From positions 153 to 64,152 of the forward strand of contig JBAZLL010000005.1 of the NCBI GenBank assembly GCA_041650255.1: a stretch of DNA of 64,000 nt, read 5' to 3'. Both the position numbers and the translations under genes were made by a program. Origin of the DNA: Candidatus Micrarchaeia archaeon. GTDB taxonomy: Archaea > Micrarchaeota > Micrarchaeia > Anstonellales > Anstonellaceae. Below the pieces are notes generated by a model that saw nothing but the letters and a program-made list of their open reading frames with translations, searched no databases and was not told where the DNA came from. Numbering within the stretch: the stretch's first letter is position 1; the number at the start of each line of letters is the position of its first letter. This document shows, piece after piece, positions 1 through 64,000 of the stretch.

Positions 1-10
1 TTTCAAAATA

Positions 11-1903
11 ATGGATAACGAAAATGCAACCTCTGCAATATTATCTTCTAAAATTGACTATTATCTGGATTCACTACCTACATCCGATGTTCTTTCGCTT
101 CAAAACGATTCAAGAGTATCTCTTTATTCTGCAAGTTCAAGCATCTACGGATTTTATGTCAATCCCGCCCCTGCAAAGAGCGGCGAATTAAATCCATTCT
201 CAATTCAGAAGGTTCGTCTCGGGTTGCAATATCTCATAGACCGCGATGCAGTTGTAGATGAAGTATTCGGCGGGCTTGCAGTACCCACCTCAACCAACCC
301 ATGGTCCGGTCACCCCTCATACGAGATAATTCGTAACGTCAGTGAGAGCTACAATATACAATCAAACTTGTCAAAAGCAAACTCTCTCATAACCGAGGGC
401 ATGACCGAGGCGGGCGCAACAAAAGAATCCGGAATTTGGACCTATAATAAAAAGCCGATAACACTTCAGCTGTTCTCCACAAATTATAGTGCATACAAAT
501 CAATGATGAATATCATTGCCACGTCGCTTGAAACGGCGGGCTTTGAAACGAATCTCTCAATCATAGTTTTCAACGTATCCTCCACGTTCCCGCCGTATTC
601 AACCGATCCCGCAAAGCTTGAGTGGCATCTTGCTCCGACTGGATGGATATACTACGATGTTCCCGGGCTTGATGCAACAAGCATTCCGGAAATGGATGAA
701 GGCGAAGAAGGCTGGTGGGTATACAACAACACCGCCATCAGTTCAATACGTGAAAAAATGAAAAATTGCAAAAACGAAGCAGAGTGGGAACTTCTTGACC
801 GCGAGCTTGCAAGTGCTTACCTAAATGATTCCACAGGTATCTGGCTCGCCGCTCCGGACAGCACATACGCGGCAAGCAGCAACGTTTACTCTCTTGCACA
901 GGACAAATTCATCGGCATCGGCACATACTCCAACATCCGTGAGGCATACACTTCAAAGAACAAAACGCTTGCAATCGGAGTGCCCGAGTTCTATTTTGAA
1001 GGCGATCCCTGGAACCCGGTGGTAATCAACAACATTTTCATGATGAACGTGGTAAATTCAATTTACGATCCGGTCATTCGCACAAACACAAATACACTTA
1101 AGATTGAGCCGTTCAGGTGGGGCTTTACAATTGTCGGAAGTCCGGTTTCAAACATTTCTGTCCCTTCCGACGCATTTGTCTGGAATTACTCAAGCAAGAG
1201 CTGGGATTCAATCGGCGGCGGAAAGCTTGCAAAGACCAAAGTGACTTATGATTTGTCAAATTATGTCGGAACAAAATGGCACCATGGGCAAAACATAACT
1301 TGGGCCGATGTTCTCTATTTTAGTGCAAGTACATGGGACAGAACCTATGATGCAAAAAAGAGAGAGATTTCATCCACCCGCTGGAAAGACTCACTTGATT
1401 CAATAGTGGGTATGAAAATAAATGGCGAATCTCTGGAAGTTTATCTTAGCGACTGGAATGTGGATGACGAATCTCTCTTGCAGTTTGCCAAGATGTTCCA
1501 GCGTGCCGCACCTCTTGAAGAATATGCGGCAATGGATTCGGTTGTCTTTGGCAAAAATGAATTCAAATACCAATACGGGGAGTCGGATCGCAATATCACC
1601 AGTCTGAGTCTTGTAAACGGCAGTCATGTGCAAGATGTGCTTGCCGCCGCTCACAATTTGAAGTTTGCGCAAGTTTTGCCAATGGTGAGTGCAGGCGGGA
1701 AAACCTATCTGACACAAGCCGAGCTTTCATCCCGTGTTGCCTCGCTTGATTCATGGAACGCCGCGCACAAGCATCTCATAATCAACGATGGCTCGTTTTA
1801 TTTTGACCGATACGATGCGAAAGACGGTTCTGTATATCTCGTGGCATTCAGAGATGGCACATATCCGTTCTCGCCCGGATATTGGAGAGGAGATTCATCA
1901 TAA
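11..1903 (+). CDS. Extracellular solute-binding protein, ABC family 5 (peptide/nickel type); probably 5'-truncated by the window edge
   Basis: 630-aa ORF whose frame stays open back to nt 2. The segment NPFSIQKVRLGLQYLIDRDAVVDEVFGGLAVP resembles the conserved core of SBP_bac_5 proteins. Size and composition fit a secreted binding protein. Confidence 0.65.
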   Translation: MDNENATSAILSSKIDYYLDSLPTSDVLSLQNDSRVSLYSASSSIYGFYVNPAPAKSGELNPFSIQKVRLGLQYLIDRDAVVDEVFGGLAVPTSTNPWSGHPSYEIIRNVSESYNIQSNLSKANSLITEGMTEAGATKESGIWTYNKKPITLQLFSTNYSAYKSMMNIIATSLETAGFETNLSIIVFNVSSTFPPYSTDPAKLEWHLAPTGWIYYDVPGLDATSIPEMDEGEEGWWVYNNTAISSIREKMKNCKNEAEWELLDRELASAYLNDSTGIWLAAPDSTYAASSNVYSLAQDKFIGIGTYSNIREAYTSKNKTLAIGVPEFYFEGDPWNPVVINNIFMMNVVNSIYDPVIRTNTNTLKIEPFRWGFTIVGSPVSNISVPSDAFVWNYSSKSWDSIGGGKLAKTKVTYDLSNYVGTKWHHGQNITWADVLYFSASTWDRTYDAKKREISSTRWKDSLDSIVGMKINGESLEVYLSDWNVDDESLLQFAKMFQRAAPLEEYAAMDSVVFGKNEFKYQYGESDRNITSLSLVNGSHVQDVLAAAHNLKFAQVLPMVSAGGKTYLTQAELSSRVASLDSWNAAHKHLIINDGSFYFDRYDAKDGSVYLVAFRDGTYPFSPGYWRGDSS

Positions 1904-1915
1904 GAAAGGGTTTGT

Positions 1916-2557
1916 TTGTTCATGTCCGAGTTGCTCCTGAAAATTATTCCATTGGCAATTGCTTCGGCGGCATCGCCGGTAATAATTGCAGTCACTCTCG
2001 CGCTCCTGTCAAAAAAAAGTTTTGGAACGCTTGGGGCATTTTTTCTCGGATGTGCAGTTGCCGCCCTCATTTTAGCCGGCATCGGCATCACATTTGCAAC
2101 CGAAGATGATGTGGTTGCAAAAAGCATGGGGTTCTCGCCATCTATTTTTGATTTGGCGCTTGGCATATTATTTTTGGCAATCGGCGTGAAAATAATTCTT
2201 GAGAAACCCTCAGGCCAGTCAAATTTGCAGGGTAAGAATAAACGCAAAAGCCTAATCAAATGGTTTGCCATCGGTCTGATTGGCAGTCTCACAAATTTTG
2301 ATGCGGCAATTCTAAACATCACCGCAATAAGAGAAATATTCAACTCCGGCATCACAACATTGCAAAAAATCGAACTGCTCGCACTCTGCGATTTCTTTCT
2401 CCTTTTGCCTATTTTGCTTCCCTGTATGATTTATGTATTCGCGCCTGCGGCTTCGCAAAGAGTGTTAACACCCGTCGCAGTCTGGCTGAAGAAATACGGC
2501 AATTACATCGTAGGTGTAATCTTCCTCTCGTTCGGAGTATTTTTGCTGCTCAAATAA
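1916..2557 (+). CDS. Integral membrane protein (about 6 TM helices; GAP/Sap-like or LysE-like); function unknown
   Basis: 213-aa ORF made of hydrophobic helices, starting 13 nt after the upstream stop. No catalytic motif recognised. Confidence 0.5.
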   Translation: MFMSELLLKIIPLAIASAASPVIIAVTLALLSKKSFGTLGAFFLGCAVAALILAGIGITFATEDDVVAKSMGFSPSIFDLALGILFLAIGVKIILEKPSGQSNLQGKNKRKSLIKWFAIGLIGSLTNFDAAILNITAIREIFNSGITTLQKIELLALCDFFLLLPILLPCMIYVFAPAASQRVLTPVAVWLKKYGNYIVGVIFLSFGVFLLLK

Positions 2558-2689
2558 ATTTGAATTTAAAAAATTGCGACCAAGGCAATACGGTTTGTCC
2601 TCACCATTTCCAAGCCGCCGCCTCTTCATTTTTTTGGAACGATTCAAACACTAAGCGGCATTCTTAAATTTACTCATCAAGACAAATGC

Positions 2690-4117
2690 ATGGCGGGCGG
2701 ACTGTTCGGGCTGGGTGTAAACAGGTGGAATATACTATTTGTAATAATGCTCACGGTTTTGATAGCTTCCCTTGACCAGACCGTTGTGGCAACCGCAATG
2801 CCCACAATTATTTTGGACTTGGGCGGGCTTGGAAGCATGAGCCTTGTTTTTGCCGCATACATGACTGCTGCATTGATAACCGTGACAATCAGCGGCAGTC
2901 TCGGGGATATTTACGGGAGGAAAAAACTCTACATTATCGGAATTGCGCTTTTCACAATCGGCTCTTTCCTGTGCGGTTTTTCGCAGGATATGCAAATGCT
3001 AATTGCCTTTCGCGCCATGCAAGGTGCGGGCGCCGGAATGTTAATGGTGCTCTCAATGGCAATGATGGGAGACATATTTTCTCCCCGCGAGCGCGGCAAA
3101 TGGATAAGTCTCATCGCCGCAATATACGGTCTTGGTTCAATTTTTGGACCGATGCTCGGTGCATTCATAACACAGGACTTGGGCTGGAGATGGGTTTTTT
3201 ACGTAAATGTGCCAATCGGATTTCTCGCAATATGGCTGATGCACAAGGCAAATTATGCTCAAACTCTTCACAAAAAAGCCAACGTGGATTTTGCAGGTTG
3301 CATATTGTTCATGATATTCATAATCACGTTCATGTCATATGCCCAAACTCAATTGTGGCTGCTCACATCAATGTTGGCAGTAGAAATCGCAATCATAATT
3401 CTCGCACTGATATTATTTGTGCGTCAGGAGCACATTGCCGCCCAACCCATATTACCTCCGTATCTTTTTGCAAATTCAATATTTATCATCGCGATAATTT
3501 GCTCATTCATACTCAACGCCGCTCTTTTTGGTGCAATCTCGTTCGTGCCCCAATATGTTGAAACAATAATGGGCGGCGGGCCGATGGACGCCGGCAAGGC
3601 GCTCACTCCACTGCTTCTTTCATCAGTGCTCTCCATGGTTGCGGTTGGGCAAATAACCTCCAGAACCGGCAAATACAAACTGGTCGGAATAATCGCAACC
3701 ATTATTGTCTGCATCGGACTATGGTTGCTTGCAGGTCTGCAACAGGGCTCGTCATATTCTACCGTACTAATCGCGCTCACCGTGCTTGGCATCGGTCTTG
3801 GTCCCCAAACATATCTTTACACTCTGATAGTACAAAATGCATTTGCCAGTTGCAAAATCGGGGTTGCAACATCCGGCGTTACATTCTTTAGAAATCTCGG
3901 CTCTGTGCTGGGCGTGATAATTTTTGGGGCAGTAATAAATTTCGTGAGCCAGGTTAGCGTGATAACAACTGCGGCCGACAAAGCGGCATACTTAAGCGGA
4001 CTTCAAACAGCATTCACAATTTCACTTGCACTATCTGTAATCTGCGTTTTTCTTCTATTGGTAATAAAAGAAATACCTCTGCGAGCGAAAAACTCCGGCG
4101 CCGTTGCGTCCGGTTAA
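2690..4117 (+). CDS. MFS transporter, 14-TM DHA2 (EmrB/QacA-like) drug:H+ antiporter family
   Basis: 475 aa. N-terminal LDQTVVATAMPTI and GSLGDIYGRKKLYIIG (MFS motif A-like) are typical of DHA2 MFS proteins. About 14 hydrophobic segments. Confidence 0.8.
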   Translation: MAGGLFGLGVNRWNILFVIMLTVLIASLDQTVVATAMPTIILDLGGLGSMSLVFAAYMTAALITVTISGSLGDIYGRKKLYIIGIALFTIGSFLCGFSQDMQMLIAFRAMQGAGAGMLMVLSMAMMGDIFSPRERGKWISLIAAIYGLGSIFGPMLGAFITQDLGWRWVFYVNVPIGFLAIWLMHKANYAQTLHKKANVDFAGCILFMIFIITFMSYAQTQLWLLTSMLAVEIAIIILALILFVRQEHIAAQPILPPYLFANSIFIIAIICSFILNAALFGAISFVPQYVETIMGGGPMDAGKALTPLLLSSVLSMVAVGQITSRTGKYKLVGIIATIIVCIGLWLLAGLQQGSSYSTVLIALTVLGIGLGPQTYLYTLIVQNAFASCKIGVATSGVTFFRNLGSVLGVIIFGAVINFVSQVSVITTAADKAAYLSGLQTAFTISLALSVICVFLLLVIKEIPLRAKNSGAVASG

Positions 4118-4173
4118 TCATTTATTAAACTATTGATTGTAATCGAAAACAGACGGGTAAGAGGGGGATACTA

Positions 4174-5643
4174 ATGGCATCCAATGGCACATTCAAGTTG
4201 AGTTTGCTGGCATTTGTCTTGCTGACATTTGCGGCATTGATGAGTATCAGAACATTTCCTACTCAAGGAGTGGTGGGCTGGGAGTCAATAGCATTCTGCC
4301 TCATCGCGGTAATAATATACTTGATACCCGCATCCCTCGTTTCAGCCGAGCTTGCAACCGGCTGGCCCGAAGAGGGCGGTATTTATGCTTGGGTGAAAAC
4401 CGCATTCGGACAAAAATGGGGTTTTACTGCCATCTGGTTGCAATGGTTTCAGATGACAATCGGCTTCATCAGCGTTCTCACATTTATCGCCGCGACACTT
4501 GCATATCTTTTCAACCCTGCACTCGCGGAAAACAAGCTCTTTGAATTTTTGATAATCGTCCTTATTTGGTGGGGCTTTACAATACTAAATTTCAAGGGAA
4601 TGAAAACATATTCCAAAATAAGTTCAATCTCGGTGGTAATCGGAACTTTCATTCCCGCGGCCGTGCTCATACTGGGCGGGTTGCTTTACATCGCGATGGG
4701 AAATCCGGTTCAGCTCACACTCCAGCCAACCATGGCGGACTTAATGCCCAATCTCTCATCGCTTTCCAATCTGGTGCTATTGGTGACATTCGTGTTCGTG
4801 TTCATCGGCATTGAAATGACCGCGACACATGCAAACGAAATAAAAGACGTGCAGAAAAATTACCCCTTAGGCATTCTCACCGTGGGCATCGTGACCACAC
4901 TTGTCGGAGTAATAGGTGCACTCGTAGTTGCAATGCTCGTGCCTATCGGCAGTCTCAATCTGCTTGCCGGAATAATGCAAACATTTCAGGTAATTTTCCA
5001 AAGCTTCGGGGTATCATGGCTTGTAAAAGTTTTTGCATTCCTCATCGTGATTGGCGCGGCGGGTCAGGTTTCCACATGGATACTCGGACCAGTGCGCGGG
5101 CTCTTTGCAACCGCACGCGACGGAATGTTGCCGCCGATTTTGCAAAAGAAAAACGAGAACGGAATACCCGTGAACATGCTTATCTTTCAGGCACTCATGA
5201 TAACTTTCTGGGGTGCAGTCTATGTACTTTTGCCCGGAGGAGTGAATAGCTCGTTTTGGATGCTGTTTGCACTCACCACCGCGGTCTATATCGTAATGTA
5301 TTTTCTTATGTACGCATCCGCAATCAAACTTCGCTACTCTCATCCCGACGTGCCGCGGTCGTTTTCAATTCCCGGCGGCAAGGCGGGCATGTGGCTGGTA
5401 GCAGGATTCGGCATTCTTGCAATGGCGGGTTTATTCATACTTGCGCTAATGCCTCCCAGTCAAATCAAAGAGAGCAAAGATTATGTCGCATTCATGTTAA
5501 TCGGCACGCTTGCGGTGGTTGCAGTCCCGCTTCTTATTTACCACTTTAGAAAACCCGAGTGGAAACCTGCGCAAAAATCCGAAACGGTGAATAAAAGAAA
5601 AACGAAAGCTTCCAAGGCAGGAAAGAGAAAAACCCGCAGGTGA
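4174..5643 (+). CDS. APC-superfamily amino acid/amine antiporter (GadC/TyrP-like); predicted tyrosine:tyramine exchanger
   Basis: 489 aa, 12-13 TM segments, with a GAGGGGG ribosome-binding site 7 nt upstream. The N-terminal region SIRTFPTQGVVGWESIAF...PASLVSAELATGWPEEGGIYAWV is typical of the glutamate:GABA antiporter family. Its stop overlaps the SD of the downstream decarboxylase. Lys/Arg-rich C-terminal tail. Confidence 0.8.
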   Translation: MASNGTFKLSLLAFVLLTFAALMSIRTFPTQGVVGWESIAFCLIAVIIYLIPASLVSAELATGWPEEGGIYAWVKTAFGQKWGFTAIWLQWFQMTIGFISVLTFIAATLAYLFNPALAENKLFEFLIIVLIWWGFTILNFKGMKTYSKISSISVVIGTFIPAAVLILGGLLYIAMGNPVQLTLQPTMADLMPNLSSLSNLVLLVTFVFVFIGIEMTATHANEIKDVQKNYPLGILTVGIVTTLVGVIGALVVAMLVPIGSLNLLAGIMQTFQVIFQSFGVSWLVKVFAFLIVIGAAGQVSTWILGPVRGLFATARDGMLPPILQKKNENGIPVNMLIFQALMITFWGAVYVLLPGGVNSSFWMLFALTTAVYIVMYFLMYASAIKLRYSHPDVPRSFSIPGGKAGMWLVAGFGILAMAGLFILALMPPSQIKESKDYVAFMLIGTLAVVAVPLLIYHFRKPEWKPAQKSETVNKRKTKASKAGKRKTRR

Positions 5644-5648
5644 TTTTG

Positions 5649-7538
5649 ATGGACAAAAAATCAAAAAAGAAATCCGCCCGTTCAAAAGATGTTGAAGTAA
5701 AAGCGCTTTTCTTAGGTCCCAAATCCGAGAACCGCGATTATTTCAAAAGCACGCTGGATTTTCTGATGGACGAGCACATGCACTGGCGCAGGGATTTTCA
5801 TCCCGAAGACCGCGAAATCTCGTCAAAGGATGAAATGCGCGCCAAGAATTATCAAAAGACACTGGACAAGTCAACCGAGGTTCTGTCCGACCTTTCCGCA
5901 AAACTTAAGGAAACTTCAATGCCATGGTTTTCTGCCCGCTATCTTGGGCACATGAATTCGGATACGCTAATGGTAGCCAATCTTGCATACATGGCTGCGC
6001 TTTTATACAATCCCAACAATGTGGCGTACGAAGCATCCACTGCCACCACTCCAATGGAGATAGAAGTGGGAAAAGATTTTGCCACCATGCTCGGCTTTGA
6101 CCAAAAAACTTCATGGGGGCACATCACCACCGATGGCACCATCGCCAATTACGAAGGGCTTTGGATGGCACGCAATCTCAAATCATTTCCGCTTGCTGTG
6201 AAAAAAGTCAAACCCTCTTTGGTAAAAGGAATGAGTGATTGGCAGCTTCTCAACATGCCTGTGAAAAAGGCGCTTGACCTTGTCGACAAGGTGAAAAAAT
6301 CCGGCTGTTTTGAAAAAGTGCGCAACGAAACCGTGCGAGGCACCGGAGTTGGCGAGGGAAAGCTTGGAGTGGTGCTCGTTCCGCAATCCAAACATTACTC
6401 GTGGGTAAAAGCCGCGGACATTCTCGGTATCGGAAATCGGAATTTTATAGAGGTGCAGGTGGACGAGCATTTTCGCATGGACATTGGTGCACTCAAAAAA
6501 GAAATTGATTCTCACATTGCAAAAAAAATTCCCATAATGGCAGTGGTGGGAGTAGTAGGTACAACCGAAGAAGGCGCAATAGACAAAATCGCGGAAATAT
6601 CCAAATTGCGCAGTCAATATGAAAAGAGAGGAATCTCTTTCTATTTTCATGTGGATGCGGCGTACGGCGGCTATTCCCGCGCGCTTTTTCTTGACGAGAA
6701 AAGCCGCTTCATGAATTATGATGTGCTGAAAAAGCGCCTGTTCACGGACAAAGTTTTTGTTGGAAATCACACATACCCCAACAAGGAAATTTACGACTCA
6801 TACAAATCAATTCCAAATGCGGACTCCATTACAATTGATCCTCACAAAATGGGCTACATACCTTATGCTGCCGGAGGCATTGCAATCAAGGACCGGCGCA
6901 TACTTGATTTGATTTCCTATTTCGCGGCATACGTATTTGAATCCGGAAAGGATTCGCCGGTGCTTCTTGGCTCGTATATAATGGAGGGTTCTAAAGCCGG
7001 TGCAACTGCCGCCGCTGTTTGGGCAAGTCATCGAACAATCCCTCTCAACATAACTGGTTATGGAGAGATAATTGGCAGAAGCATAGAAGCCGCGCAAATG
7101 TTTACGCGTTCGCTTGAGTCAACCAAAATCCTCAAGGTAAAAGGCAGGGAATTTATCGTGCAACCGCTTGTCAAGACTCCCGACTTTAACATAATCTGCA
7201 TGGCATTTAATGAGAAGGGCAATACGAACCTTGAGAAAATGAACCGCTTTAATTCGCGCATCTATACCGAGGCGTCATATCAAAGCGGTCCGGTTTATAG
7301 AAATGACTGGATAACTTCAAACACCGAACTTGCGCGGGAAGATTACGGGGATGCACCAAGGGAATTTGTCAAGCGGATGGGAATACCCCAAAAGGAATGG
7401 GATCGGGTGGGAAAAGTGCGCGTGTTGCGCGTTTGCATGCTCAATCCCTTCATCTCCAACTTCCAAAACCACCACGACCTCTGGCAGGGCTTTTTGAAAA
7501 TACTTGAGGAAAAGATTGAGGGCGCAATGGACAAATAA
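5649..7538 (+). CDS. tdc: Pyridoxal-phosphate-dependent tyrosine decarboxylase, long bacterial (Enterococcus TyrDC-like) type
   Basis: About 629 aa. Motifs: WFSARYLGHMNSDTLM, NNVAYEASTATTPMEIEVG, WGHITTDGTIANYEGLWMARN and the PLP-lysine motif DPHKMGYIPYAAGG. I chose ATG 5649 because AGGTGA lies 6 nt upstream. The ORF track offers GTG 5640. Confidence 0.85.
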   Translation: MDKKSKKKSARSKDVEVKALFLGPKSENRDYFKSTLDFLMDEHMHWRRDFHPEDREISSKDEMRAKNYQKTLDKSTEVLSDLSAKLKETSMPWFSARYLGHMNSDTLMVANLAYMAALLYNPNNVAYEASTATTPMEIEVGKDFATMLGFDQKTSWGHITTDGTIANYEGLWMARNLKSFPLAVKKVKPSLVKGMSDWQLLNMPVKKALDLVDKVKKSGCFEKVRNETVRGTGVGEGKLGVVLVPQSKHYSWVKAADILGIGNRNFIEVQVDEHFRMDIGALKKEIDSHIAKKIPIMAVVGVVGTTEEGAIDKIAEISKLRSQYEKRGISFYFHVDAAYGGYSRALFLDEKSRFMNYDVLKKRLFTDKVFVGNHTYPNKEIYDSYKSIPNADSITIDPHKMGYIPYAAGGIAIKDRRILDLISYFAAYVFESGKDSPVLLGSYIMEGSKAGATAAAVWASHRTIPLNITGYGEIIGRSIEAAQMFTRSLESTKILKVKGREFIVQPLVKTPDFNIICMAFNEKGNTNLEKMNRFNSRIYTEASYQSGPVYRNDWITSNTELAREDYGDAPREFVKRMGIPQKEWDRVGKVRVLRVCMLNPFISNFQNHHDLWQGFLKILEEKIEGAMDK

Positions 7539-7560
7539 TATTTTTTTAATGTTTTTGCAC

Positions 7561-7578
7561 GCGCCACTTTTTTGGCGC
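7561..7578. terminator. Short hairpin with a T-rich loop between convergent genes (possible bidirectional terminator)
   Basis: GCGCCA-CTTTTT-TGGCGC, flanked by T runs, lying between the stops of 5649..7538(+) and 7602..8369(-). Confidence 0.3.
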
Positions 7579-7601
7579 AAATATTTTCCATGTTGCTAGG
7601 G

Positions 7602-8369
7602 TTAAATTGATTTTTTGTGCCCCATGAATGATTCAAATTGTCGGACTGATTCGTGTGTGGGTCTGTCAAACACCTCGAATATCATCGGTCCGCAAATGTT
7701 TGCAGCTTCCATCTGCCCGACCAGGCGCTTCCAGTTAATTTGTCCAGCCCCGATTGCAATGTGGTCGTTCTTCCCGTCATTGTCGTGGATGTGCATTGCG
7801 CATATGCGGTCGCTCAGATGTTTGAATGAGGAATAAATGTCCCACGAAAAGGCTGCATGACCTGTGTCAAAACAGACTCTCAAACGCGGGTCGGAAATTT
7901 CGGCAAATAAAACATCAAAATCAGAAAGTTCCCCTCCCAATCTGTTTTTCTCTGATACTGACGAATTGGGCTTGGTGTTTTCAATAGCCAGAGCGAACTC
8001 TCCTTTCTGCTCAAGGACCGAGCGCACAAAGCACGCGGCATTTTTCAGGTGAGATGCTCTGTCTCCCGACACGAAATGCCCTAAGTGCATGGTAAGATGA
8101 GTACCATTAACTGCCATCAGAGTTAGCGCCGCCCGCTTAGCGTATTCAATGTCTTTTTGTTTGCATTCAGCCGGATTGAATGTCCCTTTCCATGGTAGAT
8201 GGAAGCTGATGCCCAATCCAGAGGAAACCAAAAGCGGAGTCAATCTCTCCACTTCATGCAAAGGCACGCGGGTAAGGTCAATTTCCATGTGCGGGATGCC
8301 GCTGCTTCGGCAGTATTTGATGCTCGGGTCAATGTTCTCAAAGCACAGCATTCCAAATCCAAAACTCAT
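7602..8369 (-). CDS. Sugar phosphate isomerase/epimerase (xylose-isomerase-like TIM barrel, AP-endonuclease-2 fold)
   Basis: 255 aa. Carries the pattern of metal-binding His/Asp/Glu typical of this fold (FHLPW, LAIEN, CFDTGHA, MHIHDNDG). Confidence 0.65.
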   Translation of the reverse strand: MSFGFGMLCFENIDPSIKYCRSSGIPHMEIDLTRVPLHEVERLTPLLVSSGLGISFHLPWKGTFNPAECKQKDIEYAKRAALTLMAVNGTHLTMHLGHFVSGDRASHLKNAACFVRSVLEQKGEFALAIENTKPNSSVSEKNRLGGELSDFDVLFAEISDPRLRVCFDTGHAAFSWDIYSSFKHLSDRICAMHIHDNDGKNDHIAIGAGQINWKRLVGQMEAANICGPMIFEVFDRPTHESVRQFESFMGHKKSI

Positions 8370-8553
8370 AGGAATCTATATCCAATACGCCGGGGTTGTT
8401 TTTATCTCTGCTCTGAGCCGATTTAAAGTGGAAACAATTTGCTTCAGCATAACCTTCTTTAATATCTCTCTCGCTAAATAAATTCAAGGGGTCGTTCCAC
8501 AACCCCGTGCAGGTGTTCAATGCTAACGCCTGCATAATATAATGTGGAAGCAC

Positions 8554-8730
8554 GGGGTCGTGGCGTAAGCTGGTAGCGCGGCAGGCTCCAGGTGGCCCCT
8601 TTTCTTTCTTTGATAAAGAAAGAAAAGGCCCCAGGGTTCAAAAGAAAGAAACTCTGGACTTTCATCACGAAAGAAAGGCAAAAGGGCAATAAGAAACCTG
8701 CATGTTAGGGTTCAAATCCCTACGATCCCA
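8554..8730 (+). tRNA. tRNA-Trp (anticodon CCA) interrupted by a 104-nt intron at the canonical 37/38 position (intron 8592..8695)
   Basis: Folded by hand. Acceptor stem GGGGTCG/CGATCCC (one G-U pair). D arm GCGT-AAGCTGGTA-GCGC. Anticodon stem GCAGG (8581-8585)/CCTGC (8697-8701). Loop CTCCAG + A, with CCA at 8588-8590. T arm TAGGG-TTCAAAT-CCCTA. Discriminator A8730, and no encoded CCA end. Mature length 73 nt. Confidence 0.85.
8592..8695 (+). other. tRNA-Trp intron containing a 14-bp polypyrimidine/polypurine hairpin (8598..8628)
   Basis: CCTTTTCTTTCTTT-GAT-AAAGAAAGAAAAGG. I found no RUGAUGA/CUGA box pair on the sense strand and could not draw a canonical bulge-helix-bulge by eye. Confidence 0.7.
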
Positions 8731-8733
8731 CTA

Positions 8734-8774
8734 GGCTTTTTCTTTTTCTTTCGCGGAAAGAAAAAGAAAAACCC
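8734..8774 (+). terminator. Oligo-T tract plus a 16-bp perfect hairpin immediately 3' of tRNA-Trp
   Basis: A T5 run begins 7 nt after the discriminator base. The stem is TTTTTCTTTTTCTTTC-GCG-GAAAGAAAAAGAAAAA (8737-8752 / 8756-8771). Confidence 0.5.
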
Positions 8775-8903
8775 TGGAAAAAGAAAAAGAAAACTAAAAA
8801 CCAAAAAAAAGAAAACTAAACCCTGGAAAAAGAAAACTAAAACCCCAAAAAAAGAAAACTAAACCCTGGAAAAAGAAAACTAAAACCCCAAAAAAAGAAA
8901 ACT
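8768..8903. repeat. A-rich tandem repeat: two identical 43-nt units (8818-8860, 8861-8903) preceded by a degenerate ~50-nt copy
   Basis: The unit AAACCCTGGAAAAAGAAAACTAAAACCCCAAAAAAAGAAAACT was read directly from the sequence. There are no unique spacers. Confidence 0.75.
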
Positions 8904-8941
8904 AACTTTTGCCGGAAAAAGAAAATAAAAAATAAAAAGCC

Positions 8942-9583
8942 TCACTTCTTTTTCTCTTTTTGAAATTCCAAATAAGAATATACAAACGAGAATATTGCAA
9001 TCATTACCAAAAGAATAATCGACGCAATAAATAACTGCGGAACAAATGCCCCAAACAATGCAATAACTGCCGCCACCTTGAACATCTTGGAACAAATATC
9101 ATGAGTTTTAGTCCAAACATTCTCACTGCTCAAAGTCCAAGGCGTCCTTATTCCCACGAACCAATTCTGTTTTGCTCTTGAAATGACTACTCCCATATAA
9201 TAAAATAGCGCACCGAATGCGGGGGCAAGAAAGCGCATTATGTCAATTTTATACCCGACCGAGTAAACTAATGTAAGCAGATATACGTAATACAAAAATC
9301 CGACAAGAATCGCAACCATTCCGTCATATTCCTTTTGAAACTCGGAATAATTCTTTTTTAATGGGTCAAGCATGGGGATAACGTAAAACAGCCCAAGCAT
9401 AACTAGTGATATAATGGGCATCAAAAACAGGGCAACTCCCTTATCCATATATCCGTCAACCTGCCCTTCAATATTCCAATGAGATGCCATTTTCTCTGGC
9501 ATCTGCATGTAAAAATAAGCATACAATGCGGTGATAAATGAAAGCGCCACAAGCGCGATACTCAGAATTTGCATTTTTCTCAT
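8942..9583 (-). CDS. SdpI/YhfL-family membrane protein with an N-terminal DUF1648 domain
   Basis: 213 aa. MPEKMASHWNIEGQVDGYMDKG matches the DUF1648 signature (HWN..G..DGY). It is followed by about 4 further TM helices, as in SdpI immunity-type proteins. Confidence 0.6.
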   Translation of the reverse strand: MRKMQILSIALVALSFITALYAYFYMQMPEKMASHWNIEGQVDGYMDKGVALFLMPIISLVMLGLFYVIPMLDPLKKNYSEFQKEYDGMVAILVGFLYYVYLLTLVYSVGYKIDIMRFLAPAFGALFYYMGVVISRAKQNWFVGIRTPWTLSSENVWTKTHDICSKMFKVAAVIALFGAFVPQLFIASIILLVMIAIFSFVYSYLEFQKEKKK

Positions 9584-9655
9584 ATCTACACCCTATTCCT
9601 TCCCATCTGCAAAGCTAAAAAACAGAACTGAAAAAGAAATTAGGGAAAAAATAGT

Positions 9656-9741
9656 ACAAACCAAAAATTAAGAAAAGAAAACAAACTAAAAATATTACAA
9701 ACCAAAAATTAAGAAAAGAAAACAACCAAAAATTAAGAAAA
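9656..9741. repeat. A-rich intergenic direct repeat: 29-nt unit ACAAACCAAAAATTAAGAAAAGAAAACAA x2 (9656-9684, 9697-9725) plus a partial third copy
   Basis: Read directly. It lies between the 3' end of the ABC operon and the start of 8942..9583, and reads T-rich on the transcribed (-) strand, so it may be a terminator tract. Confidence 0.55.
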
Positions 9742-9762
9742 ATAAAAAAAGAAAATTTGCAA

Positions 9763-11010
9763 CTAAGCCTTCTTCTTCGCAGTCAATTTTTTCCCCGCAA
9801 AGAAAACCACCATTATCGCTGCAAGCACCCACACATACCATATATCAATAATTTTTTCAATTATAGGTCGTGTTCGTGTAGTGAGCGAAAAGTCCTGTGT
9901 GTCGCTAAATGTTTTTCCTTGCGAATCTTCAAAATCTATCAAAAGACTCGACAGTTGCGTTCCGGGCGTGCCTTCCTTATCCACATGAATCAAATATTCA
10001 AGGTCTGCACTCTCGCCCGGTTTTATCGAATCAATATATCTGACCGTGCCATCCGTGCTGAACGGAAATATCGGCTTTATTTTTACCTTAACTTTTTTCG
10101 CTTCTTTCGTGCCCGTGTTCTCAAGTGTTATAATCACCGTTTCATCCTCTCCTATCGCAAGAAGCTTGTCTGATTTGGCACTTGCCTTAAACTCCGCTTT
10201 TTGCTTGAGCGGCAAAACAAGATTTATGCTCTCGCTCATTTTGCTTTTATCCTCTTTTGCATATTGCAAATTCAACGTGAGCGTATAATCTCCGGGCTTT
10301 GCGTCTTTCTCAGCTTCTATAACAAATTCTGCATTGCCATTTTGGCGCGCGCCTATCGCTCCGACAGTTTGCGTTTTGCCCGCCCATTTTACTTCAATTC
10401 CTTTTTGCGCCTGCAAATTTGCAATAACCGATTCTGCCCTGCTACTACCGGAATTATGCAATTTTATGCTAATTGTCGCCGTGTCGCCCGGGTAAATATC
10501 CTGCGGATTTGAGGAAGCCACGGTTGCAATGATATCCGGCTCTCCTCCAACGCGAACATTTAGTGTATTTGATTCACTAAACTTTGAGAAGCGTTTTTCA
10601 TAAGTGGTGGCAACCGTTATCGGGTAAGTGCCACTTTCTGCAAGCGAATCAATCGGTATCAAAAATGAAACACGCCCCTTCTCTTTTGCGTCCTGTGCGC
10701 AAAGGTCTCCCAAATATTGTGTGTCGGGTCCCTGATTAGAGAGGGGGTAAGACATTGATACCTGCACGGACACTCTTTCCGCGCAATTGTCGGTTTCAAC
10801 GCTTCTTAGCTGTAATGTAAGATTAACAACATGTCCCGGTATTGTCGGCACCTCGCTTAGAGTATATTTTTCAAGCTCTATTTTCGGATTCAGCGAGGCA
10901 AACGAAATACTTGTCAGTGCCAAAAATATCATGAGCACCGCGAATGTCTTATTCGCAATGGTGTATTTGATTTCATCTTCGCATTTTTTCATCGAGCCCT
11001 TTGTTTTCAT
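9763..11010 (-). CDS. Cell-surface protein with repeated beta-sandwich (CARDB/NEW3, COG1361 S-layer-like) domains and N- and C-terminal TM anchors
   Basis: 415 aa. Has an N-terminal signal/anchor (FAVLMIFLALTSISFA) and a C-terminal TM helix followed by a KK tail. Contains repeated ~100-aa segments with the patterns PGD.....I.L.N.G and ...Y.L. Last gene of the ABC-2 operon. Confidence 0.55.
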   Translation of the reverse strand: MKTKGSMKKCEDEIKYTIANKTFAVLMIFLALTSISFASLNPKIELEKYTLSEVPTIPGHVVNLTLQLRSVETDNCAERVSVQVSMSYPLSNQGPDTQYLGDLCAQDAKEKGRVSFLIPIDSLAESGTYPITVATTYEKRFSKFSESNTLNVRVGGEPDIIATVASSNPQDIYPGDTATISIKLHNSGSSRAESVIANLQAQKGIEVKWAGKTQTVGAIGARQNGNAEFVIEAEKDAKPGDYTLTLNLQYAKEDKSKMSESINLVLPLKQKAEFKASAKSDKLLAIGEDETVIITLENTGTKEAKKVKVKIKPIFPFSTDGTVRYIDSIKPGESADLEYLIHVDKEGTPGTQLSSLLIDFEDSQGKTFSDTQDFSLTTRTRPIIEKIIDIWYVWVLAAIMVVFFAGKKLTAKKKA

Positions 11011-11018
11011 AATATCAC

Positions 11019-12668
11019 CTACAGAAGCTCCCTCTTAAAGAGCAATACGCTGGCAACTAATGTCGCAAGCGCAAATACAATCAGAAACGTCATATCTGGC
11101 ATAACCTGCCAAATAGAGAATCCCTTAATCATTATTCCTCGCAATGCGTCCGATGCGTAAGTAACCGGAATCGCATTTGAAATTCCCTGCAAAACCGGAG
11201 GCATTGTTTCAATCGGCAAAAACACTCCAGACAAAAACATCGTGGGCAGTGTCGCAAGCATCGCAATTGACATATATTGCTCCTGCGATTTTGCAATCAC
11301 GGACATTATCATACCCAATCCGGTTGCTCCTGCCGCATATATCGCAATTACTACAAATATCTCGGCAAGGCTTCCCTTTATTGTAACTCCGAAAAGAAGT
11401 ATTGCAACAAACACAATAATGCTTGAGCGAATTGTCTCCAGCAAAATGTAATACAGCAGCGTTCCGGAAATTATCGTAACATTTGAAGTCGGGGTGAGAA
11501 ACACTCTTGTCATAGAGCCATCTTTTCTTTCCCCGGCAACTGCGCGCCCAAGCCCCATCACTGCCCCCTGGAAAATAATAAGTGCAAGGATACTCGGAAT
11601 CAAAAAGTCCAATCCGGGCCTTCCGCTTCCATAAGGCTCAATTTCAGTAAGCGCAATCGGCGGATTGTCCGCATTTATTTTTGCAATGGAACTTATTTCA
11701 TTCATTTGCTGCTTGGCAGAATTTACCATTTCATAAGATGCGCTAATCGCCTCTTTTTCCGCAAGCGAAGTTGCATAATTTGCCTCGGATGCATAATATA
11801 CTTTCGCCATGCTTGCCGCAGTTTTTGCATTCACCGCCTGCAACCCGCCATAGGTGGAAATCTGCAATAATGTCGCCTGTTGCGTGTCTCCCGATGCAAG
11901 CGCCGCCAACGAGCCTGAAAAGCCCGGTCCGGGGGAATATGCAGATGCAATCTCGTTCTGGTCTATCAAATAACCGAGCGAATTCTTGAGACCTTCAATC
12001 GTGTCCCCAAGTGTGCTTGCAGTTTTTGCCGAGAGTTGTTTTGAGCTTCTATATTCATTTTTAATCAGGTTCATTCTTTGCTCATTATTATCCTGTGCCG
12101 CAACTTCAATTGTTTTTTGTGCCATGCTTGCATACTGCTCTCCCACTGCCGCTTTGGCAGCCACCGCTTTCATTCTCTGCGCATAAAGTTGGGACGAGAG
12201 GCTTTGTACAAACAGCCGCGTGGATGCCTTGTTAATTTGCGCAATTGTAGGGTCGGCTTCATCCACAATTACCAGCATGGACGCGGTTTTTCCATCCTTA
12301 ATATCCTTTTCAAATCCTTTCGGTATGATAAATAATATTTTTACTTTCCCCTCTTCCACAAGCCTTTTTCCTTCATCCTGACTTGATACCTGCCGTTTTA
12401 TTGAAAATATTTCGGACGTGTACAGGTTTGATTGCACCATCTGCGAAAAATTTGAGTTGTCATAATCAACTATCGCCGCAGACACATGCTTTGGAACCTC
12501 TCCAGCAGTAAAGCCGTATATGAGTATCATCACAAGCGGGAACAACAAAAGGAAAAACAGGCGAACCTTATCCTTTTTCATTACCATCCAGTTCTTTTTT
12601 ACAATAGCCGATACCTTTTTGCCGTCAAGCAATTTTTCGCTAGAGCCGTTTGTGTGCGTGCCTGCCAT
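11019..12668 (-). CDS. ABC-2 family transporter permease with a large extracytoplasmic domain
   Basis: 549 aa. One N-terminal TM helix, a ~300-aa soluble region, then 5 C-terminal TM helices typical of ABC2_membrane. Its start lies within 2 nt of the ATPase gene stop. Confidence 0.75.
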   Translation of the reverse strand: MAGTHTNGSSEKLLDGKKVSAIVKKNWMVMKKDKVRLFFLLLFPLVMILIYGFTAGEVPKHVSAAIVDYDNSNFSQMVQSNLYTSEIFSIKRQVSSQDEGKRLVEEGKVKILFIIPKGFEKDIKDGKTASMLVIVDEADPTIAQINKASTRLFVQSLSSQLYAQRMKAVAAKAAVGEQYASMAQKTIEVAAQDNNEQRMNLIKNEYRSSKQLSAKTASTLGDTIEGLKNSLGYLIDQNEIASAYSPGPGFSGSLAALASGDTQQATLLQISTYGGLQAVNAKTAASMAKVYYASEANYATSLAEKEAISASYEMVNSAKQQMNEISSIAKINADNPPIALTEIEPYGSGRPGLDFLIPSILALIIFQGAVMGLGRAVAGERKDGSMTRVFLTPTSNVTIISGTLLYYILLETIRSSIIVFVAILLFGVTIKGSLAEIFVVIAIYAAGATGLGMIMSVIAKSQEQYMSIAMLATLPTMFLSGVFLPIETMPPVLQGISNAIPVTYASDALRGIMIKGFSIWQVMPDMTFLIVFALATLVASVLLFKRELL

Positions 12669-12669
12669 C

Positions 12670-13638
12670 CTAGTCCCTCACGTCCTTTTTTGTAAGATTG
12701 ATAAAAACATCTTCAAGAGAAGGTTCGGCCGTTCGCAGTTCTTTCACTTTCACATGCTTTTTTGCAAGATAATTGGAAAGTGTGAGTAGTGCCGCCTTTT
12801 CCATATTTTTCATGCTTATTTCAATTTTGTTTCCTTTCACAGTTATCGTATCTATCTTTAGAAACTCCTTTATCTCTTCAGCCAATTTGTGTGCAGGTTC
12901 ATCAGTTTCAATTTCTATCCTATGATTTCCGCCGTGTTTGCGCTTTAGCTCCTGCGGCGTTCCTTCCGCAATGATATGCCCTTTATCCATAATTGCGATG
13001 CGCTGGCAAAGCTTGTCCGCTTCTTCCATATCGTGTGTGGTGTAAACAATCGTCATTCCGGAATCGTTTAGTCTTTTTGTAAGCTCACGCAAGGCAATTC
13101 TGCTTTGTGGATCAAGCCCAGTTGTGGGCTCATCCATAAATAGTATTTGCGGCTTGTGCAAAAGCCCTGCCGCAACGGACAGTCTTTGTTTCATTCCGCC
13201 TGAAAATCCCTCGGAATAAATATCCTTTTTCTCGTACAATCCGACGGTTTTTAGCAGTTCTTCGCTTCTTTTTATGATTTCTGATTTGTTCATTCCAAAG
13301 AGTTCTCCGATATACCAAAGATTCTCCATCGGGGTAAGCTCTCCAAAGAGTGCAAATTCCTGCGGAACAACGCCTATTTTGCTTCTTACAATTGCCGCGT
13401 CCCTGACAAGGTCGTATCCGGCAATTTTTGCTTTCCCTCCATTTGGTGCAAGAAGAGTCGTGAGCATCTTAATCGTAGTAGTTTTTCCGGCGCCGTTTGG
13501 ACCCAAAAAACCGAAGAGTTCTCCCTTTTTTATCTTAAGCTCAAGTGAGTTGACCGCTGTAAAACTGCCAAATTTCTTTGTAAGTCCCGCGCATTCAACG
13601 TCAAGTTCTTCGTTCGTCATGGCAATTCCTCTAGGCAT
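12670..13638 (-). CDS. ABC transporter ATP-binding protein (DrrA/CcmA-like, ABC-2 exporter type)
   Basis: Walker A GPNGAGKTT, signature FSGGMKQRL, Walker B ILFMDEPTTGLD, H-loop TTHDMEEA. MTNEEL (13620) is an alternative start. Confidence 0.9.
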   Translation of the reverse strand: MPRGIAMTNEELDVECAGLTKKFGSFTAVNSLELKIKKGELFGFLGPNGAGKTTTIKMLTTLLAPNGGKAKIAGYDLVRDAAIVRSKIGVVPQEFALFGELTPMENLWYIGELFGMNKSEIIKRSEELLKTVGLYEKKDIYSEGFSGGMKQRLSVAAGLLHKPQILFMDEPTTGLDPQSRIALRELTKRLNDSGMTIVYTTHDMEEADKLCQRIAIMDKGHIIAEGTPQELKRKHGGNHRIEIETDEPAHKLAEEIKEFLKIDTITVKGNKIEISMKNMEKAALLTLSNYLAKKHVKVKELRTAEPSLEDVFINLTKKDVRD

Positions 13639-13712
13639 ATTCCATTTTTAGTAATATTCTATTTATTGGAATAGTTTTATAATACTTCTCCGCGCAGATT
13701 AAACCGGTAATA

Positions 13713-14099
13713 ATGTTTAGCAACAAAAAAATTTCCAATGTACAAAGAGTTTGCAGCAAAAACGATCTTCCTGGTCCGGTGACCTTTCTTGGTCTTTATT
13801 TCATTTGGCGCCTCTCAAAGAGCCCCGCGCACGGCTATTCTCTTGTTGAGGAGGTGCGCACGAACACCCCGTTCAAGCACATAAAAATGTCCACCGTTTA
13901 TCTTGTGCTATCAAAGCTTGAAACATCCGGGCTGGTAAAAAGCGCAAGAAAGGCCGTTGGTATGCGCGTGCGCAAAATCTATACCACTACAAAAAAAGGC
14001 AGAGAGCTGTTTGAGAGCAAACGGGGAAAACATATGCACGGTCCCATTCGCGAATTCATGGCGGAATTGCTCGGATTAAAATTAGAGACAAAAGGCTGA
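13713..14099 (+). CDS. padR: PadR-family winged-helix transcriptional regulator
   Basis: 128 aa. LSKSPAHGYSLVEEV...VYLVLSKLETSGLVKS...RKIYTTTKKG is the PadR wHTH pattern. Divergently transcribed from the ABC-2 operon. Confidence 0.8.
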   Translation: MFSNKKISNVQRVCSKNDLPGPVTFLGLYFIWRLSKSPAHGYSLVEEVRTNTPFKHIKMSTVYLVLSKLETSGLVKSARKAVGMRVRKIYTTTKKGRELFESKRGKHMHGPIREFMAELLGLKLETKG

Positions 14100-14112
14100 A
14101 ATTCTCCACTCT

Positions 14113-14125
14113 AAAGTAATATAAG
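14113..14125 (+). promoter_or_regulatory. Putative archaeal TATA box for the C/D sRNA
   Basis: AAAGTAATATAAG is centred about 24 nt upstream of the sRNA 5' terminal stem. Confidence 0.4.
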
Positions 14126-14143
14126 ATTTCAAATTCATCCTTT

Positions 14144-14225
14144 TCTTAGATGATGATTCCAGTTTTACTGAGCACGGGCTTTTGCCCATGTGTTGATGAA
14201 TACCTGGAGCACTGATATTCTAAGA
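14144..14225 (+). ncRNA. Box C/D sRNA (2'-O-methylation guide). The D guide is complementary to the tRNA-Trp anticodon loop and predicts Cm34
   Basis: Terminal stem TCTTAG/CTAAGA. Box C ATGATGA (14150-56). 11-nt guide TTCCAGTTTTA. Box D' CTGA (14168-71). Internal GGGC-TTTT-GCCC hairpin. Box C' TGATGA (14194-99). 12-nt guide ATACCTGGAGCA (14200-11). Box D CTGA (14212-15). A T7 run follows at 14244-50. Confidence 0.8.
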
Positions 14226-14264
14226 TACATCAAACTCTTAGAATTTTTTTACAATGCGCCCGAT

Positions 14265-15110
14265 TCAGGCTTCGGGAACAATAGTATACGCGCAAATCTT
14301 TGTGCCTTCATTAACAAGTGTGATATTTGTTGCATTAGATTTTATTGATGCTGTTGAAGCGTTTATGCTGTACACTCGATGCGATTCATAATACTCTTTG
14401 ACAATTTCTTTCATTTCCCGTTTTGTCGGAGATACATAATATTCTCCTACTTCGAATTTTTTACACATCGCTTCAATTTTCTCCAACGCACTCTCAACTT
14501 TGTCCTGTTGTCTGTTCAACCAAATGTGCGGGGCCAAATAAGAAAGCCCTCCAATCATCGCACCCACTACTCCTCCAATTGCCGCACCCATATGGTTTTT
14601 TTTGAGCAAATACTCGCATGTCGCGCAGATGGAAACAATCCCCAAAGCCGCCTTCAATCCAATTTTATCCCATCTTATGTGTGCATTTTCAAAATATGCC
14701 TTGGTGTCGTGTGCCAGCGCATGATGGCAATTTTCGCTATTGTTGGTAATAATTCCGTCTGCATATCTTATCTTGAATCCGAGTGCTTTTTTGTGCAGTT
14801 TGCGCACTTTTTTATGTAATATTTTTTCTTGCGAGGATTCCAACTCTTGGTGCTCTATCAATCCCAATTTTTCACAAAACTCGTTTATTTTTCTAAATAC
14901 AGGCGTGGCCAAAATTTTTTGTTTTGGCTCTTTTGTATTTTGTGCCTCTATTTTTTTATTGAGCGTTTTTACTTTTTTATCAAATGCAATCAGTTCATTG
15001 ACAACTTTTTTCAGGCTCTTATCTTTTTCAAGTAGCAAATCTTCTCTATTTCCAAATTTCGTTTGTATTTTTTGCACTACCAAATTTTTTAGTATCTGCA
15101 TAAACACCAC
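14265..15110 (-). CDS. Hypothetical protein: Lys-rich coiled-coil N-terminal half, central glycine-zipper TM segment (GAAIGGVVGAMIGGLSY)
   Basis: 281-aa ORF with protein-like composition. The overlapping plus-strand ORFs are Phe/Ser-rich low-complexity artefacts. Confidence 0.55.
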   Translation of the reverse strand: MVFMQILKNLVVQKIQTKFGNREDLLLEKDKSLKKVVNELIAFDKKVKTLNKKIEAQNTKEPKQKILATPVFRKINEFCEKLGLIEHQELESSQEKILHKKVRKLHKKALGFKIRYADGIITNNSENCHHALAHDTKAYFENAHIRWDKIGLKAALGIVSICATCEYLLKKNHMGAAIGGVVGAMIGGLSYLAPHIWLNRQQDKVESALEKIEAMCKKFEVGEYYVSPTKREMKEIVKEYYESHRVYSINASTASIKSNATNITLVNEGTKICAYTIVPEA

Positions 15111-15254
15111 TAAGCCTTTGTTGATACATTTGTTTATGTTACAATATTTATATCATTATGCACTCTGTTTCGGGATAAACTTGTTTTTGCAAACAAAAAA
15201 TTCACCCCTAAACCGATTGGTAATTATTTTTAACTCTCCCTCCCATTTTTTGCT

Positions 15255-16016
15255 GTGTCTAAAAGAAAACGGGCAAAAAGCAAGCAAGCATCAGCTCATG
15301 CAGGGAAAAAAACCCTCATTGTGAAATTCTCCAAAAAATCAAGGGCAAAATATGCAAAACGCCCCAGTGCAAAATCAATGCACAACCAAATTTCGTCCAA
15401 AGAAAAAACAAAAAAAGACACAAAAAAGTTTGACGACCCGCTTGCAGTGCCTATGCCGAAAAGTTGGATGGACTCAAAATCATGCGCGCAAATAATCCAA
15501 TATCGCAAAACGCAATATCGCTTATGGAGCTGGGCGGTTGCCCTCTCAATTTTATTGCTTTTTAGCGTAGCAGGAATAGAAATTCTTTCCGATATGAACA
15601 TTCTTGCAAGTCCAAGTGAAAATCATGCTTTGATTCTGCAAGGTGCCGACATTCTCGCAATATTTGTAATCGGGCTTGAGCTTGTATCCAGTTTTTCGCA
15701 TTCCAAAAACAAGGCGCTTTTTGTAGCAGAAAACTGGCTGGCAATACTGGCTATTTTACCTATTGGTCTTTTCGCCCGCGCATTAAAGGCATTTGAAGTG
15801 TTTGCATTAATGGAGGAAATATCCATTTTGCGCGGCTTTCAAATGGCGGGAAAATTCGGTGAGATTTCAAACATTGTGCCTTCTCTTGAAATTCCGTTTG
15901 AGATAAAATTAAGCGAACTATTCTCCGGTATTTTTGTTTCGGTGCGCCAAGTTTTTGCCTCTCTTAATCCCATTTTTCTGATTCTCAAAAGCGCGATATT
16001 GCGCATTTTAAGATAA
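15255..16016 (+). CDS. Membrane protein with a Lys-rich cytoplasmic tail and a voltage-sensor/ion-transport-like 4-TM region but no obvious pore
   Basis: 253 aa, GTG start as given by the track. The TM segments ADILAIFVIGLELVSSF and NWLAILAILPIGLFARALKAFEVF resemble S2-S4 of Ion_trans proteins. This is a weak assignment. Confidence 0.4.
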   Translation: MSKRKRAKSKQASAHAGKKTLIVKFSKKSRAKYAKRPSAKSMHNQISSKEKTKKDTKKFDDPLAVPMPKSWMDSKSCAQIIQYRKTQYRLWSWAVALSILLLFSVAGIEILSDMNILASPSENHALILQGADILAIFVIGLELVSSFSHSKNKALFVAENWLAILAILPIGLFARALKAFEVFALMEEISILRGFQMAGKFGEISNIVPSLEIPFEIKLSELFSGIFVSVRQVFASLNPIFLILKSAILRILR

Positions 16017-16094
16017 ACCATGTGTGCAAATGTCGCACTTTTTTTTCGCGTCTTGGCGGCAAATGCTTTTAAGCCTCAATTTTGAGCACTTCTT

Positions 16095-17144
16095 ATGGAA
16101 TGCAAAAACCTCTTGCCTTTGATGGCAATATTGCTTATTTTGCCGGCACTACTGATTGCCGGGTGTCTCGGCTCTGGGAAAACACAAGCGGAGCCTACTT
16201 ATACTCCTCCGGCTTTAGAAGAAAAACTTTATCCTGTTGTGGTGCAGGAAGAGCCGGCCGCTCCGAATGTAACTAAATTGGTCCCGTTTGAGCTCACATT
16301 CATCAATGTCGGATACGGCGACGCATCCCTTATACAGTCCGAGGGGAAAAACATTCTAATTGACACCGGACCGGATGCAGATGCCTCAAAAATAAAATCG
16401 GTTCTTGCATCAAAAGGGGTAAAAAAAATAGACCTGCTCGTGCTCTCCGAAGATGATATACTTTTTGTGAACGGCGCCGCAGACATCTTGCGCTCATATC
16501 CCGTGGATGAAGTTTGGGTATCTGGCGGCAGACCAAAGGCAGGATTTATGCCAGTCATTCTTCCGCTCGCAAAAAACTCAATTGTAAAAACCGTGCTTTA
16601 CGGGGACAATTATACACTTGGGAACCTAAGCCTCACGGTTCTTAATCCGTTCCCCGGCGAAAACAACACAAGTCCGGACCTTGACTCAATCGTTCTGAAA
16701 GCAAAATACGCAGATTTTTGCTCGCTTATTTTCAGCAACTCGGAAGCATCCGGTGCAACCGGCTCTGATGGCGGAACAGTATTTGGCGGTGTTGACAGCC
16801 GCATAATTTCAGGTCCGATTTCAATTCAAAACTGCAAAGTGCTAAAGGTATCCCACCACGGTTCCGGAAATTCCGCATCATTTCAGCTTCTAAATGAAGT
16901 GAATCCGGACGTCGGTGTAATCAGCGCGGGGCTCAATTTGCCGGAAAACAAATATCCCGAGCCAACTGCGATTCGCAGATTGCTTTTGCGCAACATGTCT
17001 GTTTATGTGACGGACAAGCTCGGCTCAATAACCGTGCTCTCTGATGGAAACGAATACAAGATGGAAACCGAATATCCACGCGATGAAAAATATGCGATTT
17101 TCATAAACGATGTAGGGCAGGGCGGGCTTTTGTACTGGAGATAA
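16095..17144 (+). CDS. ComEC/Rec2-related metallo-beta-lactamase-fold hydrolase, stand-alone lipoprotein form
   Basis: Lipobox LLIAGC. INVGYGDASLIQSEGKNILIDTG and KVSHHGSGNS match the ComEC C-terminal MBL domain signatures. No competence-channel TM domain is present. Confidence 0.75.
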   Translation: MECKNLLPLMAILLILPALLIAGCLGSGKTQAEPTYTPPALEEKLYPVVVQEEPAAPNVTKLVPFELTFINVGYGDASLIQSEGKNILIDTGPDADASKIKSVLASKGVKKIDLLVLSEDDILFVNGAADILRSYPVDEVWVSGGRPKAGFMPVILPLAKNSIVKTVLYGDNYTLGNLSLTVLNPFPGENNTSPDLDSIVLKAKYADFCSLIFSNSEASGATGSDGGTVFGGVDSRIISGPISIQNCKVLKVSHHGSGNSASFQLLNEVNPDVGVISAGLNLPENKYPEPTAIRRLLLRNMSVYVTDKLGSITVLSDGNEYKMETEYPRDEKYAIFINDVGQGGLLYWR

Positions 17145-17231
17145 AAAATTAGTTTGCAATTTTTTCTTTTGTATTTTTTATTTCTAATTTTTATTTGTTT
17201 TTTATCCGGATTTTTTTAAGCAGAATTTTTT

Positions 17232-17648
17232 TTATAGCGGCGGCGCATCCTGTTTTTTTAAAATACTCTCAAGGCTCTGGCTGTATTTTTTCGCATTTTC
17301 AAATGAGATGGAAAATGATTTCGGGTTTTCCTTCAAATAGTCCGTGCGCACAAAAAGCCATTCCCCCCCTCTTATTCTCCATGCGATATAAGTCGTGATA
17401 TTCGTGTTTGCCTGCCAGATTTTGAGCTCATTCACCTGCTCTTTTCTCAATTGCAAATTTGGCGAATCTATAGCCTTGCACTCAAATCCGTATTGGTCAA
17501 CATTTCTAAATGCCAAAATGTCTGGGCACGGACTTGCACCGCCTCCGGAGCCTGCCGCGCGAATTGCGGAAAAACCGACTTCAATCAGTTTTTTTATGAG
17601 CTCGTTTTCAGCCCTGCTTCCTTTTTTATACGAGCCAAATGCCGCCAT
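17232..17648 (-). CDS. hjc: Archaeal Holliday junction resolvase Hjc
   Basis: 138 aa counted from Met77 of the track ORF. KGSRAENELIKKLIEVGFSAIRAAGSGG...PDILAF...FECK gives the E/D/E-x-K catalytic pattern of Hjc. The 76-aa N-terminal extension in the track overlaps the CBS gene promoter region and looks spurious. Confidence 0.8.
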   Translation of the reverse strand: MAAFGSYKKGSRAENELIKKLIEVGFSAIRAAGSGGGASPCPDILAFRNVDQYGFECKAIDSPNLQLRKEQVNELKIWQANTNITTYIAWRIRGGEWLFVRTDYLKENPKSFSISFENAKKYSQSLESILKKQDAPPL

Positions 17649-17709
17649 GAAACTGTTTGAAAGGTTGAGGTTAAAAGCTTTGGGAAGGTTAGCTTTGCGG
17701 GGGGATTTT

Positions 17710-18132
17710 ATGAGTTTTGACATGCGAATCGGAGACTGCATGACTCGGGGTGTTGAGGTTCTTGACTCCTCAAAATCTGCATTTGATGCGGCTAAACTGC
17801 TTGCAAAAAAGAAAATCGGCTCTGTCATCATAACACAAAAAGGGGATGCGGTCGGAATAATCACCGAGCGGGACATTGTCTACAAAGTTGTTTTGAAAGA
17901 AAAAAATGCAAAAAAGGAAAAGCTTGCATCCATAATGTCAAAACCGCTCAAGGCAATTTGTGCCGAGCAGACTATACAGGATGCCGCGCTTGCAATGCGC
18001 GAAAATAACATAAAACGGCTTCCGGTGCTTGACAAAAAAGGAAAACTTGTGGGCATTATAACTGAAGGGGACCTAATTACTGTTTATCCGGGAATAGTGG
18101 ACATTATCAGCGAGACGCCAAAAATGAAATAA
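17710..18132 (+). CDS. CBS-domain pair protein
   Basis: 140 aa from ATG 17710, with a GGGGGGA ribosome-binding site 5 nt upstream. Two CBS repeats are visible (IGDCMTRGVEVL...GIITERDIV and IMSKPLKAI...GIITEGDLI). Confidence 0.85.
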   Translation: MSFDMRIGDCMTRGVEVLDSSKSAFDAAKLLAKKKIGSVIITQKGDAVGIITERDIVYKVVLKEKNAKKEKLASIMSKPLKAICAEQTIQDAALAMRENNIKRLPVLDKKGKLVGIITEGDLITVYPGIVDIISETPKMK

Positions 18133-18203
18133 TCCTTTTTTTACAATAAATTTTTTTCAATATTTATTTTTTTGAAAATACAACTCAAAATAAGACAACT
18201 TTT

Positions 18204-19262
18204 TTATCTTCTTTCCGCCTGCATTTGCAACATCAGCGCCCTTGCTCTTGCATTGCGCCCAAGATTAGAATCCGCCTTTTGCATTGTCTGCAAAAACCAT
18301 CCCACCAATTTTTCATTGGATGCGCCCCATAGCGCGCATTTTGCGACTATCTCATGCACTTGCATTCTGTTAATTTTCACTTTCTTTCCCATGTCAAATA
18401 CGTCTTTATTGTCAATGCATTTTACGTAAGATTCAATCGCCATGAAAAGCGGAATAAGGCAGAACATTCGCACCTTAATCGCATTTGTGGGAAGCGAAAT
18501 TATGTAATGCATTCCAGAATACAAATATTCAAGCGCATTGTCAATTTCCTCGTTTAGCACGCTCATCGCCATCGCGCGGTTCTCCTCTTTTAGAAGCGTG
18601 TCATAATCCAGCCCATATCTTTGCATTATCTCGCGCGGCCAGTAATATCTTCTTGAAGGAATGTCCGAGGACACGTCCCGCAAAATATTCACTTTCTGCA
18701 ATGCGAGCCCGAACTTTTTGGCGTATGTGTGCAGTTTTCGTCTTGTTCTAGGAGTTATGATGTTATTGTAATAAAGCAAATCATTGAACAAATAGCCGAC
18801 CACTCCGGCAACATAATAGCTGTATCTGTCCTGATCCTTGAAAGTGCGAATTGATTTTGTCTGAAACTCGTACATCCCGCTTGCCATTACTCTTCCCCAG
18901 CGCAGAATGCTCTCGCGTACTTTTTTTGGTTCGCCATAATAGACTTTTGCAACTGCGGGCAAATTCTCAAGCAATTCTTTCTCGTAAGTATAATCAAGCA
19001 GTGCGAGCATTTCCGTTTTGCAGGAGCTGATTTTCTCCTCATCAAATTTTTTCATTTCAAGAGAATCAATAAACTGGTCAAAAAGCTGTTTTTTTATGCT
19101 CACCGGAGCGGACGAATCCTCTATCGTGTCAATAACCCTGTAAATAAGATAGGAAACCATCATCTGTTGGGAAAGCGGATGCGGCAATACCTTTATCGCG
19201 AGCGCAAAACTTCTGGATACATTAGGCAAAATATTCCAAGATAAACTAAGCTCTTTGTTCAT
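18204..19262 (-). CDS. Squalene/phytoene synthase family prenyl-diphosphate head-to-head condensing enzyme
   Basis: 352 aa. SRSFALAIKVLP, the first Asp-rich motif YRVIDTIED and the second region NILRDVSSD are typical of the SQS_PSY family. Confidence 0.8.
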   Translation of the reverse strand: MNKELSLSWNILPNVSRSFALAIKVLPHPLSQQMMVSYLIYRVIDTIEDSSAPVSIKKQLFDQFIDSLEMKKFDEEKISSCKTEMLALLDYTYEKELLENLPAVAKVYYGEPKKVRESILRWGRVMASGMYEFQTKSIRTFKDQDRYSYYVAGVVGYLFNDLLYYNNIITPRTRRKLHTYAKKFGLALQKVNILRDVSSDIPSRRYYWPREIMQRYGLDYDTLLKEENRAMAMSVLNEEIDNALEYLYSGMHYIISLPTNAIKVRMFCLIPLFMAIESYVKCIDNKDVFDMGKKVKINRMQVHEIVAKCALWGASNEKLVGWFLQTMQKADSNLGRNARARALMLQMQAERR

Positions 19263-19337
19263 TTTTCGCCTGCACCCTTCATTATTGATTGCTTCTGTTT
19301 AGCGGGAGATATTTTAAAGTGTTTTGCTCAAGTCTTT

Positions 19338-20663
19338 TTGGGTGTTTTATTGGCGGACGGGGTTATTTTTGATTTTTCAGGCTCAAAGCTTTCGGTGCAA
19401 AAGCTCGCATTGGGTGCATCCTCGCTTGAAGGTTACATCAATGAATTAAGCGCCGTCGTCTCGGATAAGGACTGGTCGCACCCTGCCGCGTCTTTTCTTT
19501 TGCCTTTTGAGAAAAAATACGCATCGGAATGCGCTTCACTTGCAAAAAAACTGCCCTCACCTTCTCTTGTAATAGTTGTCGGAATCGGCGGCTCAAATTT
19601 GGGCACCATGGCGGTGCACGATGCAATATTCGGCTCTCTTTGCAATCTTAATTCAAAGCCGCAATTGGTGTTTGCGGATACCACCGACGCGCGGACGTTA
19701 AATTCCATCATCGAACTTGCAAAAAGTCATTTCTCCAAAGGCGGGCATGTAATAATCAATATCGTGAGCAAGTCCGGGCACACAATAGAGACAATTGCAA
19801 ACTTTGATGTGCTCTATTCCTCCCTATCTGCCCAGAGCAAGGATCGTTTGCATGTTGTCGCAACATCGGACGAATCCTGCGACCTTGAAAAATTGGCGCT
19901 TTCCGAAGGCTTTGACTCACTGCAAATACCAAAAAATGTCGGCGGGCGATATTCGGTCTTTTCAAATGTCGGTCTTTTCCCGCTTTCCCTTTGCGGCGTG
20001 GATATAAATTCCCTTTTGGAAGGTGCGCGCATGTCCGCAAAATCCGCGCTTTCAACCGATATTTCAAAAAACAATTCCGCCCTCATGGCTTCATTTCTTT
20101 ATGCCAACGCAAAGAAGGGAAAACGAACGCACGTTGACATGCTTTTCTCAAACAGTCTTCATTCCACCGGAATGTGGCACCGCCAGCTTTTGGCAGAAAG
20201 CAGTGCAAAGCAGAAAAATATTCAAGGCAAAATCGTGCATTCCGGCATAACTCCGATTTGCTCTGTTTGCACAACCGATTTACATTCAATGGCTCAATTA
20301 TATCTGGGCGGACCCGACGACAAAACTTATCGCATAATAACTGCTTCCGACAAAGGTGCAAACGCATCCATTGGAAAATCCGCGCTTTTGCATGTGCTTG
20401 CTCCGCAGGTGCAGGGAAAGAGCATCAATCAGATAATGGATTCAATTTGTGGCGGAGTAATCTGTGCATTCAAAAAAGGCGGACGGGAATTTGTGCACAT
20501 AAACCTGCCTTCTCTTAATGCACATAGCATCGGTTGGCTTATGCAGGAGGAAATGGCGGAAACGATGTATCTCTGCCATCTTCTGGGCGTGAATGCGTTT
20601 GACCAGCCTGCGGTTGAAGAATACAAATCGGAATCCATCAAAATCCTAAAAAAATCAACCTAA
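19338..20663 (+). CDS. pgi: Glucose-6-phosphate isomerase (short PGI family)
   Basis: GIGGSNLG, SKSGHTIET, VGGRYSVFS and C-terminal NAFDQPAVEEYK motifs. TTG start as given by the track (an alternative TTG at 19350 follows GGGTG). Its stop overlaps the convergent ROK gene stop. Confidence 0.85.
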   Translation: MGVLLADGVIFDFSGSKLSVQKLALGASSLEGYINELSAVVSDKDWSHPAASFLLPFEKKYASECASLAKKLPSPSLVIVVGIGGSNLGTMAVHDAIFGSLCNLNSKPQLVFADTTDARTLNSIIELAKSHFSKGGHVIINIVSKSGHTIETIANFDVLYSSLSAQSKDRLHVVATSDESCDLEKLALSEGFDSLQIPKNVGGRYSVFSNVGLFPLSLCGVDINSLLEGARMSAKSALSTDISKNNSALMASFLYANAKKGKRTHVDMLFSNSLHSTGMWHRQLLAESSAKQKNIQGKIVHSGITPICSVCTTDLHSMAQLYLGGPDDKTYRIITASDKGANASIGKSALLHVLAPQVQGKSINQIMDSICGGVICAFKKGGREFVHINLPSLNAHSIGWLMQEEMAETMYLCHLLGVNAFDQPAVEEYKSESIKILKKST

Positions 20664-21571
20664 TTCTTTCCTAAGAAATTTTTTATCTTTTCATTTTCTT
20701 CTCCCTTTGCAAGAAGCATTGCGCCCTCAAGAGAAGGATTATTCATTTTACAAACGCCTATTTTTGTGAAAGCAACCGGGGATATTGCGCATTTTCTATA
20801 CCCTGAAAATACATCTGTCCTGTATTTTTTCATAAGCGCGAATCCAACCGAGCCTGCAATAATTATTTCGTTCGGATTTAGTGCGCTTGCAATGTTTGCA
20901 AGCCCAACTCCGAATAAGAAAGCGGCACTATTGCAAATCGCTTTCGCATCCAAGCTTTTATCCAAGAAAATTTCCTTTGCACTTTTTCTTTTTCCCACTC
21001 TCTCAAAATATTGTTTTTCAATCCCGGCCCCGCCGCAAATTTCTTCCCATTGAATTATTTTTCCCAAGTTTTCTTTTTTTCCAAGTAGTAAAATTTTCAT
21101 GTGCCCGAATTCTCCCGCACAATTGTTTTTCCCGCGCAAAAGCTTTCCCTCATGCACAATCGCGCCTCCGATGCCTGTTCCGGGTGCAACTATGCAAAAT
21201 GAATCATTTTTCTTTGCCCCCCTACTCCACCACTGTGCAAGCGCGGCGCATTTCACGTCGTTTTCTGCAAATATCTTCGCGCCAAGAATATTTTTTTCAA
21301 AATGCAGATTTTTCACATTTTTAATGTTCGGCAATTTTGATACAAAAGAGTTTTGCACAAATCCTGGCAACGCAATGCCGACTGAGTTTGCATTTGTTCT
21401 TTTCACCAGTTCCTTTATGATATTTTTCAATTCGGCATTTGTCAAATTTGCGGGGGTGGGAATTTCCCCGCTCTTTTCTGCGCCATTTTTTGAAAACATC
21501 CACCCAATTTTTGTGCCGCCGACATCCACTCCCAGTGTTTTTTCGTTTCTTAATTTCCCGCCCTCTAGCAT
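20660..21571 (-). CDS. ROK-family sugar kinase (glucokinase-like)
   Basis: 303 aa. LGVDVGGTKIG (phosphate-1), APGTGIGGAIV, CAGEFGHM, and a Cys/Gly-rich region ICGGAGIE. Confidence 0.8.
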   Translation of the reverse strand: MLEGGKLRNEKTLGVDVGGTKIGWMFSKNGAEKSGEIPTPANLTNAELKNIIKELVKRTNANSVGIALPGFVQNSFVSKLPNIKNVKNLHFEKNILGAKIFAENDVKCAALAQWWSRGAKKNDSFCIVAPGTGIGGAIVHEGKLLRGKNNCAGEFGHMKILLLGKKENLGKIIQWEEICGGAGIEKQYFERVGKRKSAKEIFLDKSLDAKAICNSAAFLFGVGLANIASALNPNEIIIAGSVGFALMKKYRTDVFSGYRKCAISPVAFTKIGVCKMNNPSLEGAMLLAKGEENEKIKNFLGKN

Positions 21572-21676
21572 ATTTTTTCAAATGGGTGCAACCTACTTAA
21601 ATGTGCCGTGCGGCGCATATTTTGTGTTCGTGAAAAACAAACCTAATATTTAAACAATTGCGAACCTACTTTTAGT

Positions 21677-24241
21677 ATGCTAACCAAGCCGGATGTGTCA
21701 GGAACGGACCTGTGGTCAATGCCGATTGAGGAAGCTTTTGCCCGCCTCAAGAGCTCCGCCAACGGTCTCTCCGATGCGGAATCCTCAAAAAGACACGCAG
21801 TGTTCGGGCTCAACGAACTTGCGCAAAAGAAAAAACGCAACCTTCTGATGCAATTTGCCGCCTATTTTTTCAATCCGCTCATTGTTGTCCTCATAATAGT
21901 CGGTCTTGCCTCATTTTATTTTGGAAATGCGCTAAGTGCAGTAATCATACTTATCATGGTGCTCGTGAGTGTGTGCCTCACATTTTATCAGGAATATTCC
22001 GCTCAAGATGCCGCAGAAAAACTTCGCAAGCTGATTCGCAACACCGCAACCGCGCTAAGAAATTCCAAATACAAGGAAGTTCCCCTCAAATATCTTGCGC
22101 CCGGAGATGTGATACGTCTCTCCGCCGGAGATTTGGTTCCCGCGGACTGTCGAATTATCTCCTGCCGCGACTTTTTCATAAATCAGGCGTCAATCACCGG
22201 CGAATCCGTTCCGGTTGAGAAAACTGGCAAACCCGCGGATTCCGGCACGCAAATAACCGACATGCTCAATGCAGTATTTTTCGGAAGCAGCGTTGTGAGC
22301 GGCTCGGCGCAGGCAATAGTTGTGCGCACCGGCATGGCGACACAATTCGGCGCAATTTCAGCCCGATTGGGCACAAGCAGGCAGGAAACCGCGTTTGACC
22401 GGGGAGTGCGCGATTACAGCATGCTCATGCTCAAATTCGTATTCGTACTCGTGCTCATAATTTTTGCATTAAACGCATTTCTAAAACAAAACATGCTTGA
22501 GGCTCTTCTTTTTGCGTTGGCGGTGGCGGTCGGACTTACTCCCGAAATGCTTCCAATGGTTGTGACTGCAAATCTTTCGCAGGGCGCAAACAACATGGCG
22601 AAAAAAGAAGTGATTGTGAAAAAGCTCCCTTCAATTCAAAATCTCGGCGCAATGGATGTTCTGTGCACCGATAAAACCGGCACACTGACCGAAGATAAAA
22701 TCAAGCTTGTGCGCCACGTGAACATTGACGGCATTGAAGACGATCATGTGCTTTTGTTTGCATATCTTATCAGCTTCAATCAAACAGGGCTTAGAAATCC
22801 CCTTGACAGCGCGATACTTGAACACGACGCAAAGCGGCTTAAAAAAGAAATAAGCGCCAACTTCAAAAAAATAGATGAGATTCCATTTGACTTCATGCGC
22901 AGATGCATGAGCGTCGTAGTTGAGGACTCATCCAAAACCCATATTCTTCTTACAAAAGGCGCGCCCGAAGATCTGTTGCCAAAATGCAATCATATTGTGC
23001 GTTCGGGTTCTTTGGAGCCGATGCCCGATTCAGACAAGAAAAAGGCAAACGAACTTTATCTGAAACTAAGCTCCGAGGGCTTTAGGGTGCTTGCTCTTGC
23101 TTCAAAACAAATCTCTTCCTCAAAGAGCATATATTCCGTTTCCGACGAATCTGATTTGGCATTTGAAGGCTTTTTGGCATTTTTGGATCCGCCAAAAAAG
23201 ACAGCGCACGCATCATTGGCAGAACTGATGAAGCGCGGCATTGAAATAAAAATTCTTTCCGGCGACAACGAGCTTGTAAACCGCAAAATCGCAAAAGACG
23301 TCGGACTGAATGTAAAAGGCGTAATCACGGGTGCGCAAATCGCGCAGGCAACCGACGAATCCATGCAAGTGCTTGTGGAAGAAAACACAATATTCGCCCG
23401 CGTCTCTCCTATGCAAAAGGAGCGCATAATTCTTGCATTACAGCGCAACCATCATATTGTCGGCTATTTGGGAGACGGAATCAACGATTCGCTTGCGCTC
23501 AAAACTTCGGATGTGGGAATTTCCGTTGATTCTGCCGCCGACGTTGCAAAAGAGTCTGCCGATGTAATCCTGTTGCGAAAAAGCTTGCATGTTCTCTACG
23601 AAGGAGTGGATGAGGGCAGGCGCACATTTGCAAACACGATGAAATATCTGAAGATGGGCTCAAGCTCAAACTTTGGCAACATGTTCTCAATGGTCGGCGC
23701 AAGCATATTCCTGCCGTTTTTGCCAATGGCGCCGATTCAAATTCTTCTAAATAATTTTCTTTATGACATATCTCAACTGGGCATCACAAGCGATAATGTT
23801 GATTCGGAATCGCTTGCAAAGCCGGCACAATGGAGCATGGATTCAATAAAGAATTTCATGCTCTATATCGGACCTGTAAGCAGTATATTTGATTACATAA
23901 CGTTCGGAGTGCTATTTATTGTACTCAATGTTCCTGCCGCCGTGTTTCATACGGGCTGGTTCATAGAATCAATTCTCACGCAAACCCTTGTCGTGTATGT
24001 AGTTAGAACCGGAAAAATACCTTTCATACAAAGCAAGCCGAGCAAAAAACTGCTTCTTGTATCGCTTTCAATAATGCTTGTCGCCATTCTGATTGTCACA
24101 ACGCCCTTGCGCGAAATATTTGAATTCGGAGAACTTCCCCTCATTTACTATCCGATACTCATCGTAATCGTGCTAAGCTATCTTGTGCTTACACAGCTTG
24201 TCAAAGGCTTTTTGATAAAGCGGGGGATTATCTCTTACTAA
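21677..24241 (+). CDS. mgtA: Mg2+-importing P-type ATPase (type IIIB, MgtA-like)
   Basis: 854 aa. TGES, the phosphorylation site CTDKTGTLT, GDGINDSLALK, and the MgtA-typical C-terminal LLNNFLYDISQLGITSDNVD. A TATA-like AATATTTAAAC lies about 25 nt upstream, so the transcript may be leaderless. Confidence 0.85.
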   Translation: MLTKPDVSGTDLWSMPIEEAFARLKSSANGLSDAESSKRHAVFGLNELAQKKKRNLLMQFAAYFFNPLIVVLIIVGLASFYFGNALSAVIILIMVLVSVCLTFYQEYSAQDAAEKLRKLIRNTATALRNSKYKEVPLKYLAPGDVIRLSAGDLVPADCRIISCRDFFINQASITGESVPVEKTGKPADSGTQITDMLNAVFFGSSVVSGSAQAIVVRTGMATQFGAISARLGTSRQETAFDRGVRDYSMLMLKFVFVLVLIIFALNAFLKQNMLEALLFALAVAVGLTPEMLPMVVTANLSQGANNMAKKEVIVKKLPSIQNLGAMDVLCTDKTGTLTEDKIKLVRHVNIDGIEDDHVLLFAYLISFNQTGLRNPLDSAILEHDAKRLKKEISANFKKIDEIPFDFMRRCMSVVVEDSSKTHILLTKGAPEDLLPKCNHIVRSGSLEPMPDSDKKKANELYLKLSSEGFRVLALASKQISSSKSIYSVSDESDLAFEGFLAFLDPPKKTAHASLAELMKRGIEIKILSGDNELVNRKIAKDVGLNVKGVITGAQIAQATDESMQVLVEENTIFARVSPMQKERIILALQRNHHIVGYLGDGINDSLALKTSDVGISVDSAADVAKESADVILLRKSLHVLYEGVDEGRRTFANTMKYLKMGSSSNFGNMFSMVGASIFLPFLPMAPIQILLNNFLYDISQLGITSDNVDSESLAKPAQWSMDSIKNFMLYIGPVSSIFDYITFGVLFIVLNVPAAVFHTGWFIESILTQTLVVYVVRTGKIPFIQSKPSKKLLLVSLSIMLVAILIVTTPLREIFEFGELPLIYYPILIVIVLSYLVLTQLVKGFLIKRGIISY

Positions 24242-24296
24242 CGATTAATTAGTGCGTACGTCCATAGTTAAAATGTAATTTTCCTAAGGTGATGAA

Positions 24297-24452
24297 ATGG
24301 GTATGAGCAAGAAAGATTTAACCAGAAAGCATATGAACACAAAAGCTCGCATCGCCGAGCTTGAGCCGCTTGTGCGCCGAGACCCGCTAAAAAAGCATCC
24401 GGAAATTCACGAAGAGCTTGAAAAACTCAAAAAAAGCCTGACCGAGAATTAA
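24297..24452 (+). CDS. Small (51-aa) basic/helical hypothetical protein, below the ORF-track length cutoff
   Basis: ATG preceded by AAGGTGA at a 5-nt spacing. Encodes MGMSKKDLTRKHMNTKARIAELEPLVRRDPLKKHPEIHEELEKLKKSLTEN and is followed by a hairpin and T runs. Confidence 0.45.
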   Translation: MGMSKKDLTRKHMNTKARIAELEPLVRRDPLKKHPEIHEELEKLKKSLTEN

Positions 24453-24474
24453 AGTTTGTTTGAAAACAAGTTAT

Positions 24475-24524
24475 GTTCGCCCAAAAAAAAAGAAGCAGGC
24501 GAACAGTTTTCACTTTTTATTTTT
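24475..24524. terminator. 7-bp hairpin (GTTCGCC...GGCGAAC) followed by three T runs
   Basis: Read directly. Lies between the small ORF (+) and the 3' end of 24542..25150 (-). Confidence 0.4.
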
Positions 24525-24541
24525 GTGCACATTTTATCCTT

Positions 24542-25150
24542 TCAATTCGGCACAGTCTCCACTTTTTCTTCTTTCTTTCCCCAGCTATCCTCGCATATAT
24601 ACCCCGCTTTTCTAAGCCTTGCATACGACGCCCACAAAAATATCGGTCCAAATACGGCTGTCGGGAAGAAATTATTCATTGTAATGAACATGGAGAGAAA
24701 AAGTGCGTTCAGAAATGTTTGCAGTCCAAGCGCAAATACTCCGATTCCAATCACAAGTGCGCACACCGTGCTTGCAACCAATCCCGCAACAAGAAAGTAG
24801 CCGATGTCAATTGCCTCAATCTCGGGCTTTCCTTTCGTTACTACTAAATTCCAAATCTTGTATGCCACATAGCCAAAAAGGAAATTGCCGACAAATCCAA
24901 ATGCGCTTCCCCAACTAAGCGTCCCAAAAAAGTCCGCACTCAAATTTCCAAATGCCGCGCCCCATGCGCCCGCCGGTCCGAACAAAACTCCTGCAAGCGG
25001 GGGAATGAAATTTGCAAGCCTAAACTCGGTATAACCCGGAACTATTGGGAACGGCTTGAACGGAACAAGAAGCCCTGCATACAATATCGCCACGAGGACA
25101 ATAATCGCGACTTGTTTTTTCTCTGTCCACACTTTTAGTATTTGGTTCAT
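24542..25150 (-). CDS. queT: QueT-family (ECF S-component-like) queuosine-precursor transporter
   Basis: 202 aa, 5-6 TM helices. N-terminal VAILYAGLLVPFKPFPIVPGYTEFRLANFIPPLAGVLFGPAGAWGAAFGNLSADFF resembles QueT family proteins. Assigned from memory of the family pattern. Confidence 0.5.
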   Translation of the reverse strand: MNQILKVWTEKKQVAIIVLVAILYAGLLVPFKPFPIVPGYTEFRLANFIPPLAGVLFGPAGAWGAAFGNLSADFFGTLSWGSAFGFVGNFLFGYVAYKIWNLVVTKGKPEIEAIDIGYFLVAGLVASTVCALVIGIGVFALGLQTFLNALFLSMFITMNNFFPTAVFGPIFLWASYARLRKAGYICEDSWGKKEEKVETVPN

Positions 25151-25311
25151 ATGCCGCCTCCAAAGTTTTTGTTTGTTTTACGACTCCCAAACTGTATCTA
25201 TCAACTCTTTCCTGTTTTATAATTTCTTTCCAGCCTCGGTGCTTTCTTGTTTGATGCATGTTTCATATTTCTTTGCATATTTGTTTTTGCTTTTTTAGCA
25301 TCCGACATTCT

Positions 25312-26007
25312 TTACAAACTTTTTTTCATCATTGCAAATATCTTCGGATTCTTTATTGCCGCCCTTCCAATCATCGCGCCATAAAGCCCTGCATTTTTCA
25401 GTTCCAAAACCTGCTCTTTGGTTTTAATATCCCCGTTCGCGACAATTTTCTTGCCGGTTTTTACGCATTTTTCATACACAGAAAAATCGGCGGCTTCCTT
25501 ATCTTCTTGGTCTGCGGTTTTTGCATGCACGACAAAAAATTGCGCATCCACATTCTCAATCAAATTAAGATAAGCCCCTTTTTCCTTCTCATACTTATTG
25601 AGTCCAAGCCTAAGCTTTATCGAGCATTCAAATCCGTGCTCCTTGATAATCCCGACAATTTCTTTCACTCTTGACACTCTTTTTATCATCGCCGCGCCAA
25701 TTCCCTGTCTGATGAATGAAGGCGAGGGGCATCCCAAATTCAGATTAAATCCGCCAAATCCATTTTCGGGCTCAAATTCCAATAAAAATTTCTTATAATC
25801 CGACAATTTTGCCCCGGCAAGTTGTATTTGGGTCGGAGTTGCACTCATAATTTTAATCTTGTCAATTTCGCCTTTTTTTCCTCTCGCCAAATTTGCGACT
25901 CTTGCCATTTCGCTAAACGTCAAGTCCGCACCATTCTCATGGCATAATGTGCGAAAAGCGCAGTTGCCAATTCCTTCCATCGGTGCAAGCATAAGCTGAA
26001 ATTTCAT
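25312..26007 (-). CDS. dus: tRNA-dihydrouridine synthase (Dus) family, short TIM-barrel-only form
   Basis: 231 aa. LAPMEGIGNCAFRTLC...GADLTFSEM and NLGCPSP (catalytic Cys loop) are Dus signatures. It lacks the C-terminal helical domain of bacterial Dus proteins. Confidence 0.75.
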   Translation of the reverse strand: MKFQLMLAPMEGIGNCAFRTLCHENGADLTFSEMARVANLARGKKGEIDKIKIMSATPTQIQLAGAKLSDYKKFLLEFEPENGFGGFNLNLGCPSPSFIRQGIGAAMIKRVSRVKEIVGIIKEHGFECSIKLRLGLNKYEKEKGAYLNLIENVDAQFFVVHAKTADQEDKEAADFSVYEKCVKTGKKIVANGDIKTKEQVLELKNAGLYGAMIGRAAIKNPKIFAMMKKSL

Positions 26008-26199
26008 ATCGCATCCTCTCCTATTCGCATTTTTATTTTTTTACATATCCCTTTGCGTTAAGCTCCCTATTAACATCGCCCCCTTCAAAATGTCAAGTTT
26101 ATTAATTTGCCCAGATTTGCAAGAGTTATATCGCTTGGGCGGATTCAATTGCCTCTTTTGGTGCTTGCAATCCGAAAAGAATATTTGGGGGTAGCTTTC

Positions 26200-27231
26200 A
26201 TGGGAAAGGGCAGTGGAATAAGCGAGGAAAAAGTGAGGATGGTTTTTGCAGCTGCAATAATCCTGTTTTTTGCATATATAATCGGTAGCGTTCTTTGGGG
26301 CTTTATAGGCGCACTTTTCATATCCGTATTTGCTTTTATCACGCTCAATCCAATATACAAATGGTTGCGCCTGCGCAATATCGGAAAAACTCCGTCCGCT
26401 CTCTTAGCAATGCTTATCGGACTCATTGTAATCGGTATCCCTCTTATGATAATTTGTGGCGTACTTTTCAACGAAACCCTAAGTATGCTAAATCAGGCAA
26501 ACCTGAATCAATATGCCAGTGCGATTAGTAATAACGTATCCGTCATTTCAAAAAATATTCCGAATTTTACCTCGGACGACGAGCTTAAAAAAGAAATCGG
26601 GGCGGCGGTCTATTCTATTGTAAATTATTTCAAGGACGTGGTAATCGGCTCCATGCAAAATATCGGAGAGCTCATGATTCAATTGCTTGTTTCCGTCTTT
26701 GTGCTTTATTACCTGCTTGTTGCGGAAGAAAAACTGGCATCAATTTCCCGTTCAATGGTGCCATTTAGCAGTAAAAATACTGGCATCTTAGCCGCCGAGT
26801 TCAAAAAGATAACCTATTCTGCCCTGATAACAGTTGCCCTTATGGGGCTTTTGCAGGCATTACCCCTTACTCTCGTGTTCATCTATTTCGGGGTTCCGGG
26901 GGCGGTCTTTTGGGGTTTTGTGGCGCTCATAATGACGTGCGTTCCGTTCGTCGGCATTCCGGTAGTATGGATTCCAATCGCACTCGTGGAGGCGGCACAG
27001 CACAATAACGATGCGTTTGTCGGAATAGTTGTAGCCGGAATAATACTCGCAATCGTTGAAAACGTCAGACCGATTGCGCAAAAAATGATTGGAAAAGTGC
27101 ACCCTCTTATTTCCATATTGGGAATAATCGTCGGGCTCAGCTACTTCGGAGTATTTGGCATAATTATCGGTCCACTCATTCTGAGCTATTGTGTGCTGAT
27201 GCTAAAGATGTTCAAGGAAGAATATCTATAG
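26200..27231 (+). CDS. AI-2E family transporter (PerM/UPF0118)
   Basis: About 343 aa from ATG 26200, with a GGGGGT ribosome-binding site upstream. The 8-TM pattern and C-terminal GLSYFGVFGIIIGPLILS are typical of the family. Confidence 0.8.
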   Translation: MGKGSGISEEKVRMVFAAAIILFFAYIIGSVLWGFIGALFISVFAFITLNPIYKWLRLRNIGKTPSALLAMLIGLIVIGIPLMIICGVLFNETLSMLNQANLNQYASAISNNVSVISKNIPNFTSDDELKKEIGAAVYSIVNYFKDVVIGSMQNIGELMIQLLVSVFVLYYLLVAEEKLASISRSMVPFSSKNTGILAAEFKKITYSALITVALMGLLQALPLTLVFIYFGVPGAVFWGFVALIMTCVPFVGIPVVWIPIALVEAAQHNNDAFVGIVVAGIILAIVENVRPIAQKMIGKVHPLISILGIIVGLSYFGVFGIIIGPLILSYCVLMLKMFKEEYL

Positions 27232-27489
27232 ACTCTGTTTTTTTTCTTTCCCCCCTTTATTTTCCCCTATTTTTCTATTCATTTTTTCCTTATTTTTTCC
27301 ATTTATTTTCCTTTTTGCATTTTTTCTTCTTTCGGATTTTCTTTTTCTTGCATTTTACTTTTTGCGCGATTTTTTGGTTTGCACTTTTGAAAACCTAACC
27401 TATATAAGAATGCATTTTCCTAAGCTCTTTCATTACTGCGCAAAGCCTGAAATTCTTGTTGCAGTTTCATTTATTTATGCGGTGTTTGT

Positions 27490-28689
27490 ATGCATGTTTC
27501 AAAACGAACTCTCGGACTGGGAACAGAATCTGCTTTTGAGGTGCTTGCGCAGGTAAATAAAATGCGCAGTGAAGGCAAGGACATAATCAGTTTTTGCATC
27601 GGTCAGCCCGACTTTGATACGCCCGCGCATATCAAAAAAGCGGCAATAAGTGCAATTGACGAGGGAAAAACAGGCTATACCGATTCTGCAGGCGCGCTTC
27701 ATGCACGCGAGGCAGTTGCCCGCTATCTTTCAAAAACCAGAAACATAGATGTGAAACCGGACCACGTTGTGATTGCAAACGGCGCAAAGCCCTTCATTGC
27801 ATATGCAATTGCCTGTACCACCGACCCCGGGCTTGGCGAAGAAGTGATTTATCCGAATCCGGGCTATCCGATTTACGAATCCCAAATATCCGCACAGGGC
27901 GCGGTACCGATTCCGCTTCCTCTTGTGGAAAAAAAGAATTTCAGCTTTGAAATCAGCGAGCTTGAATCAAGAATAACCAAAAAAACCAAACTCCTTATTC
28001 TAAACACGCCCCAAAATCCGACGGGCGGCGTGCTCTCAAGGGAGGACCTTGAAGAAATAGCCGTTCTTGCAAAAAAGCACAATTTCTGGGTTTATGCAGA
28101 CGAAGTTTACAGCCAGATAGTATATGGCAAAAAATTTGAGAGCATCGCATCAATTGATGGAATGTACGAGCGCACCCTTATTTCAGACGGCGCGTCAAAG
28201 GCATATGCAATGACTGGCTGGAGAGTCGGCTTTGCGGCAAATGCCACACTTGCACCTCACATTTCAAAATGGATTACAAATATTGAAGGCTGTGCAAACA
28301 ACATGACTCAATATGCCCTAAAGCAGGCGCTTGAAGGACCCCATGATGAAACAATCAAAATGGTTGCAAGCTTTAAGGAGCGACGCGACCTTGTTGTAAA
28401 GCTCCTCAATGAGATTGAGGGTGTGAGCTGTCATCTTCCGGGCGGGGCATTTTATGCATTTCCAAATGTTAGCGCCGCACTAAAAAATCTCAATCTGAAA
28501 AATTCAATTGAATTGCAGGAGCTTCTGATGCAAAACGGCGTCGCGGTTCTTGCAGATACTCATTTTGGCAGGCACAATCACGGAGACCATGACCATCACA
28601 TACGCCTAAGCTATGCAACTTCAAAGGACAACATAATCAACGGAATTGCAAGAATGAAAAAAGTCATGGGCGAGAAAAAGCCAAAATAA
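27490..28689 (+). CDS. Class I/II pyridoxal-phosphate aminotransferase (aspartate aminotransferase-like)
   Basis: 399 aa. NPQNPTG, YADEVY and the PLP-lysine motif SKAYAMTGWRVG. A TATA-like CCTATATAAGAA lies upstream. Confidence 0.9.
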   Translation: MHVSKRTLGLGTESAFEVLAQVNKMRSEGKDIISFCIGQPDFDTPAHIKKAAISAIDEGKTGYTDSAGALHAREAVARYLSKTRNIDVKPDHVVIANGAKPFIAYAIACTTDPGLGEEVIYPNPGYPIYESQISAQGAVPIPLPLVEKKNFSFEISELESRITKKTKLLILNTPQNPTGGVLSREDLEEIAVLAKKHNFWVYADEVYSQIVYGKKFESIASIDGMYERTLISDGASKAYAMTGWRVGFAANATLAPHISKWITNIEGCANNMTQYALKQALEGPHDETIKMVASFKERRDLVVKLLNEIEGVSCHLPGGAFYAFPNVSAALKNLNLKNSIELQELLMQNGVAVLADTHFGRHNHGDHDHHIRLSYATSKDNIINGIARMKKVMGEKKPK

Positions 28690-28726
28690 TTTAGCAGTTT
28701 TTTTATTTTTCTTTATTCATATTCAT

Positions 28727-30733
28727 GTGGTTTCTATGGGAATAATCGGCAAAGACGCAGTGGAAGAAAAATATTCTATCGAGCAAATAAAACAAGCCGC
28801 AAACCAGATGCGCGGATATGTTCTCATTTCTCTTCATTGCGCCGGCTCCGGGCATTCCGGAGGTTGCCTTTCCATTATGGATATCGTTTCTTCTCTTTAT
28901 TTGAAAGAAATGCGCCACAAACCATCCGAGCCGCAATGGGACGGGCGAGACAGACTCTTTTTCTCAACCGGGCACAAAGCCCCCGCATGGTACACTTCTC
29001 TTGGCTACTGCAATTATTTTGACATAAAGCAAACCGCAACACTACGCAAACTCGGAAGTCCGTTTCAAGGGCATCCCGACAAGAAAAAATGCAGTGGAAT
29101 AGAATTGTCATGCGGCTCGCTCGGGCAGGGAATTTCCGTGGCAGTGGGCGATGCTCTTGCCGCTAAACTGGACAAAAAAGATTATCGCGTTTATTGCATA
29201 ATGGGCGATGGCGAACAGCAGGAAGGGCAAGTATGGGAAGCCGCAATGGAGGCATCCCATTACAAGCTTGACAATCTCGTGGGAATAATTGACTTAAACA
29301 TGCTTCAAATTGACGGAAAAACAAAAGACGTCATGAACATTGAGCCAATCGTCGAGAAATACAAATCGTTCGGCTGGCACACAATAGACTGCGACGGACA
29401 CGATATCAATTCAATTTTGGGCGCATTCGAAGAGGCTAAAAAAACAAAGGGAAAACCCTCCGTAATAATTGCGCGCACCATCAAGGGCAAAGGCGTAAGC
29501 TTTATGGAAAATCTGGCGGGCTGGCACGGAAAATCTCCGAACCTTGACGAACTTAACCGTGCTCTCAAAGAGCTCGGAGCAGAAAATCTTCCAAAAGACG
29601 AAATGATTTTAATCTCAAAAAATTTCCAAAAAGAAATTGATGCAAAAATAGAAGCTTCAATGCCCAAATTTTCAAAAAATTATTGGTGGAACGCCCAATC
29701 CGAAATGAAAGTTGAAATGAAACCAACCCGCATCGGATTCGGGGAAGAACTTTGCGAAAATCAAAATCCAAACATAGTTGCATTGGGCGCGGACATCTCG
29801 GGTTCAATTTGCATCAACATGTTTTATGAAAATAAGCCCGAGCGCAAAAACCGATTCTTCTCAATGGGCATTGCAGAACAATCCGGCACCTGCGTTGCCG
29901 CTGGATTGGCAAAGGAGGGAAAAATTCCCTTCTTTGGAACTTATGGAGTGTTTGCGGCAGGCAGGGCGCTTGACCAAGTCCGCACAACCGTCGCTTACGG
30001 AAACTGGAATGTGAAAATTGCAGGTGCGCACGGCGGAATATCCGTAGGCGCAGACGGCGCAACCCATCAGGCTCTTGAGGAAATATTTCAAATCGCCGGG
30101 GTTCCAAACATGAATCTTCTGGTTCCCTGCGATTCAATAGAAACCCGCAAGGTAACTCATACAACGATTGAAATAAATGGTCCGTGTTATATTCGTTATG
30201 CGCGCGAAGCCACCCCGATAGTAACCAAAGAAAATACTCCTTACAAATTCGCGGTTGCAACCATCATTCACTATATTGGTGCAAAACCACTTTTCACCGA
30301 TGCATTTGAAACCTCCCTTTCCACCGACTCAAAAAACCAGAACGAGGACATTAGCATTATTTCCTGCGGGCCAGAAGTTGCGGAAGCGATGCGAGCCGCA
30401 TGGATTCTAAAAGAGGAATTTGCGATAAATGCACGAGTGATAAATCTTTCAACAGTCAAGCCTCTTGATAAAATTGCAATCTGCCGTGCGGCGGAGGAAA
30501 CAGGTGCGGTTCTAAGTGTTGAAGAGCACCAAAAAGGAGGAATCGGAAATCTCATATCATCAGCAATTCTCTCCTCTCATAATTTATCCAAAGTGCCCGT
30601 ATTTGACATGATTGGAATAAACGATGAATTCGGAGAATCCGGCGCTCCATGGGAACTTATTAAAAAATTCGGGCTTTCGGCAGAGCATATTGCAAAGAAG
30701 GCAAAAGAAATGGTTGACAAGAAAAAGAAATAG
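28727..30733 (+). CDS. tkt: Transketolase, with the N- and C-terminal halves fused in one 668-aa polypeptide
   Basis: TPP-binding GSGHSGGCLS, GDGEQQEGQVWEA, and pyrimidine-binding/C-terminal domain motifs (FSMGIAEQ, GAHGGISVGADGATHQ). GTG 28727 is the track start; ATG 28736 is an alternative. Confidence 0.9.
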   Translation: MVSMGIIGKDAVEEKYSIEQIKQAANQMRGYVLISLHCAGSGHSGGCLSIMDIVSSLYLKEMRHKPSEPQWDGRDRLFFSTGHKAPAWYTSLGYCNYFDIKQTATLRKLGSPFQGHPDKKKCSGIELSCGSLGQGISVAVGDALAAKLDKKDYRVYCIMGDGEQQEGQVWEAAMEASHYKLDNLVGIIDLNMLQIDGKTKDVMNIEPIVEKYKSFGWHTIDCDGHDINSILGAFEEAKKTKGKPSVIIARTIKGKGVSFMENLAGWHGKSPNLDELNRALKELGAENLPKDEMILISKNFQKEIDAKIEASMPKFSKNYWWNAQSEMKVEMKPTRIGFGEELCENQNPNIVALGADISGSICINMFYENKPERKNRFFSMGIAEQSGTCVAAGLAKEGKIPFFGTYGVFAAGRALDQVRTTVAYGNWNVKIAGAHGGISVGADGATHQALEEIFQIAGVPNMNLLVPCDSIETRKVTHTTIEINGPCYIRYAREATPIVTKENTPYKFAVATIIHYIGAKPLFTDAFETSLSTDSKNQNEDISIISCGPEVAEAMRAAWILKEEFAINARVINLSTVKPLDKIAICRAAEETGAVLSVEEHQKGGIGNLISSAILSSHNLSKVPVFDMIGINDEFGESGAPWELIKKFGLSAEHIAKKAKEMVDKKKK

Positions 30734-30819
30734 TTTGCAAAAGAAAGCATGGACTGACAAAACAGTTAAAGAGTAAGCCTGTAAGAGAAAGTCGCATAAA
30801 AAAATAAGCGGTGATTTTT

Positions 30820-31224
30820 ATGGCATTGAAAGGTTTTGTAGCGGATTTAGAAAATCAGACATTGAAAAATTCCGATTTTAGGCGTGTTCTCTATACCGGC
30901 AAGCACAGCCAACTTGTTCTGATGAATCTCAAGCCCGGCGAGGAAATCGGGATGGAAGTGCATTCTCATCTTGACCAGTTCTTTCGGTTTGAATCAGGGG
31001 ATGGGGCGGTTTTCATAGATGGAAAACGGCACACAGTCCACGATGGCGATTGTGCAATTGTTCCTGCTGGTGCAGAGCACAATGTTCTAAACACCTCTAA
31101 AAAATCGGAGCTGAAATTTTACACTATATATTCTCCACCAGAGCACATTGACAAAACAATTCGGCACACGAAAAAGGACGCAGAAGAAATGCCTGAAGAA
31201 TACGATGGCAAGCCGAGCGAATAA
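30820..31224 (+). CDS. Cupin-domain protein
   Basis: 134 aa from ATG 30820, with GGTGAT 5 nt upstream. Cupin motifs GMEVHSHLDQFFRFESG and GDCAIVPAGAEHNVLN. Confidence 0.75.
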   Translation: MALKGFVADLENQTLKNSDFRRVLYTGKHSQLVLMNLKPGEEIGMEVHSHLDQFFRFESGDGAVFIDGKRHTVHDGDCAIVPAGAEHNVLNTSKKSELKFYTIYSPPEHIDKTIRHTKKDAEEMPEEYDGKPSE

Positions 31225-31355
31225 TCCGATTCAATAATTCTCAAACGCAGTAGCGGCTCCGAGCGCAAGTTCCAATCTGCTTTTTCTTTTTCTATTTTCA
31301 TGCCCTTCACTTGCAAAAGTTTATTTACCTGCGCTTAATTCCCTTATCGATTCCT

Positions 31356-33776
31356 ATGGACTGCAAACCAACTTCCGAATTTAAGAAAATGTCCGTGCCC
31401 GCCACCCTCTCTCTTCTTGATACAAAAGAGGGCGGACTAAGCGAGAAGGAGGCATCAAGCCGGATTGAAAAATTCGGCTACAACGAAGTTCCCGAAAAAA
31501 AGGAAAATATTTTCGCAGAGCTTTTTTCGCATTTTTGGGGTCCAATCCCATGGCTTTTGGAAATTGCAACAATACTCTGTTATTTCGTAGGAAACAAAGT
31601 GGACGCTATAGTGCTCGCGCTTTTGGTTGTGCTCAACGGCTTGGTCGCATTTTACAACGAGCACGATTCCAAAAAGGCCCTCATTCTCCTAAAGCACAAG
31701 CTCACAATCAAAACCCGGGTTCTTCGGGACAAAAATTGGAAAACCACTGAGGCCCGCGAGCTTGTGCCCGGCGACATAATATTAGTCGGATTGGGAGATG
31801 TGGTTCCTGCCGATGCAAAAATAATTTCAGGAAGCATTTCGGCAGACCAGGCGGCACTCACCGGCGAATCACTGCCTGTTGAGTTGCGCGACAACGACAT
31901 CATTTTCACAGGTTCAATCATAAAACGCGGCGAAGTAAAATGCATCGTAATAAATACGGGCATGCGCACCTTTTTTGGAAAAACAGTGGAGCTTGTCAAC
32001 ATCGCAAAGCCAAAATCCAAGACGGAGGAAATAATGTTCACCCTCTCGCGCAATGTTTCCTATATCGGCGCGGTACTCTTTGTCGCTGTATTATTATACG
32101 CAATCTCAATTGACTCCACTCCCCTCACGATTCTCACATTTGCAATTCTTTTCATCGGAGGAGGAGTTCCCGCCGCTCTCCCAATGATGTTCACAATATC
32201 GCAGGCAAAGGGCGCAACCGACTTGTCAAAACGAAATATTTTAGTAACAAAGCTTGACTCGCTTGAGAGCGCCGCTTCAGTGGAAGTAATCTGCCTTGAC
32301 AAAACCGGCACAATCACAATGAACGAGCTTGAAGTGCGCGAGTCAATTCCCATCTTCAAATCCAGCCCCCAAGAAGTGCTTGCCCTTGCCGCTCTTGCAT
32401 CAAATGACGCAAGCAAGGACGCAATAGATTCCGCAATAATCCGATATGCAAAAGCAAAAAATGCAAAGCTTGCAGGCTGTTCCCAAATTTCATACAAGCC
32501 CTTTGAGCCCGCCACAAAGCGCGCCGAAGGAATAGTAAAACAAAAGACAAAGAAATTTGCAGTGATAAAAGGAGCGCCGCAAACCGTTATCTCTTTGTGC
32601 AAAGGCACCACCCGCGCGCAAAAAGACGCACTCGATAAAAAAGTGCAAGAGCTTTCCAAAAAAGGATGCCGCGCGCTCGCAATCGCAAAATCCGAATATG
32701 GAAAATTCAACAAGCTCACCCTTGTCGGAGTAATCGGGCTTGGAGATCCGCTTCGCCCGGATTCAAAAGAAACAATTTGTGCATTGCGCGAAGCCGGCAT
32801 AAAACCGATAATGCTAACTGGTGACAATATTGCGGTCGCGCGTGAAATCGCAATGCAGGCGGGCATTGGCTCGCGCATCGTGCGCATCAGCGAAATAAAA
32901 TCGCTTCCTGAAAAAAAGCAATCGGACGCGGTGCTTACGTGCGACGGAATTGCCGAAATATACCCAGAAGACAAATTCTGGGTTGTAAAACTTTTGCAGT
33001 CTCGCGGCAAAATAGTCGGCATGACCGGAGATGGGGTAAATGATGCTCCCGCTCTCAAGCAAGCCGAGCTTGGAATCGCGGTAAGCAGTTCAACCGATGT
33101 TGCAAAAGCCGCCGCAAGCATGGTGCTAACTGAGCCTGGCACAAAAGACATATTGGAAGCCGTGCGCGTAAGCCGGGAAGCATTTCAACGAATGCTCACT
33201 TGGACTTTGAAGAAAATTTCGCGCTCCATTCAGTTTATGCTCATATTGCTTGTCGGATTTTTCCTCTTTCAGGACATCGTGGTCTCAATCACCGGACTTG
33301 TGTTCCTGATGATAATCAATGACTTTTTGACAATGACTTTGGCAATTGACAATTCCCGCGCGTCAAAATCCCCGAATATGTGGAATCTCAAAAGTATTAC
33401 AAAAGCCTCCGTGTTTGTAGGTGTGATATTTTTCCTGATAGAGCTTGTGATACTTTTGCTTGGTGTACACACCTTCAAGCTTGGGCTAACCGGAATACAA
33501 ACCCTAATGCTCATCTCGCTTGTATATACCGGTCAGCTCGGCATATACATAGTTCGCGAGCGCGGGCATTTCTGGCAGTCATGGCCTCACGTATATGTGG
33601 CGTTTACGCTCTGGCTTGCCATCGTACTGGTTTCCTTGCTTGCGGTTTATGGTGTTGGCATGGACAAACTGCCGCTGAAAGAAATAGGGCTGACATTTGC
33701 AATTTGCGCCGCATCCATTTTCCTCACGGACATTCCCAAACACTGGGCATATAAAAAATTGGGAATTGGCTTCTAA
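31356..33776 (+). CDS. P-type ATPase, plasma-membrane H+-ATPase-like (type IIIA)
   Basis: About 806 aa from ATG 31356. TGESLPV, CLDKTGTITMNEL, MLTGDN, GDGVNDAPALKQAELGIAV. Overall layout resembles archaeal/fungal/plant H+-ATPases. Confidence 0.85.
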   Translation: MDCKPTSEFKKMSVPATLSLLDTKEGGLSEKEASSRIEKFGYNEVPEKKENIFAELFSHFWGPIPWLLEIATILCYFVGNKVDAIVLALLVVLNGLVAFYNEHDSKKALILLKHKLTIKTRVLRDKNWKTTEARELVPGDIILVGLGDVVPADAKIISGSISADQAALTGESLPVELRDNDIIFTGSIIKRGEVKCIVINTGMRTFFGKTVELVNIAKPKSKTEEIMFTLSRNVSYIGAVLFVAVLLYAISIDSTPLTILTFAILFIGGGVPAALPMMFTISQAKGATDLSKRNILVTKLDSLESAASVEVICLDKTGTITMNELEVRESIPIFKSSPQEVLALAALASNDASKDAIDSAIIRYAKAKNAKLAGCSQISYKPFEPATKRAEGIVKQKTKKFAVIKGAPQTVISLCKGTTRAQKDALDKKVQELSKKGCRALAIAKSEYGKFNKLTLVGVIGLGDPLRPDSKETICALREAGIKPIMLTGDNIAVAREIAMQAGIGSRIVRISEIKSLPEKKQSDAVLTCDGIAEIYPEDKFWVVKLLQSRGKIVGMTGDGVNDAPALKQAELGIAVSSSTDVAKAAASMVLTEPGTKDILEAVRVSREAFQRMLTWTLKKISRSIQFMLILLVGFFLFQDIVVSITGLVFLMIINDFLTMTLAIDNSRASKSPNMWNLKSITKASVFVGVIFFLIELVILLLGVHTFKLGLTGIQTLMLISLVYTGQLGIYIVRERGHFWQSWPHVYVAFTLWLAIVLVSLLAVYGVGMDKLPLKEIGLTFAICAASIFLTDIPKHWAYKKLGIGF

Positions 33777-33889
33777 GTGCGAAAAAGAATTTTTGGCATT
33801 GGCGCCAAACCAGTGCCCATTTTTAATTTTTAAAAAGCCGTTTCTGCCTTTAATTTTTTAAAAAGCCATTTTTTTTGCTTAATCATCCC

Positions 33890-34522
33890 CTAATCCTTCT
33901 TCTCAATCAGGCATTTTTTCAACAATTTGCATATCAATTCCTGCTCTTCTTTTTGTTCGGATGCGACTTCGCGTATCAATACAATCTCTTCAAGCCTCAC
34001 TCCACCTTTTTCCCGCTGTCCCTTTATCGCAAACGCTTCAATTGATTTTCCATAATTTGGAATAATCAAATAAAGGGTGTCCGATTCAAACCGAGCGCCA
34101 TCCGCTTCCTTTATCGCAAATCCATATCCTTTTTTCGCTTTGGCAACTATCGCAGTATTGCCGCCGAACGGAAATTTAATAAAAGAAAAATCCATTTTCT
34201 CAAGCATATCCTTTGGCAAAACGGCCTCGTGCACCACGCTGTTTTTATCGTACATTCTTATGCGGTAAGTTTCCCCTTCCTTTACAATACAATATTTATC
34301 GGCTATTATTGAATTTTCCTTTGTGCGTTTATACACGCACCTAATCTTCCATTGATTTGAAAAATCCCTTAGCGCTTCTTTGCTTATCTGCGCAATCGTA
34401 TCCTGCCGGAAAACATTTTTATTAATCAATTCCACCGCCGGCTCTTTAGCATTCAAAGCAGAGTATTTGCCAATTAGTAATATCGGCAAAACTGTTGTTG
34501 CAATCTTGCGGCTAAGCTTCAT
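33890..34522 (-). CDS. Hypothetical secreted protein
   Basis: 210-aa ORF with an N-terminal signal-like segment (IATTVLPILLIGKYSALNA). No motif recognised. Confidence 0.5.
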   Translation of the reverse strand: MKLSRKIATTVLPILLIGKYSALNAKEPAVELINKNVFRQDTIAQISKEALRDFSNQWKIRCVYKRTKENSIIADKYCIVKEGETYRIRMYDKNSVVHEAVLPKDMLEKMDFSFIKFPFGGNTAIVAKAKKGYGFAIKEADGARFESDTLYLIIPNYGKSIEAFAIKGQREKGGVRLEEIVLIREVASEQKEEQELICKLLKKCLIEKKD

Positions 34523-34580
34523 CGCCTTTGTATATACACTAAAATTATTAAGCCATTTTGGGCATACTCCGCGCTCTTTT

Positions 34581-35387
34581 CTATTTTGCTATTTTTTTGT
34601 ATGCAAGCGTTGCCGCAAAAGTTGCAACCAGCACAAGAACAATTGCCCCTCCCGCCGCCAAATCAAAATAGTATGCAAGCACGAGCCCAACAATTACTGA
34701 TGCAATTGAGAAGAGCATGGAAACAATAATTGTTTGCCTGAAATTTTTGCAAATCAAAAGTGCAATAGATGCGGGAATAACCATAAATGAGGAAACAAGA
34801 AGTATGCCTATTATTCTCATGGACAACACAACTGCAATCGCGGTCAGCACAAGAAACATCGAGTTAAATCTTTCCACGGCAATTCCCGATGCGCGCGCCG
34901 ATTCCTCATCAAATGTAATGTAAAAAAGCTCCTTGTAAAAAAGTGCAAGCACAACAAGAGTCACAATTCCAACTGTCAGTATAAGCAAAATGTCCACTTC
35001 GTTCACTGCCAGTATGCTTCCAAACAAATATGAAAAAAGATCGGTTCCAAATCCGTGCGAGAGACTTACGAGCACCACTCCCAGCGCAAGACCAAACGAA
35101 AATAAAATAGCAATGGCGGAATCGCTATACACTTTCATCTGCTTGAGCTTTTGTATTCCAAACGCCGACAAAACCGCAAAAACGAGCGCGGATAAAAGAG
35201 GATAAATTCCAAAAAACATGCCTGCCGCAATTCCGCCAAACGAAATATGTGCAAGCCCGTCTCCCAAAAGAGCCATTCTTCTCAATACCAAAAATACTCC
35301 GATGCTTGCGCAAAGCATGGCTATGAGAATGCCGCCTATCATCGCCCTTTGCATAAATGTGTATTGCAAAAATTCAAGCATTTTCAC
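34581..35387 (-). CDS. znuB: Zn2+/Mn2+ ABC transporter permease (ABC-3 family)
   Basis: 268 aa, 8-9 TM helices. FMQRAMIGGILIA...LGDGLAHISFGG is the ABC-3 signature. Confidence 0.85.
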   Translation of the reverse strand: MKMLEFLQYTFMQRAMIGGILIAMLCASIGVFLVLRRMALLGDGLAHISFGGIAAGMFFGIYPLLSALVFAVLSAFGIQKLKQMKVYSDSAIAILFSFGLALGVVLVSLSHGFGTDLFSYLFGSILAVNEVDILLILTVGIVTLVVLALFYKELFYITFDEESARASGIAVERFNSMFLVLTAIAVVLSMRIIGILLVSSFMVIPASIALLICKNFRQTIIVSMLFSIASVIVGLVLAYYFDLAAGGAIVLVLVATFAATLAYKKIAK

Positions 35388-35441
35388 GCACCAATTTCAA
35401 ATCAACATATCAATATTTTCATATGCAAAATGTATCACATC

Positions 35442-36188
35442 TCAATCATGATGATGTGGTACCCGCCTTTCATGCTCTTCTCCGCACTCGCAATTTGACT
35501 CCTTACAAATTCCTCTGGTTGTGCTGTGCACCGTAACGCCTGTATTCACGCACATTATTTTTCCCGCATTCTTTGCAACCACTCCGACATCATGGGAAAT
35601 AAGCACAAGTGTCATGCCCTTTTTATTCAACTGCTCAAGCAGGCGATAAAATTCATGCTGTGCCTTTTGGTCAACTCCAACCGTCGGCTCATCAAGTATG
35701 AGCAAATCAGGTTGGGCGCAAAGCGCTCGCGCAATGAAAACCCTCTGCTGTTGCCCACCGGACAAATCCCCGATTCTATTATCTTTCAAATCCAAAATGC
35801 CCGCAGTCTCAAGAGCATTTTCAACTATGTCATTATCCCCTTTGGAAAGCCCTTTTCCCAAACCTGCCTTTTGAATGCGTCCCATGCTCGCCACTTCAAA
35901 GACGCTTGCAGGAAAATTCTGGTTAAAGTTAGTGGCCTTTTGCGGCACATACCCAATTTTCCCCCAATCTCCAAACTCATTCATTTTCTTTGAGAAAATT
36001 TTAATGGTGCCAAAATCCGGCTTAATCAGTCCAAGCATTAATTTTACAATCGTGGTTTTGCCCGCTCCATTGGGTCCAATCATCCCTACAAACTCCCCTT
36101 TTTCAATTGAGAACGACGCTTTTTTTATTGCCGGATGCTTTGCATAAGAAAATGTCACATTTTCAAATTCAACTATTTTTTCATGCAT
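35442..36188 (-). CDS. znuC: Zn2+/Mn2+ ABC transporter ATP-binding protein with a Cys/His-rich C-terminal tail
   Basis: Walker A GPNGAGKTT, signature LSGGQQQRV, Walker B LLILDEPTVGVD. C-terminal tail CKESNCECGEEHERRVPHHHD. Confidence 0.9.
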   Translation of the reverse strand: MHEKIVEFENVTFSYAKHPAIKKASFSIEKGEFVGMIGPNGAGKTTIVKLMLGLIKPDFGTIKIFSKKMNEFGDWGKIGYVPQKATNFNQNFPASVFEVASMGRIQKAGLGKGLSKGDNDIVENALETAGILDLKDNRIGDLSGGQQQRVFIARALCAQPDLLILDEPTVGVDQKAQHEFYRLLEQLNKKGMTLVLISHDVGVVAKNAGKIMCVNTGVTVHSTTRGICKESNCECGEEHERRVPHHHD

Positions 36189-36236
36189 AATTTAACCTTC
36201 ATTTTCAAATAATATTTTTGCATCTATTGCATGTAC

Positions 36237-37238
36237 TTATTTGCATTCCAGCCCCTTTCTAATATTTTCTAAATTCTCATTCATGAGCGAAATATAATTC
36301 TTTCCAGCCGCTTCCTCCTGGGCAGTCACTCCATGCACTGTATTAAACACCAGTACTTGTCCATTTATTTCGCTTGCAAGTGTTTGCGCCGATTTTGGGC
36401 TTATCAGGCTTTCAAAATACACTGCGCTTACATTCTTTTTTCTTGCCTCATCCACAATTTTGGCAAGGTCTGAAGGGGAAGGCTCGCCCTCCTCGCTTAT
36501 GCCCTCAATCGGTATCTGTACGCATCCATATTCTTGGCAAAAATAGCCTAAAGTTGCATGAGTTATAAGTATTTCTTTTTTATTGCAACCCAAAATTTCA
36601 TCCCGTAGTTTCTTGTCCAGCGCATCCAGCTTTTTCTCATATTCAACTGCATTGTTTTCATAATATTCTCTTCCTTGCGGGTCTGCCTGTACAAATGCGT
36701 CTTTGATATTTTCCACTTGTTTTTTTGCAAGCACCGGATTAAGCCAAATATGTGGATCATATTTTCCATGAGAATGTTCTTCTTCATGTTCTACATTTGT
36801 GCCTTTTTCTGCTTCGATACGTTCTTTCTCTCCTTCATCTATATGTTCTTCTCCACGCCCAAGTGCTTCTTCCGCCGTTATTAACTCAATCCCATTACTC
36901 GCATCCACAACAATCAGATTTTGATTTGCAACCCCGTTCAATAAATTTGGCGCCCAAAGTTCCATTCCAGCTCCATTCATTACAAAGACGTTTGCGTCCG
37001 AAAGTTTTTTTATTGCAGACGGAGTTGCCTCAAAATTATGCGGCTCAACTCCGGGTGGGATAAGAATGCTAACTTCAACTCTTTCCCCTCCGACATTTTT
37101 TGCAAAATCATACATTGGGTAAAAGCTTGCCACGACTTTTAATTTTCCGATTTCGCTTTGAACGGTGCCCGTGTTTTGGGACACGCACCCAAAGAAAAGG
37201 AGCATCAGTAAAATTGCAGAAATAATTTTTATTTTCAT
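36237..37238 (-). CDS. znuA: Metal (Zn2+) ABC substrate-binding lipoprotein, TroA/ZnuA family, with an acidic/His-rich loop
   Basis: Lipobox LLFFGC. VVASFYPMYDF, PHNFE, DPHIWLNP. His/Glu loop EEHIDEGEKERIEAEKGTNVEHEEEHSHGKYDPH. I chose the start MKIKII (37238); the track offers 37286. Confidence 0.85.
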   Translation of the reverse strand: MKIKIISAILLMLLFFGCVSQNTGTVQSEIGKLKVVASFYPMYDFAKNVGGERVEVSILIPPGVEPHNFEATPSAIKKLSDANVFVMNGAGMELWAPNLLNGVANQNLIVVDASNGIELITAEEALGRGEEHIDEGEKERIEAEKGTNVEHEEEHSHGKYDPHIWLNPVLAKKQVENIKDAFVQADPQGREYYENNAVEYEKKLDALDKKLRDEILGCNKKEILITHATLGYFCQEYGCVQIPIEGISEEGEPSPSDLAKIVDEARKKNVSAVYFESLISPKSAQTLASEINGQVLVFNTVHGVTAQEEAAGKNYISLMNENLENIRKGLECK

Positions 37239-37290
37239 GTTATCACATATTATCTCTGCCTGTTTCTTATTATTAAATAATTGCATATAA

Positions 37291-37329
37291 TTATTAATTT
37301 TAGCTGTGTAGTCTCATCAGAATTAATAA
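37291..37329. promoter_or_regulatory. 9-bp perfect inverted repeat TTATTAATT-N21-AATTAATAA in the znuA/regulator divergent promoter (candidate operator)
   Basis: Read directly. The two-half-site geometry, separated by about two helical turns, resembles NikR-type operators. The AT-rich context raises the chance of a coincidental match. Confidence 0.35.
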
Positions 37330-37342
37330 AAAAGATGATTTT

Positions 37343-37720
37343 ATGGCAATCGCAAGCATTTCAATAAAACCCCAGGACAAAAAGCAAATTGATATTGCAA
37401 TGCGCCTTTGCGGCACGGACAGCCTCTCCAAACTTTTTCGCATGGCATTAAGCTCTCTCATAAAAGAATACGGCGAAGTTGAAGGGCTCAAAGGTAAAGT
37501 GATGGCGGTCTTTACAATAACTTACGCGGGAAGATGTGCAAGCCTAAACCAAATTTTACATTCCTACTCCGGCAACCTAAAGCTTAGCACACATATCCGC
37601 TCCGAAAAAGGCTGTGCTGAAATAGTCGTGGTAGAAGGAGATGCGGCTGGCATAAGCCGCCTTTTCAAAGACTTGAGAAACAACAAAGAAGTGAAAAACG
37701 TAAGCTGTGCATTTGCATAA
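37343..37720 (+). CDS. NikR-like metal-responsive regulator (N-terminal ribbon-helix-helix plus C-terminal ACT-like metal-binding domain)
   Basis: 125 aa. An RHH-like N-terminus (ISIKPQDKKQIDIAMRLCGTDSLSKLFRMALSSLIKEY) is followed by VFTITY...ILHSYSGNLKLSTHIRSEKGCAEIVVVEGDAAGISRLFKDL, which parallels the NikR C-domain (H..., H, C, then the V.G....I..L pattern). Confidence 0.6.
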   Translation: MAIASISIKPQDKKQIDIAMRLCGTDSLSKLFRMALSSLIKEYGEVEGLKGKVMAVFTITYAGRCASLNQILHSYSGNLKLSTHIRSEKGCAEIVVVEGDAAGISRLFKDLRNNKEVKNVSCAFA

Positions 37721-37743
37721 ATATTTCTTAAAATCAAATGCAA

Positions 37744-38367
37744 TTATTGCCTGCCTTGGCTCGGGTCAATTCTGTTCAGATATAATTGAACAATCGGAAT
37801 CAAAAGCCAGAATAACTCCGCCAGTTCCACATTATAGAATGCAATTGGGACTGAAGCAAGGAAAATACTCGGCGTAACCATTTTCACAATCAGTGCATAA
37901 TCCCGTTCTTTATCGCTCATGCGGCGCTGATGATAGCGCTTGGAAATTGAATAGTGCCACAGCCACACCAGAATAAATCCTGCCGCTGACATGTTAAGTG
38001 CAAATATAGTAAGTGCCCATTTGTTTTGGTTGTAATCGCCAAACATCGCGGATGTGATCGCAAGCAAAACTATGCATAGCAGGAATATTATATTTATCAT
38101 GGCGACTTTTCCATCGCACACTACTATCTGCTTTAGAAGTTTGTTGTGAACAGCCCAATACAGCGCAACGACTATGAATGTGTAGCAGAAAATCACTGCT
38201 TGGGGCAGCGTTTTCGCGATCAAAGCATTCAAAAACTGCGAATCTGGAACCTCATTTGGATTTGGCATATAGACCAGTATCGCCATGAGCGTCATGGAGA
38301 ATGCGATGATACCATCACTTAGTGCCAATGTGCGATCCAAATCATAAGTACTTCTTCTGTCCATCAA
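37744..38367 (-). CDS. TMEM175-family (DUF1211) potassium channel
   Basis: 207 aa, 6 TM helices. The hallmark TM1 motif RxxxFSD-like is present as RTLALSDGIIAFSMTLM. Confidence 0.75.
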   Translation of the reverse strand: MMDRRSTYDLDRTLALSDGIIAFSMTLMAILVYMPNPNEVPDSQFLNALIAKTLPQAVIFCYTFIVVALYWAVHNKLLKQIVVCDGKVAMINIIFLLCIVLLAITSAMFGDYNQNKWALTIFALNMSAAGFILVWLWHYSISKRYHQRRMSDKERDYALIVKMVTPSIFLASVPIAFYNVELAELFWLLIPIVQLYLNRIDPSQGRQ

Positions 38368-38436
38368 TTAGTCAAAGAAAATTAGTGGTTATAAGCCTTT
38401 TGAAAGTCCTCGTTGCATTCGGGAATTGTCTTATCT

Positions 38437-41037
38437 CTATTTTCTCTTTCGCACTATTTTTTCAACCTCAAACAACGACATGCTTACCATCGTTGCCACA
38501 AGGCAAATTGCAATTTGCGGCATATCAAGCGCGTTAAATTCAAACAGCCCCTGCAAAAATGGAACATATATCAGCATTGCAAGGAAGAAAACGGCGCAGA
38601 CTGTAACAATCCAAAGTGCCTTGTTTTCACTACTCAGCGTTTCAAATATTGTCTGTGTTTGTGAACGGCTGGCAAATATCAATGCAAGATTCCCAAGCAC
38701 CAGCGTGGCAAATGCAACTGCCCTTGCACTATTCTCCTCTATCCCGGACGAAAGCTCAACATAATATACAAAAACAACTACCGCAAGTAAAATCAATCCT
38801 CTAAATACGCTCATAATAATCGTGTGGTTGTCAAAAAGTTTTTCATCTTTTTTGCGCGGGGTGCGTTTCATGATATTTTTCTCCTCTTTTTCAGCCTCAA
38901 AAACAACCGAGCACACCGGATCAATTATCAATTCCAAAAATGCTATATGCACCGGAAAGAGAATAATCGGCCAGCCCAAAAGCACCGGAAGAAGCGAAAT
39001 CCCCGCAATCGGTATATGTATAGAAATAATGTAACTCATCGCCTTTTTGATATTGTCATAAATTCTTCTGCCCATGCGCACGGCGCGCACAATTGAAGTG
39101 AAATTATCATCCGTAAGCACAAGTGCGGACGATTCCCGTGCCACATCCGTGCCGCGCCCGCCCATCGCAATGCCGACCGCCGCCGCTTTTAGCGCAGGAG
39201 CATCATTCACTCCATCGCCGGTCATTACCACTACTTCTTCATTTGCCTTGAGCGCATTCACTATTCTAAGTTTTTGTTCCGGAACAACCCTGGCAAAAAC
39301 ACTTGCAGTTTTGATTCTCTCGCGCAAGTGTGCATCGTTCATGGCGTCAAGTTCTGCTCCGGTTATTATGTCATCGTAATTTTTGAAGCCCGAATTTTTT
39401 GCAACCACACGCGCAGTACCCGGATAGTCACCGGTAATCATTATCACTCTTATTCCTGCTTCATAACATTCGCGAACTGAGTCGGCAACTTCTTCGCGCA
39501 CCGGATCCTCAAGTGCAATAAGCCCCTCATATTCAAACTCAAAATCATGTTGATTGTCTGGCAATTTATTTGATTTGAAATGCGCATGTGCCACTCCCAG
39601 CACCCGTAGTCCTTCACCAGAAAGCGCACTCACTTCATTCAAAATCTTTTCCTGCTCTCCCTTTTTCATATGGCACAAATCAAGTATTGCTTCCGGCGCT
39701 CCTTTTGCCGCAATCAAATATTCTTTACCCGATGCAGAACGCCAAACATGTGAAAGTGCAAGCAGTTTTTTTGATAGAGGATATTCACGCACGAGCTCCC
39801 AGTCCGCATGAATATGCTCAGTGCCCGAAAGTTTTTGCATTCCGATTTCCTTTATTGAGCGCTCCATCGGGTCAAACGGCTCTTTCTGGCTTGCAAGAAC
39901 TGCATACTCCAATGTCTCATGAGCCCATTCGGGCAGTTTTTTTGATTCTTTGAGAGATATGGTCTTTCCTCGCGACCATATCTTCTCAAGCGTCATTTTG
40001 TTTTGTGTAAGCGTACCCGTCTTGTCCGAACACAGAACACTTGCGGCCCCGAGGCTTTGTATTGCATTCATCCTTCGCGTTAGCACATTGTGTTTTGCCA
40101 TTCTCCATGCGCCAAGGGAAAGAAAAACAGTAAGCACGACTGGAAATTCCTCCGGCAAAACCGACATCGCAAGCGCAAGACCTACAAGAAATCCTTCTAC
40201 CCAATTCCCGCGTGTCAGCCCATAAATCACAATGACTATCACGCAGACGACAAATCCCGCAGTTCCAAAGAGCTTTACAATTCCATCTGTTTCTTTCTGA
40301 AGCTTTGTTTTTTCGGGAGTTATCTCCTTAAGCGCTTTGCCGATTTTTCCCACTTCGGTTGCCGCGCCAATCGAAATCACCTTGGCAATCGCGTGCCCCT
40401 GTGATACGAGTGTGCTTGAATATGCAAAAGCCAAATCTTCTCCGCCCGGGCGGGGCATACTCTCCATTGAAAAATCCGCTTCATTTTTTTCGCGCCCAAA
40501 TTTTTCCTCTTGGTTTCTCAGCGCACTTTTTCTCACGGCTACAGACTCACCAGTCAAAAGAGATTCATCTACTGTCAAGTTGCTACAAGACAAAATGGCG
40601 ACGTCCGCAGGAACCCTGTCTCCTTCTGACAATATTATAATGTCGCCCCTCACAACTTCTCTTCCGGGTATCACGATTTGCTTTCCATCCCTAATCACTC
40701 TGGCTCTGGGGGACGATAAATCGCGCAGGGCATCAAGTGCTCTTTCAACTTTTCCTTCCTGATAAATAGTTATCCCGATAACCACGAATACACAAGCAAT
40801 CAGCATCAGTGCGCCCTCAATATCTCCTATCAAAAAGTAGAGTGTGCCACATGCCACCAAAAACAAAAACATTGGTTCACGCATGGTGTCAATTGCAATA
40901 TCTATTATAGTGCGCTTCTTTTCTGCCAAAAGCTCGTTTGCCCCCTCCTCCTTTAGGCGCCTTTGTGCTTCTTGCTGGCTTAGCCCACTGTGTATTTGTT
41001 CAACAGACGGGGTAGGGTTCATATCCCAATTAATCAA
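38437..41037 (-). CDS. Cation (Ca2+-type, P2A/P2B-like) P-type ATPase
   Basis: 866 aa. TGESVAV, PEEFPVVLT, CSDKTGTLTQNKM, MITGDYPGTA, GDGVNDAPALKAAAVGIAMG. Has the N-terminal Cation_ATPase_N-like LSQQEAQRRLKEEGANEL. Confidence 0.85.
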   Translation of the reverse strand: MINWDMNPTPSVEQIHSGLSQQEAQRRLKEEGANELLAEKKRTIIDIAIDTMREPMFLFLVACGTLYFLIGDIEGALMLIACVFVVIGITIYQEGKVERALDALRDLSSPRARVIRDGKQIVIPGREVVRGDIIILSEGDRVPADVAILSCSNLTVDESLLTGESVAVRKSALRNQEEKFGREKNEADFSMESMPRPGGEDLAFAYSSTLVSQGHAIAKVISIGAATEVGKIGKALKEITPEKTKLQKETDGIVKLFGTAGFVVCVIVIVIYGLTRGNWVEGFLVGLALAMSVLPEEFPVVLTVFLSLGAWRMAKHNVLTRRMNAIQSLGAASVLCSDKTGTLTQNKMTLEKIWSRGKTISLKESKKLPEWAHETLEYAVLASQKEPFDPMERSIKEIGMQKLSGTEHIHADWELVREYPLSKKLLALSHVWRSASGKEYLIAAKGAPEAILDLCHMKKGEQEKILNEVSALSGEGLRVLGVAHAHFKSNKLPDNQHDFEFEYEGLIALEDPVREEVADSVRECYEAGIRVIMITGDYPGTARVVAKNSGFKNYDDIITGAELDAMNDAHLRERIKTASVFARVVPEQKLRIVNALKANEEVVVMTGDGVNDAPALKAAAVGIAMGGRGTDVARESSALVLTDDNFTSIVRAVRMGRRIYDNIKKAMSYIISIHIPIAGISLLPVLLGWPIILFPVHIAFLELIIDPVCSVVFEAEKEEKNIMKRTPRKKDEKLFDNHTIIMSVFRGLILLAVVVFVYYVELSSGIEENSARAVAFATLVLGNLALIFASRSQTQTIFETLSSENKALWIVTVCAVFFLAMLIYVPFLQGLFEFNALDMPQIAICLVATMVSMSLFEVEKIVRKRK

Positions 41038-41103
41038 GAAATGCTTATAGGTGTTGCTTTACACGCCTCCTATGTGAATAAACGATTCTCAACGTTTTTG
41101 CAA

Positions 41104-41345
41104 AAGTGGGCGTCAGTATTCAAAATTATCCCAATTCTTATTCTTGTGATAGTGTTCAAAATAATTTCCCATTCGCGCGCTCTTACAAAAAGGAGTGCGA
41201 ATACGCATTAATAGTCAAATTGGTTACTCCCGTCATTTTCCTTTTTTCAATTCCCATATCATTTTACGATGTGCATCTTGCTGAAGTTTTCTGGCTCTGT
41301 ATTCCCATAATTCAGATTTGGCTGAACCAATTTGATCCAAGCCAG
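41104..41345 (+). pseudogene. Frameshifted C-terminal remnant of a second TMEM175/DUF1211 paralogue
   Basis: Two frames together align to the last ~85 aa of 37744..38367. KWASVFKIIPILILVIVFKIISHSR aligns with NKWALTIFALNMSAAGFILVWLWHYSISKR. After a shift near 41170, SYKKECEYALIVKLVTPVIFLFSIPISFYDVHLAEVFWLCIPIIQIWLNQFDPSQ aligns with MSDKERDYALIVKMVTPSIFLASVPIAFYNVELAELFWLLIPIVQLYLNRIDPSQ. The N-terminal two thirds are absent. Confidence 0.65.
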
Positions 41346-41443
41346 AAAAAATATTTTTTTTTACAAAAAATTTTTAAACAATATCTTAAAAGCCTCCATC
41401 TACAAACTCCCTATAATCAAATTCTAAATACGAGGCGAATAAT

Positions 41444-42397
41444 ATGGGACTTATTGATTCAATGTTTTGGTTTTTCGTGCTGGTCATTCCGGTCGCAGTG
41501 GTTTTGATACTTTTGATTGTGCGCACAATCCGCCCGACCGAAAAAGGCATCGTGGAGCGCCTTGGCAAATACAGCTCTTTTCACAATCCGGGCGTGGTTC
41601 TTCTAATCCCGTTTATTGATTCCCTCATTAAGGTAAACATTACCGAGGAAATGGTAAATGCGGAAAAGCAGGAAGTCATCACCGCCGACTCGCTAAATGC
41701 AATGGTTGACGCGCAGATTTATTTCAAAGTGCAGTCCGATGAGGACAGCGTGAAAAAAAGCCAATACGCGGTCAACAACTACCATCTTCAGATAGTACAA
41801 TTGGCCCGCACAACTTTGCGTGCAATCATCGGCTCCATGACTTTGACCGAAGCCAACACCAGCCGCAACAAGCTCAATCAATTGCTTGCAACCGAATTGC
41901 AAGGGCAGACAAAACAATGGGGCATCGCGGTCGTTCGCGCCGAGCTTAAAGAAATTCAGCCGCCCGAAGATGTACAGCAAACGATGAACAAAGTCGTGAT
42001 TGCCGAAAAAGAAAAAATCGCGGCAAAGGACTTTGCGGAAGCGGTGGAAACACAGGCTGACGGACAGCGCCGCGCCTCAATCAAACAAGCTGAAGGGCAA
42101 AAACAGGCAAGCATTCTGGCTGCGGAAGGAGATGCAATCGCACTCTTGCGCATTGCCGATGCAAAGGCAAAACAGATTCAGGTTGTGAACGAGTCGGCCG
42201 ACAAATATTTCCGCGGCAACGCAATCACATTAAAGCGCTTGGAGACGACTCAAGAGGTTCTTAAGAACGGAACAAAACTCATTGTGCCCCAAGGCTCTGA
42301 TTTGGTAAACGTGGTAAGCGAGGCCGCCGGAATCGGCGCGGATGGCATATTGCCAATACCAAAGAACAAGCTCAATCAGTCTCCGGCTAAAAAGTAA
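41444..42397 (+). CDS. SPFH/band-7 (stomatin/prohibitin-like) membrane protein
   Basis: 317 aa. N-terminal TM helix, then PTEKGIVERLGKYSSFHNPGVVLLIPFIDS and the Ala/Glu/Gln-rich coiled-coil tail typical of SPFH proteins. Confidence 0.85.
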   Translation: MGLIDSMFWFFVLVIPVAVVLILLIVRTIRPTEKGIVERLGKYSSFHNPGVVLLIPFIDSLIKVNITEEMVNAEKQEVITADSLNAMVDAQIYFKVQSDEDSVKKSQYAVNNYHLQIVQLARTTLRAIIGSMTLTEANTSRNKLNQLLATELQGQTKQWGIAVVRAELKEIQPPEDVQQTMNKVVIAEKEKIAAKDFAEAVETQADGQRRASIKQAEGQKQASILAAEGDAIALLRIADAKAKQIQVVNESADKYFRGNAITLKRLETTQEVLKNGTKLIVPQGSDLVNVVSEAAGIGADGILPIPKNKLNQSPAKK

Positions 42398-42470
42398 GAG
42401 TCGGCTTTTTTTCTATTTTTTATTTATTCTTTTTTTGTTTGTTTTCTGATATTATTTTTCTTTTTTGTCA

Positions 42471-43178
42471 TTATTTTTTCATTGCCTCTTTCTTTAGCTG
42501 TTCCGGCATTTTTTCAATCGCATACCTTAGTGCAGTCCTTGGCATCTTATACTTGTTTTTCATAATATACTCAAACACTTCTTTCTGGTGCGTGCGACTT
42601 TCTTCCTTAAGAAGCCAGCCATAGCCCTTTTGTACAAGGTCCTCTTCATCGCGCATTAAAATATCCGATATTTTAAATGCTTCTTTTAGAAACTCTCCTT
42701 TCTTTGCGGGAATAATCAAAGAGACTGCCGAGGCTCTTCTCATCCATATATTTTTTGATTTTGCCCATCTTTTCAGCTCATTTGCATATTTGGGGAATTT
42801 TTGCACAAACTTTCCCATCGTATGATTGCAAAGGGTATCGCAAGACGCCCAATTGCTCACGTACCTCTCAATCCATTTTTCAAACATGAAAAAATCTTTT
42901 TCCTCAAATTTGGCATTGGCGTTATATGACCAGTTGCACGCAATGAAAGACTCCTCCATATACCCGGATGAAAAAAGCTCTTCGCATTGCTTGAATATCT
43001 CTTCTTTTTTTGCCCCTTCAATCTCATTGAAATATTTCCTGGAAATATTTGAAACCAATGCGGTTTTCACTCCATAGACCTTTATTCTTTCTTTGAAAAA
43101 GCGCTGGGCAGTATTTTTTGTGTGCACATCTGCATTTTCCTCAAGTTCCTTTCTGATCTTTTGCAAAAGTTTGTTCAT
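42471..43178 (-). CDS. DNA alkylation repair protein (AlkD-like HEAT-repeat family)
   Basis: 235 aa. RFFKERIKVYGVKTA...WASCD...SKNIWMRRASAVSLI...EDLVQKGYGWLLKE match the DNA_alkylation family pattern. Confidence 0.8.
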   Translation of the reverse strand: MNKLLQKIRKELEENADVHTKNTAQRFFKERIKVYGVKTALVSNISRKYFNEIEGAKKEEIFKQCEELFSSGYMEESFIACNWSYNANAKFEEKDFFMFEKWIERYVSNWASCDTLCNHTMGKFVQKFPKYANELKRWAKSKNIWMRRASAVSLIIPAKKGEFLKEAFKISDILMRDEEDLVQKGYGWLLKEESRTHQKEVFEYIMKNKYKMPRTALRYAIEKMPEQLKKEAMKK

Positions 43179-43240
43179 CCCAATCCCTTCAATATCACTG
43201 TTTCGGCAACATATTTAATATCAAACGGAGTATCTGGCTC

Positions 43241-44350
43241 ATGGACAAGCACGCGAAAGAAAAATTGGAAAACGAATATCTTAGGCTCAAGTCGTTGGAA
43301 AAAACTTTTATCGGCTATCCCTGCGATGCCCAGTTTGATTATTCCCACCTATACAAGTTCTTAAAATTTCCAATGAACAACGTCGGCGACCCATTTGAGA
43401 AATCCACCTATCGCCTGCAAACCAAGAATTTTGAAATTGAAGTGCTGGATTTTTTTGCAAAATTATTGCATATCAAAAAAGACAAATATTGGGGCTACAT
43501 TACAAATGGCGGCACGGAAGGCAATCTCTACGGTCTTTATGCCGCCAGAGAATCCATGCCAAATGCCCGCGTATTCTATTCCAAGCATACTCATTATAGC
43601 ATCCGCAAAAATATTCACATATTGCGCATGAGCGGATGCGAACTGCAAGCGGATTCAAACGGGGAAATGGATTATAATAATTTTGAAAAAACTCTCTGTG
43701 CATCCGACAAGAAAAACGGCGTTATAATTATAGCAAACATCGGCACCACAATGACTGGGGCAATAGATAATGTGGATACGATTGTGCGCATCCTCAAAAA
43801 GCACAAAATAAAATATTATATTCACGCGGACGCCGCCCTCTACGGAATGGTACTGCCATTTTGTTCCGATGTAAAATTTGACTTTCAAACAGGAATAAAC
43901 AGCATCGCAATCAGCGGGCACAAATTCCTCGGCTCGCCCATTCCATGCGGAATTGTGCTGGCGCGAAAGGATGTTGCGATTTGCCTTCGCAAATACATTG
44001 AATATATAGACGCGCACGACTCCACTCTTTCCGGCTCGCGGGATGCATTTACGCCGCTGATTCTCTGGTATAGAATAAAGACAATTGGATTGAGCGGATT
44101 TTCAAAACAGGTGAAACATTGCAATATGCTTGCAGATTATTTGACCGACGAACTTGAGAAAATCGGATGGCCAAACGTTGGAAAAAGCTACGTTACCGTC
44201 CGCTTTAGCAGACCATCAGATCATCTGGTGAGTAAATGGGAGCTTGCGGCAAACAAGGATATGGCTCATGTTGTATGTATGCCGCATGAGAGCAAGGCAC
44301 AGCTTGCAAAATTTGTGCAGGATATGAAAAAAGAAATAATCAGAAAGTAA
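43241..44350 (+). CDS. hdc: Pyridoxal-phosphate-dependent histidine decarboxylase (group II, Gram-negative HDC-like)
   Basis: 369 aa. IGYPCDAQFDYS, WGYITNGGTEGNLYG, ANIGTTMTGAIDN, HADAAL.GM.LPF, and the PLP-lysine motif SGHKFLGSPIPCGIVLARK are collinear with bacterial HDC. Confidence 0.85.
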   Translation: MDKHAKEKLENEYLRLKSLEKTFIGYPCDAQFDYSHLYKFLKFPMNNVGDPFEKSTYRLQTKNFEIEVLDFFAKLLHIKKDKYWGYITNGGTEGNLYGLYAARESMPNARVFYSKHTHYSIRKNIHILRMSGCELQADSNGEMDYNNFEKTLCASDKKNGVIIIANIGTTMTGAIDNVDTIVRILKKHKIKYYIHADAALYGMVLPFCSDVKFDFQTGINSIAISGHKFLGSPIPCGIVLARKDVAICLRKYIEYIDAHDSTLSGSRDAFTPLILWYRIKTIGLSGFSKQVKHCNMLADYLTDELEKIGWPNVGKSYVTVRFSRPSDHLVSKWELAANKDMAHVVCMPHESKAQLAKFVQDMKKEIIRK

Positions 44351-44448
44351 AATAATTAAAAAATAAGATAACTAAAAACTAATTGAAAAATAAAAATAAC
44401 TAAAAAATAAAAAATAGTTAAAATAAAATAATTAAAAAGAAAAAATAA

Positions 44449-46272
44449 CTACTTGCCCATCGGCGTTCCGTACTTTTGTATATTGGTCTGCATTTGCGGG
44501 CTCAACTGCTTTACAAGCTCAACATTGTACGCGCCGGACGGCGAAGGTTCTATACTGACATTAAATATCTCCCTAGCCGCGACTGCATAAGTGCGTGCGT
44601 TGGCAATCAGCGAATCGTTTCTGAGTGCCTGGTCAACATTGTTTGCAAATATCGAAATCGTATTATCGCTGTTGCGAACGATTTGGAATGTGCGGAACTG
44701 CTGAGGAAACTCCCTTAACGATGAGGTTTCAACTTCCCAGAATCCGAGTTCCGGGCGATTCGGGTCCGGTGATTTTAGCGCCGTAACTGTATTGCCGTGC
44801 CGATGCCCTGCAACCACCAAAATCAGGTTCGGGTATGTATGAAATTTGGCAATCAGATCGCTTTCAGATACTGCCGACTTCGGGTCCCACACCATCAAAG
44901 AATCAAGGCCGGAATCGCTAATTTTGGCGCTTATCGGTATGTGTGTGGCGATAATCATAAGTTTATTTTGTGCCTGCCCCTGGTCAAGCTCTTTTACCAG
45001 CCAGTCATATCTTTCCTGATCAATGGAACCATGTCCCATATTGGTCTCGCCGTCAGACTCATTGCCTATTTGAGTGTCATCAAGCACAATAACTTTGATT
45101 GGCACATCAGACTTTGGTTCAAAAGAATAGCTGGCAAATCCCCTCATCGCATTCGTTTGATTGAATCCGTGTCCCACTGGATTTGAAGTGGTATTGAAAA
45201 ATTCGCCCATCCACTCACTTTTGGAAATAAAATGTCTGTTAGAATCTGCAGGTGTAGTCGGAGCAGTATCAAATTCTGCAACCGGTCCCGCACCTATAAT
45301 ATTTCCATATTGCGTTCTGCCATCAATCGCGCCCATGTAGAAACCGCGACTTTTTATGCCGATTTTATTAGTGAATATATTTCCCTGATTGAGTATAGTG
45401 TCGCCCACCATCGAGCTTTTGACATATTCATCCGGCATAAACATGCCCATCCAAAAATGGTCATGGTTGCCGAGAGTCTGATACCAGTTAATGGACTTAT
45501 CCAGTCCAGCCGCTTTGTATTCATCCTGATAATCGTTAAGCGGTCCGGGAACCGGATCATTTCTTACTCCCGAATCCGGAATTATATTTTTGCCGTCCAG
45601 AACATCGATAAACCATCTTAGTTCATTGTACTGTCCGCTGTTAATATCATCGCCAAGAGAGATGCCAAAGTCAAACGGATTTTGTTTGTGAAGTGCGTTT
45701 ATCGTCTGAATTGTCGCATCAAGCATTTGAGTTGTGTATAACATTGCCGGAGAATATCCTGAAATTATACCCCATCTGTATCCGTAATATATCGCCTCTG
45801 CCGGAGATTCTTTATCCGTAATATGAATATCGCTGATGGTAAAGAAATTCAGAAGTTTTGCAGTGTTTGTTGCCGATGTTTTGTTATATGTTGCGGGCAT
45901 GATATCTAATCTTTTTTCATATCCAAGTCCCGGTTCATATTTCCAAACACCATATCCATACTCTGAAAAGTTGGAAACATCATAAGCGTGAATACTGGGC
46001 GAACTTGAAGGCACAGAAACCGGAACAATCACCCGTTCAACAGTTGTGGCAACGTCCGAACTTATCGGATAGCTCGCCGAGGGCGCAACCAAATTGGGTT
46101 GTATTTGGTAATTTGTCAAAGGTGCATTTGCAACCACCTTAGAATCTGTCGGAGCACCGACTTTAGCCGATTGCGGAATGTAACCTGCAAAAATAATCAA
46201 TGCAAAAAGTAAGACTGCAAAAATCAAAAGCGTGTTTTTTACTTCACTGCCCTTATGTTTAGTTCGTTTCAT
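44449..46272 (-). CDS. Membrane-anchored/secreted metallophosphoesterase (calcineurin-like)
   Basis: 607 aa. N-terminal TM helix. ISDIHITD, GDDINSG, LGNHDHFW, ATHIP and AGHRHGN reproduce the metallophosphoesterase motif series D-x-H / GD / GNH / H / GH-x-H. Confidence 0.75.
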   Translation of the reverse strand: MKRTKHKGSEVKNTLLIFAVLLFALIIFAGYIPQSAKVGAPTDSKVVANAPLTNYQIQPNLVAPSASYPISSDVATTVERVIVPVSVPSSSPSIHAYDVSNFSEYGYGVWKYEPGLGYEKRLDIMPATYNKTSATNTAKLLNFFTISDIHITDKESPAEAIYYGYRWGIISGYSPAMLYTTQMLDATIQTINALHKQNPFDFGISLGDDINSGQYNELRWFIDVLDGKNIIPDSGVRNDPVPGPLNDYQDEYKAAGLDKSINWYQTLGNHDHFWMGMFMPDEYVKSSMVGDTILNQGNIFTNKIGIKSRGFYMGAIDGRTQYGNIIGAGPVAEFDTAPTTPADSNRHFISKSEWMGEFFNTTSNPVGHGFNQTNAMRGFASYSFEPKSDVPIKVIVLDDTQIGNESDGETNMGHGSIDQERYDWLVKELDQGQAQNKLMIIATHIPISAKISDSGLDSLMVWDPKSAVSESDLIAKFHTYPNLILVVAGHRHGNTVTALKSPDPNRPELGFWEVETSSLREFPQQFRTFQIVRNSDNTISIFANNVDQALRNDSLIANARTYAVAAREIFNVSIEPSPSGAYNVELVKQLSPQMQTNIQKYGTPMGK

Positions 46273-46379
46273 GTATTCGCCCCAAGGTGAAATTACTTCC
46301 TAGGTTTAAAGGGCTTTAGTTGCGTCTGTTTTTTTTGCAGATTTTTCTTTTGTGCACGCCTATCTGCAAATCTTTTTGC

Positions 46380-47624
46380 CTAAACTTCATGAAACTTCTG
46401 CATTCTTTGCGCACGCTGGCAGAGCATATAGCAAACCCATGAGAGAAAAACTATCGCGCTTGCACCAATAATCGGCAACGTTATTCCTATTGCAACTATT
46501 GTGCCTGCAATAATCGGAGGAAAAGCCTGTGCGGCTGACTGAATAGACTGATTAATACCCATCATTTCTCCCTGCGATTCCTTTCCTGCCAGATTGGAAA
46601 CCACGGTGGTCATATTTGGATAAATCAGCCCTTCAAACAATGCAACCATGGGTAAAAACAAATACACCTGACTTGCATTCGTTGCAATAAGCACGCTTCC
46701 AATTGCAAACGAAAGCCCAAGGAACGAAACTGCCAACACTTGGTTCGGAGTGAATCTGTGCGAAACTGGATTTACCACAAGCCCCTGCGTGAGCACAATG
46801 CAAAGCCCGATGAATGCAAATACATTTCCAACCTGCGCACTGCTAAACTCAAAATGCTCTATCAAATAAACCGACAAGAATTGCGTGTACATTGCATATC
46901 CAAACATGAAAAGAAAAATCACTGCAAACGTTGTGCGAATTTTTTCAAGCTTTGCCGCTTTTTTCAAATTGGCAAAACCCATCCATATGCTCATCGGAGT
47001 ATGCACTCTTGTCTTGAGTGTCTCCTCAAACATGAAATATACCATCAGCATATTTACAAACGCAAGCAGTGCCGCCGCAAAGAACGGGGTGGAATAATCA
47101 AACCAGGGCATCACTTGTGGATTGGAGAGCATTCCGCCGACAAACGGGCCGATTACAAACCCAACTCCCACTGCCACGCCCAAAAGCCCGAAATTTCTCG
47201 TCTTGTTTTTTTCATCCGAAATGTCTGCTATAGTCGAATTCACAGTGGCAATATTTCCTCCGGTGAAACCGGAGATAATTCTTCCAATATATAGCAGGGG
47301 CACATTGCCCATTATCACTCCTGCCGCAAACACAAAATAGCCCAACATTGTGCCTGCAAGGGTTGCCAAAAGCACGGGCTTTCTTCCCTTATGATCGGAA
47401 ATCGCGCCGATAATCGGCGAGCCGAAAAACTGCGCGATTGGAAACATTGCAATTACCAATCCGAGCAATATCCCTCTCATTTCTATGCTGTAATCGGTCG
47501 GTAGCACTCCATGTTCCACATCCAAAAACATCGGCGCAAGTATCGGTATTGCCATTCCGATTCCCAACAAATCTATGAATACTACTAGAAATATGGGTAG
47601 CATTGAGGGTTGTTTGTTTTGCAT
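46380..47624 (-). CDS. MFS transporter, 12-TM DHA1 (TetA/Bcr-like) family
   Basis: 414 aa. GAISDHKGRKPVLL (motif A), 12 hydrophobic segments. Confidence 0.85.
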   Translation of the reverse strand: MQNKQPSMLPIFLVVFIDLLGIGMAIPILAPMFLDVEHGVLPTDYSIEMRGILLGLVIAMFPIAQFFGSPIIGAISDHKGRKPVLLATLAGTMLGYFVFAAGVIMGNVPLLYIGRIISGFTGGNIATVNSTIADISDEKNKTRNFGLLGVAVGVGFVIGPFVGGMLSNPQVMPWFDYSTPFFAAALLAFVNMLMVYFMFEETLKTRVHTPMSIWMGFANLKKAAKLEKIRTTFAVIFLFMFGYAMYTQFLSVYLIEHFEFSSAQVGNVFAFIGLCIVLTQGLVVNPVSHRFTPNQVLAVSFLGLSFAIGSVLIATNASQVYLFLPMVALFEGLIYPNMTTVVSNLAGKESQGEMMGINQSIQSAAQAFPPIIAGTIVAIGITLPIIGASAIVFLSWVCYMLCQRAQRMQKFHEV

Positions 47625-47800
47625 AATCAGATATGAACCTATTGCTTAATATGTATTTTAATTTTGGATAATTCTTGCAATTAAGAAAAATAATTTTTGT
47701 CCGTCGCAAGCTGTGCAAAAAATACTTCTGCGCAAAAATTACGCGCCAAATGAGTGGAATGACTGCGACTCTTTTTTTTTGCGTTCATTAACAAACAGAG

Positions 47801-48018
47801 CTAAATCCATCTCCTAACTTTTCTTTTATACTCTTGGTAATGCTTTCCAAATGTCTTTTCCAGCTTTCGTTCTTCAAGTGGAATCATAAGAGTTTCGATT
47901 ATCACTATGAATAAAACTGGGAACGCAAAAGCGATTAATGTCCCTAACCATACTGCGATACCTGTTTGTATAATCGCCATCCCAAGATATATCGGATTTC
48001 GGCTTATCCGATAAGGGT
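47801..48018 (-). pseudogene. 5'-truncated remnant (last ~72 codons) of an isoprenylcysteine carboxyl methyltransferase/phospholipid methyltransferase (ICMT/PEMT) family gene
   Basis: The minus-strand frame reads ...DPYRISRNPIYLGMAIIQTGIAVWLGTLIAFAFPVLFIVIIETLMIPLEERKLEKTFGKHYQEYKRKVRRWI*. (G)PYR..RNP.YLG and the EE..L...FG..Y..Y...V pattern are the C-terminal ICMT signature. Homology stops abruptly at ~48015, where the sequence becomes more G+C-rich. Confidence 0.65.
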
Positions 48019-48228
48019 CGCAAGTTCGCTTTTGAGGTCGAGACGGGCACCGGCCTTGAGCGCGGAGAGGCTCGGATGATAGAGAAATTCGACCGGATCC
48101 GCCATGCCTATTCCGATTTTTTCATCATTGTTACCGACCGGCTCATGCGCAACAAGTACAAAAAATTCGGCCAAGCCATGACTAGGCTTGAATTGAGGTC
48201 TAAAATTGCGCAGCTAGCCAAGCGATGA
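48013..48228 (+). pseudogene. C-terminal fragment of an unidentified protein (possibly PD-(D/E)xK nuclease-like) lacking a start codon
   Basis: The frame reads KGRKFAFEVETGTGLERGEARMIEKFDRIRHAYSDFFIIVTDRLMRNKYKKFGQAMTRLELRSKIAQLAKR*. There is no in-frame start until M at 48076. E-V-E-T-G resembles the E-x-K/E-x-E strand of restriction-endonuclease-fold proteins. This is a weak call. Confidence 0.35.
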
Positions 48229-48382
48229 TATACTGGAGGCGCGAGCTGCGCAAAAACGCGGGTTGTGGTTGCCTGTGTTTGCTAAAAGCGAGGAATGAGC
48301 TGCGATAAGAAGTTTAAGAGCGGTTGCGCAGCTACTACGCGAGACCAGAAAGAATATATGCTCCCGACCCATATTATCTCCA

Positions 48383-51118
48383 ATGGCTGAGGCAACCTTG
48401 GATTTGAGCGAGCGAGATACACGCAATGAGGTTATTGACCCCCAGCTCAAAAAAGTGGGCTGGATCAAGCACTATTTGAAAGAGGAAGTCAATCCGGTCA
48501 AGTCCGACATCAAGAACAAGCAGTATGAGCTCTATTCCGGCAAGGTCGAAAGAGGCGTCGATATGTTCATCGACTACCTTCTTCTTTCCGAGGATTACGC
48601 CCCTCTCGCCATCATCGAAGCCAAGAGATTCTGCAAAGACCCCGAAGCAGGCCGAATCCAGGCCAGAAGCTATTCCAAGGTCATTGAATCCAAAATCGGC
48701 TATAAAGTCCCCATCTTCCTGACCAACGGCCATATCTGGCAGTTCATCGACCAGGACGGCATAGAACGCCGTGTAAGCGGGGTATTCTCGCAAGAAGACC
48801 TCAAAAGACGGCACGAGAATTATCTCAACCGCAGGCTTCCCTCTCTAGTCAAGATAAGTGGCAAGATTGTTGACCGCCCGCGCAGCATGGCGATTGTCAA
48901 GGCGCTTAGCGAGCATTTCTCTAACGGGCACCGCTCCGCCCTCATCCAAATGGCCACCGGCACCGGCAAAACCCGTGTTTCCATGGCCACCATCGATGTT
49001 CTCGCAAACGCCAATTATGTCCGAAACGTCCTATTTATCGCTGATCGTATCGCTCTAGCGAACCAAGCCAAATCAGACGGCTTCAAGCGGTTTTTCACCG
49101 AGCCCGTCGCAGATTTGAGGGACGGAATCAGCAAGACCTCCCGCTTCTATATAACCACGGTTCAGACCCTAACTTCCGGCAAGCGCTCCAAGACCTACGA
49201 GAAATTCAGCCCTGCCTATTTCGACTTGATTGTATTCGATGAAGCGCACCGCTCCCTCTACGACAGAAACAATATTCTCTTCAAGTACTTCGATTCCATC
49301 AAAATCGGCCTCACCGCTACCCCAACGCAGGAGGATAGCCGCGACACTTTCGACCTGTTCGAATGTGATGTAAGCAAGCCCACCGTGGAATACTCCTATG
49401 ACGAAGCCGTCCATGATGGAATCTTGGTCCCTTATCGCGGCGAGACGATTGAAACCAAAGTCCTAGCCTTGGGTATCGAAGGCAAGGAGCTCTCCCCGGA
49501 GCTCAAAGACCTAATCCGAAAACAGGAACTTGATCCAGAGGGCGTAGCCTTCAGTGGCGGAGAATTCGACCGCGTGTTCATGGATGACAAGACCAATGAG
49601 CTGGTCATCCGCAGGTTCATGGAGCGGTGCTACAAATCCGACGAGGGCAAGCCCGCTAAAACCATCTTCTTCTGCGCCAGCCAGAAGCACGCCAAGCACC
49701 TCAAGAAAGTTTTCACTAAAATCTATCCTTCACTTGGAAACGATGTGCAGGTTATCACATCCGACATGCACCGCGCCGAGGATGAGGTGCGCCGTTTCAA
49801 GAACGATTCCGAGCCCCGCATTGCTTTATCCGTCGGCATGTTGGATACCGGTATCGACGTGCCCGAAGTCTGCAACCTCGTCTTTGTCAAGCCTGTCTAT
49901 TCCACCGTCCGCTTCTGGCAGATGGTGGGCCGAGGAACTCGGAATCAAAACTCTTGCCGTCATCCCGACTGGCTACAGGACAAGGAGAAGAAGGACTTCC
50001 TTATCCTCGACTTCAAGATTGGTGGTCATTCCAATATCGAGTATCACAAATTCCGCTCCTCCAAAGAGAGCTCCAGAATGGATGTCATGACGCGCATCTT
50101 CATCAACCGCGTCAAGCTTCTCAACAAGACGTTGGACAAAACCCAGAAGGCCATCATCATCAAGAAAATCATGGAGGACATCGAGAACCTCAACAAGGAC
50201 TCTTTCATCGTCCGTGAGAAACTGGCAATTATCAAGAAACTGGAATCCGACTCGTTCAACCTTGAGAAATACATCGAGGAACTGAACAAGGATATTTCGC
50301 CCCTGATGATGCTCAATTCGGGCATCAATTCCTATACTGCCTCCTTCATCCTCAATGCCGAGAAGCTGTTCGGCCTCATCCTTGACAATCGGCGGGACGC
50401 CATCGAGGAAATCCGCGCATCAACCTTAATGCCCATGGTCGAGAACGTCTTGCGCCGCACTAACCTGACCGAAGTCAAAGAAAAGCTCAATTCATTAAAA
50501 TTAACCCTGCAAGATAAGTTCTGGAACGAGCTAACCTTCGAGAGCGTCGAATTCCTCATCCGCGAGATTGCGCCCCTCATGAAATATTACTCGCCCGACC
50601 CACGCAAGGTCATCCAGATAGATGCTTTTGACATTATCACTGATATTCAGGAGTTCAAGAAAGAGGTCAAGGAAGACGAGAAGCTCAAAGAGCTTCTTGA
50701 AAAGAACCCCTTGGTGCGCAAGCTACGTGATGGCGACGGCCTAACCATGGATGAGCTGCGTCAGCTTGTGGAGATTTTCCAGAAAATCCGCCCCGAGATA
50801 ACAATCCCCAACATCCAGCAGAGCACGGGCGTCGATTTCATGGTCTTTTTGCATGAAACGATTGGGATGCGCAGCACCTATGACCCCCGCGAGCGCATTG
50901 AGCGGCAGTTCGACGATTTCATCATCAAGAACAGCCATTACAATTCCAAACAGCTTGAATTCTTGCACTTGCTCAAAAGGGTGTTTGTGGAGCAAAAGCA
51001 TCTCGAAATTCAGGATTTAGGCACCTCGCCCCTATCTGACCAACGCCCCTTGGATCTCTTCGAGATGGAACAGCTTGAGATGATTGTCAAGAGCTGCCAG
51101 AAGATAAAATTCAAATAA
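48383..51118 (+). CDS. hsdR: Type I restriction enzyme R subunit (HsdR)
   Basis: 911 aa. N-terminal nuclease region ERDTRNEVIDPQLKKVGW...DMFIDYLLL...LAIIEAKR (D...E-x-K). Helicase motif I MATGTGKT, motif II FDEAHRS, motif VI QMVGRGTR. The C-terminal ...SKQLEFLHLLKRVFVEQKHLEIQDL resembles the EcoEI_R_C domain. Confidence 0.9.
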   Translation: MAEATLDLSERDTRNEVIDPQLKKVGWIKHYLKEEVNPVKSDIKNKQYELYSGKVERGVDMFIDYLLLSEDYAPLAIIEAKRFCKDPEAGRIQARSYSKVIESKIGYKVPIFLTNGHIWQFIDQDGIERRVSGVFSQEDLKRRHENYLNRRLPSLVKISGKIVDRPRSMAIVKALSEHFSNGHRSALIQMATGTGKTRVSMATIDVLANANYVRNVLFIADRIALANQAKSDGFKRFFTEPVADLRDGISKTSRFYITTVQTLTSGKRSKTYEKFSPAYFDLIVFDEAHRSLYDRNNILFKYFDSIKIGLTATPTQEDSRDTFDLFECDVSKPTVEYSYDEAVHDGILVPYRGETIETKVLALGIEGKELSPELKDLIRKQELDPEGVAFSGGEFDRVFMDDKTNELVIRRFMERCYKSDEGKPAKTIFFCASQKHAKHLKKVFTKIYPSLGNDVQVITSDMHRAEDEVRRFKNDSEPRIALSVGMLDTGIDVPEVCNLVFVKPVYSTVRFWQMVGRGTRNQNSCRHPDWLQDKEKKDFLILDFKIGGHSNIEYHKFRSSKESSRMDVMTRIFINRVKLLNKTLDKTQKAIIIKKIMEDIENLNKDSFIVREKLAIIKKLESDSFNLEKYIEELNKDISPLMMLNSGINSYTASFILNAEKLFGLILDNRRDAIEEIRASTLMPMVENVLRRTNLTEVKEKLNSLKLTLQDKFWNELTFESVEFLIREIAPLMKYYSPDPRKVIQIDAFDIITDIQEFKKEVKEDEKLKELLEKNPLVRKLRDGDGLTMDELRQLVEIFQKIRPEITIPNIQQSTGVDFMVFLHETIGMRSTYDPRERIERQFDDFIIKNSHYNSKQLEFLHLLKRVFVEQKHLEIQDLGTSPLSDQRPLDLFEMEQLEMIVKSCQKIKFK

Positions 51119-51120
51119 AA

Positions 51121-51366
51121 TTAAGGAGTATAATGTGCCAGTCGTTCATTATAGCAATAAGCGAGTTTATTTTCTCCTTCAAATACTTGCTGATTTCTGC
51201 GATGTCGACCACTCGTTCCAAGAAGTCTTTGTGGCATTGATTTCTCACAAACAATAACTAATTTATCGCCGCGAATCTCGGTTTTTCCAGAAAACGAGAC
51301 GATATCTTCAAGTAAAATGTTTGAACTCATCAACAACGCCTTCCTTTTATGTCGATGTAGCAACAC
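51121..51366 (-). CDS. Hypothetical small protein (probably 69 aa from MSSNILLED...)
   Basis: ORF-track entry. An internal ATG is preceded by a GGAAGG-like sequence. No motif recognised. The 120 bp upstream (51367-51487) has only short broken frames. Confidence 0.3.
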   Translation of the reverse strand: MLLHRHKRKALLMSSNILLEDIVSFSGKTEIRGDKLVIVCEKSMPQRLLGTSGRHRRNQQVFEGENKLAYCYNERLAHYTP

Positions 51367-51487
51367 GCACCGTTTGAGCCCTGCGCCATAGAATAAGCAA
51401 AATGAACTTCTCGCTTGTCAGGTAATGACATACGTTGTACTAGTTTACGCGCCACGCAGACTATTCGTTTGCTCTTGATGCCATCAA

Positions 51488-51847
51488 CTACCATCTGAGT
51501 TTACCCTCAGTCTGAAGTTTTGTAAATATTTTTAACACAACTTCGATGTCGAGATTGCAAGCCTCTGCTACATCACTGGCGTATGCCTCTCGATTTTTAT
51601 CCAAATAAGTTAAAACTTTTTTATATGCATCTTCAAATGGAACTTCCTCTACATAGATTATTTTTGCAGATGCCTGCAATTCTTTCACTTCGTGTTCGAG
51701 AGTTTCTACTTTTTCACAAAGCGTACTTATTGCAGCTGTCTTATGAAGCAGTTCGGAATCGAATTTTTCCTGAAGTTTCACGATTTGCTTAGCGATTACC
51801 GCCTCGATATCTAGATTCTCTATACATACGGTTTGCGTCGATTCCAT
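51488..51847 (-). CDS. Coiled-coil plus C-terminal winged-helix (wHTH) DNA-binding protein
   Basis: 119 aa. The heptad-like N-terminal half (IAKQIVKLQEKFDSELL...VETLEHEVKELQ) is followed by YKKVLTYLDKNREAYASDVAEACNLDIEVVLKIFTKLQTEGKL, a typical wHTH layout. Its start abuts the stop of 51849..52148. Confidence 0.55.
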   Translation of the reverse strand: MESTQTVCIENLDIEAVIAKQIVKLQEKFDSELLHKTAAISTLCEKVETLEHEVKELQASAKIIYVEEVPFEDAYKKVLTYLDKNREAYASDVAEACNLDIEVVLKIFTKLQTEGKLRW

Positions 51848-51848
51848 A

Positions 51849-52148
51849 CTATCCCTTCTCCAACAAATCGATAAACTGTTTTAGCTGAGAAACGTCTTTT
51901 TGGTTGATTGTACTAATATAAACTATCTTTTCTTTAATGTCAGTTGCGTTTTCAATAGATAATGATATTAGGGACGCGTTGATTACTTTTCCCTCGTCAT
52001 TCTTATTTTCTTTAATCAAAATAATTGAAATTGGTGAAAAACCCAATGAATTGTATTTTTCATTAAAAGTATCCTTTAGCAAATTCTTTAATTCAAAATT
52101 CGATAGTTTGTATTTAACAGGCTCCGCGCTTGTTACAGGTTCAGCCAT
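51849..52148 (-). CDS. Hypothetical protein (99 aa)
   Basis: ORF with protein-like composition and first gene of a minus-strand pair. No motif recognised. Confidence 0.5.
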   Translation of the reverse strand: MAEPVTSAEPVKYKLSNFELKNLLKDTFNEKYNSLGFSPISIILIKENKNDEGKVINASLISLSIENATDIKEKIVYISTINQKDVSQLKQFIDLLEKG

Positions 52149-52194
52149 ATAATCGCCAGATTTGTGATTCTCGCATATTTTTTAAAACATTCGT

Positions 52195-52233
52195 GCATCG
52201 TTCGGCTTTGCGTCAAGTCCTCTCGAACGATGC
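52195..52233. promoter_or_regulatory. 10-bp perfect inverted repeat GCATCGTTCG-N19-CGAACGATGC in a 290-bp divergent intergenic region (candidate operator or structured leader)
   Basis: Read directly. A third half-site-like copy, GTCGAACGAAAGC, lies at ~52246-52258, and GCTTTGCG/CGCAAAG complementarity is nearby. Confidence 0.45.
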
Positions 52234-52437
52234 AAATGTTGCCCCGTCGAACGAAAGCGCAAAGTCGTATTGTTTGAACTCTCCTAGTGGTGTTCGACCG
52301 CAGTCTCAAACCTTCGGAGTTGTTCCAGTTAAGCTACGGCAACTGGGTTTTATAATGTTTAACCGAACTATTTCTTATATTTGGTTTACCTTTTCCAACC
52401 ATTAGCTATATTAACCCTTTATCTCTAAGTCTTATTT

Positions 52438-52812
52438 ATGGACACACACAAATCCATGGCCACGAAGCTGCCAATCAAGGAATACACTTGGATTCTGGAT
52501 TACTGCAACCGGAAGAAAATAACGCCCTCCGCGCTGATCAAGGAGCTTCTTCTGGAAGAAATCGGGCCTTCTCCTTCTCACGTTGCTGGCCGGAACCTCA
52601 TCAGCTATGACAAGAAAAAGGACTCCTTTGTCTGGAGCGTCGAGCTGGACAATGGGAAGAAGGCCGTGGCAGCGGAAAACCTGTCTGCTGAGTTTCTTAA
52701 AGACCTGAACCACGGTATTTCAGATGCTTTGGTTTCTCGGGAGGAAATGATCGGTCGGAAGAAGAAAGGCTCGGTGGCAGTGCCGAAGCGGTTGATACGA
52801 GGGAAACGATGA
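52438..52812 (+). CDS. Ribbon-helix-helix (CopG/Arc-like) protein with an uncharacterised C-terminal extension
   Basis: 124 aa. The N-terminal MATKLPIKEYTWILDYCNRKKITPSALIKELLLEEI fits the beta-strand/helix/helix RHH pattern. Its stop overlaps the next start (ATGA). Confidence 0.55.
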   Translation: MDTHKSMATKLPIKEYTWILDYCNRKKITPSALIKELLLEEIGPSPSHVAGRNLISYDKKKDSFVWSVELDNGKKAVAAENLSAEFLKDLNHGISDALVSREEMIGRKKKGSVAVPKRLIRGKR

Positions 52813-53432
52813 AGAAGGAAGAAGCGATTAAACAATTACAAGACTTCAACAAAGCCGGAGTTGAACTATTTCGATTGAGCTTTGTCAAGAAGATGCAAGA
52901 GCCGAATTGCGGTTACAGTATGAATTTTGAGAAAGGTAAAGGAATAACCTGCATTTTTCGGGGCCCAGATGATGAAGCGGTGAAAGCGTTCTGTAATGAT
53001 TTGCGAAAATTTATCCAAAAAAACGATTACCTTCATTATGGTAATTTAAAGAAAATATATGATTCAGATTTTGTTACGGCAGAAGAACGCGCTTCTTTCT
53101 ATGAAATTCTCAGCCAACTTAAACAGTTCACGGAAACCTCAACAAATCATAGTGTAAATGGAGAGCTAATAACCTACGCGAGAGCTCTGGAGGTTTTTCT
53201 ATATGGAAAAATTTCCCACATGTCAGATCACCATCAAAATCGCAAGACATATGAGAAATGGGAAGGTTTTCCCCCAACCTACGTCTCGCTCAAAAACGAG
53301 TTTATGGTAATTCTATATGAGTACATGCGAGTGTTCATAAATAACTTCATGATTTCCAACAATCGCGTATTGGAACGACTTGGCTATCCTAGGATAGAGA
53401 TAATGGAGGGTGTGAATGAATCTAACAAATAA
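52809..53432 (+). CDS. Hypothetical 207-aa protein embedded upstream of hsdS (no recognisable motif)
   Basis: The ORF overlaps the upstream gene by 4 nt and hsdS by 17 nt, implying co-translation with the R-M specificity and methylase genes. Predicted largely alpha-helical. Confidence 0.55.
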   Translation: MKKEEAIKQLQDFNKAGVELFRLSFVKKMQEPNCGYSMNFEKGKGITCIFRGPDDEAVKAFCNDLRKFIQKNDYLHYGNLKKIYDSDFVTAEERASFYEILSQLKQFTETSTNHSVNGELITYARALEVFLYGKISHMSDHHQNRKTYEKWEGFPPTYVSLKNEFMVILYEYMRVFINNFMISNNRVLERLGYPRIEIMEGVNESNK

Positions 53433-54573
53433 ACATTTGCCAGACGGATGGACGAGCATACGGTTTGAGGATGCCTTCGAGCGCCTGCCCAAGACCAAAA
53501 TAAAGGCGGGTGAGGGGCTTGAACAAGGCAAATACAAATTCTTCACTTCTAGCGACGAGCAGAAGAAATTCCTTGATAGCTACGAATTCGATGGCGAGCA
53601 TCTGATTCTCGGAACTGGTGGTGTTGCGAGCATCCATTACTGCAATGAGAAATTTTCGACAAGTACAGATTGTTTTGTCATGAAACTCAAGGCGAAAGAC
53701 ATACTATTGAAATATATCTACTATTTCTTCCGAAGTCGTTTCTACTTGTTGGAGGAAGGTTTTCGAGGAGCAGGTTTGAAGCATTTATCTCGCCACTACC
53801 TAAACGAAATATCTATCCCATATCCAGAAAGTAAAGAAACTCAGAAGAAAATTATCTCCATCCTTGAGAAGGCAGAATCTCTCAAGACTTCCCGCGAGGA
53901 AGCAGATAAGCTCACGAATGAGTTACTCAAGAGTGTGTTCTGTGAGGTGTTTGGAGATCCGGTGAGGAATGAAAAAGGATGGGAACAATCTGTTTTGAAA
54001 GAAAAATCCGAGATCATTCAGATCGGGCCGTTTGGTACTCAATTGCACGTTGAGGATTATACTACTGGTGGTATCCCGCTAGTGAATCCGATGCACATTA
54101 TAAATAAAAAAATCGTTCCAGATTTCAATTTTACTGTATCTCCTAAGAAATATGACGAGCTATCTAATTATCATATGAAAGTCGGAGACATCATAATGGG
54201 TCGGCGCGGTGAAATGGCCAGGTGCGCATTAGTAACTACAAAAGAAGATGGTTGGCTATGCGGAACCGGCAGTCTGTTCATTAGGCCGAAGAACGACGTT
54301 AATTCTCTATTTCTACTTTTTTGTTTAACTCACGCATCCATGAAAAAAGTTCTCGAGAACAATTCTCAAGGAGTAACGATGAGTAATCTTAATTTATCTA
54401 TTATAAATAATTTAAAAATAATTGTCCCTCCGCGTAAATTGCAAAATAAGTTTGCTGAAATTTCTGAGCGTCTAAATTCGATTAATGAAAAACAGGCAAC
54501 TTCTTCAGACAAAATCGACCAGCTCATTTATACATTAATGCAAAAAGCATTTAGCGGCGAGCTATTTGGATGA
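53416..54573 (+). CDS. hsdS: Type I restriction-modification specificity subunit (HsdS), two target-recognition domains
   Basis: 385 aa with a GGAGGGTG ribosome-binding site. LPDGWTSIRFEDAF opens TRD1. The central conserved helix is KKIISILEKAESLKTSREEADKLTNELLKSVF. TRD2 follows, then a C-terminal conserved helix ending ...LMQKAFSGELF. Confidence 0.9.
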   Translation: MNLTNKHLPDGWTSIRFEDAFERLPKTKIKAGEGLEQGKYKFFTSSDEQKKFLDSYEFDGEHLILGTGGVASIHYCNEKFSTSTDCFVMKLKAKDILLKYIYYFFRSRFYLLEEGFRGAGLKHLSRHYLNEISIPYPESKETQKKIISILEKAESLKTSREEADKLTNELLKSVFCEVFGDPVRNEKGWEQSVLKEKSEIIQIGPFGTQLHVEDYTTGGIPLVNPMHIINKKIVPDFNFTVSPKKYDELSNYHMKVGDIIMGRRGEMARCALVTTKEDGWLCGTGSLFIRPKNDVNSLFLLFCLTHASMKKVLENNSQGVTMSNLNLSIINNLKIIVPPRKLQNKFAEISERLNSINEKQATSSDKIDQLIYTLMQKAFSGELFG

Positions 54574-54917
54574 TGATTATGGCTAAAGATAAGACTGGGT
54601 TGGAAGAAAGTCTAAACATGACTGAGATGCTGCTGGTTTACATCTCAAAAAATGAACCAATGGATAGAACTGGTTTACTAAAATTAGTAGAAGGCGCAAA
54701 AATAGATCCCGATAAATTACTTCTAAATTTAGGTCGGTTAAAAGATGCGAACCTAATAGACTATGAAGTGATACTTGTTTTTGGGGAAGATTTTCCTAGA
54801 ATCTACAATGTCAAACTCACTTACAACGGACTAAAAGAAATTGATTCTCTTTTGAAAAGAAAGAATATCGTTAAAGGAATGGAATTGAATTTTGGTTTAT
54901 TGAAAATCATGATTTAG
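54570..54917 (+). CDS. Hypothetical 115-aa protein between hsdS and hsdM (possible YjcQ-like winged helix)
   Basis: Its start overlaps the hsdS stop (ATGATG/TGA). LLNLGRLKDANLIDYEV...VKLTYNGLKEI resembles the recognition helix plus wing of small wHTH proteins. This is a weak call. Confidence 0.45.
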   Translation: MMIMAKDKTGLEESLNMTEMLLVYISKNEPMDRTGLLKLVEGAKIDPDKLLLNLGRLKDANLIDYEVILVFGEDFPRIYNVKLTYNGLKEIDSLLKRKNIVKGMELNFGLLKIMI

Positions 54918-54927
54918 GTGGTTCTCT

Positions 54928-56415
54928 ATGCTTGACTCCGAACTAAAATCAAAAATAAATAAGCTCTGGGAAAAACTCTGGAGCTCAGGTATCTCAAATC
55001 CCTTGAGCGCTATCGAGCAAATCTCATACCTTCTTTACATGAAGCATCTAGAGGACGAAGACATCTTACACCAGCAAAACGCTAAACTGACCAAAGAAAA
55101 ATATTCCTCCATCTTCGATAAAAACAATGATTGCAGATGGAGCGTTTGGACTGAATATCAAGCCGATAAAATATTAGAGCACGTCCGAACCAAGGTATTC
55201 CCATTCCTCAAAACCTTGGGGGAAAAGGACTCCATGTACAACCAGTACATGCAGGACGCGGTTTTCATCATCCCAACCCCCTCCGTTCTAATTGAAGCGG
55301 TCAAAATCATCAATGAACTGAAAATCAAGGAGCAGAACCGGGACACCCAAGGGGACATCTACGAGTACCTTCTTTCAGAGCTCACCACAGCCGGTAAGAA
55401 TGGCCAATTCCGCACTCCGAGGCACATCATCCGCATGATGGTCGAACTGATTGGCCCAAAATATGGGGAAACTATCTGTGATCCGGCTTGTGGAACCTCT
55501 GGCTTTTTGGTCAATGCCTATGAGCATATCCTCAAAACCAACACTTCCAAAGACCTCATCAAGCGCGATGAGGCCGGGAACGAATATGGCTTTAGCGGGG
55601 AAAAACTCAATTCCAATCAGTTGGAGATTCTCAGGAAAGAAACCCTCTATGGCTTTGACAATGACCCAACTATGGTAAGAATTGCCCTGATGAATCTTAT
55701 GATGCACGGCATCACGAGGCCTAATATCCAACAGATGAATACCATCTCGACGCGGTTCTCGCAAGCCAACTACTATGACATCATCCTGGCAAATCCGCCC
55801 TTCAAGGGTAGTGTGGATGAATCGGAGCTAAGCGACCAATTCACCATCAAGACCAAAAAGACCGAGATTCTATTCTTGGAACTCATGCACCGGCTTCTCC
55901 ATAATGGCGGCAAGTGCGCCGTTATCGTACCGGACGGCATTGTTTTCGGCAGCTCCAACGCCCATCAGGATATACGCCAGCTTCTGCTTGAAAAGTGCCG
56001 CCTAGATGCGGTAATCTCCATGCCTTCGGGCGTCTTCAAGCCTTATGCTGGAGTTTCTACTGCCGTGCTGTTTTTCACTAAAGGCGAACCTACCAAAAAA
56101 GTCTGGTTCTATGATATGGAATCCGACGGTTTCAGCCTAGACGACAAACGGACGTTTATCGATGGCAAGGGGGATATTCCTGATATTATCGAGAAATTCA
56201 AGAAAAGGGAAAAAGAGAAATACGAAGACCGAAAGGCCAAATGCTTCTTTATCCCGTTTGAGGAGATTAAGGCAAATGGCTATGATCTGAGTATTTCCAA
56301 GTACAAGGAGATTGTTCACGAAGAGGTCAATTACGAGAAGCCTCACGTGATCAAAAAGAAGATTTTAGACCTTGAGGAGAGCATTATCAAGACGCTCAAG
56401 GAGATTGAGGTCTAA
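54928..56415 (+). CDS. hsdM: Type I restriction-modification N6-adenine DNA methyltransferase subunit (HsdM)
   Basis: 495 aa with a TAGGTGG ribosome-binding site. HsdM_N-like N-terminus (LWEKLWSSGISNPLSAIEQISYLLYMKHLED), SAM motif I DPACGTSGFL and catalytic motif IV ANPPFKG. Confidence 0.95.
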   Translation: MLDSELKSKINKLWEKLWSSGISNPLSAIEQISYLLYMKHLEDEDILHQQNAKLTKEKYSSIFDKNNDCRWSVWTEYQADKILEHVRTKVFPFLKTLGEKDSMYNQYMQDAVFIIPTPSVLIEAVKIINELKIKEQNRDTQGDIYEYLLSELTTAGKNGQFRTPRHIIRMMVELIGPKYGETICDPACGTSGFLVNAYEHILKTNTSKDLIKRDEAGNEYGFSGEKLNSNQLEILRKETLYGFDNDPTMVRIALMNLMMHGITRPNIQQMNTISTRFSQANYYDIILANPPFKGSVDESELSDQFTIKTKKTEILFLELMHRLLHNGGKCAVIVPDGIVFGSSNAHQDIRQLLLEKCRLDAVISMPSGVFKPYAGVSTAVLFFTKGEPTKKVWFYDMESDGFSLDDKRTFIDGKGDIPDIIEKFKKREKEKYEDRKAKCFFIPFEEIKANGYDLSISKYKEIVHEEVNYEKPHVIKKKILDLEESIIKTLKEIEV

Positions 56416-56591
56416 ACATCCTGCTCCATCAAAGTCGTTCTTCCGTTCTTTTTTGCCCTTCCAAGGGCCTCCTTTAGGATAGCCTCATTCTTCCCATCCA
56501 TCGCATCGATAAAACCCATCGAGATTCTCATGCTGTTGCGATGGGCAAAAACAACGAGCTTCGTCTTTTTCACGAACTCCATCTCAATCAT
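56412..56591 (-). CDS. Small 59-aa protein overlapping the stop of the upstream wHTH gene (alternatively, the downstream half of a frameshifted gene reaching 56717)
   Basis: The ATG of MIEMEFVKKTKLVVFAHRNSMRISMGFIDAMDGKNEAILKEALGRAKKNGRTTLMEQDV overlaps the TGA of 56584..56880 (ATGATTGA). The track's longer 101-aa version (GTG 56717) overlaps the wHTH gene by 134 nt. Confidence 0.35.
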   Translation of the reverse strand: MIEMEFVKKTKLVVFAHRNSMRISMGFIDAMDGKNEAILKEALGRAKKNGRTTLMEQDV

Positions 56592-56880
56592 CCTCAACAA
56601 ATAGCCGTTGGCGTATCTCTCCCGCCTTGGAAAGTTGATGGCCCAGCGTGCCTTTGTATAATCCACGCGCTGCATCGAGCTTCCGCTCTTTGTGGATGAG
56701 AATACGGAACCCGACACGCTCGCTTTTCACTTCAGACTGATGCTGGATAAAGTCTATGATTTCGAGGTATTTCTTCACTGTTTTCGGATGCAAATGAGAC
56801 GAACGACACAACTTATTGAAGCTGACCGGCTCTTCACCGAGCCGTGTAAACAATTTTTCCGCAATGGTTAATTGGGTCAT
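56584..56880 (-). CDS. Winged-helix DNA-binding protein (98 aa)
   Basis: LTIAEKLFTRLGEEPVSFNKLCRSSHLHPKTVKKYLEIIDFIQ gives a three-helix wHTH pattern, followed by a wing-like VGFRILIHKE. Confidence 0.55.
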   Translation of the reverse strand: MTQLTIAEKLFTRLGEEPVSFNKLCRSSHLHPKTVKKYLEIIDFIQHQSEVKSERVGFRILIHKERKLDAARGLYKGTLGHQLSKAGEIRQRLFVEDD

Positions 56881-57030
56881 GCTTCACCGAACATAATTAA
56901 TGTCCAAAGACCACTATTAAAGCTCCCATTATTGTTCGGGTATTGTGCGGAACGGGACTATGGCATGAAAATGCCTAATTGAGCATGAAAGTATTTATCC
57001 AATCAAAATCATAGTTTCAGGCGTGCTTGT

Positions 57031-57159
57031 ATGGTAGAACTGGACGACGAGGAAATCAACAAACGAATGCCGCAGTGGTATCTTGACGTGCTCAAAGAGG
57101 TCGAACATCAGAAAGTTGCGCAAAAACAGAAAAGACAGGTCGGAAAGCTTTTCTCATAA
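57031..57159 (+). CDS. Possible 42-aa ORF upstream of the HEPN-motif pair
   Basis: MVELDDEEINKRMPQWYLDVLKEVEHQKVAQKQKRQVGKLFS, with an acidic N-terminus and a basic C-terminus. No clear ribosome-binding site. Below the track cutoff. Confidence 0.25.
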   Translation: MVELDDEEINKRMPQWYLDVLKEVEHQKVAQKQKRQVGKLFS

Positions 57160-57207
57160 ACACCGGGCGCGTATCTTATTAATGTCCAATTCCAAATTGG
57201 AAATCAC

Positions 57208-58116
57208 ATGGCTCCGAGGGTAAAAGAGTTTTTGAGGTCAATCTGGGGCGCGGAAGTCCCGTTCTTAGAATGCAGACTCGATATCTCGAAAATTAAGGAC
57301 AATGGAGACATGTTTGACAAACTAAAAACTCACCTTCCATTAAGCGTAATTAACTCATCGGGAACACTTGTTTTAGATCCGAGAAAGAAAAAGGGTCAAG
57401 ACTTGCAGTATTATCCACTAGATAAAAACTCCGATTTTGCCATTTTCTATGCTGGCGAGCTGAATCAAATCGGTGTTGTTTCACTAGAATTAGATATGCA
57501 AAAATTAGAGTTGTTAAAGAAAGTATTAGAAACTGATTTCAATCAATTTGTTACCTGCTCTGACATTTCTGATGTAAAAGATGCTTATGTGAAGCGATTA
57601 TGCTACTTCCTAATCTTCAGGAAGTACATTCAAGACGGGTGCGCATCCTCAAAATTCTGTGATTCGACCCGAGACAGGATTCTAACTGGTTTAAACATCT
57701 TTGAAACGATTGCTGAAAATAAGAACAATGCCTACATTGTCGCATTTTTCATGTGCGCCGCAGTTGAAGAATTGTTATACCTAATCGGGAGAAAAGCGAA
57801 GATTGCTATCAAGCCCGACACCATTGGGAGAGTTTTAGGGCGCCTCAAAGGCGAACAGTATTTGACTGTGCAATATCCTACTCCTCAAAACAAAAATTTG
57901 CTTGTTTATGACAGTTTTGATAGCTCTACAAATATTTTTTCAACGAAAAATCCAAAAGATAAATTTGATTGTTCGTTGGTTGATGAAGTAAATGATATCC
58001 GCACTAGTTTTGTGCATTTCTCTACTTCAGACCCAAATATTCCTGCAGATTGTTTAACCTTGATTATCAACCTAGGAATGCTCCTAAGGTGGTGTGAAGA
58101 TAATGGATACCTATAA
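57208..58116 (+). CDS. Hypothetical 302-aa protein with a C-terminal helical domain carrying an Rx4H (HEPN-like) motif
   Basis: The N-terminal ~115 aa look beta-rich. The C-terminal half is helical, with AAVEELLYLIGRK and NDIRTSFVH (R265-H270, nt 58000-58017). Preceded by the inverted repeat TTCCAA-A-TTGGAA. Confidence 0.6.
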   Translation: MAPRVKEFLRSIWGAEVPFLECRLDISKIKDNGDMFDKLKTHLPLSVINSSGTLVLDPRKKKGQDLQYYPLDKNSDFAIFYAGELNQIGVVSLELDMQKLELLKKVLETDFNQFVTCSDISDVKDAYVKRLCYFLIFRKYIQDGCASSKFCDSTRDRILTGLNIFETIAENKNNAYIVAFFMCAAVEELLYLIGRKAKIAIKPDTIGRVLGRLKGEQYLTVQYPTPQNKNLLVYDSFDSSTNIFSTKNPKDKFDCSLVDEVNDIRTSFVHFSTSDPNIPADCLTLIINLGMLLRWCEDNGYL

Positions 58117-60046
58117 TTCTAACCAAATTCGTAAAAAAGTCGATGACACACTTAATGCGAATTATGAGCGCATGTACCCATTTGAGCTAGAACGTTCTCT
58201 AAATTCACTAGGGGTTCAAGCGAGAGATAACGGGGACGAAAAGACTCTTCAGGAAATCAGGTGGGAGTTTGATTTGCTGAATGCAACATTCGGTCATAGC
58301 GCAGTCTATCAAGGGGAGCAAGTAAGCGAGATTAGCAATAAATGGGCTGCGATATTAAAGAATGGAAAAGACATAAACTCAGGGGGAAAGGTAAGCTCAT
58401 TTGACGTTCGTTCCGAAGCTGGAGGCAGCAACGTATCTTTTCAATTATTTTCTAACCCTCCCTTCTGCACATGGGACAAAAACGCTTTAGACTACTATAA
58501 GAAAAGATACTCTGAGACTACTAGCAGCCTATCGAAAGCCCGTTATGCTTTTGCAGTTGCAGTATTGCTCAAGGAAAGCGGATCCAAACCTAATGAATGG
58601 ATTGAAAAAAGTATCGCGAGTTGGGTCAAAACCGCCGAACAATACATCGCCTCGGGCCAGTATAACCAACAATACTATGAGGTTCCACCTTTTGCTTACG
58701 AATTCGCCATAAAACTTAGTCTAATGTTTAGTATGGGTGAGGCCGCTACCAGTGCGCTGAATTCCCTGCATGCGGCTATCGTCAAGATGATCAATTCTGG
58801 TGAAAAGCGATGGTATCTCGAATACGTTGAAGTAGAATCGACTTATCTAAACTCCGCTGCGTTGAAGAACGAGTCCATGTCCTTGATAACTGGGGTAATC
58901 TCCGATCTCGAATCGAAGTTTGATTCAAGTAGCGATAAATCTCAAAATCTACATTTCTACCGAAGAAATATCCAACTTCTACTTGATTATGGTGTTAAAG
59001 ACGACTTTGAGTGGAATAAAAAAATCGCAGAATCCTATCTAAAAGAAGCAGATTTTCGTGAAGAACAGGTCAAATCTGCATTCTACGAAGATGCAATAAA
59101 ACATTACAAAATGATGCAAAGTAAATACTCTGCCGATTCTGTAAAGAAAGGAGAGATAGACTCAAAGCTCGAAACAATTGCCTTGAAAATTAAGGATGCT
59201 AGTGCAAAATTCAAATACAAACAAATTGCGAGTACATTCACTATCACCAATGATCAAATTAAGCAGTATATTGATTTCTTAAAGAGCAAAGGAGGGAACA
59301 CCTTCCTAAGTCTGGTTGACGATTGGTCTCTATTTCCAAATATCAAACAATCTGAAGAGATGACACAGCTCATAAAATCTGAACACGGGCTTCAATTCGT
59401 ATTGCCCGTAGAAGTATGTTGTAAAGACGGGCCAATAATTAGATATACGACTGATGATCAAATTTTCGAGTATAAAGTTAGGCAAAACATGCTGCTTGGA
59501 ATTAGGATCGGCGAAATCATGTTAAAAATGACATTTGAACAATTAGAAAAAGAAAATGGGATAAAATTGTTAAGCGAGATCAATGACATTCTGAGTTGTA
59601 ATGATATCTCAGATATACGTGAAACGCTTAGGTGCGGGTTTGGTTATCTTTTCGGAGAAAAAAAGGATTATACTGCGGGTTTGCATATCCTAATTCCATA
59701 TCTCGAGGAACTAATCCGAAGAATCATCGTGAAATCTGGAAAAATTGATACTGTTCTATCAGGTAAACCCAAGGTTTTCTTTAGAAAAATAGAGCTTGGT
59801 ACTCTTTTGACTGATGACGCAGTTGGGACTATATTAAACAAAGATTTTCAAAAAACTCTTCACATCTATCTAGTTGCAACTGACCAAGCAAATCTAAGAA
59901 ATATGCTTCTACATGGGATGATGAAGTCTAATGAGATTAAGGATTCCGACGCTCTCTTTGTAAGTTATTGTCTCCTTAAATTAATCCGAATACTAAACGA
60001 GTTGCCCGTTATACCTCAAGTTTCCTCTCCAGTCCCATCTCCATAG
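58103..60046 (+). CDS. Hypothetical ~647-aa helical protein with a C-terminal DUF4209/LA2681-like HEPN motif (LEELIRR ... ANLRNMLLHG)
   Basis: ATG 58103 has AAGGTGG 10 nt upstream. The track start GTG 58094 is also possible. Overlaps the upstream gene by 14-23 nt. The Rx4H motif lies at nt 59897-59914. The 3' end overlaps the convergent integrase gene by 38 nt. Confidence 0.65.
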   Translation: MDTYNSNQIRKKVDDTLNANYERMYPFELERSLNSLGVQARDNGDEKTLQEIRWEFDLLNATFGHSAVYQGEQVSEISNKWAAILKNGKDINSGGKVSSFDVRSEAGGSNVSFQLFSNPPFCTWDKNALDYYKKRYSETTSSLSKARYAFAVAVLLKESGSKPNEWIEKSIASWVKTAEQYIASGQYNQQYYEVPPFAYEFAIKLSLMFSMGEAATSALNSLHAAIVKMINSGEKRWYLEYVEVESTYLNSAALKNESMSLITGVISDLESKFDSSSDKSQNLHFYRRNIQLLLDYGVKDDFEWNKKIAESYLKEADFREEQVKSAFYEDAIKHYKMMQSKYSADSVKKGEIDSKLETIALKIKDASAKFKYKQIASTFTITNDQIKQYIDFLKSKGGNTFLSLVDDWSLFPNIKQSEEMTQLIKSEHGLQFVLPVEVCCKDGPIIRYTTDDQIFEYKVRQNMLLGIRIGEIMLKMTFEQLEKENGIKLLSEINDILSCNDISDIRETLRCGFGYLFGEKKDYTAGLHILIPYLEELIRRIIVKSGKIDTVLSGKPKVFFRKIELGTLLTDDAVGTILNKDFQKTLHIYLVATDQANLRNMLLHGMMKSNEIKDSDALFVSYCLLKLIRILNELPVIPQVSSPVPSP

Positions 60047-61244
60047 CCTTCTCTGCCAGCATCTTCCTGAATTTCGGATCCTCCATTACAGCACTCATGA
60101 AACTGTCGGCCTCGCGCCGCTTCTTCTCAAGCTGGATGGCCGCCTTCATCTCCAAAGCCATCCCGCACTCCACGCAGAACTTGGCCGAAATCGGATTCAT
60201 CTTCTCGCAGCTGGGGCAGGTGCGGGGCTGCAAAGGCTCGCTTGTCATAACGTCCCTTTTCAGAAGCCCCCGCTTCTCCAGCATCTTCTTGTCGATATCT
60301 GCGCCAGAAAGATGAACATACGTGGCGGGCATTTTCGAGCCTCCCGTCCAGCCAAAGATGATTTTCAGCTCCTGCTCTGTAAAGTCGGTAGCCAGGTGGG
60401 TAGCCCGTGAGTGCCTGAACAGGTGGGGGTAAATCCGCTTCTTCAATTTCGCCCGATTTTTTGCCTTAATCAGGATGTTGCGCAGAGTAACGTTGCTGTC
60501 CAGTGCCCCATCGTTCCGGGCTACGGTAAACAGATGCGCCTGCGGGTTGTCTGCCTGTGGGTGGTGGTTGAGCCAAATCCTCAAGTCAGGCACCGAATCA
60601 ATCAGCCGAACCCGCCTCATGCCGGTTTTTCCGTCCAGAATCAAAGAAGCCCCGTAATCGTCAAAAGTCAGGTTGCGAATCTCCAAATCAAGTAATTCTC
60701 CGGCCCGACACCCGCTCTCATACAGGAGCATAATCAAGGCCCGGTCGCGGGGGTTATCGCACACATCCGCCAGTTTCCGAACGTCGTCCTTGGTCAAAAT
60801 GTCCTCGGGCAGTTTCCGGCGCTCAAACCCGTGCGTTTTGATCCACGAAACCTGCTCGGGGTAATTGTTCTCGCCAAAGAGCCACTTGTAAAACGCCTTG
60901 ATACTCACTTTCAAGGAGCGGCTTTTGTAATCGGCGTTCTCGTTCAAGAAGTCGATCATGTCGTCTTTGGTCAAGTCCTTGAAATTCCGTTTCTTGAAAA
61001 ACCTGGCCAGTTTGTTGAGGCAGTAAATATAGATGTAACGAGTCGATGGTGCCATTCCCTGCGCCGATTTCTCGCGCTCGAAAGCGTGCAGGGCCTCAAA
61101 ATTGGGTTTCGTCAAGCTCCTGAGTCCACTTAGAAGCTTGACGGGATTTCGTTGGCTTCTCATACTGTATTTGAGCAACTGAAGCTTATAACCTCTGCTC
61201 CGTCTGTCGTCATTTTTGGCATCAGTCCGTCCGTCTCTCATCAT
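60009..61244 (-). CDS. Tyrosine recombinase/integrase (XerC/D-like) with a C-terminal zinc-ribbon extension
   Basis: 411 aa. A SAM-like N-domain, then catalytic residues in LLYESGCRAGEL (Arg), HLFRHSRATHLA (H-x-x-R) and PATYVHLS (Tyr). C-terminal CPSCEKMNPISAKFCVECG. Confidence 0.9.
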   Translation of the reverse strand: MMRDGRTDAKNDDRRSRGYKLQLLKYSMRSQRNPVKLLSGLRSLTKPNFEALHAFEREKSAQGMAPSTRYIYIYCLNKLARFFKKRNFKDLTKDDMIDFLNENADYKSRSLKVSIKAFYKWLFGENNYPEQVSWIKTHGFERRKLPEDILTKDDVRKLADVCDNPRDRALIMLLYESGCRAGELLDLEIRNLTFDDYGASLILDGKTGMRRVRLIDSVPDLRIWLNHHPQADNPQAHLFTVARNDGALDSNVTLRNILIKAKNRAKLKKRIYPHLFRHSRATHLATDFTEQELKIIFGWTGGSKMPATYVHLSGADIDKKMLEKRGLLKRDVMTSEPLQPRTCPSCEKMNPISAKFCVECGMALEMKAAIQLEKKRREADSFMSAVMEDPKFRKMLAEKAMEMGLERKLEV

Positions 61245-61263
61245 AAATCAGAGATCACACTCT

Positions 61264-61411
61264 TACATCATCTGCCGCAATTATTATCTCATCCATCTCT
61301 CATTAAGGTTTTCTTTTTGGATAAGCCCTAGCCTTTTTCTTTTCTTAAAAGAAAAAGGCTTGGGTACATCATCTGCCGTATTTAGTTCTCATCCATCTCT
61401 CATTAAGGTTT
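61264..61411. repeat. Two ~47-nt direct repeats (61264-61311, 61365-61411) flanking a 17-bp imperfect hairpin (61326-61364), immediately upstream of the integrase start
   Basis: The repeats share TACATCATCTGCCG and TCTCATCCATCTCTCATTAAGGTTT. The hairpin is CCCTAGCCTTTTTCTTTT-CTT-AAAAGAAAAAGGCTTGGG, with one mismatch. Confidence 0.65.
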
Positions 61412-61471
61412 CTCCTCAAACCTTGCTTAAGTTTTTAAACAAAGTCTTGTTTGTGTTAATGGGATATAATA

Positions 61472-63208
61472 ATGGGAAGGCGCGATTCAAGACGAAGAGG
61501 GAGAGTAAAAGCCAACAAAAAAACTCTCTTCGAATCCAATCCCATGCTCAAAATGGGAATGATAAAACAAGGCGAGGCAGAGCTTAGGGATGCCTCCGCC
61601 GAACTTCTTGCTCCTTTGGAAATGAATGAACTTATTCCGCGAATGCAAGAGTCTGATCAATTTGAGCCGGTTTCACAAAAAACGCCATCTTCTAAAAATT
61701 CGTTTTTGGAAAATGTCTGGCATCCAATTTCAGGAGTGGGAAAAATCAAGCACGCACATGCGCGGGGAGCTGGAATGGTTCATTCCACATCAAAAAGCTC
61801 AAGGCAGATAATTGCAAAGCCGCACATTGCCAAAGGCGTGAAGCAATTGCAAATTGTGCAAAATAAAAAAGAAATGGAAGTTATCGCCGCCCCATCATTC
61901 CAATCTCATGAAATGCAAACTCCTTCACAATCGGCGGCAGAGCCGATTTTAGCCTCCCCAACTTCGCCTCAAATGCCGGTCATAAACAAGATGCCTGCGT
62001 ATATTCCTTTCTTTTCACATTCCCCGCAAAAAACATCCGTTTCCATGCATCCGATAATTTCGCAATCGCAAAAAACATCTGTTTCTGTGCGCCCGATAAT
62101 TTCGCAATCGCAAAAAACAATTCAGACAAAACAAAATATTTCCGCCAACATCGAGCCGGAGCCGATTTTGCAACACGATTCTCCAAAAATTTCTGAAATG
62201 AAAAAAATCAGCAAAGGGCAATCATTCTCAATATTCGGGCAGAAAAAGCCGACAACAGTTGAGCGGGCATTTGAAATTCATGAGAAAACGCACGAGCCTT
62301 TGCCGGTGGATTTCTCTGCGCCGGAGCCGGAACGTCATCCTCTGCCAAAAATATCCGTTGCTTCCAAAACAATTTCCCTGCCAAAAACAATTGCCGCCCC
62401 GCAGGCACTGGCAATTTCCAAAGCCGGCAGTGAAAAAATTATTGTTTCAAAACAAGACAAACCAAAAGCTATTGAGCCAATTTCACCTCCTCGCGATTTG
62501 CAAATGCACAAAATAAAAGAGTTTGAAGTCCCGCAGGGATTTTTCTCACCGAAGCCGGCGCAGGCAACTTCTCATTTGCAAACAATTGAGAAACCAAAAG
62601 AAATATTTGCACCAAAGCAAGCGGTTCAAAAAACAAATAAAAAAGTTTTGAAAACAAAACAAGAGCCAAGCGCAGTATTCTCAATTCCAAAATTAAAGCT
62701 AAATATGCCAAAAGAAAAACAAACTTTTGGTGCATCCCGTGCTGTTTTAGCTCCGAAGAAAAAAGTTGTGCAAGTGCCGCAAGTAATCAATATGCAACAT
62801 ATTTCGGGGCACGAGACTTTGATGGGCAAATTCTTTGCCGCAAAGCCAAAAATAATGCCTGCCGGTCTTGAGCAAATACAATTGCGCGAGCAAGAGCGCA
62901 AGCAAACACACGCAAGCGAGCAGGCAAAGGTTATTTTGCCATTGCAGATTTTGCCGCCAAAACAGGCTGATGCAATTTTGGCTAAAACAAAAGCAAACCA
63001 GCCCGAAAAGAAAATTGATTCCGCGCAATTGAAATTTATTTCAAAGAGCAAATATCCCGAAAAAGGCGAATCCAAAAAACAACTGCAAGAAGAGCGGGAA
63101 AAACTTTTGCCCCGAAGGGAAGTGCTCAAATCGGCGCCCAAAAAAGAAATGGGATTATTTGAAAAAGCATCCTCATTATTTGGCTCTCTTGAAGTCAAGC
63201 CCGAATAG
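61472..63208 (+). CDS. Lys/Pro/Gln/Ser-rich low-complexity (probably disordered) protein with internal tandem repeats
   Basis: 578-aa ORF. Basic N-terminus MGRRDSRRRGRVKANKK. Recurrent P-K/Q-K motifs. Contains an in-frame 42-nt repeat. No enzymatic motif. Confidence 0.55.
   Translation: MGRRDSRRRGRVKANKKTLFESNPMLKMGMIKQGEAELRDASAELLAPLEMNELIPRMQESDQFEPVSQKTPSSKNSFLENVWHPISGVGKIKHAHARGAGMVHSTSKSSRQIIAKPHIAKGVKQLQIVQNKKEMEVIAAPSFQSHEMQTPSQSAAEPILASPTSPQMPVINKMPAYIPFFSHSPQKTSVSMHPIISQSQKTSVSVRPIISQSQKTIQTKQNISANIEPEPILQHDSPKISEMKKISKGQSFSIFGQKKPTTVERAFEIHEKTHEPLPVDFSAPEPERHPLPKISVASKTISLPKTIAAPQALAISKAGSEKIIVSKQDKPKAIEPISPPRDLQMHKIKEFEVPQGFFSPKPAQATSHLQTIEKPKEIFAPKQAVQKTNKKVLKTKQEPSAVFSIPKLKLNMPKEKQTFGASRAVLAPKKKVVQVPQVINMQHISGHETLMGKFFAAKPKIMPAGLEQIQLREQERKQTHASEQAKVILPLQILPPKQADAILAKTKANQPEKKIDSAQLKFISKSKYPEKGESKKQLQEEREKLLPRREVLKSAPKKEMGLFEKASSLFGSLEVKPE
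62027..62120 (+). repeat. In-frame 42-nt tandem repeat (2.2 copies) encoding QKTSVS(M/V)(H/R)PIISQS
   Basis: Copies at 62027-62068 and 62069-62110 differ at a few positions. A partial third copy lies at 62111-62120. Confidence 0.75.
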
Positions 63209-63262
63209 CAAACCCTTGTGCAGGATAGTCAAATACTGCTTCACTCCGATTCGGCACAAAAA

Positions 63263-64000
63263 ATGCAAAAGAAAGTTCAAAGTGAAGTGCCCCTCACACT
63301 CAGGGAAACTTCTGCGCCCGTGTTTGAAAGCAAAACATCCAAGCTTCTGCCTTCAATTGCACGCGAATGGGATGCGATGTACAAAAACGAGCTTTCAAGA
63401 CCGGTTCCAAACGAGGAGCAGGTTGAATCATATTACAAATCCTCTTCAACCGGTCAGAAAAAATATCTTCATGCGCTTGAAGTGGAAAAATTATATTGGC
63501 AATATGCCCGCGAACAAAAAGGCACCAAGCAGTACAAAAAGTTTGAGGCGCGTTTTATCTCTGCGCTTGAGAGTTCCACTCCCGATCAGAGAGTGGCAAT
63601 TGAGCAGTGCATAAATCTCACAAAGGCGGTTTCGGCAATCGGAATAATCACAAATCCAAAATCAAAGCCTGAAAATGTAGCCCGTGCAAATGAGATGTAT
63701 CAGGAAATAATCGCAAGGCACCAAAACATTATGCCATTGCTTAATTATCAGGTTGCAAGATTTGCATTGCTAAAAGCATATTCTCCAAATTCAATGGCTC
63801 CGCCAAAAGAATATTATCAGTTTGAGCAAATGCTTGATGATAATTTGCGCGAGTATTGCATCGCCGCAAGGGCATCATTTCTTGATTTGCTGATGAATGA
63901 CGATTCAACAAGCCCGCAGTTGAAGGACGCATCTGCAAAACAGTATTCCAACATTTTAATCGCAAATTCGGATATCAGCGGCAAGCTCGAGCTTTTCATA
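63263..64000 (+). CDS. Hypothetical protein, 3'-partial (runs off the window); absent from the ORF track because there is no stop codon
   Basis: I translated 246 codons from ATG 63263 with no stop (MQKKVQSEVPLTLRETSAPVFESKTSKLLPSIAREWDAMYKNEL...). Composition is protein-like. The track ORFs on other frames or strands here look spurious. Confidence 0.5.
   Translation, partial: MQKKVQSEVPLTLRETSAPVFESKTSKLLPSIAREWDAMYKNELSRPVPNEEQVESYYKSSSTGQKKYLHALEVEKLYWQYAREQKGTKQYKKFEARFISALESSTPDQRVAIEQCINLTKAVSAIGIITNPKSKPENVARANEMYQEIIARHQNIMPLLNYQVARFALLKAYSPNSMAPPKEYYQFEQMLDDNLREYCIAARASFLDLLMNDDSTSPQLKDASAKQYSNILIANSDISGKLELFI

Follow-up and report, generated by a model that had tools for sequence, protein, structure and literature searches.

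A separately encoded box C/D sRNA of Micrarchaeota with a predicted role in C34 methylation of intron-containing tRNA-Trp

Archaeal box C/D sRNAs have a box C (RUGAUGA) close to the 5' end, a box D (CUGA) close to the 3' end and, in between, the boxes D' and C'; guides of about 10-13 nt separate these boxes. A terminal stem allows boxes C and D to form a kink-turn. Ribose methylation in the anticodon arm of tRNA-Trp is, to our knowledge, the one C/D-guided tRNA modification that has been studied in depth in Archaea. In the work of Clouet d'Orval from 2001, both duplexes of the intronic guide are said to span an exon-intron junction. In Euryarchaeota, C/D guides direct Cm34 and Um39 in tRNA-Trp (PMC7994747, PMC11408192), and the same two papers agree with the statement of the original prediction that a guide encoded within the intron installs them. 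As far as they relate the work of Singh 2004, this euryarchaeal intronic guide acts in trans, as an RNP, on the pre-tRNA. Pyrobaculum sR26, on the other side, is an independently encoded C/D sRNA, likewise with C34 of tRNA-Trp as predicted target (PMC6009581). Among the papers searched, none connects DPANN or Micrarchaeota with C/D sRNAs.

Here we describe a locus in the window (the whole 64-kb stretch of DNA that was analysed) which joins traits of both systems. We consider it probable that 14144-14225(+) is an independently transcribed C/D sRNA, orthologous to a guide family of Micrarchaeota and predicted to direct Cm34 formation on pre-tRNA-Trp before the intron is removed.

The sRNA gene and its predicted target

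All elements that had been named for this gene (boxes, guides, stem, TATA-like element, T7 run) were confirmed by reading positions 14000-14400. They are arranged as follows.

14118-14124 (+): TATA-like promoter element AATATAA, seen in the sequence 26-32 nt upstream of box C
14144-14149 (+): terminal stem, 5' strand TCTTAG, paired with 14220-14225 in the minimum-free-energy fold
14150-14156 (+): box C ATGATGA, from sequence, family model and four-box pattern
14157-14167 (+): D' guide TTCCAGTTTTA, 11 nt, a decayed form of the family position-39 guide (consensus GATGCAGGTTTG)
14168-14171 (+): box D' CTGA, from sequence and family model
14172-14193 (+): D'-C' spacer, 22 nt, with a short hairpin GCAC-GGGC-TTTT-GCCC-AT-GTGT (stem-loop GGGC-TTTT-GCCC)
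14194-14199 (+): box C' TGATGA, from sequence and family model
14200-14211 (+): D guide ATACCTGGAGCA, 12 nt, antisense to G31-G37 and three intron bases of pre-tRNA-Trp
14212-14215 (+): box D CTGA, from sequence and family model
14220-14225 (+): terminal stem, 3' strand CTAAGA, from the minimum-free-energy fold
14244-14250 (+): T7 run in the sequence, with a hairpin TTCTAAGA/TCTTAGAA before it

With its C, D', C' and D boxes, guides of 11 and 12 nt and a terminal stem, the window sRNA has the composition of an archaeal C/D sRNA. The claim of a stand-alone sRNA with four canonical boxes is borne out by the anatomy at 14118-14250(+) and also by simulation: a search for the strict four-box layout gave a single match in the 64-kb window and no match in 300 windows simulated with a first-order Markov model. 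The claimed stem, upstream TATA-like element and downstream T7 run can each be read directly from the same positions. The stem comprises 6 bp, and its offset of 4 nt from box D is atypical; the sRNA strand folds more stably than its shuffled versions (z = -3.8). The gene occupies a gap of 165 nt, with the stop codon of a PadR-family gene (13713-14099; Pfam) on one side and a convergent ORF (14265-15110) ending on the other. The T7 run at its downstream side is likely an archaeal terminator. Of 48 members of the family described below, 32 have a TATA-like hexamer whose first base is 28-33 nt upstream of box C, compared to 5 of 44 in a downstream control, and this enrichment supports independent transcription.

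At the gathering threshold, Rfam assigned no family to the sRNA in the window. With relaxed threshold, the sole C/D match on the sRNA was a weak one to RF01133 sR3 (21.5 bits, E=0.032). Its score stays well below the gathering score of 41 and counts against the reading as a C/D sRNA.

The presumed substrate lies upstream of the sRNA gene, on the same strand.

8554-8591 (+): tRNA-Trp(CCA), 5' exon, found by ARAGORN with introns allowed; 100% identical to the exon of locus L019
8592-8695 (+): tRNA-Trp intron, 104 nt, at the canonical 37/38 position; from ARAGORN, position assigned by reading
8696-8731 (+): tRNA-Trp, 3' exon, from ARAGORN and comparison with L019
8585-8594 (+): target of the D guide, G31-G37 and intron bases 1-3; nine Watson-Crick pairs and one G-U pair, with C34 at 8588

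Both ARAGORN with default settings and Rfam at the gathering threshold missed this tRNA-Trp in the window, and only ARAGORN with introns allowed revealed the tRNA-Trp(CCA) gene at 8554-8731 with its intron of 104 nt. The location of the intron at 37/38 (8592-8695) keeps G37 in the mature tRNA. Neither TGATGA nor CTGA was found in the intron, hence the guide is not inside it; the intron holds two hairpins with a pyrimidine and a purine arm instead. According to our reading, its bulge-helix-bulge is relaxed, two of four pairs of the central helix being possible (C32-G and U33-A). A broad-specificity epsilon2 splicing endonuclease was reported in Micrarchaeum (PMC3239211), and the relaxed motif would be compatible with an enzyme of this type.

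The sequence GCTCCAGGT is present in two places of the window only, at 8585-8593(+) and as the complement in the guide at 14202-14210. Pairing of the D guide with pre-tRNA-Trp across the exon-intron junction, as originally proposed, is well founded on this match, which extends by the G-U pair to 8585-8594 and spans the 5' junction. The fifth guide position was said to face C34, and indeed this base (G14207, counted upstream from box D) is paired with C8588, that is C34, the first base of the anticodon; Cm34 is the predicted product. Nine contiguous Watson-Crick pairs are the accepted criterion for a C/D target, and methylation needs a Watson-Crick pair at N+5 (PMC6009581). The D guide forms nine such pairs with pre-tRNA-Trp and has G-C34 at N+5. 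The energy of the duplex, -19.3 kcal/mol, was matched by none of 2000 shuffled guides.

A guide family and its conserved neighbourhood

One genome per prokaryotic species was scanned for the pattern TGATGANNNCCTGGAGCNCTGA. The scan yielded 49 genome loci (designated here by L and a number), 37 archaeal and 12 bacterial. When checked, the 12 bacterial matches lacked the upstream boxes, and their count agrees with the chance expectation. The archaeal loci fall into lineages of Micrarchaeota in 32 cases (28 Micrarchaeota/Micrarchaeia, three Anstonellales of the class Micrarchaeia and one 'ainarchaeum'), the remainder being three unclassified archaea, one Njordarchaeota and one Nitrososphaerota. 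A metagenome scan contributed about 35 further family members. After removal of duplicates, there were 48 distinct sequences, nearly all from Micrarchaeota and all of one architecture: box C (ATGATGA, ATGAAGA, GTGATGA or TTGATGA), D' guide GATGCAGGTTTG, CTGA, an insert of 4-110 nt, TGATGA, NNNCCTGGAGCN and CTGA. The D'-C' position is occupied by hairpin inserts of unrelated sequence. A conserved sequence upstream of C' in L003, L005, L007 and others was considered as the 3' end of RNase P RNA; Rfam was negative, and the sequence represents an insert of 107-110 nt between D' and C' of the tRNA-Trp guide.

Two guides characterize the family. Firstly, the D guide selecting C34 is invariant: its family form is NNNCCUGGAGCN, which the window guide ATACCTGGAGCA matches, and all members have a perfect Watson-Crick pair, G-C34, at N+5. 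Secondly, the D' guide has the core YNGGTTT in 45 of 48 members, together with correctly spaced C and D' boxes. With the core GCAGGUUUN, it is complementary to the last two intron bases and A38-U45 of tRNA-Trp, and its N+5 position faces C39 (read for L062), so that Cm39 is predicted.

Among about 70 family loci examined, none is flanked by tRNA exons and none is intronic; in L059 and L091 the guide lies directly behind another tRNA gene. This qualifies the earlier suggestion that the guide was moved in trans in this genome. The gene is separate and the intron is retained, as had been said, while the arrangement in trans is the rule in Micrarchaeota and not special to the genome at hand. The family is the trans-encoded counterpart of the euryarchaeal intron-encoded tRNA-Trp guide, and it is previously undescribed.

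Conservation of the D guide in the first two scans is partly built in, because these scans used the window's own C'-guide-D pattern. This is offset by three lines of evidence, a model match, synteny and three protein-anchored loci. Model R1, which was built from 27 short-insert members with the window left out, has a single match on the window, at 14146-14219 of the + strand (35 bits, E=2.5e-10). As to synteny, proteins of the window are 45-80% identical to proteins of family loci, which marks the window clearly as micrarchaeal. In L030, the guide is directly upstream of homologues of the window ORFs 15255-16016 and 16095-17144, and the guides of L030, L019, L112, L114 and L117 all adjoin homologues of one or both of them. 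The conserved neighbourhood, traced with the help of these five loci, runs from tRNA-Trp through the sRNA and a gene for a 253-aa membrane protein to an MBL-fold gene and is present in the window; the order in L019 (tRNA-Trp, guide, MBL-fold gene) is that of the window.

The third line are six loci that were retrieved by identity to the MBL-fold (metallo-beta-lactamase) protein of the window alone, without the guide pattern. Three of the six (L112, L114, L117) hold a guide in the same intergenic neighbourhood and carry NNACCTGGAGCN. The C' variant in L114 and L117 is TGATCA, which is outside the reach of the search pattern. L112 is the closest relative found by the MBL protein (55% identical). 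Its D guide is exactly that of the window, ATACCTGGAGCA, and its D' guide is intact, GATACAGGTTTG. The complementary stretch is therefore conserved in relatives, a point on which the original prediction had been made to depend: the D guide is kept in the family and is identical in a locus retrieved by protein. Synteny and protein-anchored loci together confirm orthology of the window sRNA with the family.

In L019, L062, L114 and L117, guide and tRNA-Trp gene are 0.6-2.7 kb apart, and the ancestral distance would have been about the same. In the window, the guide is located about 5.4-5.5 kb downstream of tRNA-Trp, and the neighbourhood carries an extra ABC-transporter/PadR cluster (Pfam) between them and one extra ORF. 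We take this cluster to be an insertion.

At this point, mere coincidence of boxes and complementarity can be weighed. The shortness of each motif would speak for it, and nothing else does. The simulated windows (0 of 300), the shuffled guides (0 of 2000) and the E-value of the model match all contradict it, as does the fact that the element is kept at syntenic positions in many genomes, and we regard the explanation by chance as refuted.

Substrate of the D guide and decay of the D' guide

The duplex of the D guide is stronger with the precursor than with the spliced tRNA, where seven pairs give -14.2 kcal/mol. The proposed check for covariation of guide and tRNA was run on six guide/tRNA pairs (window, L019, L114, L117, L062, L012). 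Intron base 2 is paired with the guide in five of the six genomes (U-A four times, A-U once) and intron base 3 in five as well (U-A, A-U, G-C, G-U), with one mismatch each. The covariation score is 0.139 versus 0.039 +/- 0.030 in shuffles and was reached by 3 of 500 shuffles, so these six pairs give modest evidence that changes at the 5' end of the guide (positions 3 and 2) tend to be matched by changes in intron bases 2 and 3. Such a tendency supports action of the guide before splicing. The order of events that the original prediction had deduced from complementarity reaching into the intron is thus in line with both energies and covariation, and methylation would precede intron removal.

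It is conceivable that spliced, mature tRNA-Trp is the substrate of the guide, alone or besides the precursor, and that the pairs with the intron are incidental. The mature tRNA keeps the seven Watson-Crick pairs of G31-G37, the target of Pyrobaculum sR26 was predicted on mature tRNA (PMC6009581), and the consensus D' guide of the family pairs with mature tRNA-Trp of the window at least equally well (-17.2 kcal/mol, compared to -15.4 kcal/mol for the precursor). Seven pairs are, however, below the threshold of nine contiguous ones. Further, guide position 4 is C in all retrieved members, although for most of them it was fixed by the search pattern; it faces G1 of the intron and would face A38 after splicing. 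The covariation of positions 3 and 2 also argues against this explanation; we find it unlikely and prefer the precursor as the substrate.

Another possibility is that the main task of the RNA is to mask or remodel the 5' splice site, like a chaperone or regulator of splicing, with methylation being secondary or absent. In its favour, the guide duplex covers the 5' splice site, the bulge-helix-bulge is relaxed by our reading, and conserved guide-target pairings incapable of methylation were documented in Pyrobaculum (PMC6009581). Against it stand the perfect G-C34 pair at N+5 in every member and the canonical boxes, and the homologous euryarchaeal system does methylate C34. We assign it a very low probability, and guidance of Cm34 is the function that we favour.

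The D' guide of the window tells a different story. It is the only D' guide of the family without the GGTTT core. TTCCAGTTTTA matches the family consensus at 7 of 11 positions, with U opposite C39 at N+5, and is predicted to be inactive on this nucleotide. Its best site in pre-tRNA-Trp is in the D loop, where seven pairs with G-U at N+5 give -8.1 kcal/mol, a value reached by 10% of shuffled guides. The search for targets of this guide in tRNA-Trp, the window and the retrieved loci gave nothing above chance, just as the original prediction had stated for the window. A role in guiding rRNA methylation, which had been presumed there, appears unsupported, being neither obvious nor favoured by the comparative picture. 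The DNA examined, both the window and the retrieved loci, contains no rRNA.

The exons of the tRNA-Trp gene are unchanged, that is identical to L019. The D' guides of the window and L112 differ at 5 of 12 positions. A second guide for position 39 was sought in the window and none was found. Erosion on the D' side is visible elsewhere too: the D' box of L019 is CATA, and the guides of L114 and L117 form at most seven contiguous pairs. Decay of the D' guide would fit relaxed selection on methylation of position 39, which recalls the tolerated loss of guided methylations in Haloferax (Joardar 2008, as described in a citing paper).

One may extend this reasoning to the entire gene and view the window copy as a decaying, non-functional relic of the family, considering the five differences from L112, the mismatch with C39 and the similar erosion in L019, L114 and L117. 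All four boxes are canonical, though, the promoter-like element, stem and T-run are kept, and the D guide shows 0 changes in 12 positions relative to L112 despite only 55% identity of the MBL-fold proteins. We give a dead copy a very low probability as well.

Following the reading of an active C34 guide, we suggest this course of events. The sRNA would assemble with L7Ae, Nop5 and fibrillarin, and its D guide would pair with the intron-containing pre-tRNA-Trp from G31 to the third intron base. The wobble base C34 would thereby be placed at the methylation position, and Cm34 would be made before removal of the intron. The sRNA is the positional orthologue of the dual-guide family, whose D' guide would normally select C39 across the 3' intron-exon junction and has drifted in the window copy. 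Genes for fibrillarin, Nop5 and L7Ae were sought in the 64-kb window and none is present; among related guide-bearing loci, L032 and L097 encode fibrillarin (PF01269, 270-276 bits) and L016 encodes L7Ae.

A shared hairpin module and relation to known systems

The window intron is colinear with, and similar to, the D'-C' inserts of L026, L016, L008/L045 and L112, in the same orientation. Common to them are a 5' GNG-CCCC, a hairpin with a pyrimidine and a purine arm, a second hairpin with the loop GGGTTCAAAAGAAAG and, for L008 and L026, a 3' AATAA(G/A)AA as well. In 751 kb examined, the best match to the window intron is the guide insert of L026 (29/31 and 14/14, E ~1e-6). The inserts of L016 and L008/L045 come next, and that of L112 displays the same two hairpins. 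Within the window, the two-hairpin module is unique, and of 13 strict hairpins with pyrimidine/purine arms in the examined DNA, 8 are part of a tRNA-Trp guide or gene or adjoin one.

We raise, tentatively, the possibility that the guide gene and the tRNA-Trp intron share a common origin or exchange a structured module. If the origin is shared, the trans guide could have arisen from an intronic one, perhaps when an excised intron was re-inserted near the tRNA gene, and the intron would have lost its boxes afterwards; the reverse direction is possible as well. Alternatively, a small hairpin element may repeatedly insert or duplicate among small-RNA genes and the window intron. That the guide derives from the tRNA gene copied in antisense is ruled out by the sense orientation of the intron-like insert. 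Pairing of insert hairpins with the intron hairpin of the same cell is unsupported, since in the window and L062 long intron hairpins go with a short, unrelated guide insert.

Two further arrangements were noted. In L024, L112, L014 and L018, the guide is followed by a hairpin element and then a second copy of the D guide, with box D where readable; in L024 and L112 it reads CCTGGAGCNCTGA. The window contains a second candidate C/D sRNA on the - strand at 61222-61271, the 5' parts of which are duplicated and flank a similar hairpin element at 61307-61364.

How do these RNAs relate to described ones? With RF01133 sR3, the window sRNA has the generic C/D architecture in common; the guides are unrelated and the window RNA is no member of that family. 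The tRNA-Met intron of Nanoarchaeum equitans, which has C/D-like features, connects tRNA introns with C/D motifs in a DPANN archaeon (PMC3491384). In contrast to the gene presented here, that element is intronic and belongs to another tRNA (PMC3491384).

The intronic guide of Euryarchaea (Pyrococcus sR50; Haloferax volcanii) has the same substrate and the same targets as the family, C34 for the D guide and position 39 for the D' guide. C34 and the 5' junction are common to this guide and the window sRNA, whereas position 39 and the 3' junction are shared by the family only. Unlike the euryarchaeal guide, ours is a separate gene, found at a distance of 0.6-5.5 kb from tRNA-Trp and equipped with a promoter-like element. 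The intron is kept without C/D boxes, and of the two guides the window has just the one for C34 intact. Pyrobaculum sR26 resembles the window sRNA in being independently encoded and in its predicted target, C34; it comes from another phylum, its target was predicted on mature tRNA, and no guide for position 39 was reported (PMC6009581).

As Pyrobaculum is already known to have a stand-alone guide with C34 of tRNA-Trp as predicted target, encoding in trans is not new, and neither is the mechanism, which is that of the standard archaeal C/D RNP with the classic target Cm34. New are the lineage, a separate gene that relies on intron bases for full pairing, and structured inserts that vary from member to member between D' and C'. 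A comparative set for exchange between intron and guide is at hand, with about 50 distinct guides, eight tRNA-Trp genes and the intron/insert module, and a model is ready for annotation of the guide RNA and of an intron-containing tRNA-Trp that standard pipelines overlook.

Taken together, the predicted methylation of the tRNA-Trp anticodon arm appears to be hard-wired also in Micrarchaeota with their reduced genomes, where a third form of organisation is seen: a separate gene that would still read the intron-containing precursor. In this respect, the family takes an intermediate place, with the euryarchaeal intron-encoded guide on one side and the stand-alone Pyrobaculum guide on the other.

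Two-hairpin module of the tRNA-Trp intron and inserts of related guides

The intron of the window tRNA-Trp gene (8592-8695) contains a two-hairpin module which also occurs, colinear and in the same orientation, in the D'-C' inserts of tRNA-Trp guides from other genomes. Within the window the module is present only once. The sequence common to the intron and the guide inserts is CCCCTTTTCTTTC..GAAAGAAAAGG, followed by GGCCCnnGGGTTCAAAAGAAAG. The retrieved genome or metagenome loci (L-numbers) with such an insert are:

L026:507-553, intron-like two-hairpin module in guide insert
L016:3881-3910, the same
L008/L045, the same
L112 near 1165-1240, minus strand, the same

A GC-richer clade of guides (L003, L005, L007, L021, L022, L027, L032, L044, L058, L065 and L068) has a conserved D'-C' insert of 107-110 nt, whose fold is a three-way junction in which 5 pairs covary. 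Box C of this clade reads ATGAAGA (ATGAGGA in L065). A comparison of its guide/insert sequence with Rfam revealed no RNase P. In most loci of the clade, the guide gene lies 3' of the same conserved coding sequence (L005, L007, L022, L027, L044, L048), which we take to be carA (carbamoyl-phosphate synthase small subunit).

Hairpins and repeats adjoining small-RNA genes

In four loci, a hairpin element is flanked on both sides by D-guide sequence, which is thus present in two copies:

L024:380-500, minus strand, double D guide
L112:970-1160, minus strand, double D guide
L014 near 1085-1175, double D guide
L018 near 1420-1565, double D guide

Box D is doubled along with the D-guide sequence in L024, L112 and L018 (CCTGGAGCNCTGA). 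Further, the two copies within L024, and likewise within L112, are identical, including the variable base. The arrangement in the four loci is suggestive of either a target-site duplication or a 3' extension that has been conserved.

Hairpin and repeats are also found together at another small-RNA locus, this one in the window:

61222-61271, minus strand, second candidate box C/D sRNA

Its elements are ordered ATGATGT-AAGAGTGTGATCT-CTGA-TTTA-TGATGA-GAGACGGACGGA-CTGA, and its presence suggests a wider use of C/D guides in this organism. Two direct repeats of ~45 nt (within 61266-61412), each of which includes box C of this candidate together with its 5' flank, bracket a hairpin element with pyrimidine and purine arms (61307-61364). 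Over 58 nt, this element is 84% identical to the stretch directly 3' of the L024 tRNA-Trp guide.

Another pyrimidine/purine-arm hairpin, of 20 bp, directly follows the window tRNA-Trp gene (8733-8775), and similar hairpins come after the guide RNA in L014, L030 and L035. These post-gene hairpins may represent a 3'-end or terminator structure of small-RNA genes in this phylum. In L059:390-600 and L091:11588-11830, the tRNA-Trp guide is preceded by another tRNA gene (Glu and Arg, respectively, according to ARAGORN, each with a long intron) that ends only 3-4 nt before the guide starts, which suggests a dicistronic tRNA-sRNA unit.

Window guide and its surroundings

The D' guide of the window sRNA (14157-14167) includes the bases UCCAG, which are also those of U33-G37 in tRNA-Trp, and is therefore complementary to the D guide of its own sRNA (14203-14210). 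The two guides pair with each other in the minimum-free-energy fold. This self-complementarity may be a coincidence. Between the sRNA and the conserved downstream genes lies:

14265-15110, minus strand, 281-aa ORF

The ORF has no Pfam match and is missing from the corresponding position in L030, L112 and L114.

Guides beyond the main family

In the Micrarchaeota relative L113 (4528-4621), the tRNA-Trp intron is 21 nt long and its first base is A, not G. No guide match to the family model, which is derived from short-insert members, was found within 21 kb. The guide may be lost in this genome, or it may have co-varied so far that the model no longer recognises it. Compact stand-alone C/D sRNAs are present on Nitrososphaerota and Njordarchaeota contigs (L033, L004, L083, L089). 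Their D guide is of a similar C34 type (NAGCCTGGAGCN), and their D' guide ends in ...ACCGGT, unlike that of the Micrarchaeota family.

Follow-up and report, generated by a model that had tools for sequence, protein, structure and literature searches.

The five open reading frames chained at 52438-56415 on the forward strand of the window (the whole 64,000-nucleotide stretch of DNA analysed here) are best explained as part of a mosaic EcoAI-like type I restriction-modification system that lies inside an integrase-flanked defence island of a genome of about 1 Mb, in all likelihood that of a DPANN archaeon. We regard it as somewhat better than an even bet that this locus comprises a single operon with an RHH autorepressor, a 207-aa protein (here called X) tied to HsdS, and an exchangeable 115-aa cargo gene. 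The three extra genes, which a prior sequence-only reading had picked out, are three separate, mutually unrelated things: they do not make up one module, and their evolutionary behaviours differ.

A chained, predicted operon of mosaic composition

The features of the locus are collected in the table below. As the sequence-only reading had described, and as the open reading frame list and the sequence both bear out, each gene of the chain overlaps or nearly abuts the next: the 124-aa gene and X share an ATGA overlap, X and hsdS overlap by 17 nt, hsdS and the 115-aa gene again meet in an ATGA, and a 10-nt gap separates the 115-aa gene from hsdM. If either of two alternative ATGs of the 115-aa gene is used (54573 or 54579), the intergenic space to hsdS is still at most 5 nt. 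Related loci (given below by L numbers) from other genomes and metagenomes repeat these tight junctions, and the arrangement is therefore not due to chance. The sequence-only reading of the locus as a type I S/M operon into which further genes are embedded is supported.

Features of the restriction-modification locus, in window positions
Feature	Position	Strand	Evidence
hsdR, 911 aa	48383..51118	+	Pfam ResIII, EcoEI_R_C, HSDR_N; NCBIfam restrict_EcoAI E 3e-76
Divergent two-gene cassette, 119 aa + 99 aa	51488..52148	-	ORF list
Operator-like repeat GGTTTACC-N4-CCAACC	52383..52400	+	Immediately 5' of TATA-like box
TATA-like box TATATTAA	52407..52414	+	About 27 nt 5' of the ATG of the 124-aa gene
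124-aa gene, RHH-like	52438..52812	+	ORF list; homologues in sister loci
207-aa gene X	52809..53432	+	ORF list; profile search
hsdS, 385 aa, two target-recognition domains	53416..54573	+	Pfam Methylase_S E 1e-30, two stretches
115-aa gene	54570..54917	+	ORF list
hsdM, 495 aa	54928..56415	+	Pfam N6_Mtase E 1e-64, HsdM_N

The five genes would be transcribed as one operon from their own promoter at about 52383-52437. A TATA-like box lies at the same distance from the start codon in sister loci, and no Shine-Dalgarno motif was found before the 124-aa gene in the window sequence; on the usual layout of archaeal promoters, a leaderless first gene is likely. The internal genes would use Shine-Dalgarno sites, for which there are candidate motifs before X (GAGG), hsdS (GGAGGGTG) and hsdM (AGGTGG).

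The restriction gene of the same system, which the sequence-only reading overlooked, encodes an EcoAI/EcoEI-type (type IB-like) subunit, and in sister loci too the 124-aa gene is preceded by hsdR. In the window an inserted divergent cassette of low GC (0.31-0.38), with only weak family matches, separates hsdR from the S/M operon; its position is vacant in L047, L005, L008, L020 and L033 and is taken by a Fic gene in L010. The window HsdM is 93.5% identical to the protein of L010 and 79% identical to that of L047.

Base composition divides the locus into two parts. Third-position GC is 0.69 in hsdR, 0.63 in the 124-aa gene and 0.60 in hsdM, as against 0.40 in X, 0.42 in hsdS and 0.33 in the 115-aa gene; overall GC is 0.50 in hsdR, 0.51 in the 124-aa gene, 0.38 in X and 0.32 (the lowest in the operon) in the 115-aa gene. 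When the DNA of the window is compared with that of its closest sister locus, L010, similarity breaks off precisely where the 124-aa gene stops and returns for the final ~40 nt of hsdS, outside of which the two hsdS genes have no DNA similarity. One low-GC block, made up of X, hsdS and the 115-aa gene, was swapped into a backbone of high GC.

The 115-aa gene is itself a rare, exchangeable cargo of the hsdS-hsdM slot, which sister operons fill with HEPN, M48-peptidase, nuclease and membrane proteins. Its product had been read from the sequence alone as a possible small winged helix. A search of 5.8 billion proteins with this product recovered only the query itself, and there was no match in Pfam, NCBIfam, PADLOC, PHROGs or the PDB. 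Its one homologue, of 111 aa and 42% identity over the full length, occupies the same slot in L010.

The leader gene and its candidate operator

Ten distinct loci (the window, L005, L008, L010, L012, L014, L020, L031, L033 and L047) have the 124-aa gene or a homologue of it (27-92% identity) at the head of their hsdS-hsdM operon. One of them, L047, comes from a single-contig genome and consists of hsdR-124-hsdS-hsdM with no cargo. The 124-aa gene counts as a fourth core gene in this EcoAI-like type I family. Its basic product (pI 9.7) has an RHH-like domain at the N-terminus, then a small domain of beta-sheet and helix, and ends in a conserved basic tail (SVxVPK). Members of the family match four RHH families of Pfam, namely DUF6290 (E 6e-5), RHH_1 (E 7e-4), RepB-RCR_reg and RHH_7, all below the gathering score; and the top PDB profile matches are the RHH regulators AvtR and SvtR of archaeal viruses and the RHH domain of PutA (E 0.1-0.4). 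These matches support the earlier suggestion that the first protein is RHH-like. The AlphaFold2 model (pLDDT 73) begins with a short segment followed by two helices (13-25 and 30-42), then strands within 52-82 and a helix at 84-106; a Foldseek search with this model gave no significant match.

At the promoter, a GGTTWACC-type repeat, whose two ACC ends lie 10-11 bp apart, is present 51-70 nt 5' of the start codon of the 124-aa homologue in eight distinct loci (seven by the pattern score and one, the variant of the window, by visual reading); over 777 kb the pattern has 36 matches in all. At the same site, L008 and L047 carry a different palindrome, perfect or near-perfect, such that an operator-like repeat or palindrome adjoins the TATA box in 10 of 10 loci headed by the 124-aa gene.

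The protein is probably an autorepressor of the S/M operon: as a putative RHH-type DNA-binding protein, it would bind the repeat or palindrome beside the TATA box and repress its own operon, and we propose that the dosage of S and M would thereby be set by feedback. Of the two roles that had been put forward for the protein, that of a controller of R-M expression is the better one.

Two kinds of known regulator invite comparison. The C proteins of type II R-M systems are small HTH autoregulators encoded just upstream of the R-M genes; their operators overlap the promoter, and they control the endonuclease gene. The 124-aa protein resembles them as a small putative autoregulator encoded just upstream of R-M genes, with an operator-like site at the promoter, but it is RHH-like rather than HTH, and S and M, not R, would be controlled. 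[quoted passage not shown] Both are small proteins encoded by the first gene of a cargo-bearing type I R-M operon and share autorepression, which for the 124-aa protein is proposed; in contrast to RptR, however, the 124-aa protein is archaeal and RHH-like, has an extra beta/alpha domain and basic tail, and is associated with a GGTTWACC-type motif. It has no sequence match to PDB chains of the RptR kind, and is an analogue, not a homologue, of RptR or C proteins.

X, a protein encoded before hsdS

The earlier statement that X has no recognisable motif held up, in that no match was found in Pfam, NCBIfam, PADLOC or PHROGs. X has 16 close homologues and belongs to a large, undescribed protein family, for which a profile search gave 1074 clusters at E<=1e-3 and which includes fusions of X to TPR repeats. 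The AlphaFold2 model (pLDDT 86.6, pTM 0.81) has no fold match in the PDB or BFVD; the protein has a near-neutral pI and bears no signature of a nuclease, a toxin or a transmembrane protein. In an alignment of 123 members of the family, G133 and H137 never vary, and R66, Q70, D/E73, Y84, Y132, N14 and N184 are 92-99% conserved.

Recurrence beside hsdS in other genomes, the absence of which had been named beforehand as refuting a link between the inserts and the R-M genes, was strong for X: in 17 of 22 distinct loci the next gene downstream of X is hsdS, in a survey that covered the subfamily at >=33% identity within the 1074-cluster family. This adjacency holds in five X lineages that are at most 53% identical to one another, and in two gene orders (R..X-S..M and M-X-S-R). 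Even where three to five other cargo genes occupy the slot with it (L003, L005, L034, L036), X is always the one next to hsdS, and it is never found in the S-M slot; in L034, X and HsdS are fused in frame, on one metagenome contig where the fusion may be an assembly error. The 17 loci are not independent, since most belong to one clade whose X proteins are 55-77% identical, and co-divergence of X and HsdS is weak (Mantel r 0.36, p 0.012). The nearest relatives of the window X (47-48% identity) are X proteins from other types of system, although the window HsdM matches sister operons at 64-69%, which points to independent placement before hsdS.

From these comparisons, the best explanation is that X is an accessory protein tied to HsdS and not a partner of the RHH protein. 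It would travel with hsdS as a low-GC cassette and be translated just ahead of HsdS; most likely it docks on HsdS or the M2S core and senses the state of that core as a latent effector or switch, by analogy with PrrC in EcoprrI and RonA on HsdMS. The conserved Arg, Gln, Asp/Glu, Tyr, His and Asn residues would form an active or binding site.

A possible, though doubtful, alternative is that X is a self-contained, single-gene defence protein that hitch-hikes with hsdS cassettes, its adjacency arising from cassette recombination and not from a functional tie. The family members away from hsdS fit this view: in L001, with no hsdS nearby, X lies between a PD-(D/E)xK gene and the Kiwa genes KwaA-KwaB; in L018 it is among small genes near an IS66 transposase; it is also apart from hsdS in L024 and L035; and a distant member occupies a Bradyrhizobium plasmid island with a ubiquitin-like system, beside an SRAP peptidase. 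The X-TPR fusions, which resemble an effector and a sensor in one chain, and the low GC common to X and hsdS, which were exchanged as a single block, agree with it too, as does the precedent that genes embedded in type I R-M loci frequently defend alone (Payne et al., bioRxiv 10.1101/2024.01.29.577857; TgvAB, PMC11411939). Against it stand the placement directly before hsdS in five divergent lineages and two operon orders, with the much-used S-M slot never holding X, the in-frame HsdS fusion in one locus and the lack of a PADLOC match. It is unlikely that X instead serves as an establishment or restriction-alleviation factor, delaying restriction or boosting methylation after arrival of a new specificity cassette until the chromosome is protected. 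A type I family that gains a new specificity depends on restriction alleviation, and methylation by type I systems is modulated by phage Ral; X is linked to, translationally coupled with and upstream of hsdS, the gene whose exchange creates the danger, rather than hsdM or hsdR, and relative to L010 the two were exchanged together. But this role is pure inference, X having no homology to Ral or any alleviation protein; sister operons (L010, L012, L014, L047) have swapped hsdS without X; and the Kiwa, plasmid-island and TPR-fusion contexts are left unexplained.

The sequence-only reading had also raised the possibility that the R-M operon contains a nested pair of the type II toxin-antitoxin kind, with the RHH antitoxin first and X second, as the toxin. 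The layout is suggestive, an RHH gene being joined by an ATGA overlap to a larger open reading frame, and the two adjoin in the window, L008, L020, L031 and L033. But the 124-aa gene occurs without X directly before hsdS (L012, L047) or before an unrelated 85-aa gene (L010, L014), the operator motif being retained where X is absent; at least nine loci (L003, L009, L022, L023, L028, L034, L036, L001, L007) have X but no 124-aa gene; and GC differs sharply between them (0.51 vs. 0.38). With the two genes assorting independently, this reading is largely refuted, and we reject it as highly improbable. Hardly any credence attaches to the idea that the inserts are functionless passengers or mis-called reading frames, such as transposase fragments: although the 115-aa protein has a single known homologue, that homologue, in the same slot of L010, is 42% identical along the whole length, and searches of Pfam, NCBIfam, PADLOC and PHROGs returned no transposase or mobile-element match among the inserts. 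For X and the 124-aa gene it is refuted, since both belong to families that are conserved over the full length and have invariant positions, and their structure models are confident or moderate.

Accessory genes of restriction operons

The reading of X as an HsdS-tied protein has precedents. PrrC, encoded after hsdS in the prr locus of EcoprrI, consists of an ABC-type ATPase domain and a nuclease domain. PrrC and RloC serve as models for X in being products of accessory genes in type I R-M operons, nearly confined there and tied to the R-M complex; X differs in having neither an ATPase nor a nuclease domain, in its unmatched fold, and in its position before hsdS rather than after. In Ronin, which is usually without hsdR, RonA, a 61-aa membrane peptide of E. 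coli, is kept silent by the HsdMS core as long as no anti-restriction protein is present (Silas et al., bioRxiv 10.1101/2023.04.06.535777). This is a precedent for an HsdMS-held effector, as proposed for X, but X is predicted from its model to be a soluble alpha+beta protein of ~190 aa, and it belongs to a complete R-M system.

With its variable cargo nested between hsd genes, the locus also resembles the "guilt by embedding" loci of Payne et al. and TgvAB, and the same slots in sister loci hold HEPN, M48, SduA_C, Abi_C, DUF3800, DUF4145 and RusA proteins. It differs in that none of the 124-aa protein, X and the 115-aa protein matched a PADLOC model and that X, unlike freely embedded genes, has a fixed position beside hsdS. 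The carriage of accessory genes by restriction operons is a known habit, and it is extended here by an archaeal operon whose three extra genes code for a probable repressor of the operon itself, a protein of a large undescribed family and a rare passenger.

Organization and mosaic structure of the locus

Matches to Pfam and NCBIfam models for HsdR, HsdS and HsdM place the locus among type I restriction-modification (R-M) systems of the EcoAI/EcoEI-like (type IB) class, and the earlier identification of the S and M genes holds, the former through Methylase_S and the latter through N6_Mtase and HsdM_N. HsdR comprises an SF2 motor, an N-terminal nuclease region and an EcoEI_R_C tail (Pfam), and its match to the EcoAI model falls under that model's equivalog cut-off. 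From the leader gene, which encodes a 124-aa protein, to hsdM, five genes are chained by an ATGA overlap (leader gene and X, the gene of the 207-aa protein), a 17-nt overlap (X and hsdS), a second ATGA overlap (hsdS and the 115-aa gene) and a 10-nt gap; these are the same four junctions on which the sequence-only reading had based its chain of five ORFs, recovered here from the ORF list and the sequence. A 289-bp spacer and two minus-strand ORFs part hsdR from the leader gene. Because the chain is followed on its 3' side by a DUF4209/PDC-S39 pair and then by an integrase, the region is a defence island. The genome amounts to 1.05 Mb in 22 contigs, and the loci nearest to this one come from Woesearchaeota and Nanoarchaeota MAGs; within the phylum itself, the HsdM family of the window is present in just 5 of 400 sampled genomes.

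Features of the type I R-M locus, in window coordinates
Feature	Coordinates	Strand or position	Basis
hsdR, EcoAI/EcoEI-type	48383-51118	upstream of chain	Pfam ResIII, HSDR_N, EcoEI_R_C; NCBIfam restrict_EcoAI E 3e-76 (under equivalog cut-off)
Two small ORFs between hsdR and chain	51488-52148	-	ORF list
124-aa (leader) gene	52438-52812	+	ORF list and sequence
207-aa gene (X)	52809-53432	+	ORF list and sequence
hsdS	53416-54573	+	Pfam Methylase_S, two stretches, E 1e-30 (two target-recognition domains)
115-aa gene	54570-54917	+	ORF list and sequence
hsdM	54928-56415	+	Pfam N6_Mtase E 1e-64, HsdM_N E 3e-13

The operon is a mosaic. Relative to L010, the closest sister locus, HsdR and HsdM are 94% and 93.5% identical as proteins, and the DNA is 83% identical over hsdR and 75% over the leader gene, where similarity halts exactly at the end of the gene. 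There is none over X, and within hsdS it reappears only over the final ~40 nt, extending into the beginning of the 115-aa gene (70%); in hsdM it is fully restored (82%). Base composition is likewise divided, GC3 being high in hsdR (0.69), the leader gene (0.63) and hsdM (0.60) and low in X (0.40), hsdS (0.42) and the 115-aa gene (0.33). Taken together with the divergent cassette, the last three span GC3 values of 0.33-0.53 and GC contents of 0.31-0.40, and throughout 48383-56415 the boundaries in composition coincide with gene ends. In L010, X is replaced by an unrelated 85-aa gene (hhalign shows no relation of its product to the X family), and hsdM is preceded by a gene whose 111-aa product is homologous to the 115-aa protein and by that for a 109-aa membrane protein. 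L010 also carries a Fic-domain gene (5843-6994, minus strand) between hsdR and the leader gene, at the place of the two small minus-strand genes of the window, which marks this gap as a third cargo site of the operon family.

The 115-aa protein is rare: a search of 5.8 billion proteins returned only itself, locus comparison added a single homologue, 42% identical, which occupies the corresponding slot in L010, and neither the protein nor the pair matched Pfam, NCBIfam, PADLOC, PHROGs or the PDB by sequence or profile. The slot between hsdS and hsdM is occupied in sister operons by HEPN proteins, an M48 peptidase, a zinc-ribbon/HSDR_N-like nuclease, RusA or membrane proteins. Given this variety and the rarity of the protein, exchangeable cargo of a rare kind is the best reading of the 115-aa gene. 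The helix and hairpin pattern read from its sequence is compatible with a winged helix-turn-helix, which is a candidate fold.

A large protein family positioned ahead of hsdS

Protein X belongs to a large family. Sixteen relatives at 40-49% identity came from a word-indexed search, and a profile search of 1.84 billion representatives extended the family to 1074 clusters at E<=1e-3, of which 570 also pass E<=1e-10. Stand-alone proteins of 185-210 aa make up nearly the whole set; two members carry C-terminal TPR repeats. The sequence-only reading had recognised no motif in X, and this agrees with the searches: the window's protein matched nothing in Pfam, NCBIfam, PADLOC, PHROGs or PDB sequences by sequence or profile, and a Pfam scan of 123 family members gave just scattered single matches and no family assignment. 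AF2 predicts an alpha+beta fold that includes two beta-hairpins and, at the C-terminus, a long helix (pLDDT 86.6, pTM 0.81), for which Foldseek against the PDB and BFVD returned best TM values of <=0.34 at E >0.2. G133 and H137 are invariant in the family, and R66, Q70, D/E73, Y84, Y132, N14 and N184 are kept at 92-99%; conservation of this kind points to a defined site and not to a mere scaffold. Two identities were considered and rejected. A DNA mimic is ruled out by the near-neutral pI of the family. The conserved Arg and His lie 71 residues apart, and X is not a HEPN protein, there being neither an Rx4-6H motif nor a match to the HEPN fold. The family also shows no relation to the 115-aa pair by hhalign.

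An alignment of the full set of 123 members proved too divergent to serve in locus searches. The neighbourhood survey spans just the subfamily near the window's X, in which 22 distinct loci had enough DNA. The claim that the insert should recur beside hsdS elsewhere was confirmed by this survey: hsdS lies immediately 3' of X in 17 of the 22, usually with overlapping stop and start. Many of these linked loci belong to one clade; as a whole, the linked X proteins span five lineages, and it is the lineages that are at most 53% identical to one another. The arrangement occurs in two operon orders, hsdR..X-hsdS..hsdM and hsdM-X-hsdS-hsdR (L022, L023 and L028), and where several cargo genes precede hsdS (L003, L005, L034 and L036) X is always the last; it was never found in the hsdS-hsdM slot. 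On a 338-kb metagenome contig (L034, 6992-8683), a single 563-aa frame combines an X domain (residues ~1-190) with a full HsdS, and is either a real fusion or the product of a one-base assembly error. The window's X is nearest to those of other system types (47-48%), and its HsdM groups with sister operons (64-69%), which argues that X was placed before hsdS here independently.

X was absent from the IMG/VR viral contigs and phage records searched, and from 40 relatives and 400 sampled genomes of the same phylum. Among plasmid records, one holds a distant member: in the conjugative plasmid NZ_CP147712.1 of Bradyrhizobium septentrionale (L040), the gene for WP_338835118.1 (record 43910-44614, annotated as hypothetical) is directly 5' of a SOS-response-associated peptidase (SRAP) gene, with a multiubiquitin-ThiF-DUF6527 cluster and an ImmA/HTH pair close by. 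A Woesearchaeota contig bearing X (L018) has three copies of an 18-mer, GTTAACCGAAGCAAAACC, within the 2.5 kb downstream of the locus (13358, 14034 and 15885), and the same 18-mer occurs in L029 at 7415 and 8157.

The leader gene and its candidate operator

Each of the ten distinct loci that contain the 124-aa gene has it at the head of the hsdS-hsdM operon. One of them, L047, comes from a single-contig genome of 777 kb and has the order hsdR, 124-aa gene, hsdS and hsdM with no extra gene. Its constant first position, together with this cargo-free operon, makes the gene part of the backbone of this R-M family. Database searches found four homologues at 62-92% identity, and locus comparisons more at 27-52%.

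The proposal that the first protein has a ribbon-helix-helix (RHH) fold may hold: family members match four RHH families in Pfam (DUF6290 with a best E of 6e-5, RHH_1 with 7e-4, RepB-RCR_reg and RHH_7), all under the gathering scores, and the window's own protein scores just E 0.096. A profile search of PDB sequences placed the archaeal-virus RHH regulators AvtR and SvtR and the RHH domain of PutA at the top, at E 0.1-0.4, and all RHH matches of the family map to residues ~4-50. In the AF2 monomer (pLDDT 73), this region is predicted as a short extended segment with a conserved K10-L11 followed by helices at 13-25 and 30-42, and beyond it the model continues with a sheet of three strands and a long helix and ends in a basic tail, in which an SVxVPK motif is conserved; an RHH dimer and its two-stranded sheet are invisible in such a monomer model. 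Foldseek with the whole model gave no significant match in the PDB. An RHH fold is thus consistent with sequence and model, with support that is sub-threshold throughout.

Evidence in cis for a regulatory role is stronger than that from the fold. A GGTTWACC-type repeat, its ACC ends spaced 10-11 bp, lies 51-70 nt 5' of the start codon of the 124-aa gene in eight distinct loci, of which seven were scored by pattern and the window's variant (GGTTTACC...CCAACC) was read by eye; overall, the pattern has 36 matches in 777 kb of sequence scanned. A TATA-like box is situated ~27-30 nt from the ATG, and an operator-like repeat or palindrome stands beside it in 10 of 10 loci. In L047 (8750-8803) and L008 (4037-4091), the operator position, directly before the TATA-like box, is taken by different perfect or near-perfect palindromes (TCTACAaaTGTAGA and GGTATTACAtTGTAATACC), a difference to be expected where operator and protein have changed in step. 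As a first gene with conserved operator-like sites next to its TATA-like box, the 124-aa gene resembles the genes of R-M autoregulators of the C protein or RptR kind, and its product is probably the repressor of the operon: it would repress its own promoter and hence the expression of S and M. The first gene has no Shine-Dalgarno motif, and X, hsdS and hsdM have one each, a pattern that, going by archaeal operons in general, is in keeping with leaderless translation of the first gene and coupling of the internal ones.

Searches for RNA elements in the 290-bp region upstream of the leader gene gave no Rfam match, no tRNA and folding z-scores of just -1.1 to -1.9, and a scan for sigma-70 promoters and terminators, a model that is not applicable to archaea, was at background level. 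Within this region, a non-coding block of ~55 nt (52281-52335, CCTAGTGGTGTTCGACCGCAGTCTCAAACCTTCGGAGTTGTTCCAG...) is almost invariant among the window, L012/L013 and L014, whose adjoining 124-aa proteins share just 62-80% identity, and is missing from L010. The block is single-copy in the genome, matches nothing in Rfam and has folding z-scores of just -1.1 to -1.6; candidate explanations are a promoter or leader serving the divergent gene, a small RNA, or a site of recombination. The spacer that separates the divergent cassette from the S/M operon also contains, at 52194-52234, a perfect 11-nt inverted repeat (TGCATCGTTCG / CGAACGATGCA, 19-nt loop) with a repeated TCGAACGA, neither of which is present in sister loci.

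Possible roles of X and relation to known systems

If the leader gene and X formed a type II toxin-antitoxin pair, as their order had suggested, they would be expected to travel together. Instead, they assort independently: L010, L012, L014 and L047 have the 124-aa gene and no X, and L001, L003, L007, L009, L022, L023, L028, L034 and L036 have X and no 124-aa gene. This assortment and their differing GC3 speak against such a pair, and that reading is rejected. A repressor that heads type I operons is known in RptR, an HTH protein whose operons embed DarTG2 (PMC12255303), to which the 124-aa protein is analogous and not homologous; since it matched no HTH family in Pfam and no HTH protein in the PDB, it lies outside the C protein and RptR families.

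For X, the reading that we favour by analogy is that it would act together with HsdS or with the M2S core, such that the R-M core would hold or inform it as an accessory protein in the manner of PrrC or Ronin. The likeness is one of arrangement. PrrC and RloC combine an N-terminal ABC-type ATPase with a C-terminal HEPN-like nuclease, and neither was found in X by Pfam and NCBIfam scans across 123 family members. RonA of Ronin is a short membrane peptide tied to hsdS/hsdM, and X shares the linkage to hsdS; however, at ~190 aa it is soluble and has no transmembrane signature, making it an analogue at most. Two other explanations are live. X may be a defence gene in its own right that is carried along with hsdS, and in the loci where hsdS is not its immediate neighbour it lies between a PD-(D/E)xK gene and KwaA-KwaB (L001), is separated from hsdS by an SduA_C gene (L007, in the order X, SduA_C gene, hsdS), stands among small genes close to an IS66 transposase (L018) or has neighbours without identification (L024 and L035); on the other side are the constant last place of X before hsdS and its two operon orders. 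Alternatively, X may be an establishment factor for new specificities, a role for which the joint exchange of X and hsdS relative to L010 speaks, and against which stand the Kiwa, plasmid and TPR-fusion contexts of the family. Returning to X as an accessory of the core, its fullest form is one that we regard as possible yet rather unlikely as a whole: that X represents a widespread class of R-M accessory proteins not described before (>1000 sequence clusters), whose fold is new and which dock on HsdS or M2S and, as latent effectors or switches, sense the state of the complex (e.g., that a DNA-mimic anti-restriction protein blocks it or that its specificity has just been swapped), and that the 124-aa RHH protein is the first dedicated transcriptional controller described for archaeal type I R-M.

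Embedded accessory genes and leader repressors are already known for type I R-M operons (PrrC, Ronin, TgvAB, RptR and guilt-by-embedding). The novelty here is twofold. One part is a fourth gene that is core to an archaeal type I family and comes with a conserved candidate operator. The other is a large family, X, that is absent from Pfam, NCBIfam, PADLOC and PHROGs, whose confidently modelled fold is unmatched and whose position right before hsdS is kept over divergent lineages and operon types, including one HsdS fusion frame. The 124-aa gene and its candidate operator offer a testable model for the control of S/M expression in tiny DPANN genomes, which are without the classic bacterial control routes. 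If X acts through HsdS, the most thoroughly studied class of restriction enzymes would gain a component, and there would be a handle on how specificity cassettes can be exchanged safely.

Follow-up and report, generated by a model that had tools for sequence, protein, structure and literature searches.

Composite RNase sites built from two Rx4-6H motifs are found in the HEPN1/HEPN2 pair of Cas13 and in the dimers of Csm6, RNase L and HepT. Within the HEPN superfamily, DUF4209 is the C6orf70 family, classed as catalytically active, fused to TPR repeats and occurring in restriction-modification (R-M) operons; it is listed as distinct from LA2681, its phyletic pattern was given in 2013 as Bacteria > Eukaryotes, and its eukaryotic member C6orf70/ERMARD is predicted to function in cellular RNA degradation (PMC3710099). 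PADLOC carries PDC-S39 as an unvalidated phage-defence candidate, single-gene by definition, and a literature search found no experimental data on DUF4209, PDC-S39 or the gene pair analysed here. This pair, A and B, lies in a 64-kb stretch of DNA from a tiny (DPANN) archaeon (the window, meaning the whole stretch that was analysed), and we consider it slightly more likely than not that the two genes encode a translationally coupled, probably heteromeric predicted HEPN RNase serving as an R-M-associated abortive-infection effector.

Gene A (57208-58116, plus strand; GenBank WC492_03245, hypothetical) is a 302-aa ORF in the ORF list of the window, and gene B (plus strand; GenBank MFA5108521.1, DUF4209 domain-containing protein) ends at 60046 and has two candidate starts, a GTG at 58094 (650 aa) and an ATG at 58103 (647 aa). 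Judged by comparison with its relatives, the true start is the ATG, which gives gene B the extent 58103-60046, because homologues open with M-x-x-Y-N at that point, because NCBI annotates the 647-aa form and because the resulting 14-nt overlap with A (ATGGATACCTATAA, 58103-58116, plus strand) has the same length, with A always preceding B, in 18/18 junctions (the window plus 17 homologous DPANN-archaeal loci). The two overlapping ORFs described in the earlier note are both present, their overlap falling at the lower end of the 14-23 nt given there, and the ribosome-binding site that it placed inside gene A was found as the Shine-Dalgarno-like sequence AAGGTGG at 58086-58092 (plus strand), 10 nt 5' of the ATG of B and over A codons R294-W295-C296, with its GGTG core on W295-C296. 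A GGTG or GGAGG occupies the same position inside A in every one of the 18 junctions, window included. The overlap and the internal site bear out the translational coupling that had been proposed and support the view of A and B as a conserved, translationally coupled gene pair; that both features are kept even where A has been swapped suggests that a fixed A:B stoichiometry is under selection.

The identification of B as a DUF4209 (C6orf70-type) HEPN protein is supported by a Pfam score above the gathering cutoff together with conserved RNxxxH and Ex3R signatures. The profile search for a HEPN-clan domain returned DUF4209 (PF13910) at 59702-59965 (plus strand; E = 6.9e-8, 32.9 bits, cutoff 22.3), and the domain is present in 45 of 45 full-length B homologues. 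B contains exactly one Rx4H, the conserved HEPN catalytic motif R599-N-x3-H604 (LRNMLLH), at the position where it had been read (59897-59914, plus strand); among 24 B-family proteins at 43-51% identity, R599 and H604 are kept in all but one, which is truncated. The residues E535 and R539 do not vary in an alignment of 24 B homologues in the same identity range and form an Ex3[KR] HEPN accessory motif (59705-59719, plus strand; motif definition in PMC3710099) within the acidic helix IPYLEELIRRII, 64 residues before R599. An acidic helix ahead of Rx4H had been claimed for both proteins at a spacing of 75-80 residues; the helix is there in each, and the spacing agrees for A (78 residues, see below) and not for B. 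The family assignment first offered, DUF4209/LA2681-like, is correct in its DUF4209 half by Pfam, and we rejected LA2681-like identity since PMC3710099 keeps LA2681 apart from C6orf70 (DUF4209), a separation made by description. The word undescribed was too strong for B: its match to PDC-S39, judged by HMM E-value and span and not by PADLOC's own score and coverage thresholds, reaches E = 7.8e-24 over positions 147-596 of the 615 in profile PDLC05012 and E = 5.2e-17 with the second profile, PDLC05011, GenBank annotates DUF4209, and the link of the family to R-M operons was published in 2013. The AlphaFold model of B is all-alpha and predicts a TPR-like alpha-solenoid over about residues 126-500 (58478-59602, plus strand; pLDDT 82). 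With the full-length model as query, Foldseek returned TPR or solenoid proteins only, at weak E-values, and recovered no HEPN structure.

The upstream protein is of a different kind. By these comparisons A is an uncatalogued, fast-changing partner of B, restricted to DPANN archaea. Its relatives number six among 1.84 billion representatives, with a 317-aa branch in addition, and about 20 in billions of proteins. It has no family match in Pfam, NCBIfam or PADLOC and no sequence match in the PDB, and a Foldseek search of its model against the PDB and BFVD gave nothing below E = 0.1. The AlphaFold model, of moderate confidence (pLDDT 74, pTM 0.76), predicts an N-terminal alpha/beta domain (residues 1-120, 57208-57567, plus strand), which is the hypervariable part of A and a candidate sensor or specificity domain, and a helical C-terminal domain (residues 126-302, 57583-58113, plus strand) with helices at 126-142, 152-165, 174-196, 206-215, 255-269 and 280-298; the models of A and B agree with the domain layout that had been proposed for the two proteins. 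The single Rx4H of A, the putative catalytic motif R265-x4-H270 (IRTSFVH), lies at 58000-58017 (plus strand), as had been stated. In the model R265 sits near the end of helix 255-269 and H270 is the first residue of the loop that precedes the last helix, 280-298, which is where the HEPN motif is placed in PMC3710099.

Across 16 A-family proteins that share only 13-30% identity, I264, R265 and H270 never vary, and the residue after R265 is always polar (T, N or K). Ahead of the motif lies the acidic helix AAVEELLY with E187 (57766-57768, plus strand), an invariant acid in the putative HEPN helix-2, which is retained across three A branches (VEELL, IENRL, LEQNL) under local-pair alignment of 16 C-terminal domains. 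The insert between E187 and R265 is variable, the 317-aa branch having about 35 residues fewer, and a variable insert between the E and the R is typical of HEPN domains. One Rx4H per sequence is near chance expectation, and it is the conservation of R265/H270 in A and of R599/H604 in B that raises the motifs above it; the constancy of R and H among homologues that the earlier note had named as decisive is thus strict in A and nearly so in B. The likewise invariant W295, C296, N299 and G300 of A overlap the Shine-Dalgarno-like site and ATG of B and therefore provide no independent protein-level evidence. The C-terminal domain of A accordingly looks HEPN-like, in that its predicted helix topology fits HEPN and the E...Rx4H signature is kept, and the proposal that A is a HEPN protein holds on these two points and finds no significant profile or fold match. 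A profile-profile comparison (hhalign) between the C-terminal domains of A and B gave a probability below 1%. Two relatives of A reach sub-threshold matches that span the Rx4H region, one to PD-T4-2_B (E = 0.011) and one to HEPN_Apea (E = 0.015), and the A protein of the window matches neither; PD-T4-2 is listed with the PF18735 HEPN domain (PMC10952713).

Co-occurrence of the two genes elsewhere had been anticipated and was observed: of about 26 informative loci, 17 have an A-type ORF immediately 5' of B, and wherever the surroundings of an A-family gene were read, the next gene occupies the B position and overlaps it by the same 14 nt; the identity of that gene as B was confirmed wherever checked (the short contigs L032 and L033 lie outside that check). 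At L002, L006, L010, L013, L019, L020 and L023, about a third of the loci, B has no A-like gene beside it, and neither has a DUF4209 gene on the haloarchaeal plasmid Natrinema pJ7-1; as PDC-S39 is also a single-gene candidate, B may not need A. The position upstream of B can be filled in other ways, by a third, HMM-undetected A branch with the motif IRNKVFH at L024 and by a RiboL-PSP/MAE_28990-like HEPN gene at L014. The B genes of L011 and L012 are 78% identical as proteins and 75-85% identical as DNA, whereas their A genes resemble each other no more than random DNA would, with the breakpoint at the A/B junction. By this sequence comparison A is shown to behave as a swappable cassette.

A small gene that precedes a large one with a short overlap is the classic architecture of a type II toxin-antitoxin system, and we estimate at perhaps one chance in several that A and B form such a pair, with B as a HEPN toxin and A as a co-translated upstream neutraliser or regulator that would mask the HEPN dimer interface of B and be freed or degraded on infection, its own motif being structural and not catalytic. 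The conserved, tightly stoichiometric coupling would suit this arrangement, as would the rapid evolution of A and its exchange in the manner of an immunity or antitoxin cassette. No other conserved antitoxin candidate is available: the 42-aa ORF that had been put forward in this role is not a conserved component and is missing at other loci, where little or nothing separates A from the R-M gene ahead of it. The strict invariance of E187, R265 and H270 over three otherwise dissimilar branches is nevertheless hard to explain for a plug, the many loci with B and no A indicate that B is evidently tolerated without its supposed antitoxin, and A has neither the DNA-binding nor the nucleotidyltransferase domain found in known HEPN antitoxins.

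Slightly less probable again is the idea that A and B are two RNase effectors that are merely co-expressed and make 'multiple cuts', each as a homodimer with its own RNA target and with no complex between them. HEPN proteins commonly homodimerise, operons with several RNases are noted in PMC3710099, B stands alone at other loci, and different HEPN families can apparently stand upstream of it, as the three A branches and the RiboL-PSP-like gene illustrate. Against simple co-expression stand the exact 14-nt overlap and internal Shine-Dalgarno site, which persist in all 18 junctions even when A is swapped, and the observation that no A-family gene was seen to lack a follower in the B position.

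The setting of the pair between type I R-M genes and an integrase was recognised from the outset, and both neighbours were identified. The type I R-M system (48383-56415, plus strand) comprises hsdR (48383-51118), hsdS (53416-54573) and hsdM (54928-56415), with small accessory ORFs between them, and its three genes are homologous to annotated hsdR, hsdS and hsdM of L019 and L007. In the window A and B constitute a separate transcription unit, a divergent gene standing between hsdM and the pair, which is a point against the R-M-associated reading. This gene, WC492_03235 (56584-56880, minus strand; 98 aa), is winged-helix-like, with a sub-cutoff profile match to DprA_WH (E = 0.004), and is possibly a regulator. 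It has an upstream element in common with gene A, the 12-mer ATTAATGTCCAA, whose first copy lies at 56896-56907, upstream of the divergent gene, and whose second copy belongs to a promoter- or operator-like element of gene A (57178-57204, plus strand) that overlaps the palindrome ATGTCCAATT/AATTGGAAAT; these are the only two exact copies in 64 kb, both within one 327-nt intergenic region, a post-hoc observation. Situated at about -30 to -4 relative to the ATG of A, the element fits an archaeal TATA-like box of a near-leaderless transcript. Downstream, a tyrosine integrase with a zinc ribbon (60009-61244, minus strand) is convergent with gene B and overlaps its non-conserved 3' tail by 38 nt. 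The module had been called visibly more AT-rich than the adjacent hsdM and integrase genes, which is right in part only; A and B, at a GC fraction of 0.38-0.39, are mildly below the window mean of 0.434, and it is hsdR (0.50) and the integrase (0.52) that truly stand out, both being GC-rich.

The defence-island setting extends well beyond the window, the pair lying in or beside R-M operons in many genomes. At least 12 loci have R-M neighbours. The module is co-directional, and often connected by 1-4-nt overlaps, with type I systems (the window, L007 and L019), type III-like mod+res pairs (L004, L018, L022 and L020) and Eco57I/MmeI-like type IIG enzymes with a Schlafen-AlbA2 gene (L005/L027, L008, L015 and L034); it is also found with GmrSD (L013). 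Attachment to four R-M types argues against a specific, physical PrrC-like latch on one R-M enzyme. Integrases related to that of the window occur close to B in L006 and L020, other tyrosine integrases lie near the module in L027 and L034, and an ArdA anti-restriction gene is found beside the pair in L011. These mobile-element neighbours, the DUF4209 gene on plasmid pJ7-1 and the patchy distribution would also be expected of an addiction module, cargo that would maintain its island or plasmid through post-segregational killing or serve in competition between elements. We regard this account as improbable, because most copies lie inside R-M operons in the same orientation and with overlapping stops and starts, as part of the defence cargo, and because att sites and a tRNA target were looked for at the window locus and none was found; addiction and defence are in any case not mutually exclusive. 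A housekeeping RNA-processing role unrelated to conflict, for which the predicted function of C6orf70/ERMARD is the precedent, is very improbable given a sporadic distribution of tens of homologues among billions of proteins, neighbours that are R-M systems, integrases and ArdA, and the exchange of A as a cassette.

For the coupled RNase that we favour, we envisage an operon that would supply two RNase subunits, both HEPN-type and metal-independent, at a constant ratio, A being translated probably from a near-leaderless mRNA and B by coupling through the 14-nt overlap and the ribosome-binding site within the W-C codons of A. B would be the conserved core, a TPR-like scaffold with a C-terminal DUF4209 HEPN domain, and A the variable partner, with a diversifying, cassette-swapped alpha/beta N-terminal domain and a helical C-terminal domain bearing E187...R265-x4-H270. 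The HEPN domains of A and B would pair as in Cas13, Csm6, RNase L and HepT to create a composite RNase site; the variable domain of A, the TPR region of B or both would detect infection or the breakdown of the adjacent restriction system; and the activated enzyme would cleave cellular RNA, viral RNA or both and bring about growth arrest or abortive infection. Since the pair recurs beside restriction systems, the module probably serves as a back-up, an antiviral 'suicide RNase' that, like PrrC and RloC, would form the next line after R-M and would travel with R-M clusters on integrase-bearing islands of DPANN archaea. More tentatively, and with the balance of probability against it, A-B may be an unrecognised two-subunit archaeal immune effector whose composite site is drawn from two HEPN families and whose hypervariable, cassette-exchanged sensor subunit A would decide which viral cue, or which failing R-M or BREX-like system, sets off RNA cleavage. 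If this were true, DUF4209/PDC-S39 would be a modular guard pluggable into any restriction system in DPANN archaea.

Compared with known systems, Cas13, Csm6, RNase L and HepT offer the mechanistic template for the putative A-B heteromer, from which A/B differs in carrying its two HEPN-type domains on separate co-translated polypeptides of different families; profile searches of A and B detected no CRISPR, cOA-sensing (CARF) or kinase domains. PrrC and RloC resemble A/B as HEPN-type RNases in or beside R-M loci, and the idea of a latent RNase standing behind restriction is taken from them by analogy. They differ in having one HEPN gene where the A/B module has two, and an ABC or Rad50-like ATPase, none of which was detected in A or B; a PADLOC scan of A and B gave no PrrC or RloC match, and because A/B is attached to R-M systems of types I, IIG, III and IV, a specific latch on one R-M enzyme is unlikely. 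HEPN-MNT (HepT-MntA) is likewise a two-gene module with a HEPN RNase, but its partner is a nucleotidyltransferase antitoxin, whereas the partner in A/B has a HEPN-like motif of its own and the profile search found no nucleotidyltransferase domain in A or the neighbouring ORFs. PD-T4-2, a validated two-gene E. coli system (DUF262 + HEPN), and ApeA are HEPN effectors to which the two A relatives have their sub-threshold matches; the DUF262 partner of PD-T4-2 has no counterpart in the A/B module. B matches both profiles of PDC-S39 nearly end to end, yet that candidate is defined by one gene, whereas a coupled second gene accompanies B in the window and at 17 of the roughly 26 informative related loci. 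The DUF4209/C6orf70 family itself is like B in its RNxxxH and Ex3R motifs, its TPR-like N-terminal region and its placement in R-M operons, and differs in its published bacterial and eukaryotic distribution, the present loci being from DPANN archaea, and in that no obligatory upstream HEPN-like partner was described for it. The B family and its R-M link were known; what A/B adds, as a modest extension of a known theme, is the uncatalogued coupled partner A.

Comparison of homologous loci indicates that genes A and B encode proteins that are translated together and both carry a conserved E...Rx4H signature, one of them (B) belonging to a recognised HEPN family, and that the pair has a conserved junction, a swappable A and neighbourhoods of restriction-modification (R-M) and integrase genes. 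In the ORF listing gene A spans positions 57208-58116 (302 aa) and gene B ends at 60046, with two possible starts, GTG 58094 or ATG 58103. We assign ATG 58103 as the true start, since the homologues all open M-x-x-Y-N there, since GenBank MFA5108521.1 (a 'DUF4209 domain-containing protein' from a Candidatus Micrarchaeia MAG) is the 647-aa form, and since an identical 14-nt overlap recurs at every homologous junction read. The sequence AAGGTGG lies 10 nt upstream of this ATG, so that the earlier note was right in describing two overlapping ORFs of 302 and ~647 aa with a ribosome-binding site inside the first; the overlap itself is 14 nt. Exactly this overlap is found in 18 of 18 junctions read (the window counted in), all of the form tGGTGt-gaa-gAxA-ATGGnnnnnTATAA, with TCTGA in locus L024, and the ribosome-binding site of B, GGTG or GGAGG, is encoded in them by W-C codons of A. 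Such a fixed junction form implies strong selection for coupled, stoichiometric translation of A and B, and the translational coupling that had been proposed from a single locus is borne out by overlap and internal ribosome-binding site in all 18. Because of this dual coding, W295, C296, N299 and G300 of A cannot be used as protein-level evidence; E187, R265 and H270 lie outside the overlap.

Judged by its profile matches, gene B belongs to a known family and is an existing defence candidate, and the earlier description of the gene pair as undescribed does not hold for it. B passes Pfam DUF4209 (PF13910) with 32.9 bits against a cutoff of 22.3, and over nearly their whole length it matches both PADLOC profiles for PDC-S39, a candidate system (E = 7.8e-24). 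Among its 46 homologues, 42-49% identical, all that bear a name are from DPANN archaea and all that are full-length carry PF13910. Alignment of 24 sequences shows no variation at E535 and R539 (Ex3R), nor at R599 and H604 (L-R-N-x-L-x-H-G) save in one truncated entry. DUF4209 was placed by Anantharaman et al. 2013 in the 'C6orf70' HEPN family, described as catalytically intact, TPR-fused and one that 'occurs in R-M related operons' (PMC3710099); LA2681 is a separate HEPN family in the same work, and the equation of DUF4209 with an LA2681-like family has to be dropped. The identification of B as an HEPN protein stands, given the profile match above cutoff and the conserved motifs. Its AlphaFold model is all-alpha (pLDDT 82), and a Foldseek search returned only TPR/solenoid proteins (LGN, BamD, SNAP, IFIT5) at weak E-values, which fits a TPR fusion but is no independent structural proof of the HEPN fold. 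Sequence search of B against the PDB gave no match, plasmids yielded one distant, haloarchaeal DUF4209 protein encoded by a solo gene (Natrinema plasmid pJ7-1), and the literature searched contained no experiments on DUF4209 or PDC-S39, nor on RNase activity of ERMARD.

Gene A matched nothing in Pfam, NCBIfam or PADLOC. A word-index search returned A alone, and exhaustive phmmer against 1.84 billion representatives gave six matches, five of them real relatives and one (P0053, a 1252-aa repetitive lipoprotein) a repeat-driven false positive; a 317-aa branch was added by profile search, and a third branch (L024) was recognised by position and motif only. Across 16 A proteins at 13-30% identity I264, R265, H270, G290, W295 and C296 are invariant. 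When the C-terminal domains are aligned by local pairs, E187 proves invariant too; a variable insert, with ~35 fewer residues in the 317-aa branch, separates E from R. Each protein of the pair contains a single Rx4H, R265-H270 of A at 58000-58017 and R599-H604 of B at 59897-59914, precisely where the earlier note had put them, whereas the acidic helix that it saw 75-80 residues ahead of the motif is so spaced in A (E187 to R265, 78) but not in B (E535 to R599, 64). The AlphaFold model of A (pLDDT 74, pTM 0.76) joins an alpha/beta N-domain (residues 1-120) to a helical C-half. In the latter R265 sits close to the end of helix 255-269, H270 opens the loop and the last helix is 280-298, a placement of the motif that agrees with the one given for HEPN domains in PMC3710099. 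Sequence search against the PDB found nothing at E <= 10, Foldseek against PDB and BFVD nothing below E = 0.1 (a phage DUF4209 protein at rank 13, E = 0.62, is not evidence), and tblastn against phage genomes no match; hhalign of the A and B C-domains, run on whole as well as on trimmed alignments, put the probability below 1%, the acidic helices aligning without significance. Two A relatives have sub-threshold matches covering the motif region, P0055 to PD-T4-2_B (E = 0.011) and P0063 to HEPN_Apea (E = 0.015), both of them HEPN families; PD-T4-2 is listed with the PF18735 HEPN domain (PMC10952713). The reading of A as an HEPN protein is thus favoured by the invariant E187, R265 and H270 and by model topology, but not by any significant profile, PDB or Foldseek match, and we consider it probable that A carries an HEPN domain. 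A would represent a new, tiny protein family with a putative HEPN-like catalytic signature.

The pairing recurs well beyond this contig. We fetched 30 B-relative loci from GTDB genomes and JGI metagenomes and found an A-family ORF immediately upstream of B in 17 of ~26 informative ones, confirming that the pair co-occurs; from the A-family side, a gene in the B position with the same overlap lies downstream in every context read. In L024 the upstream gene is third-branch A-like (IRNKVFH), and in L014 a 192-aa gene outside the A family (4006-4584, IRNDFAH) occupies the partner position, its product falling just below cutoffs for HEPN_RiboL-PSP (2.7e-5) and HEPN_MAE_28990 (8e-5), so that a different HEPN family appears to hold the place of A. 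B stands without A in L002, L006, L010, L013, L019, L020 and L023 and on pJ7-1. In L034 (1-12819), as in L005, L027 and L035-L037, a 308-aa gene with no Pfam match follows B with the same 14-nt overlap and may be a third component of this sublineage; the co-directional order of this cluster is PLD-SNF2 helicase, Schlafen-AlbA2/HATPase_c_4, 1181-aa Eco57I/MmeI-like methylase-nuclease, A, B, 308-aa gene, integrase.

The pairwise identity of A tracks that of B overall (r = 0.73), but between branches A is always more diverged than B. The B genes of L011 and L012 share 78% protein identity and 75-85% DNA identity over their full length, whereas their A genes come from separate branches, with DNA identity dropping to background exactly at the A/B junction, so that A, its N-domain above all, has been exchanged on a constant B. 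This pattern would be expected of a specificity, sensor or immunity component. Alternatively, A could be a neutralising partner of B; the exchange agrees with such a role, the catalytic-looking signature invariant in A and the B genes lacking A sit less easily with it, and we hold it unlikely. HEPN RNases act through paired Rx4-6H motifs, as in Cas13, Csm6, RNase L and HepT. A and B could also be two independent RNases, as solo B genes might suggest; with the invariant coupling junction in view, we find this quite doubtful. We favour a heteromer in which A and B would form a composite active site, with infection sensed by the variable domain of A and/or the TPR region of B, and RNA cleavage backing up restriction through dormancy or abortive infection.

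In the window a type I R-M system precedes the pair (hsdR 48383-51118, hsdS 53416-54573, hsdM 54928-56415), a divergent 98-aa winged-helix-like gene stands between hsdM and A, and a convergent tyrosine integrase follows, its 3' end overlapping the non-conserved tail of B; the position between R-M system and integrase was thus correctly noted. The supposed divergent wHTH pair, 56412-56717 (-) and 56584-56880 (-), is probably a single gene: the two ORFs share 134 nt, read in different frames, and databases contain just the 98-aa one, whose winged-helix match is below cutoff. Nor does the 42-aa ORF at 57031-57159 survive as an antitoxin candidate; it is GenBank-annotated but lacks conservation, since in other loci nothing separates A from the gene before it. 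The 12-mer ATTAATGTCCAA occurs exactly twice in the 64 kb, at 56896-56907 and within 57178-57204, both in the 327-nt region between the wHTH gene and A, the second copy overlapping a 10+10 palindrome just upstream of the A ATG; the 12-mer may act as a TATA-like promoter element common to both genes or as an operator bound by the wHTH protein. A sigma-70 promoter scan was set aside because the host is an archaeon.

Between hsdR and hsdS, genes of 124 and 207 aa (52438-53432, +) overlap by 4 nt. Matches of the 124-aa protein (RHH, RelB or DUF6290-like) are all weak, and homologues 34-44% identical directly follow hsdR of the same type I family in L019 (1123-1509) and L030 (450-836), where the place of the 207-aa gene, itself without family, is taken by a gene for a small TM protein and by B or a B-like gene; the hsdR-hsdS gap resembles a site that takes up varying accessory cargo. 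A 115-aa ORF (54570-54917, +) between hsdS (4-nt overlap) and hsdM has no family match and varies in start among database variants (112-115 aa). At the other end, the last ~15 residues of B (ELPVIPQVSSPVPSP, 59995-60046) are unconserved in homologues and lie within the 3' end of the integrase (60009-61244, -; 38-nt overlap), and GC rises from ~0.35 to 0.53, which together suggest that B ends at a recombination or insertion boundary. A ~100-nt tandem duplication (61264-61411; units 61264-61311 and 61365-61411, with an exact 25-mer repeat) lies just upstream of the integrase start, and beyond it a 578-aa low-complexity K/Q/P/S-rich ORF of no obvious function (61472-63208, +) contains a 42-nt tandem repeat (62025-62108; peptide repeat HPIISQSQKTSVS). 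The earlier note's greater AT-richness of the module holds only mildly: A and B have GC 0.38-0.39, ~5 points below the window mean of 0.434, a weak basis for independent acquisition, and the main outliers are hsdR (0.50) and integrase (0.52), both above that mean, hsdS, hsdM, A and B. The island looks mosaic, made up of pieces that differ in history. No tRNA gene lies in the window, and a search for att-like direct repeats on either side of 48-61 kb gave nothing convincing.

In other loci the pair, or B alone, runs in the same direction as R-M genes, often with 1-4-nt stop/start overlaps: with type I systems (between hsdS and hsdR in L007, between hsdR and hsdS in L019), with type III-like mod+res (L004, L018, L022, L020), with Eco57I/MmeI-like type IIG enzymes preceded by a Schlafen-AlbA2 gene (L005/L027, L008, L015 and L034, the last also with a PLD-SNF2 helicase before the enzyme), and in a helicase, PD-(D/E)XK and GmrSD cluster (L013). 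R-M and defence neighbourhoods recur across all these types, and the surroundings are those of a defence island or mobile island. Adjacent integrases in several loci would agree with an addiction module of a mobile element, a reading that the recurrent R-M linkage leaves improbable. In L011 an ArdA anti-restriction gene (5966-6469, E = 1.4e-27) lies ~500 nt downstream of the pair, so that copy probably rides a mobile element also carrying anti-restriction. To a housekeeping role we give almost no credence in such neighbourhoods.

What is new here is the conserved HEPN-like partner A, its behaviour as a cassette, the invariant junction that couples the two genes, and the distribution in DPANN archaea; the B family and the PDC-S39 candidacy were already known, and nothing is overturned. 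Often the DUF4209/PDC-S39 HEPN gene is one member of a two-gene unit, and single-gene definitions overlook the other; A cassettes swapped on a constant B offer a natural experiment on the targeting or triggering of HEPN RNases. In DPANN archaea, whose genomes are tiny, R-M is to our knowledge accompanied by few other recognised defences. PADLOC "PDC" candidates abound in them but are untested (PMC12988326), and this locus gives one such candidate a concrete, testable form, which may also shed light on what C6orf70/ERMARD, the eukaryotic member of the family, does. R-M-linked HEPN genes, observed in bacteria in 2013, are here seen in archaea as well. HEPN nucleases linked to R-M as a back-up are an established theme, and A-B is best placed as a two-gene form within these known effectors, its function predicted. 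Linkage to R-M systems was found in 2013 for at least 16 HEPN clades (PMC3710099); attachment to four R-M types argues here against a PrrC-like latch on one particular R-M enzyme.
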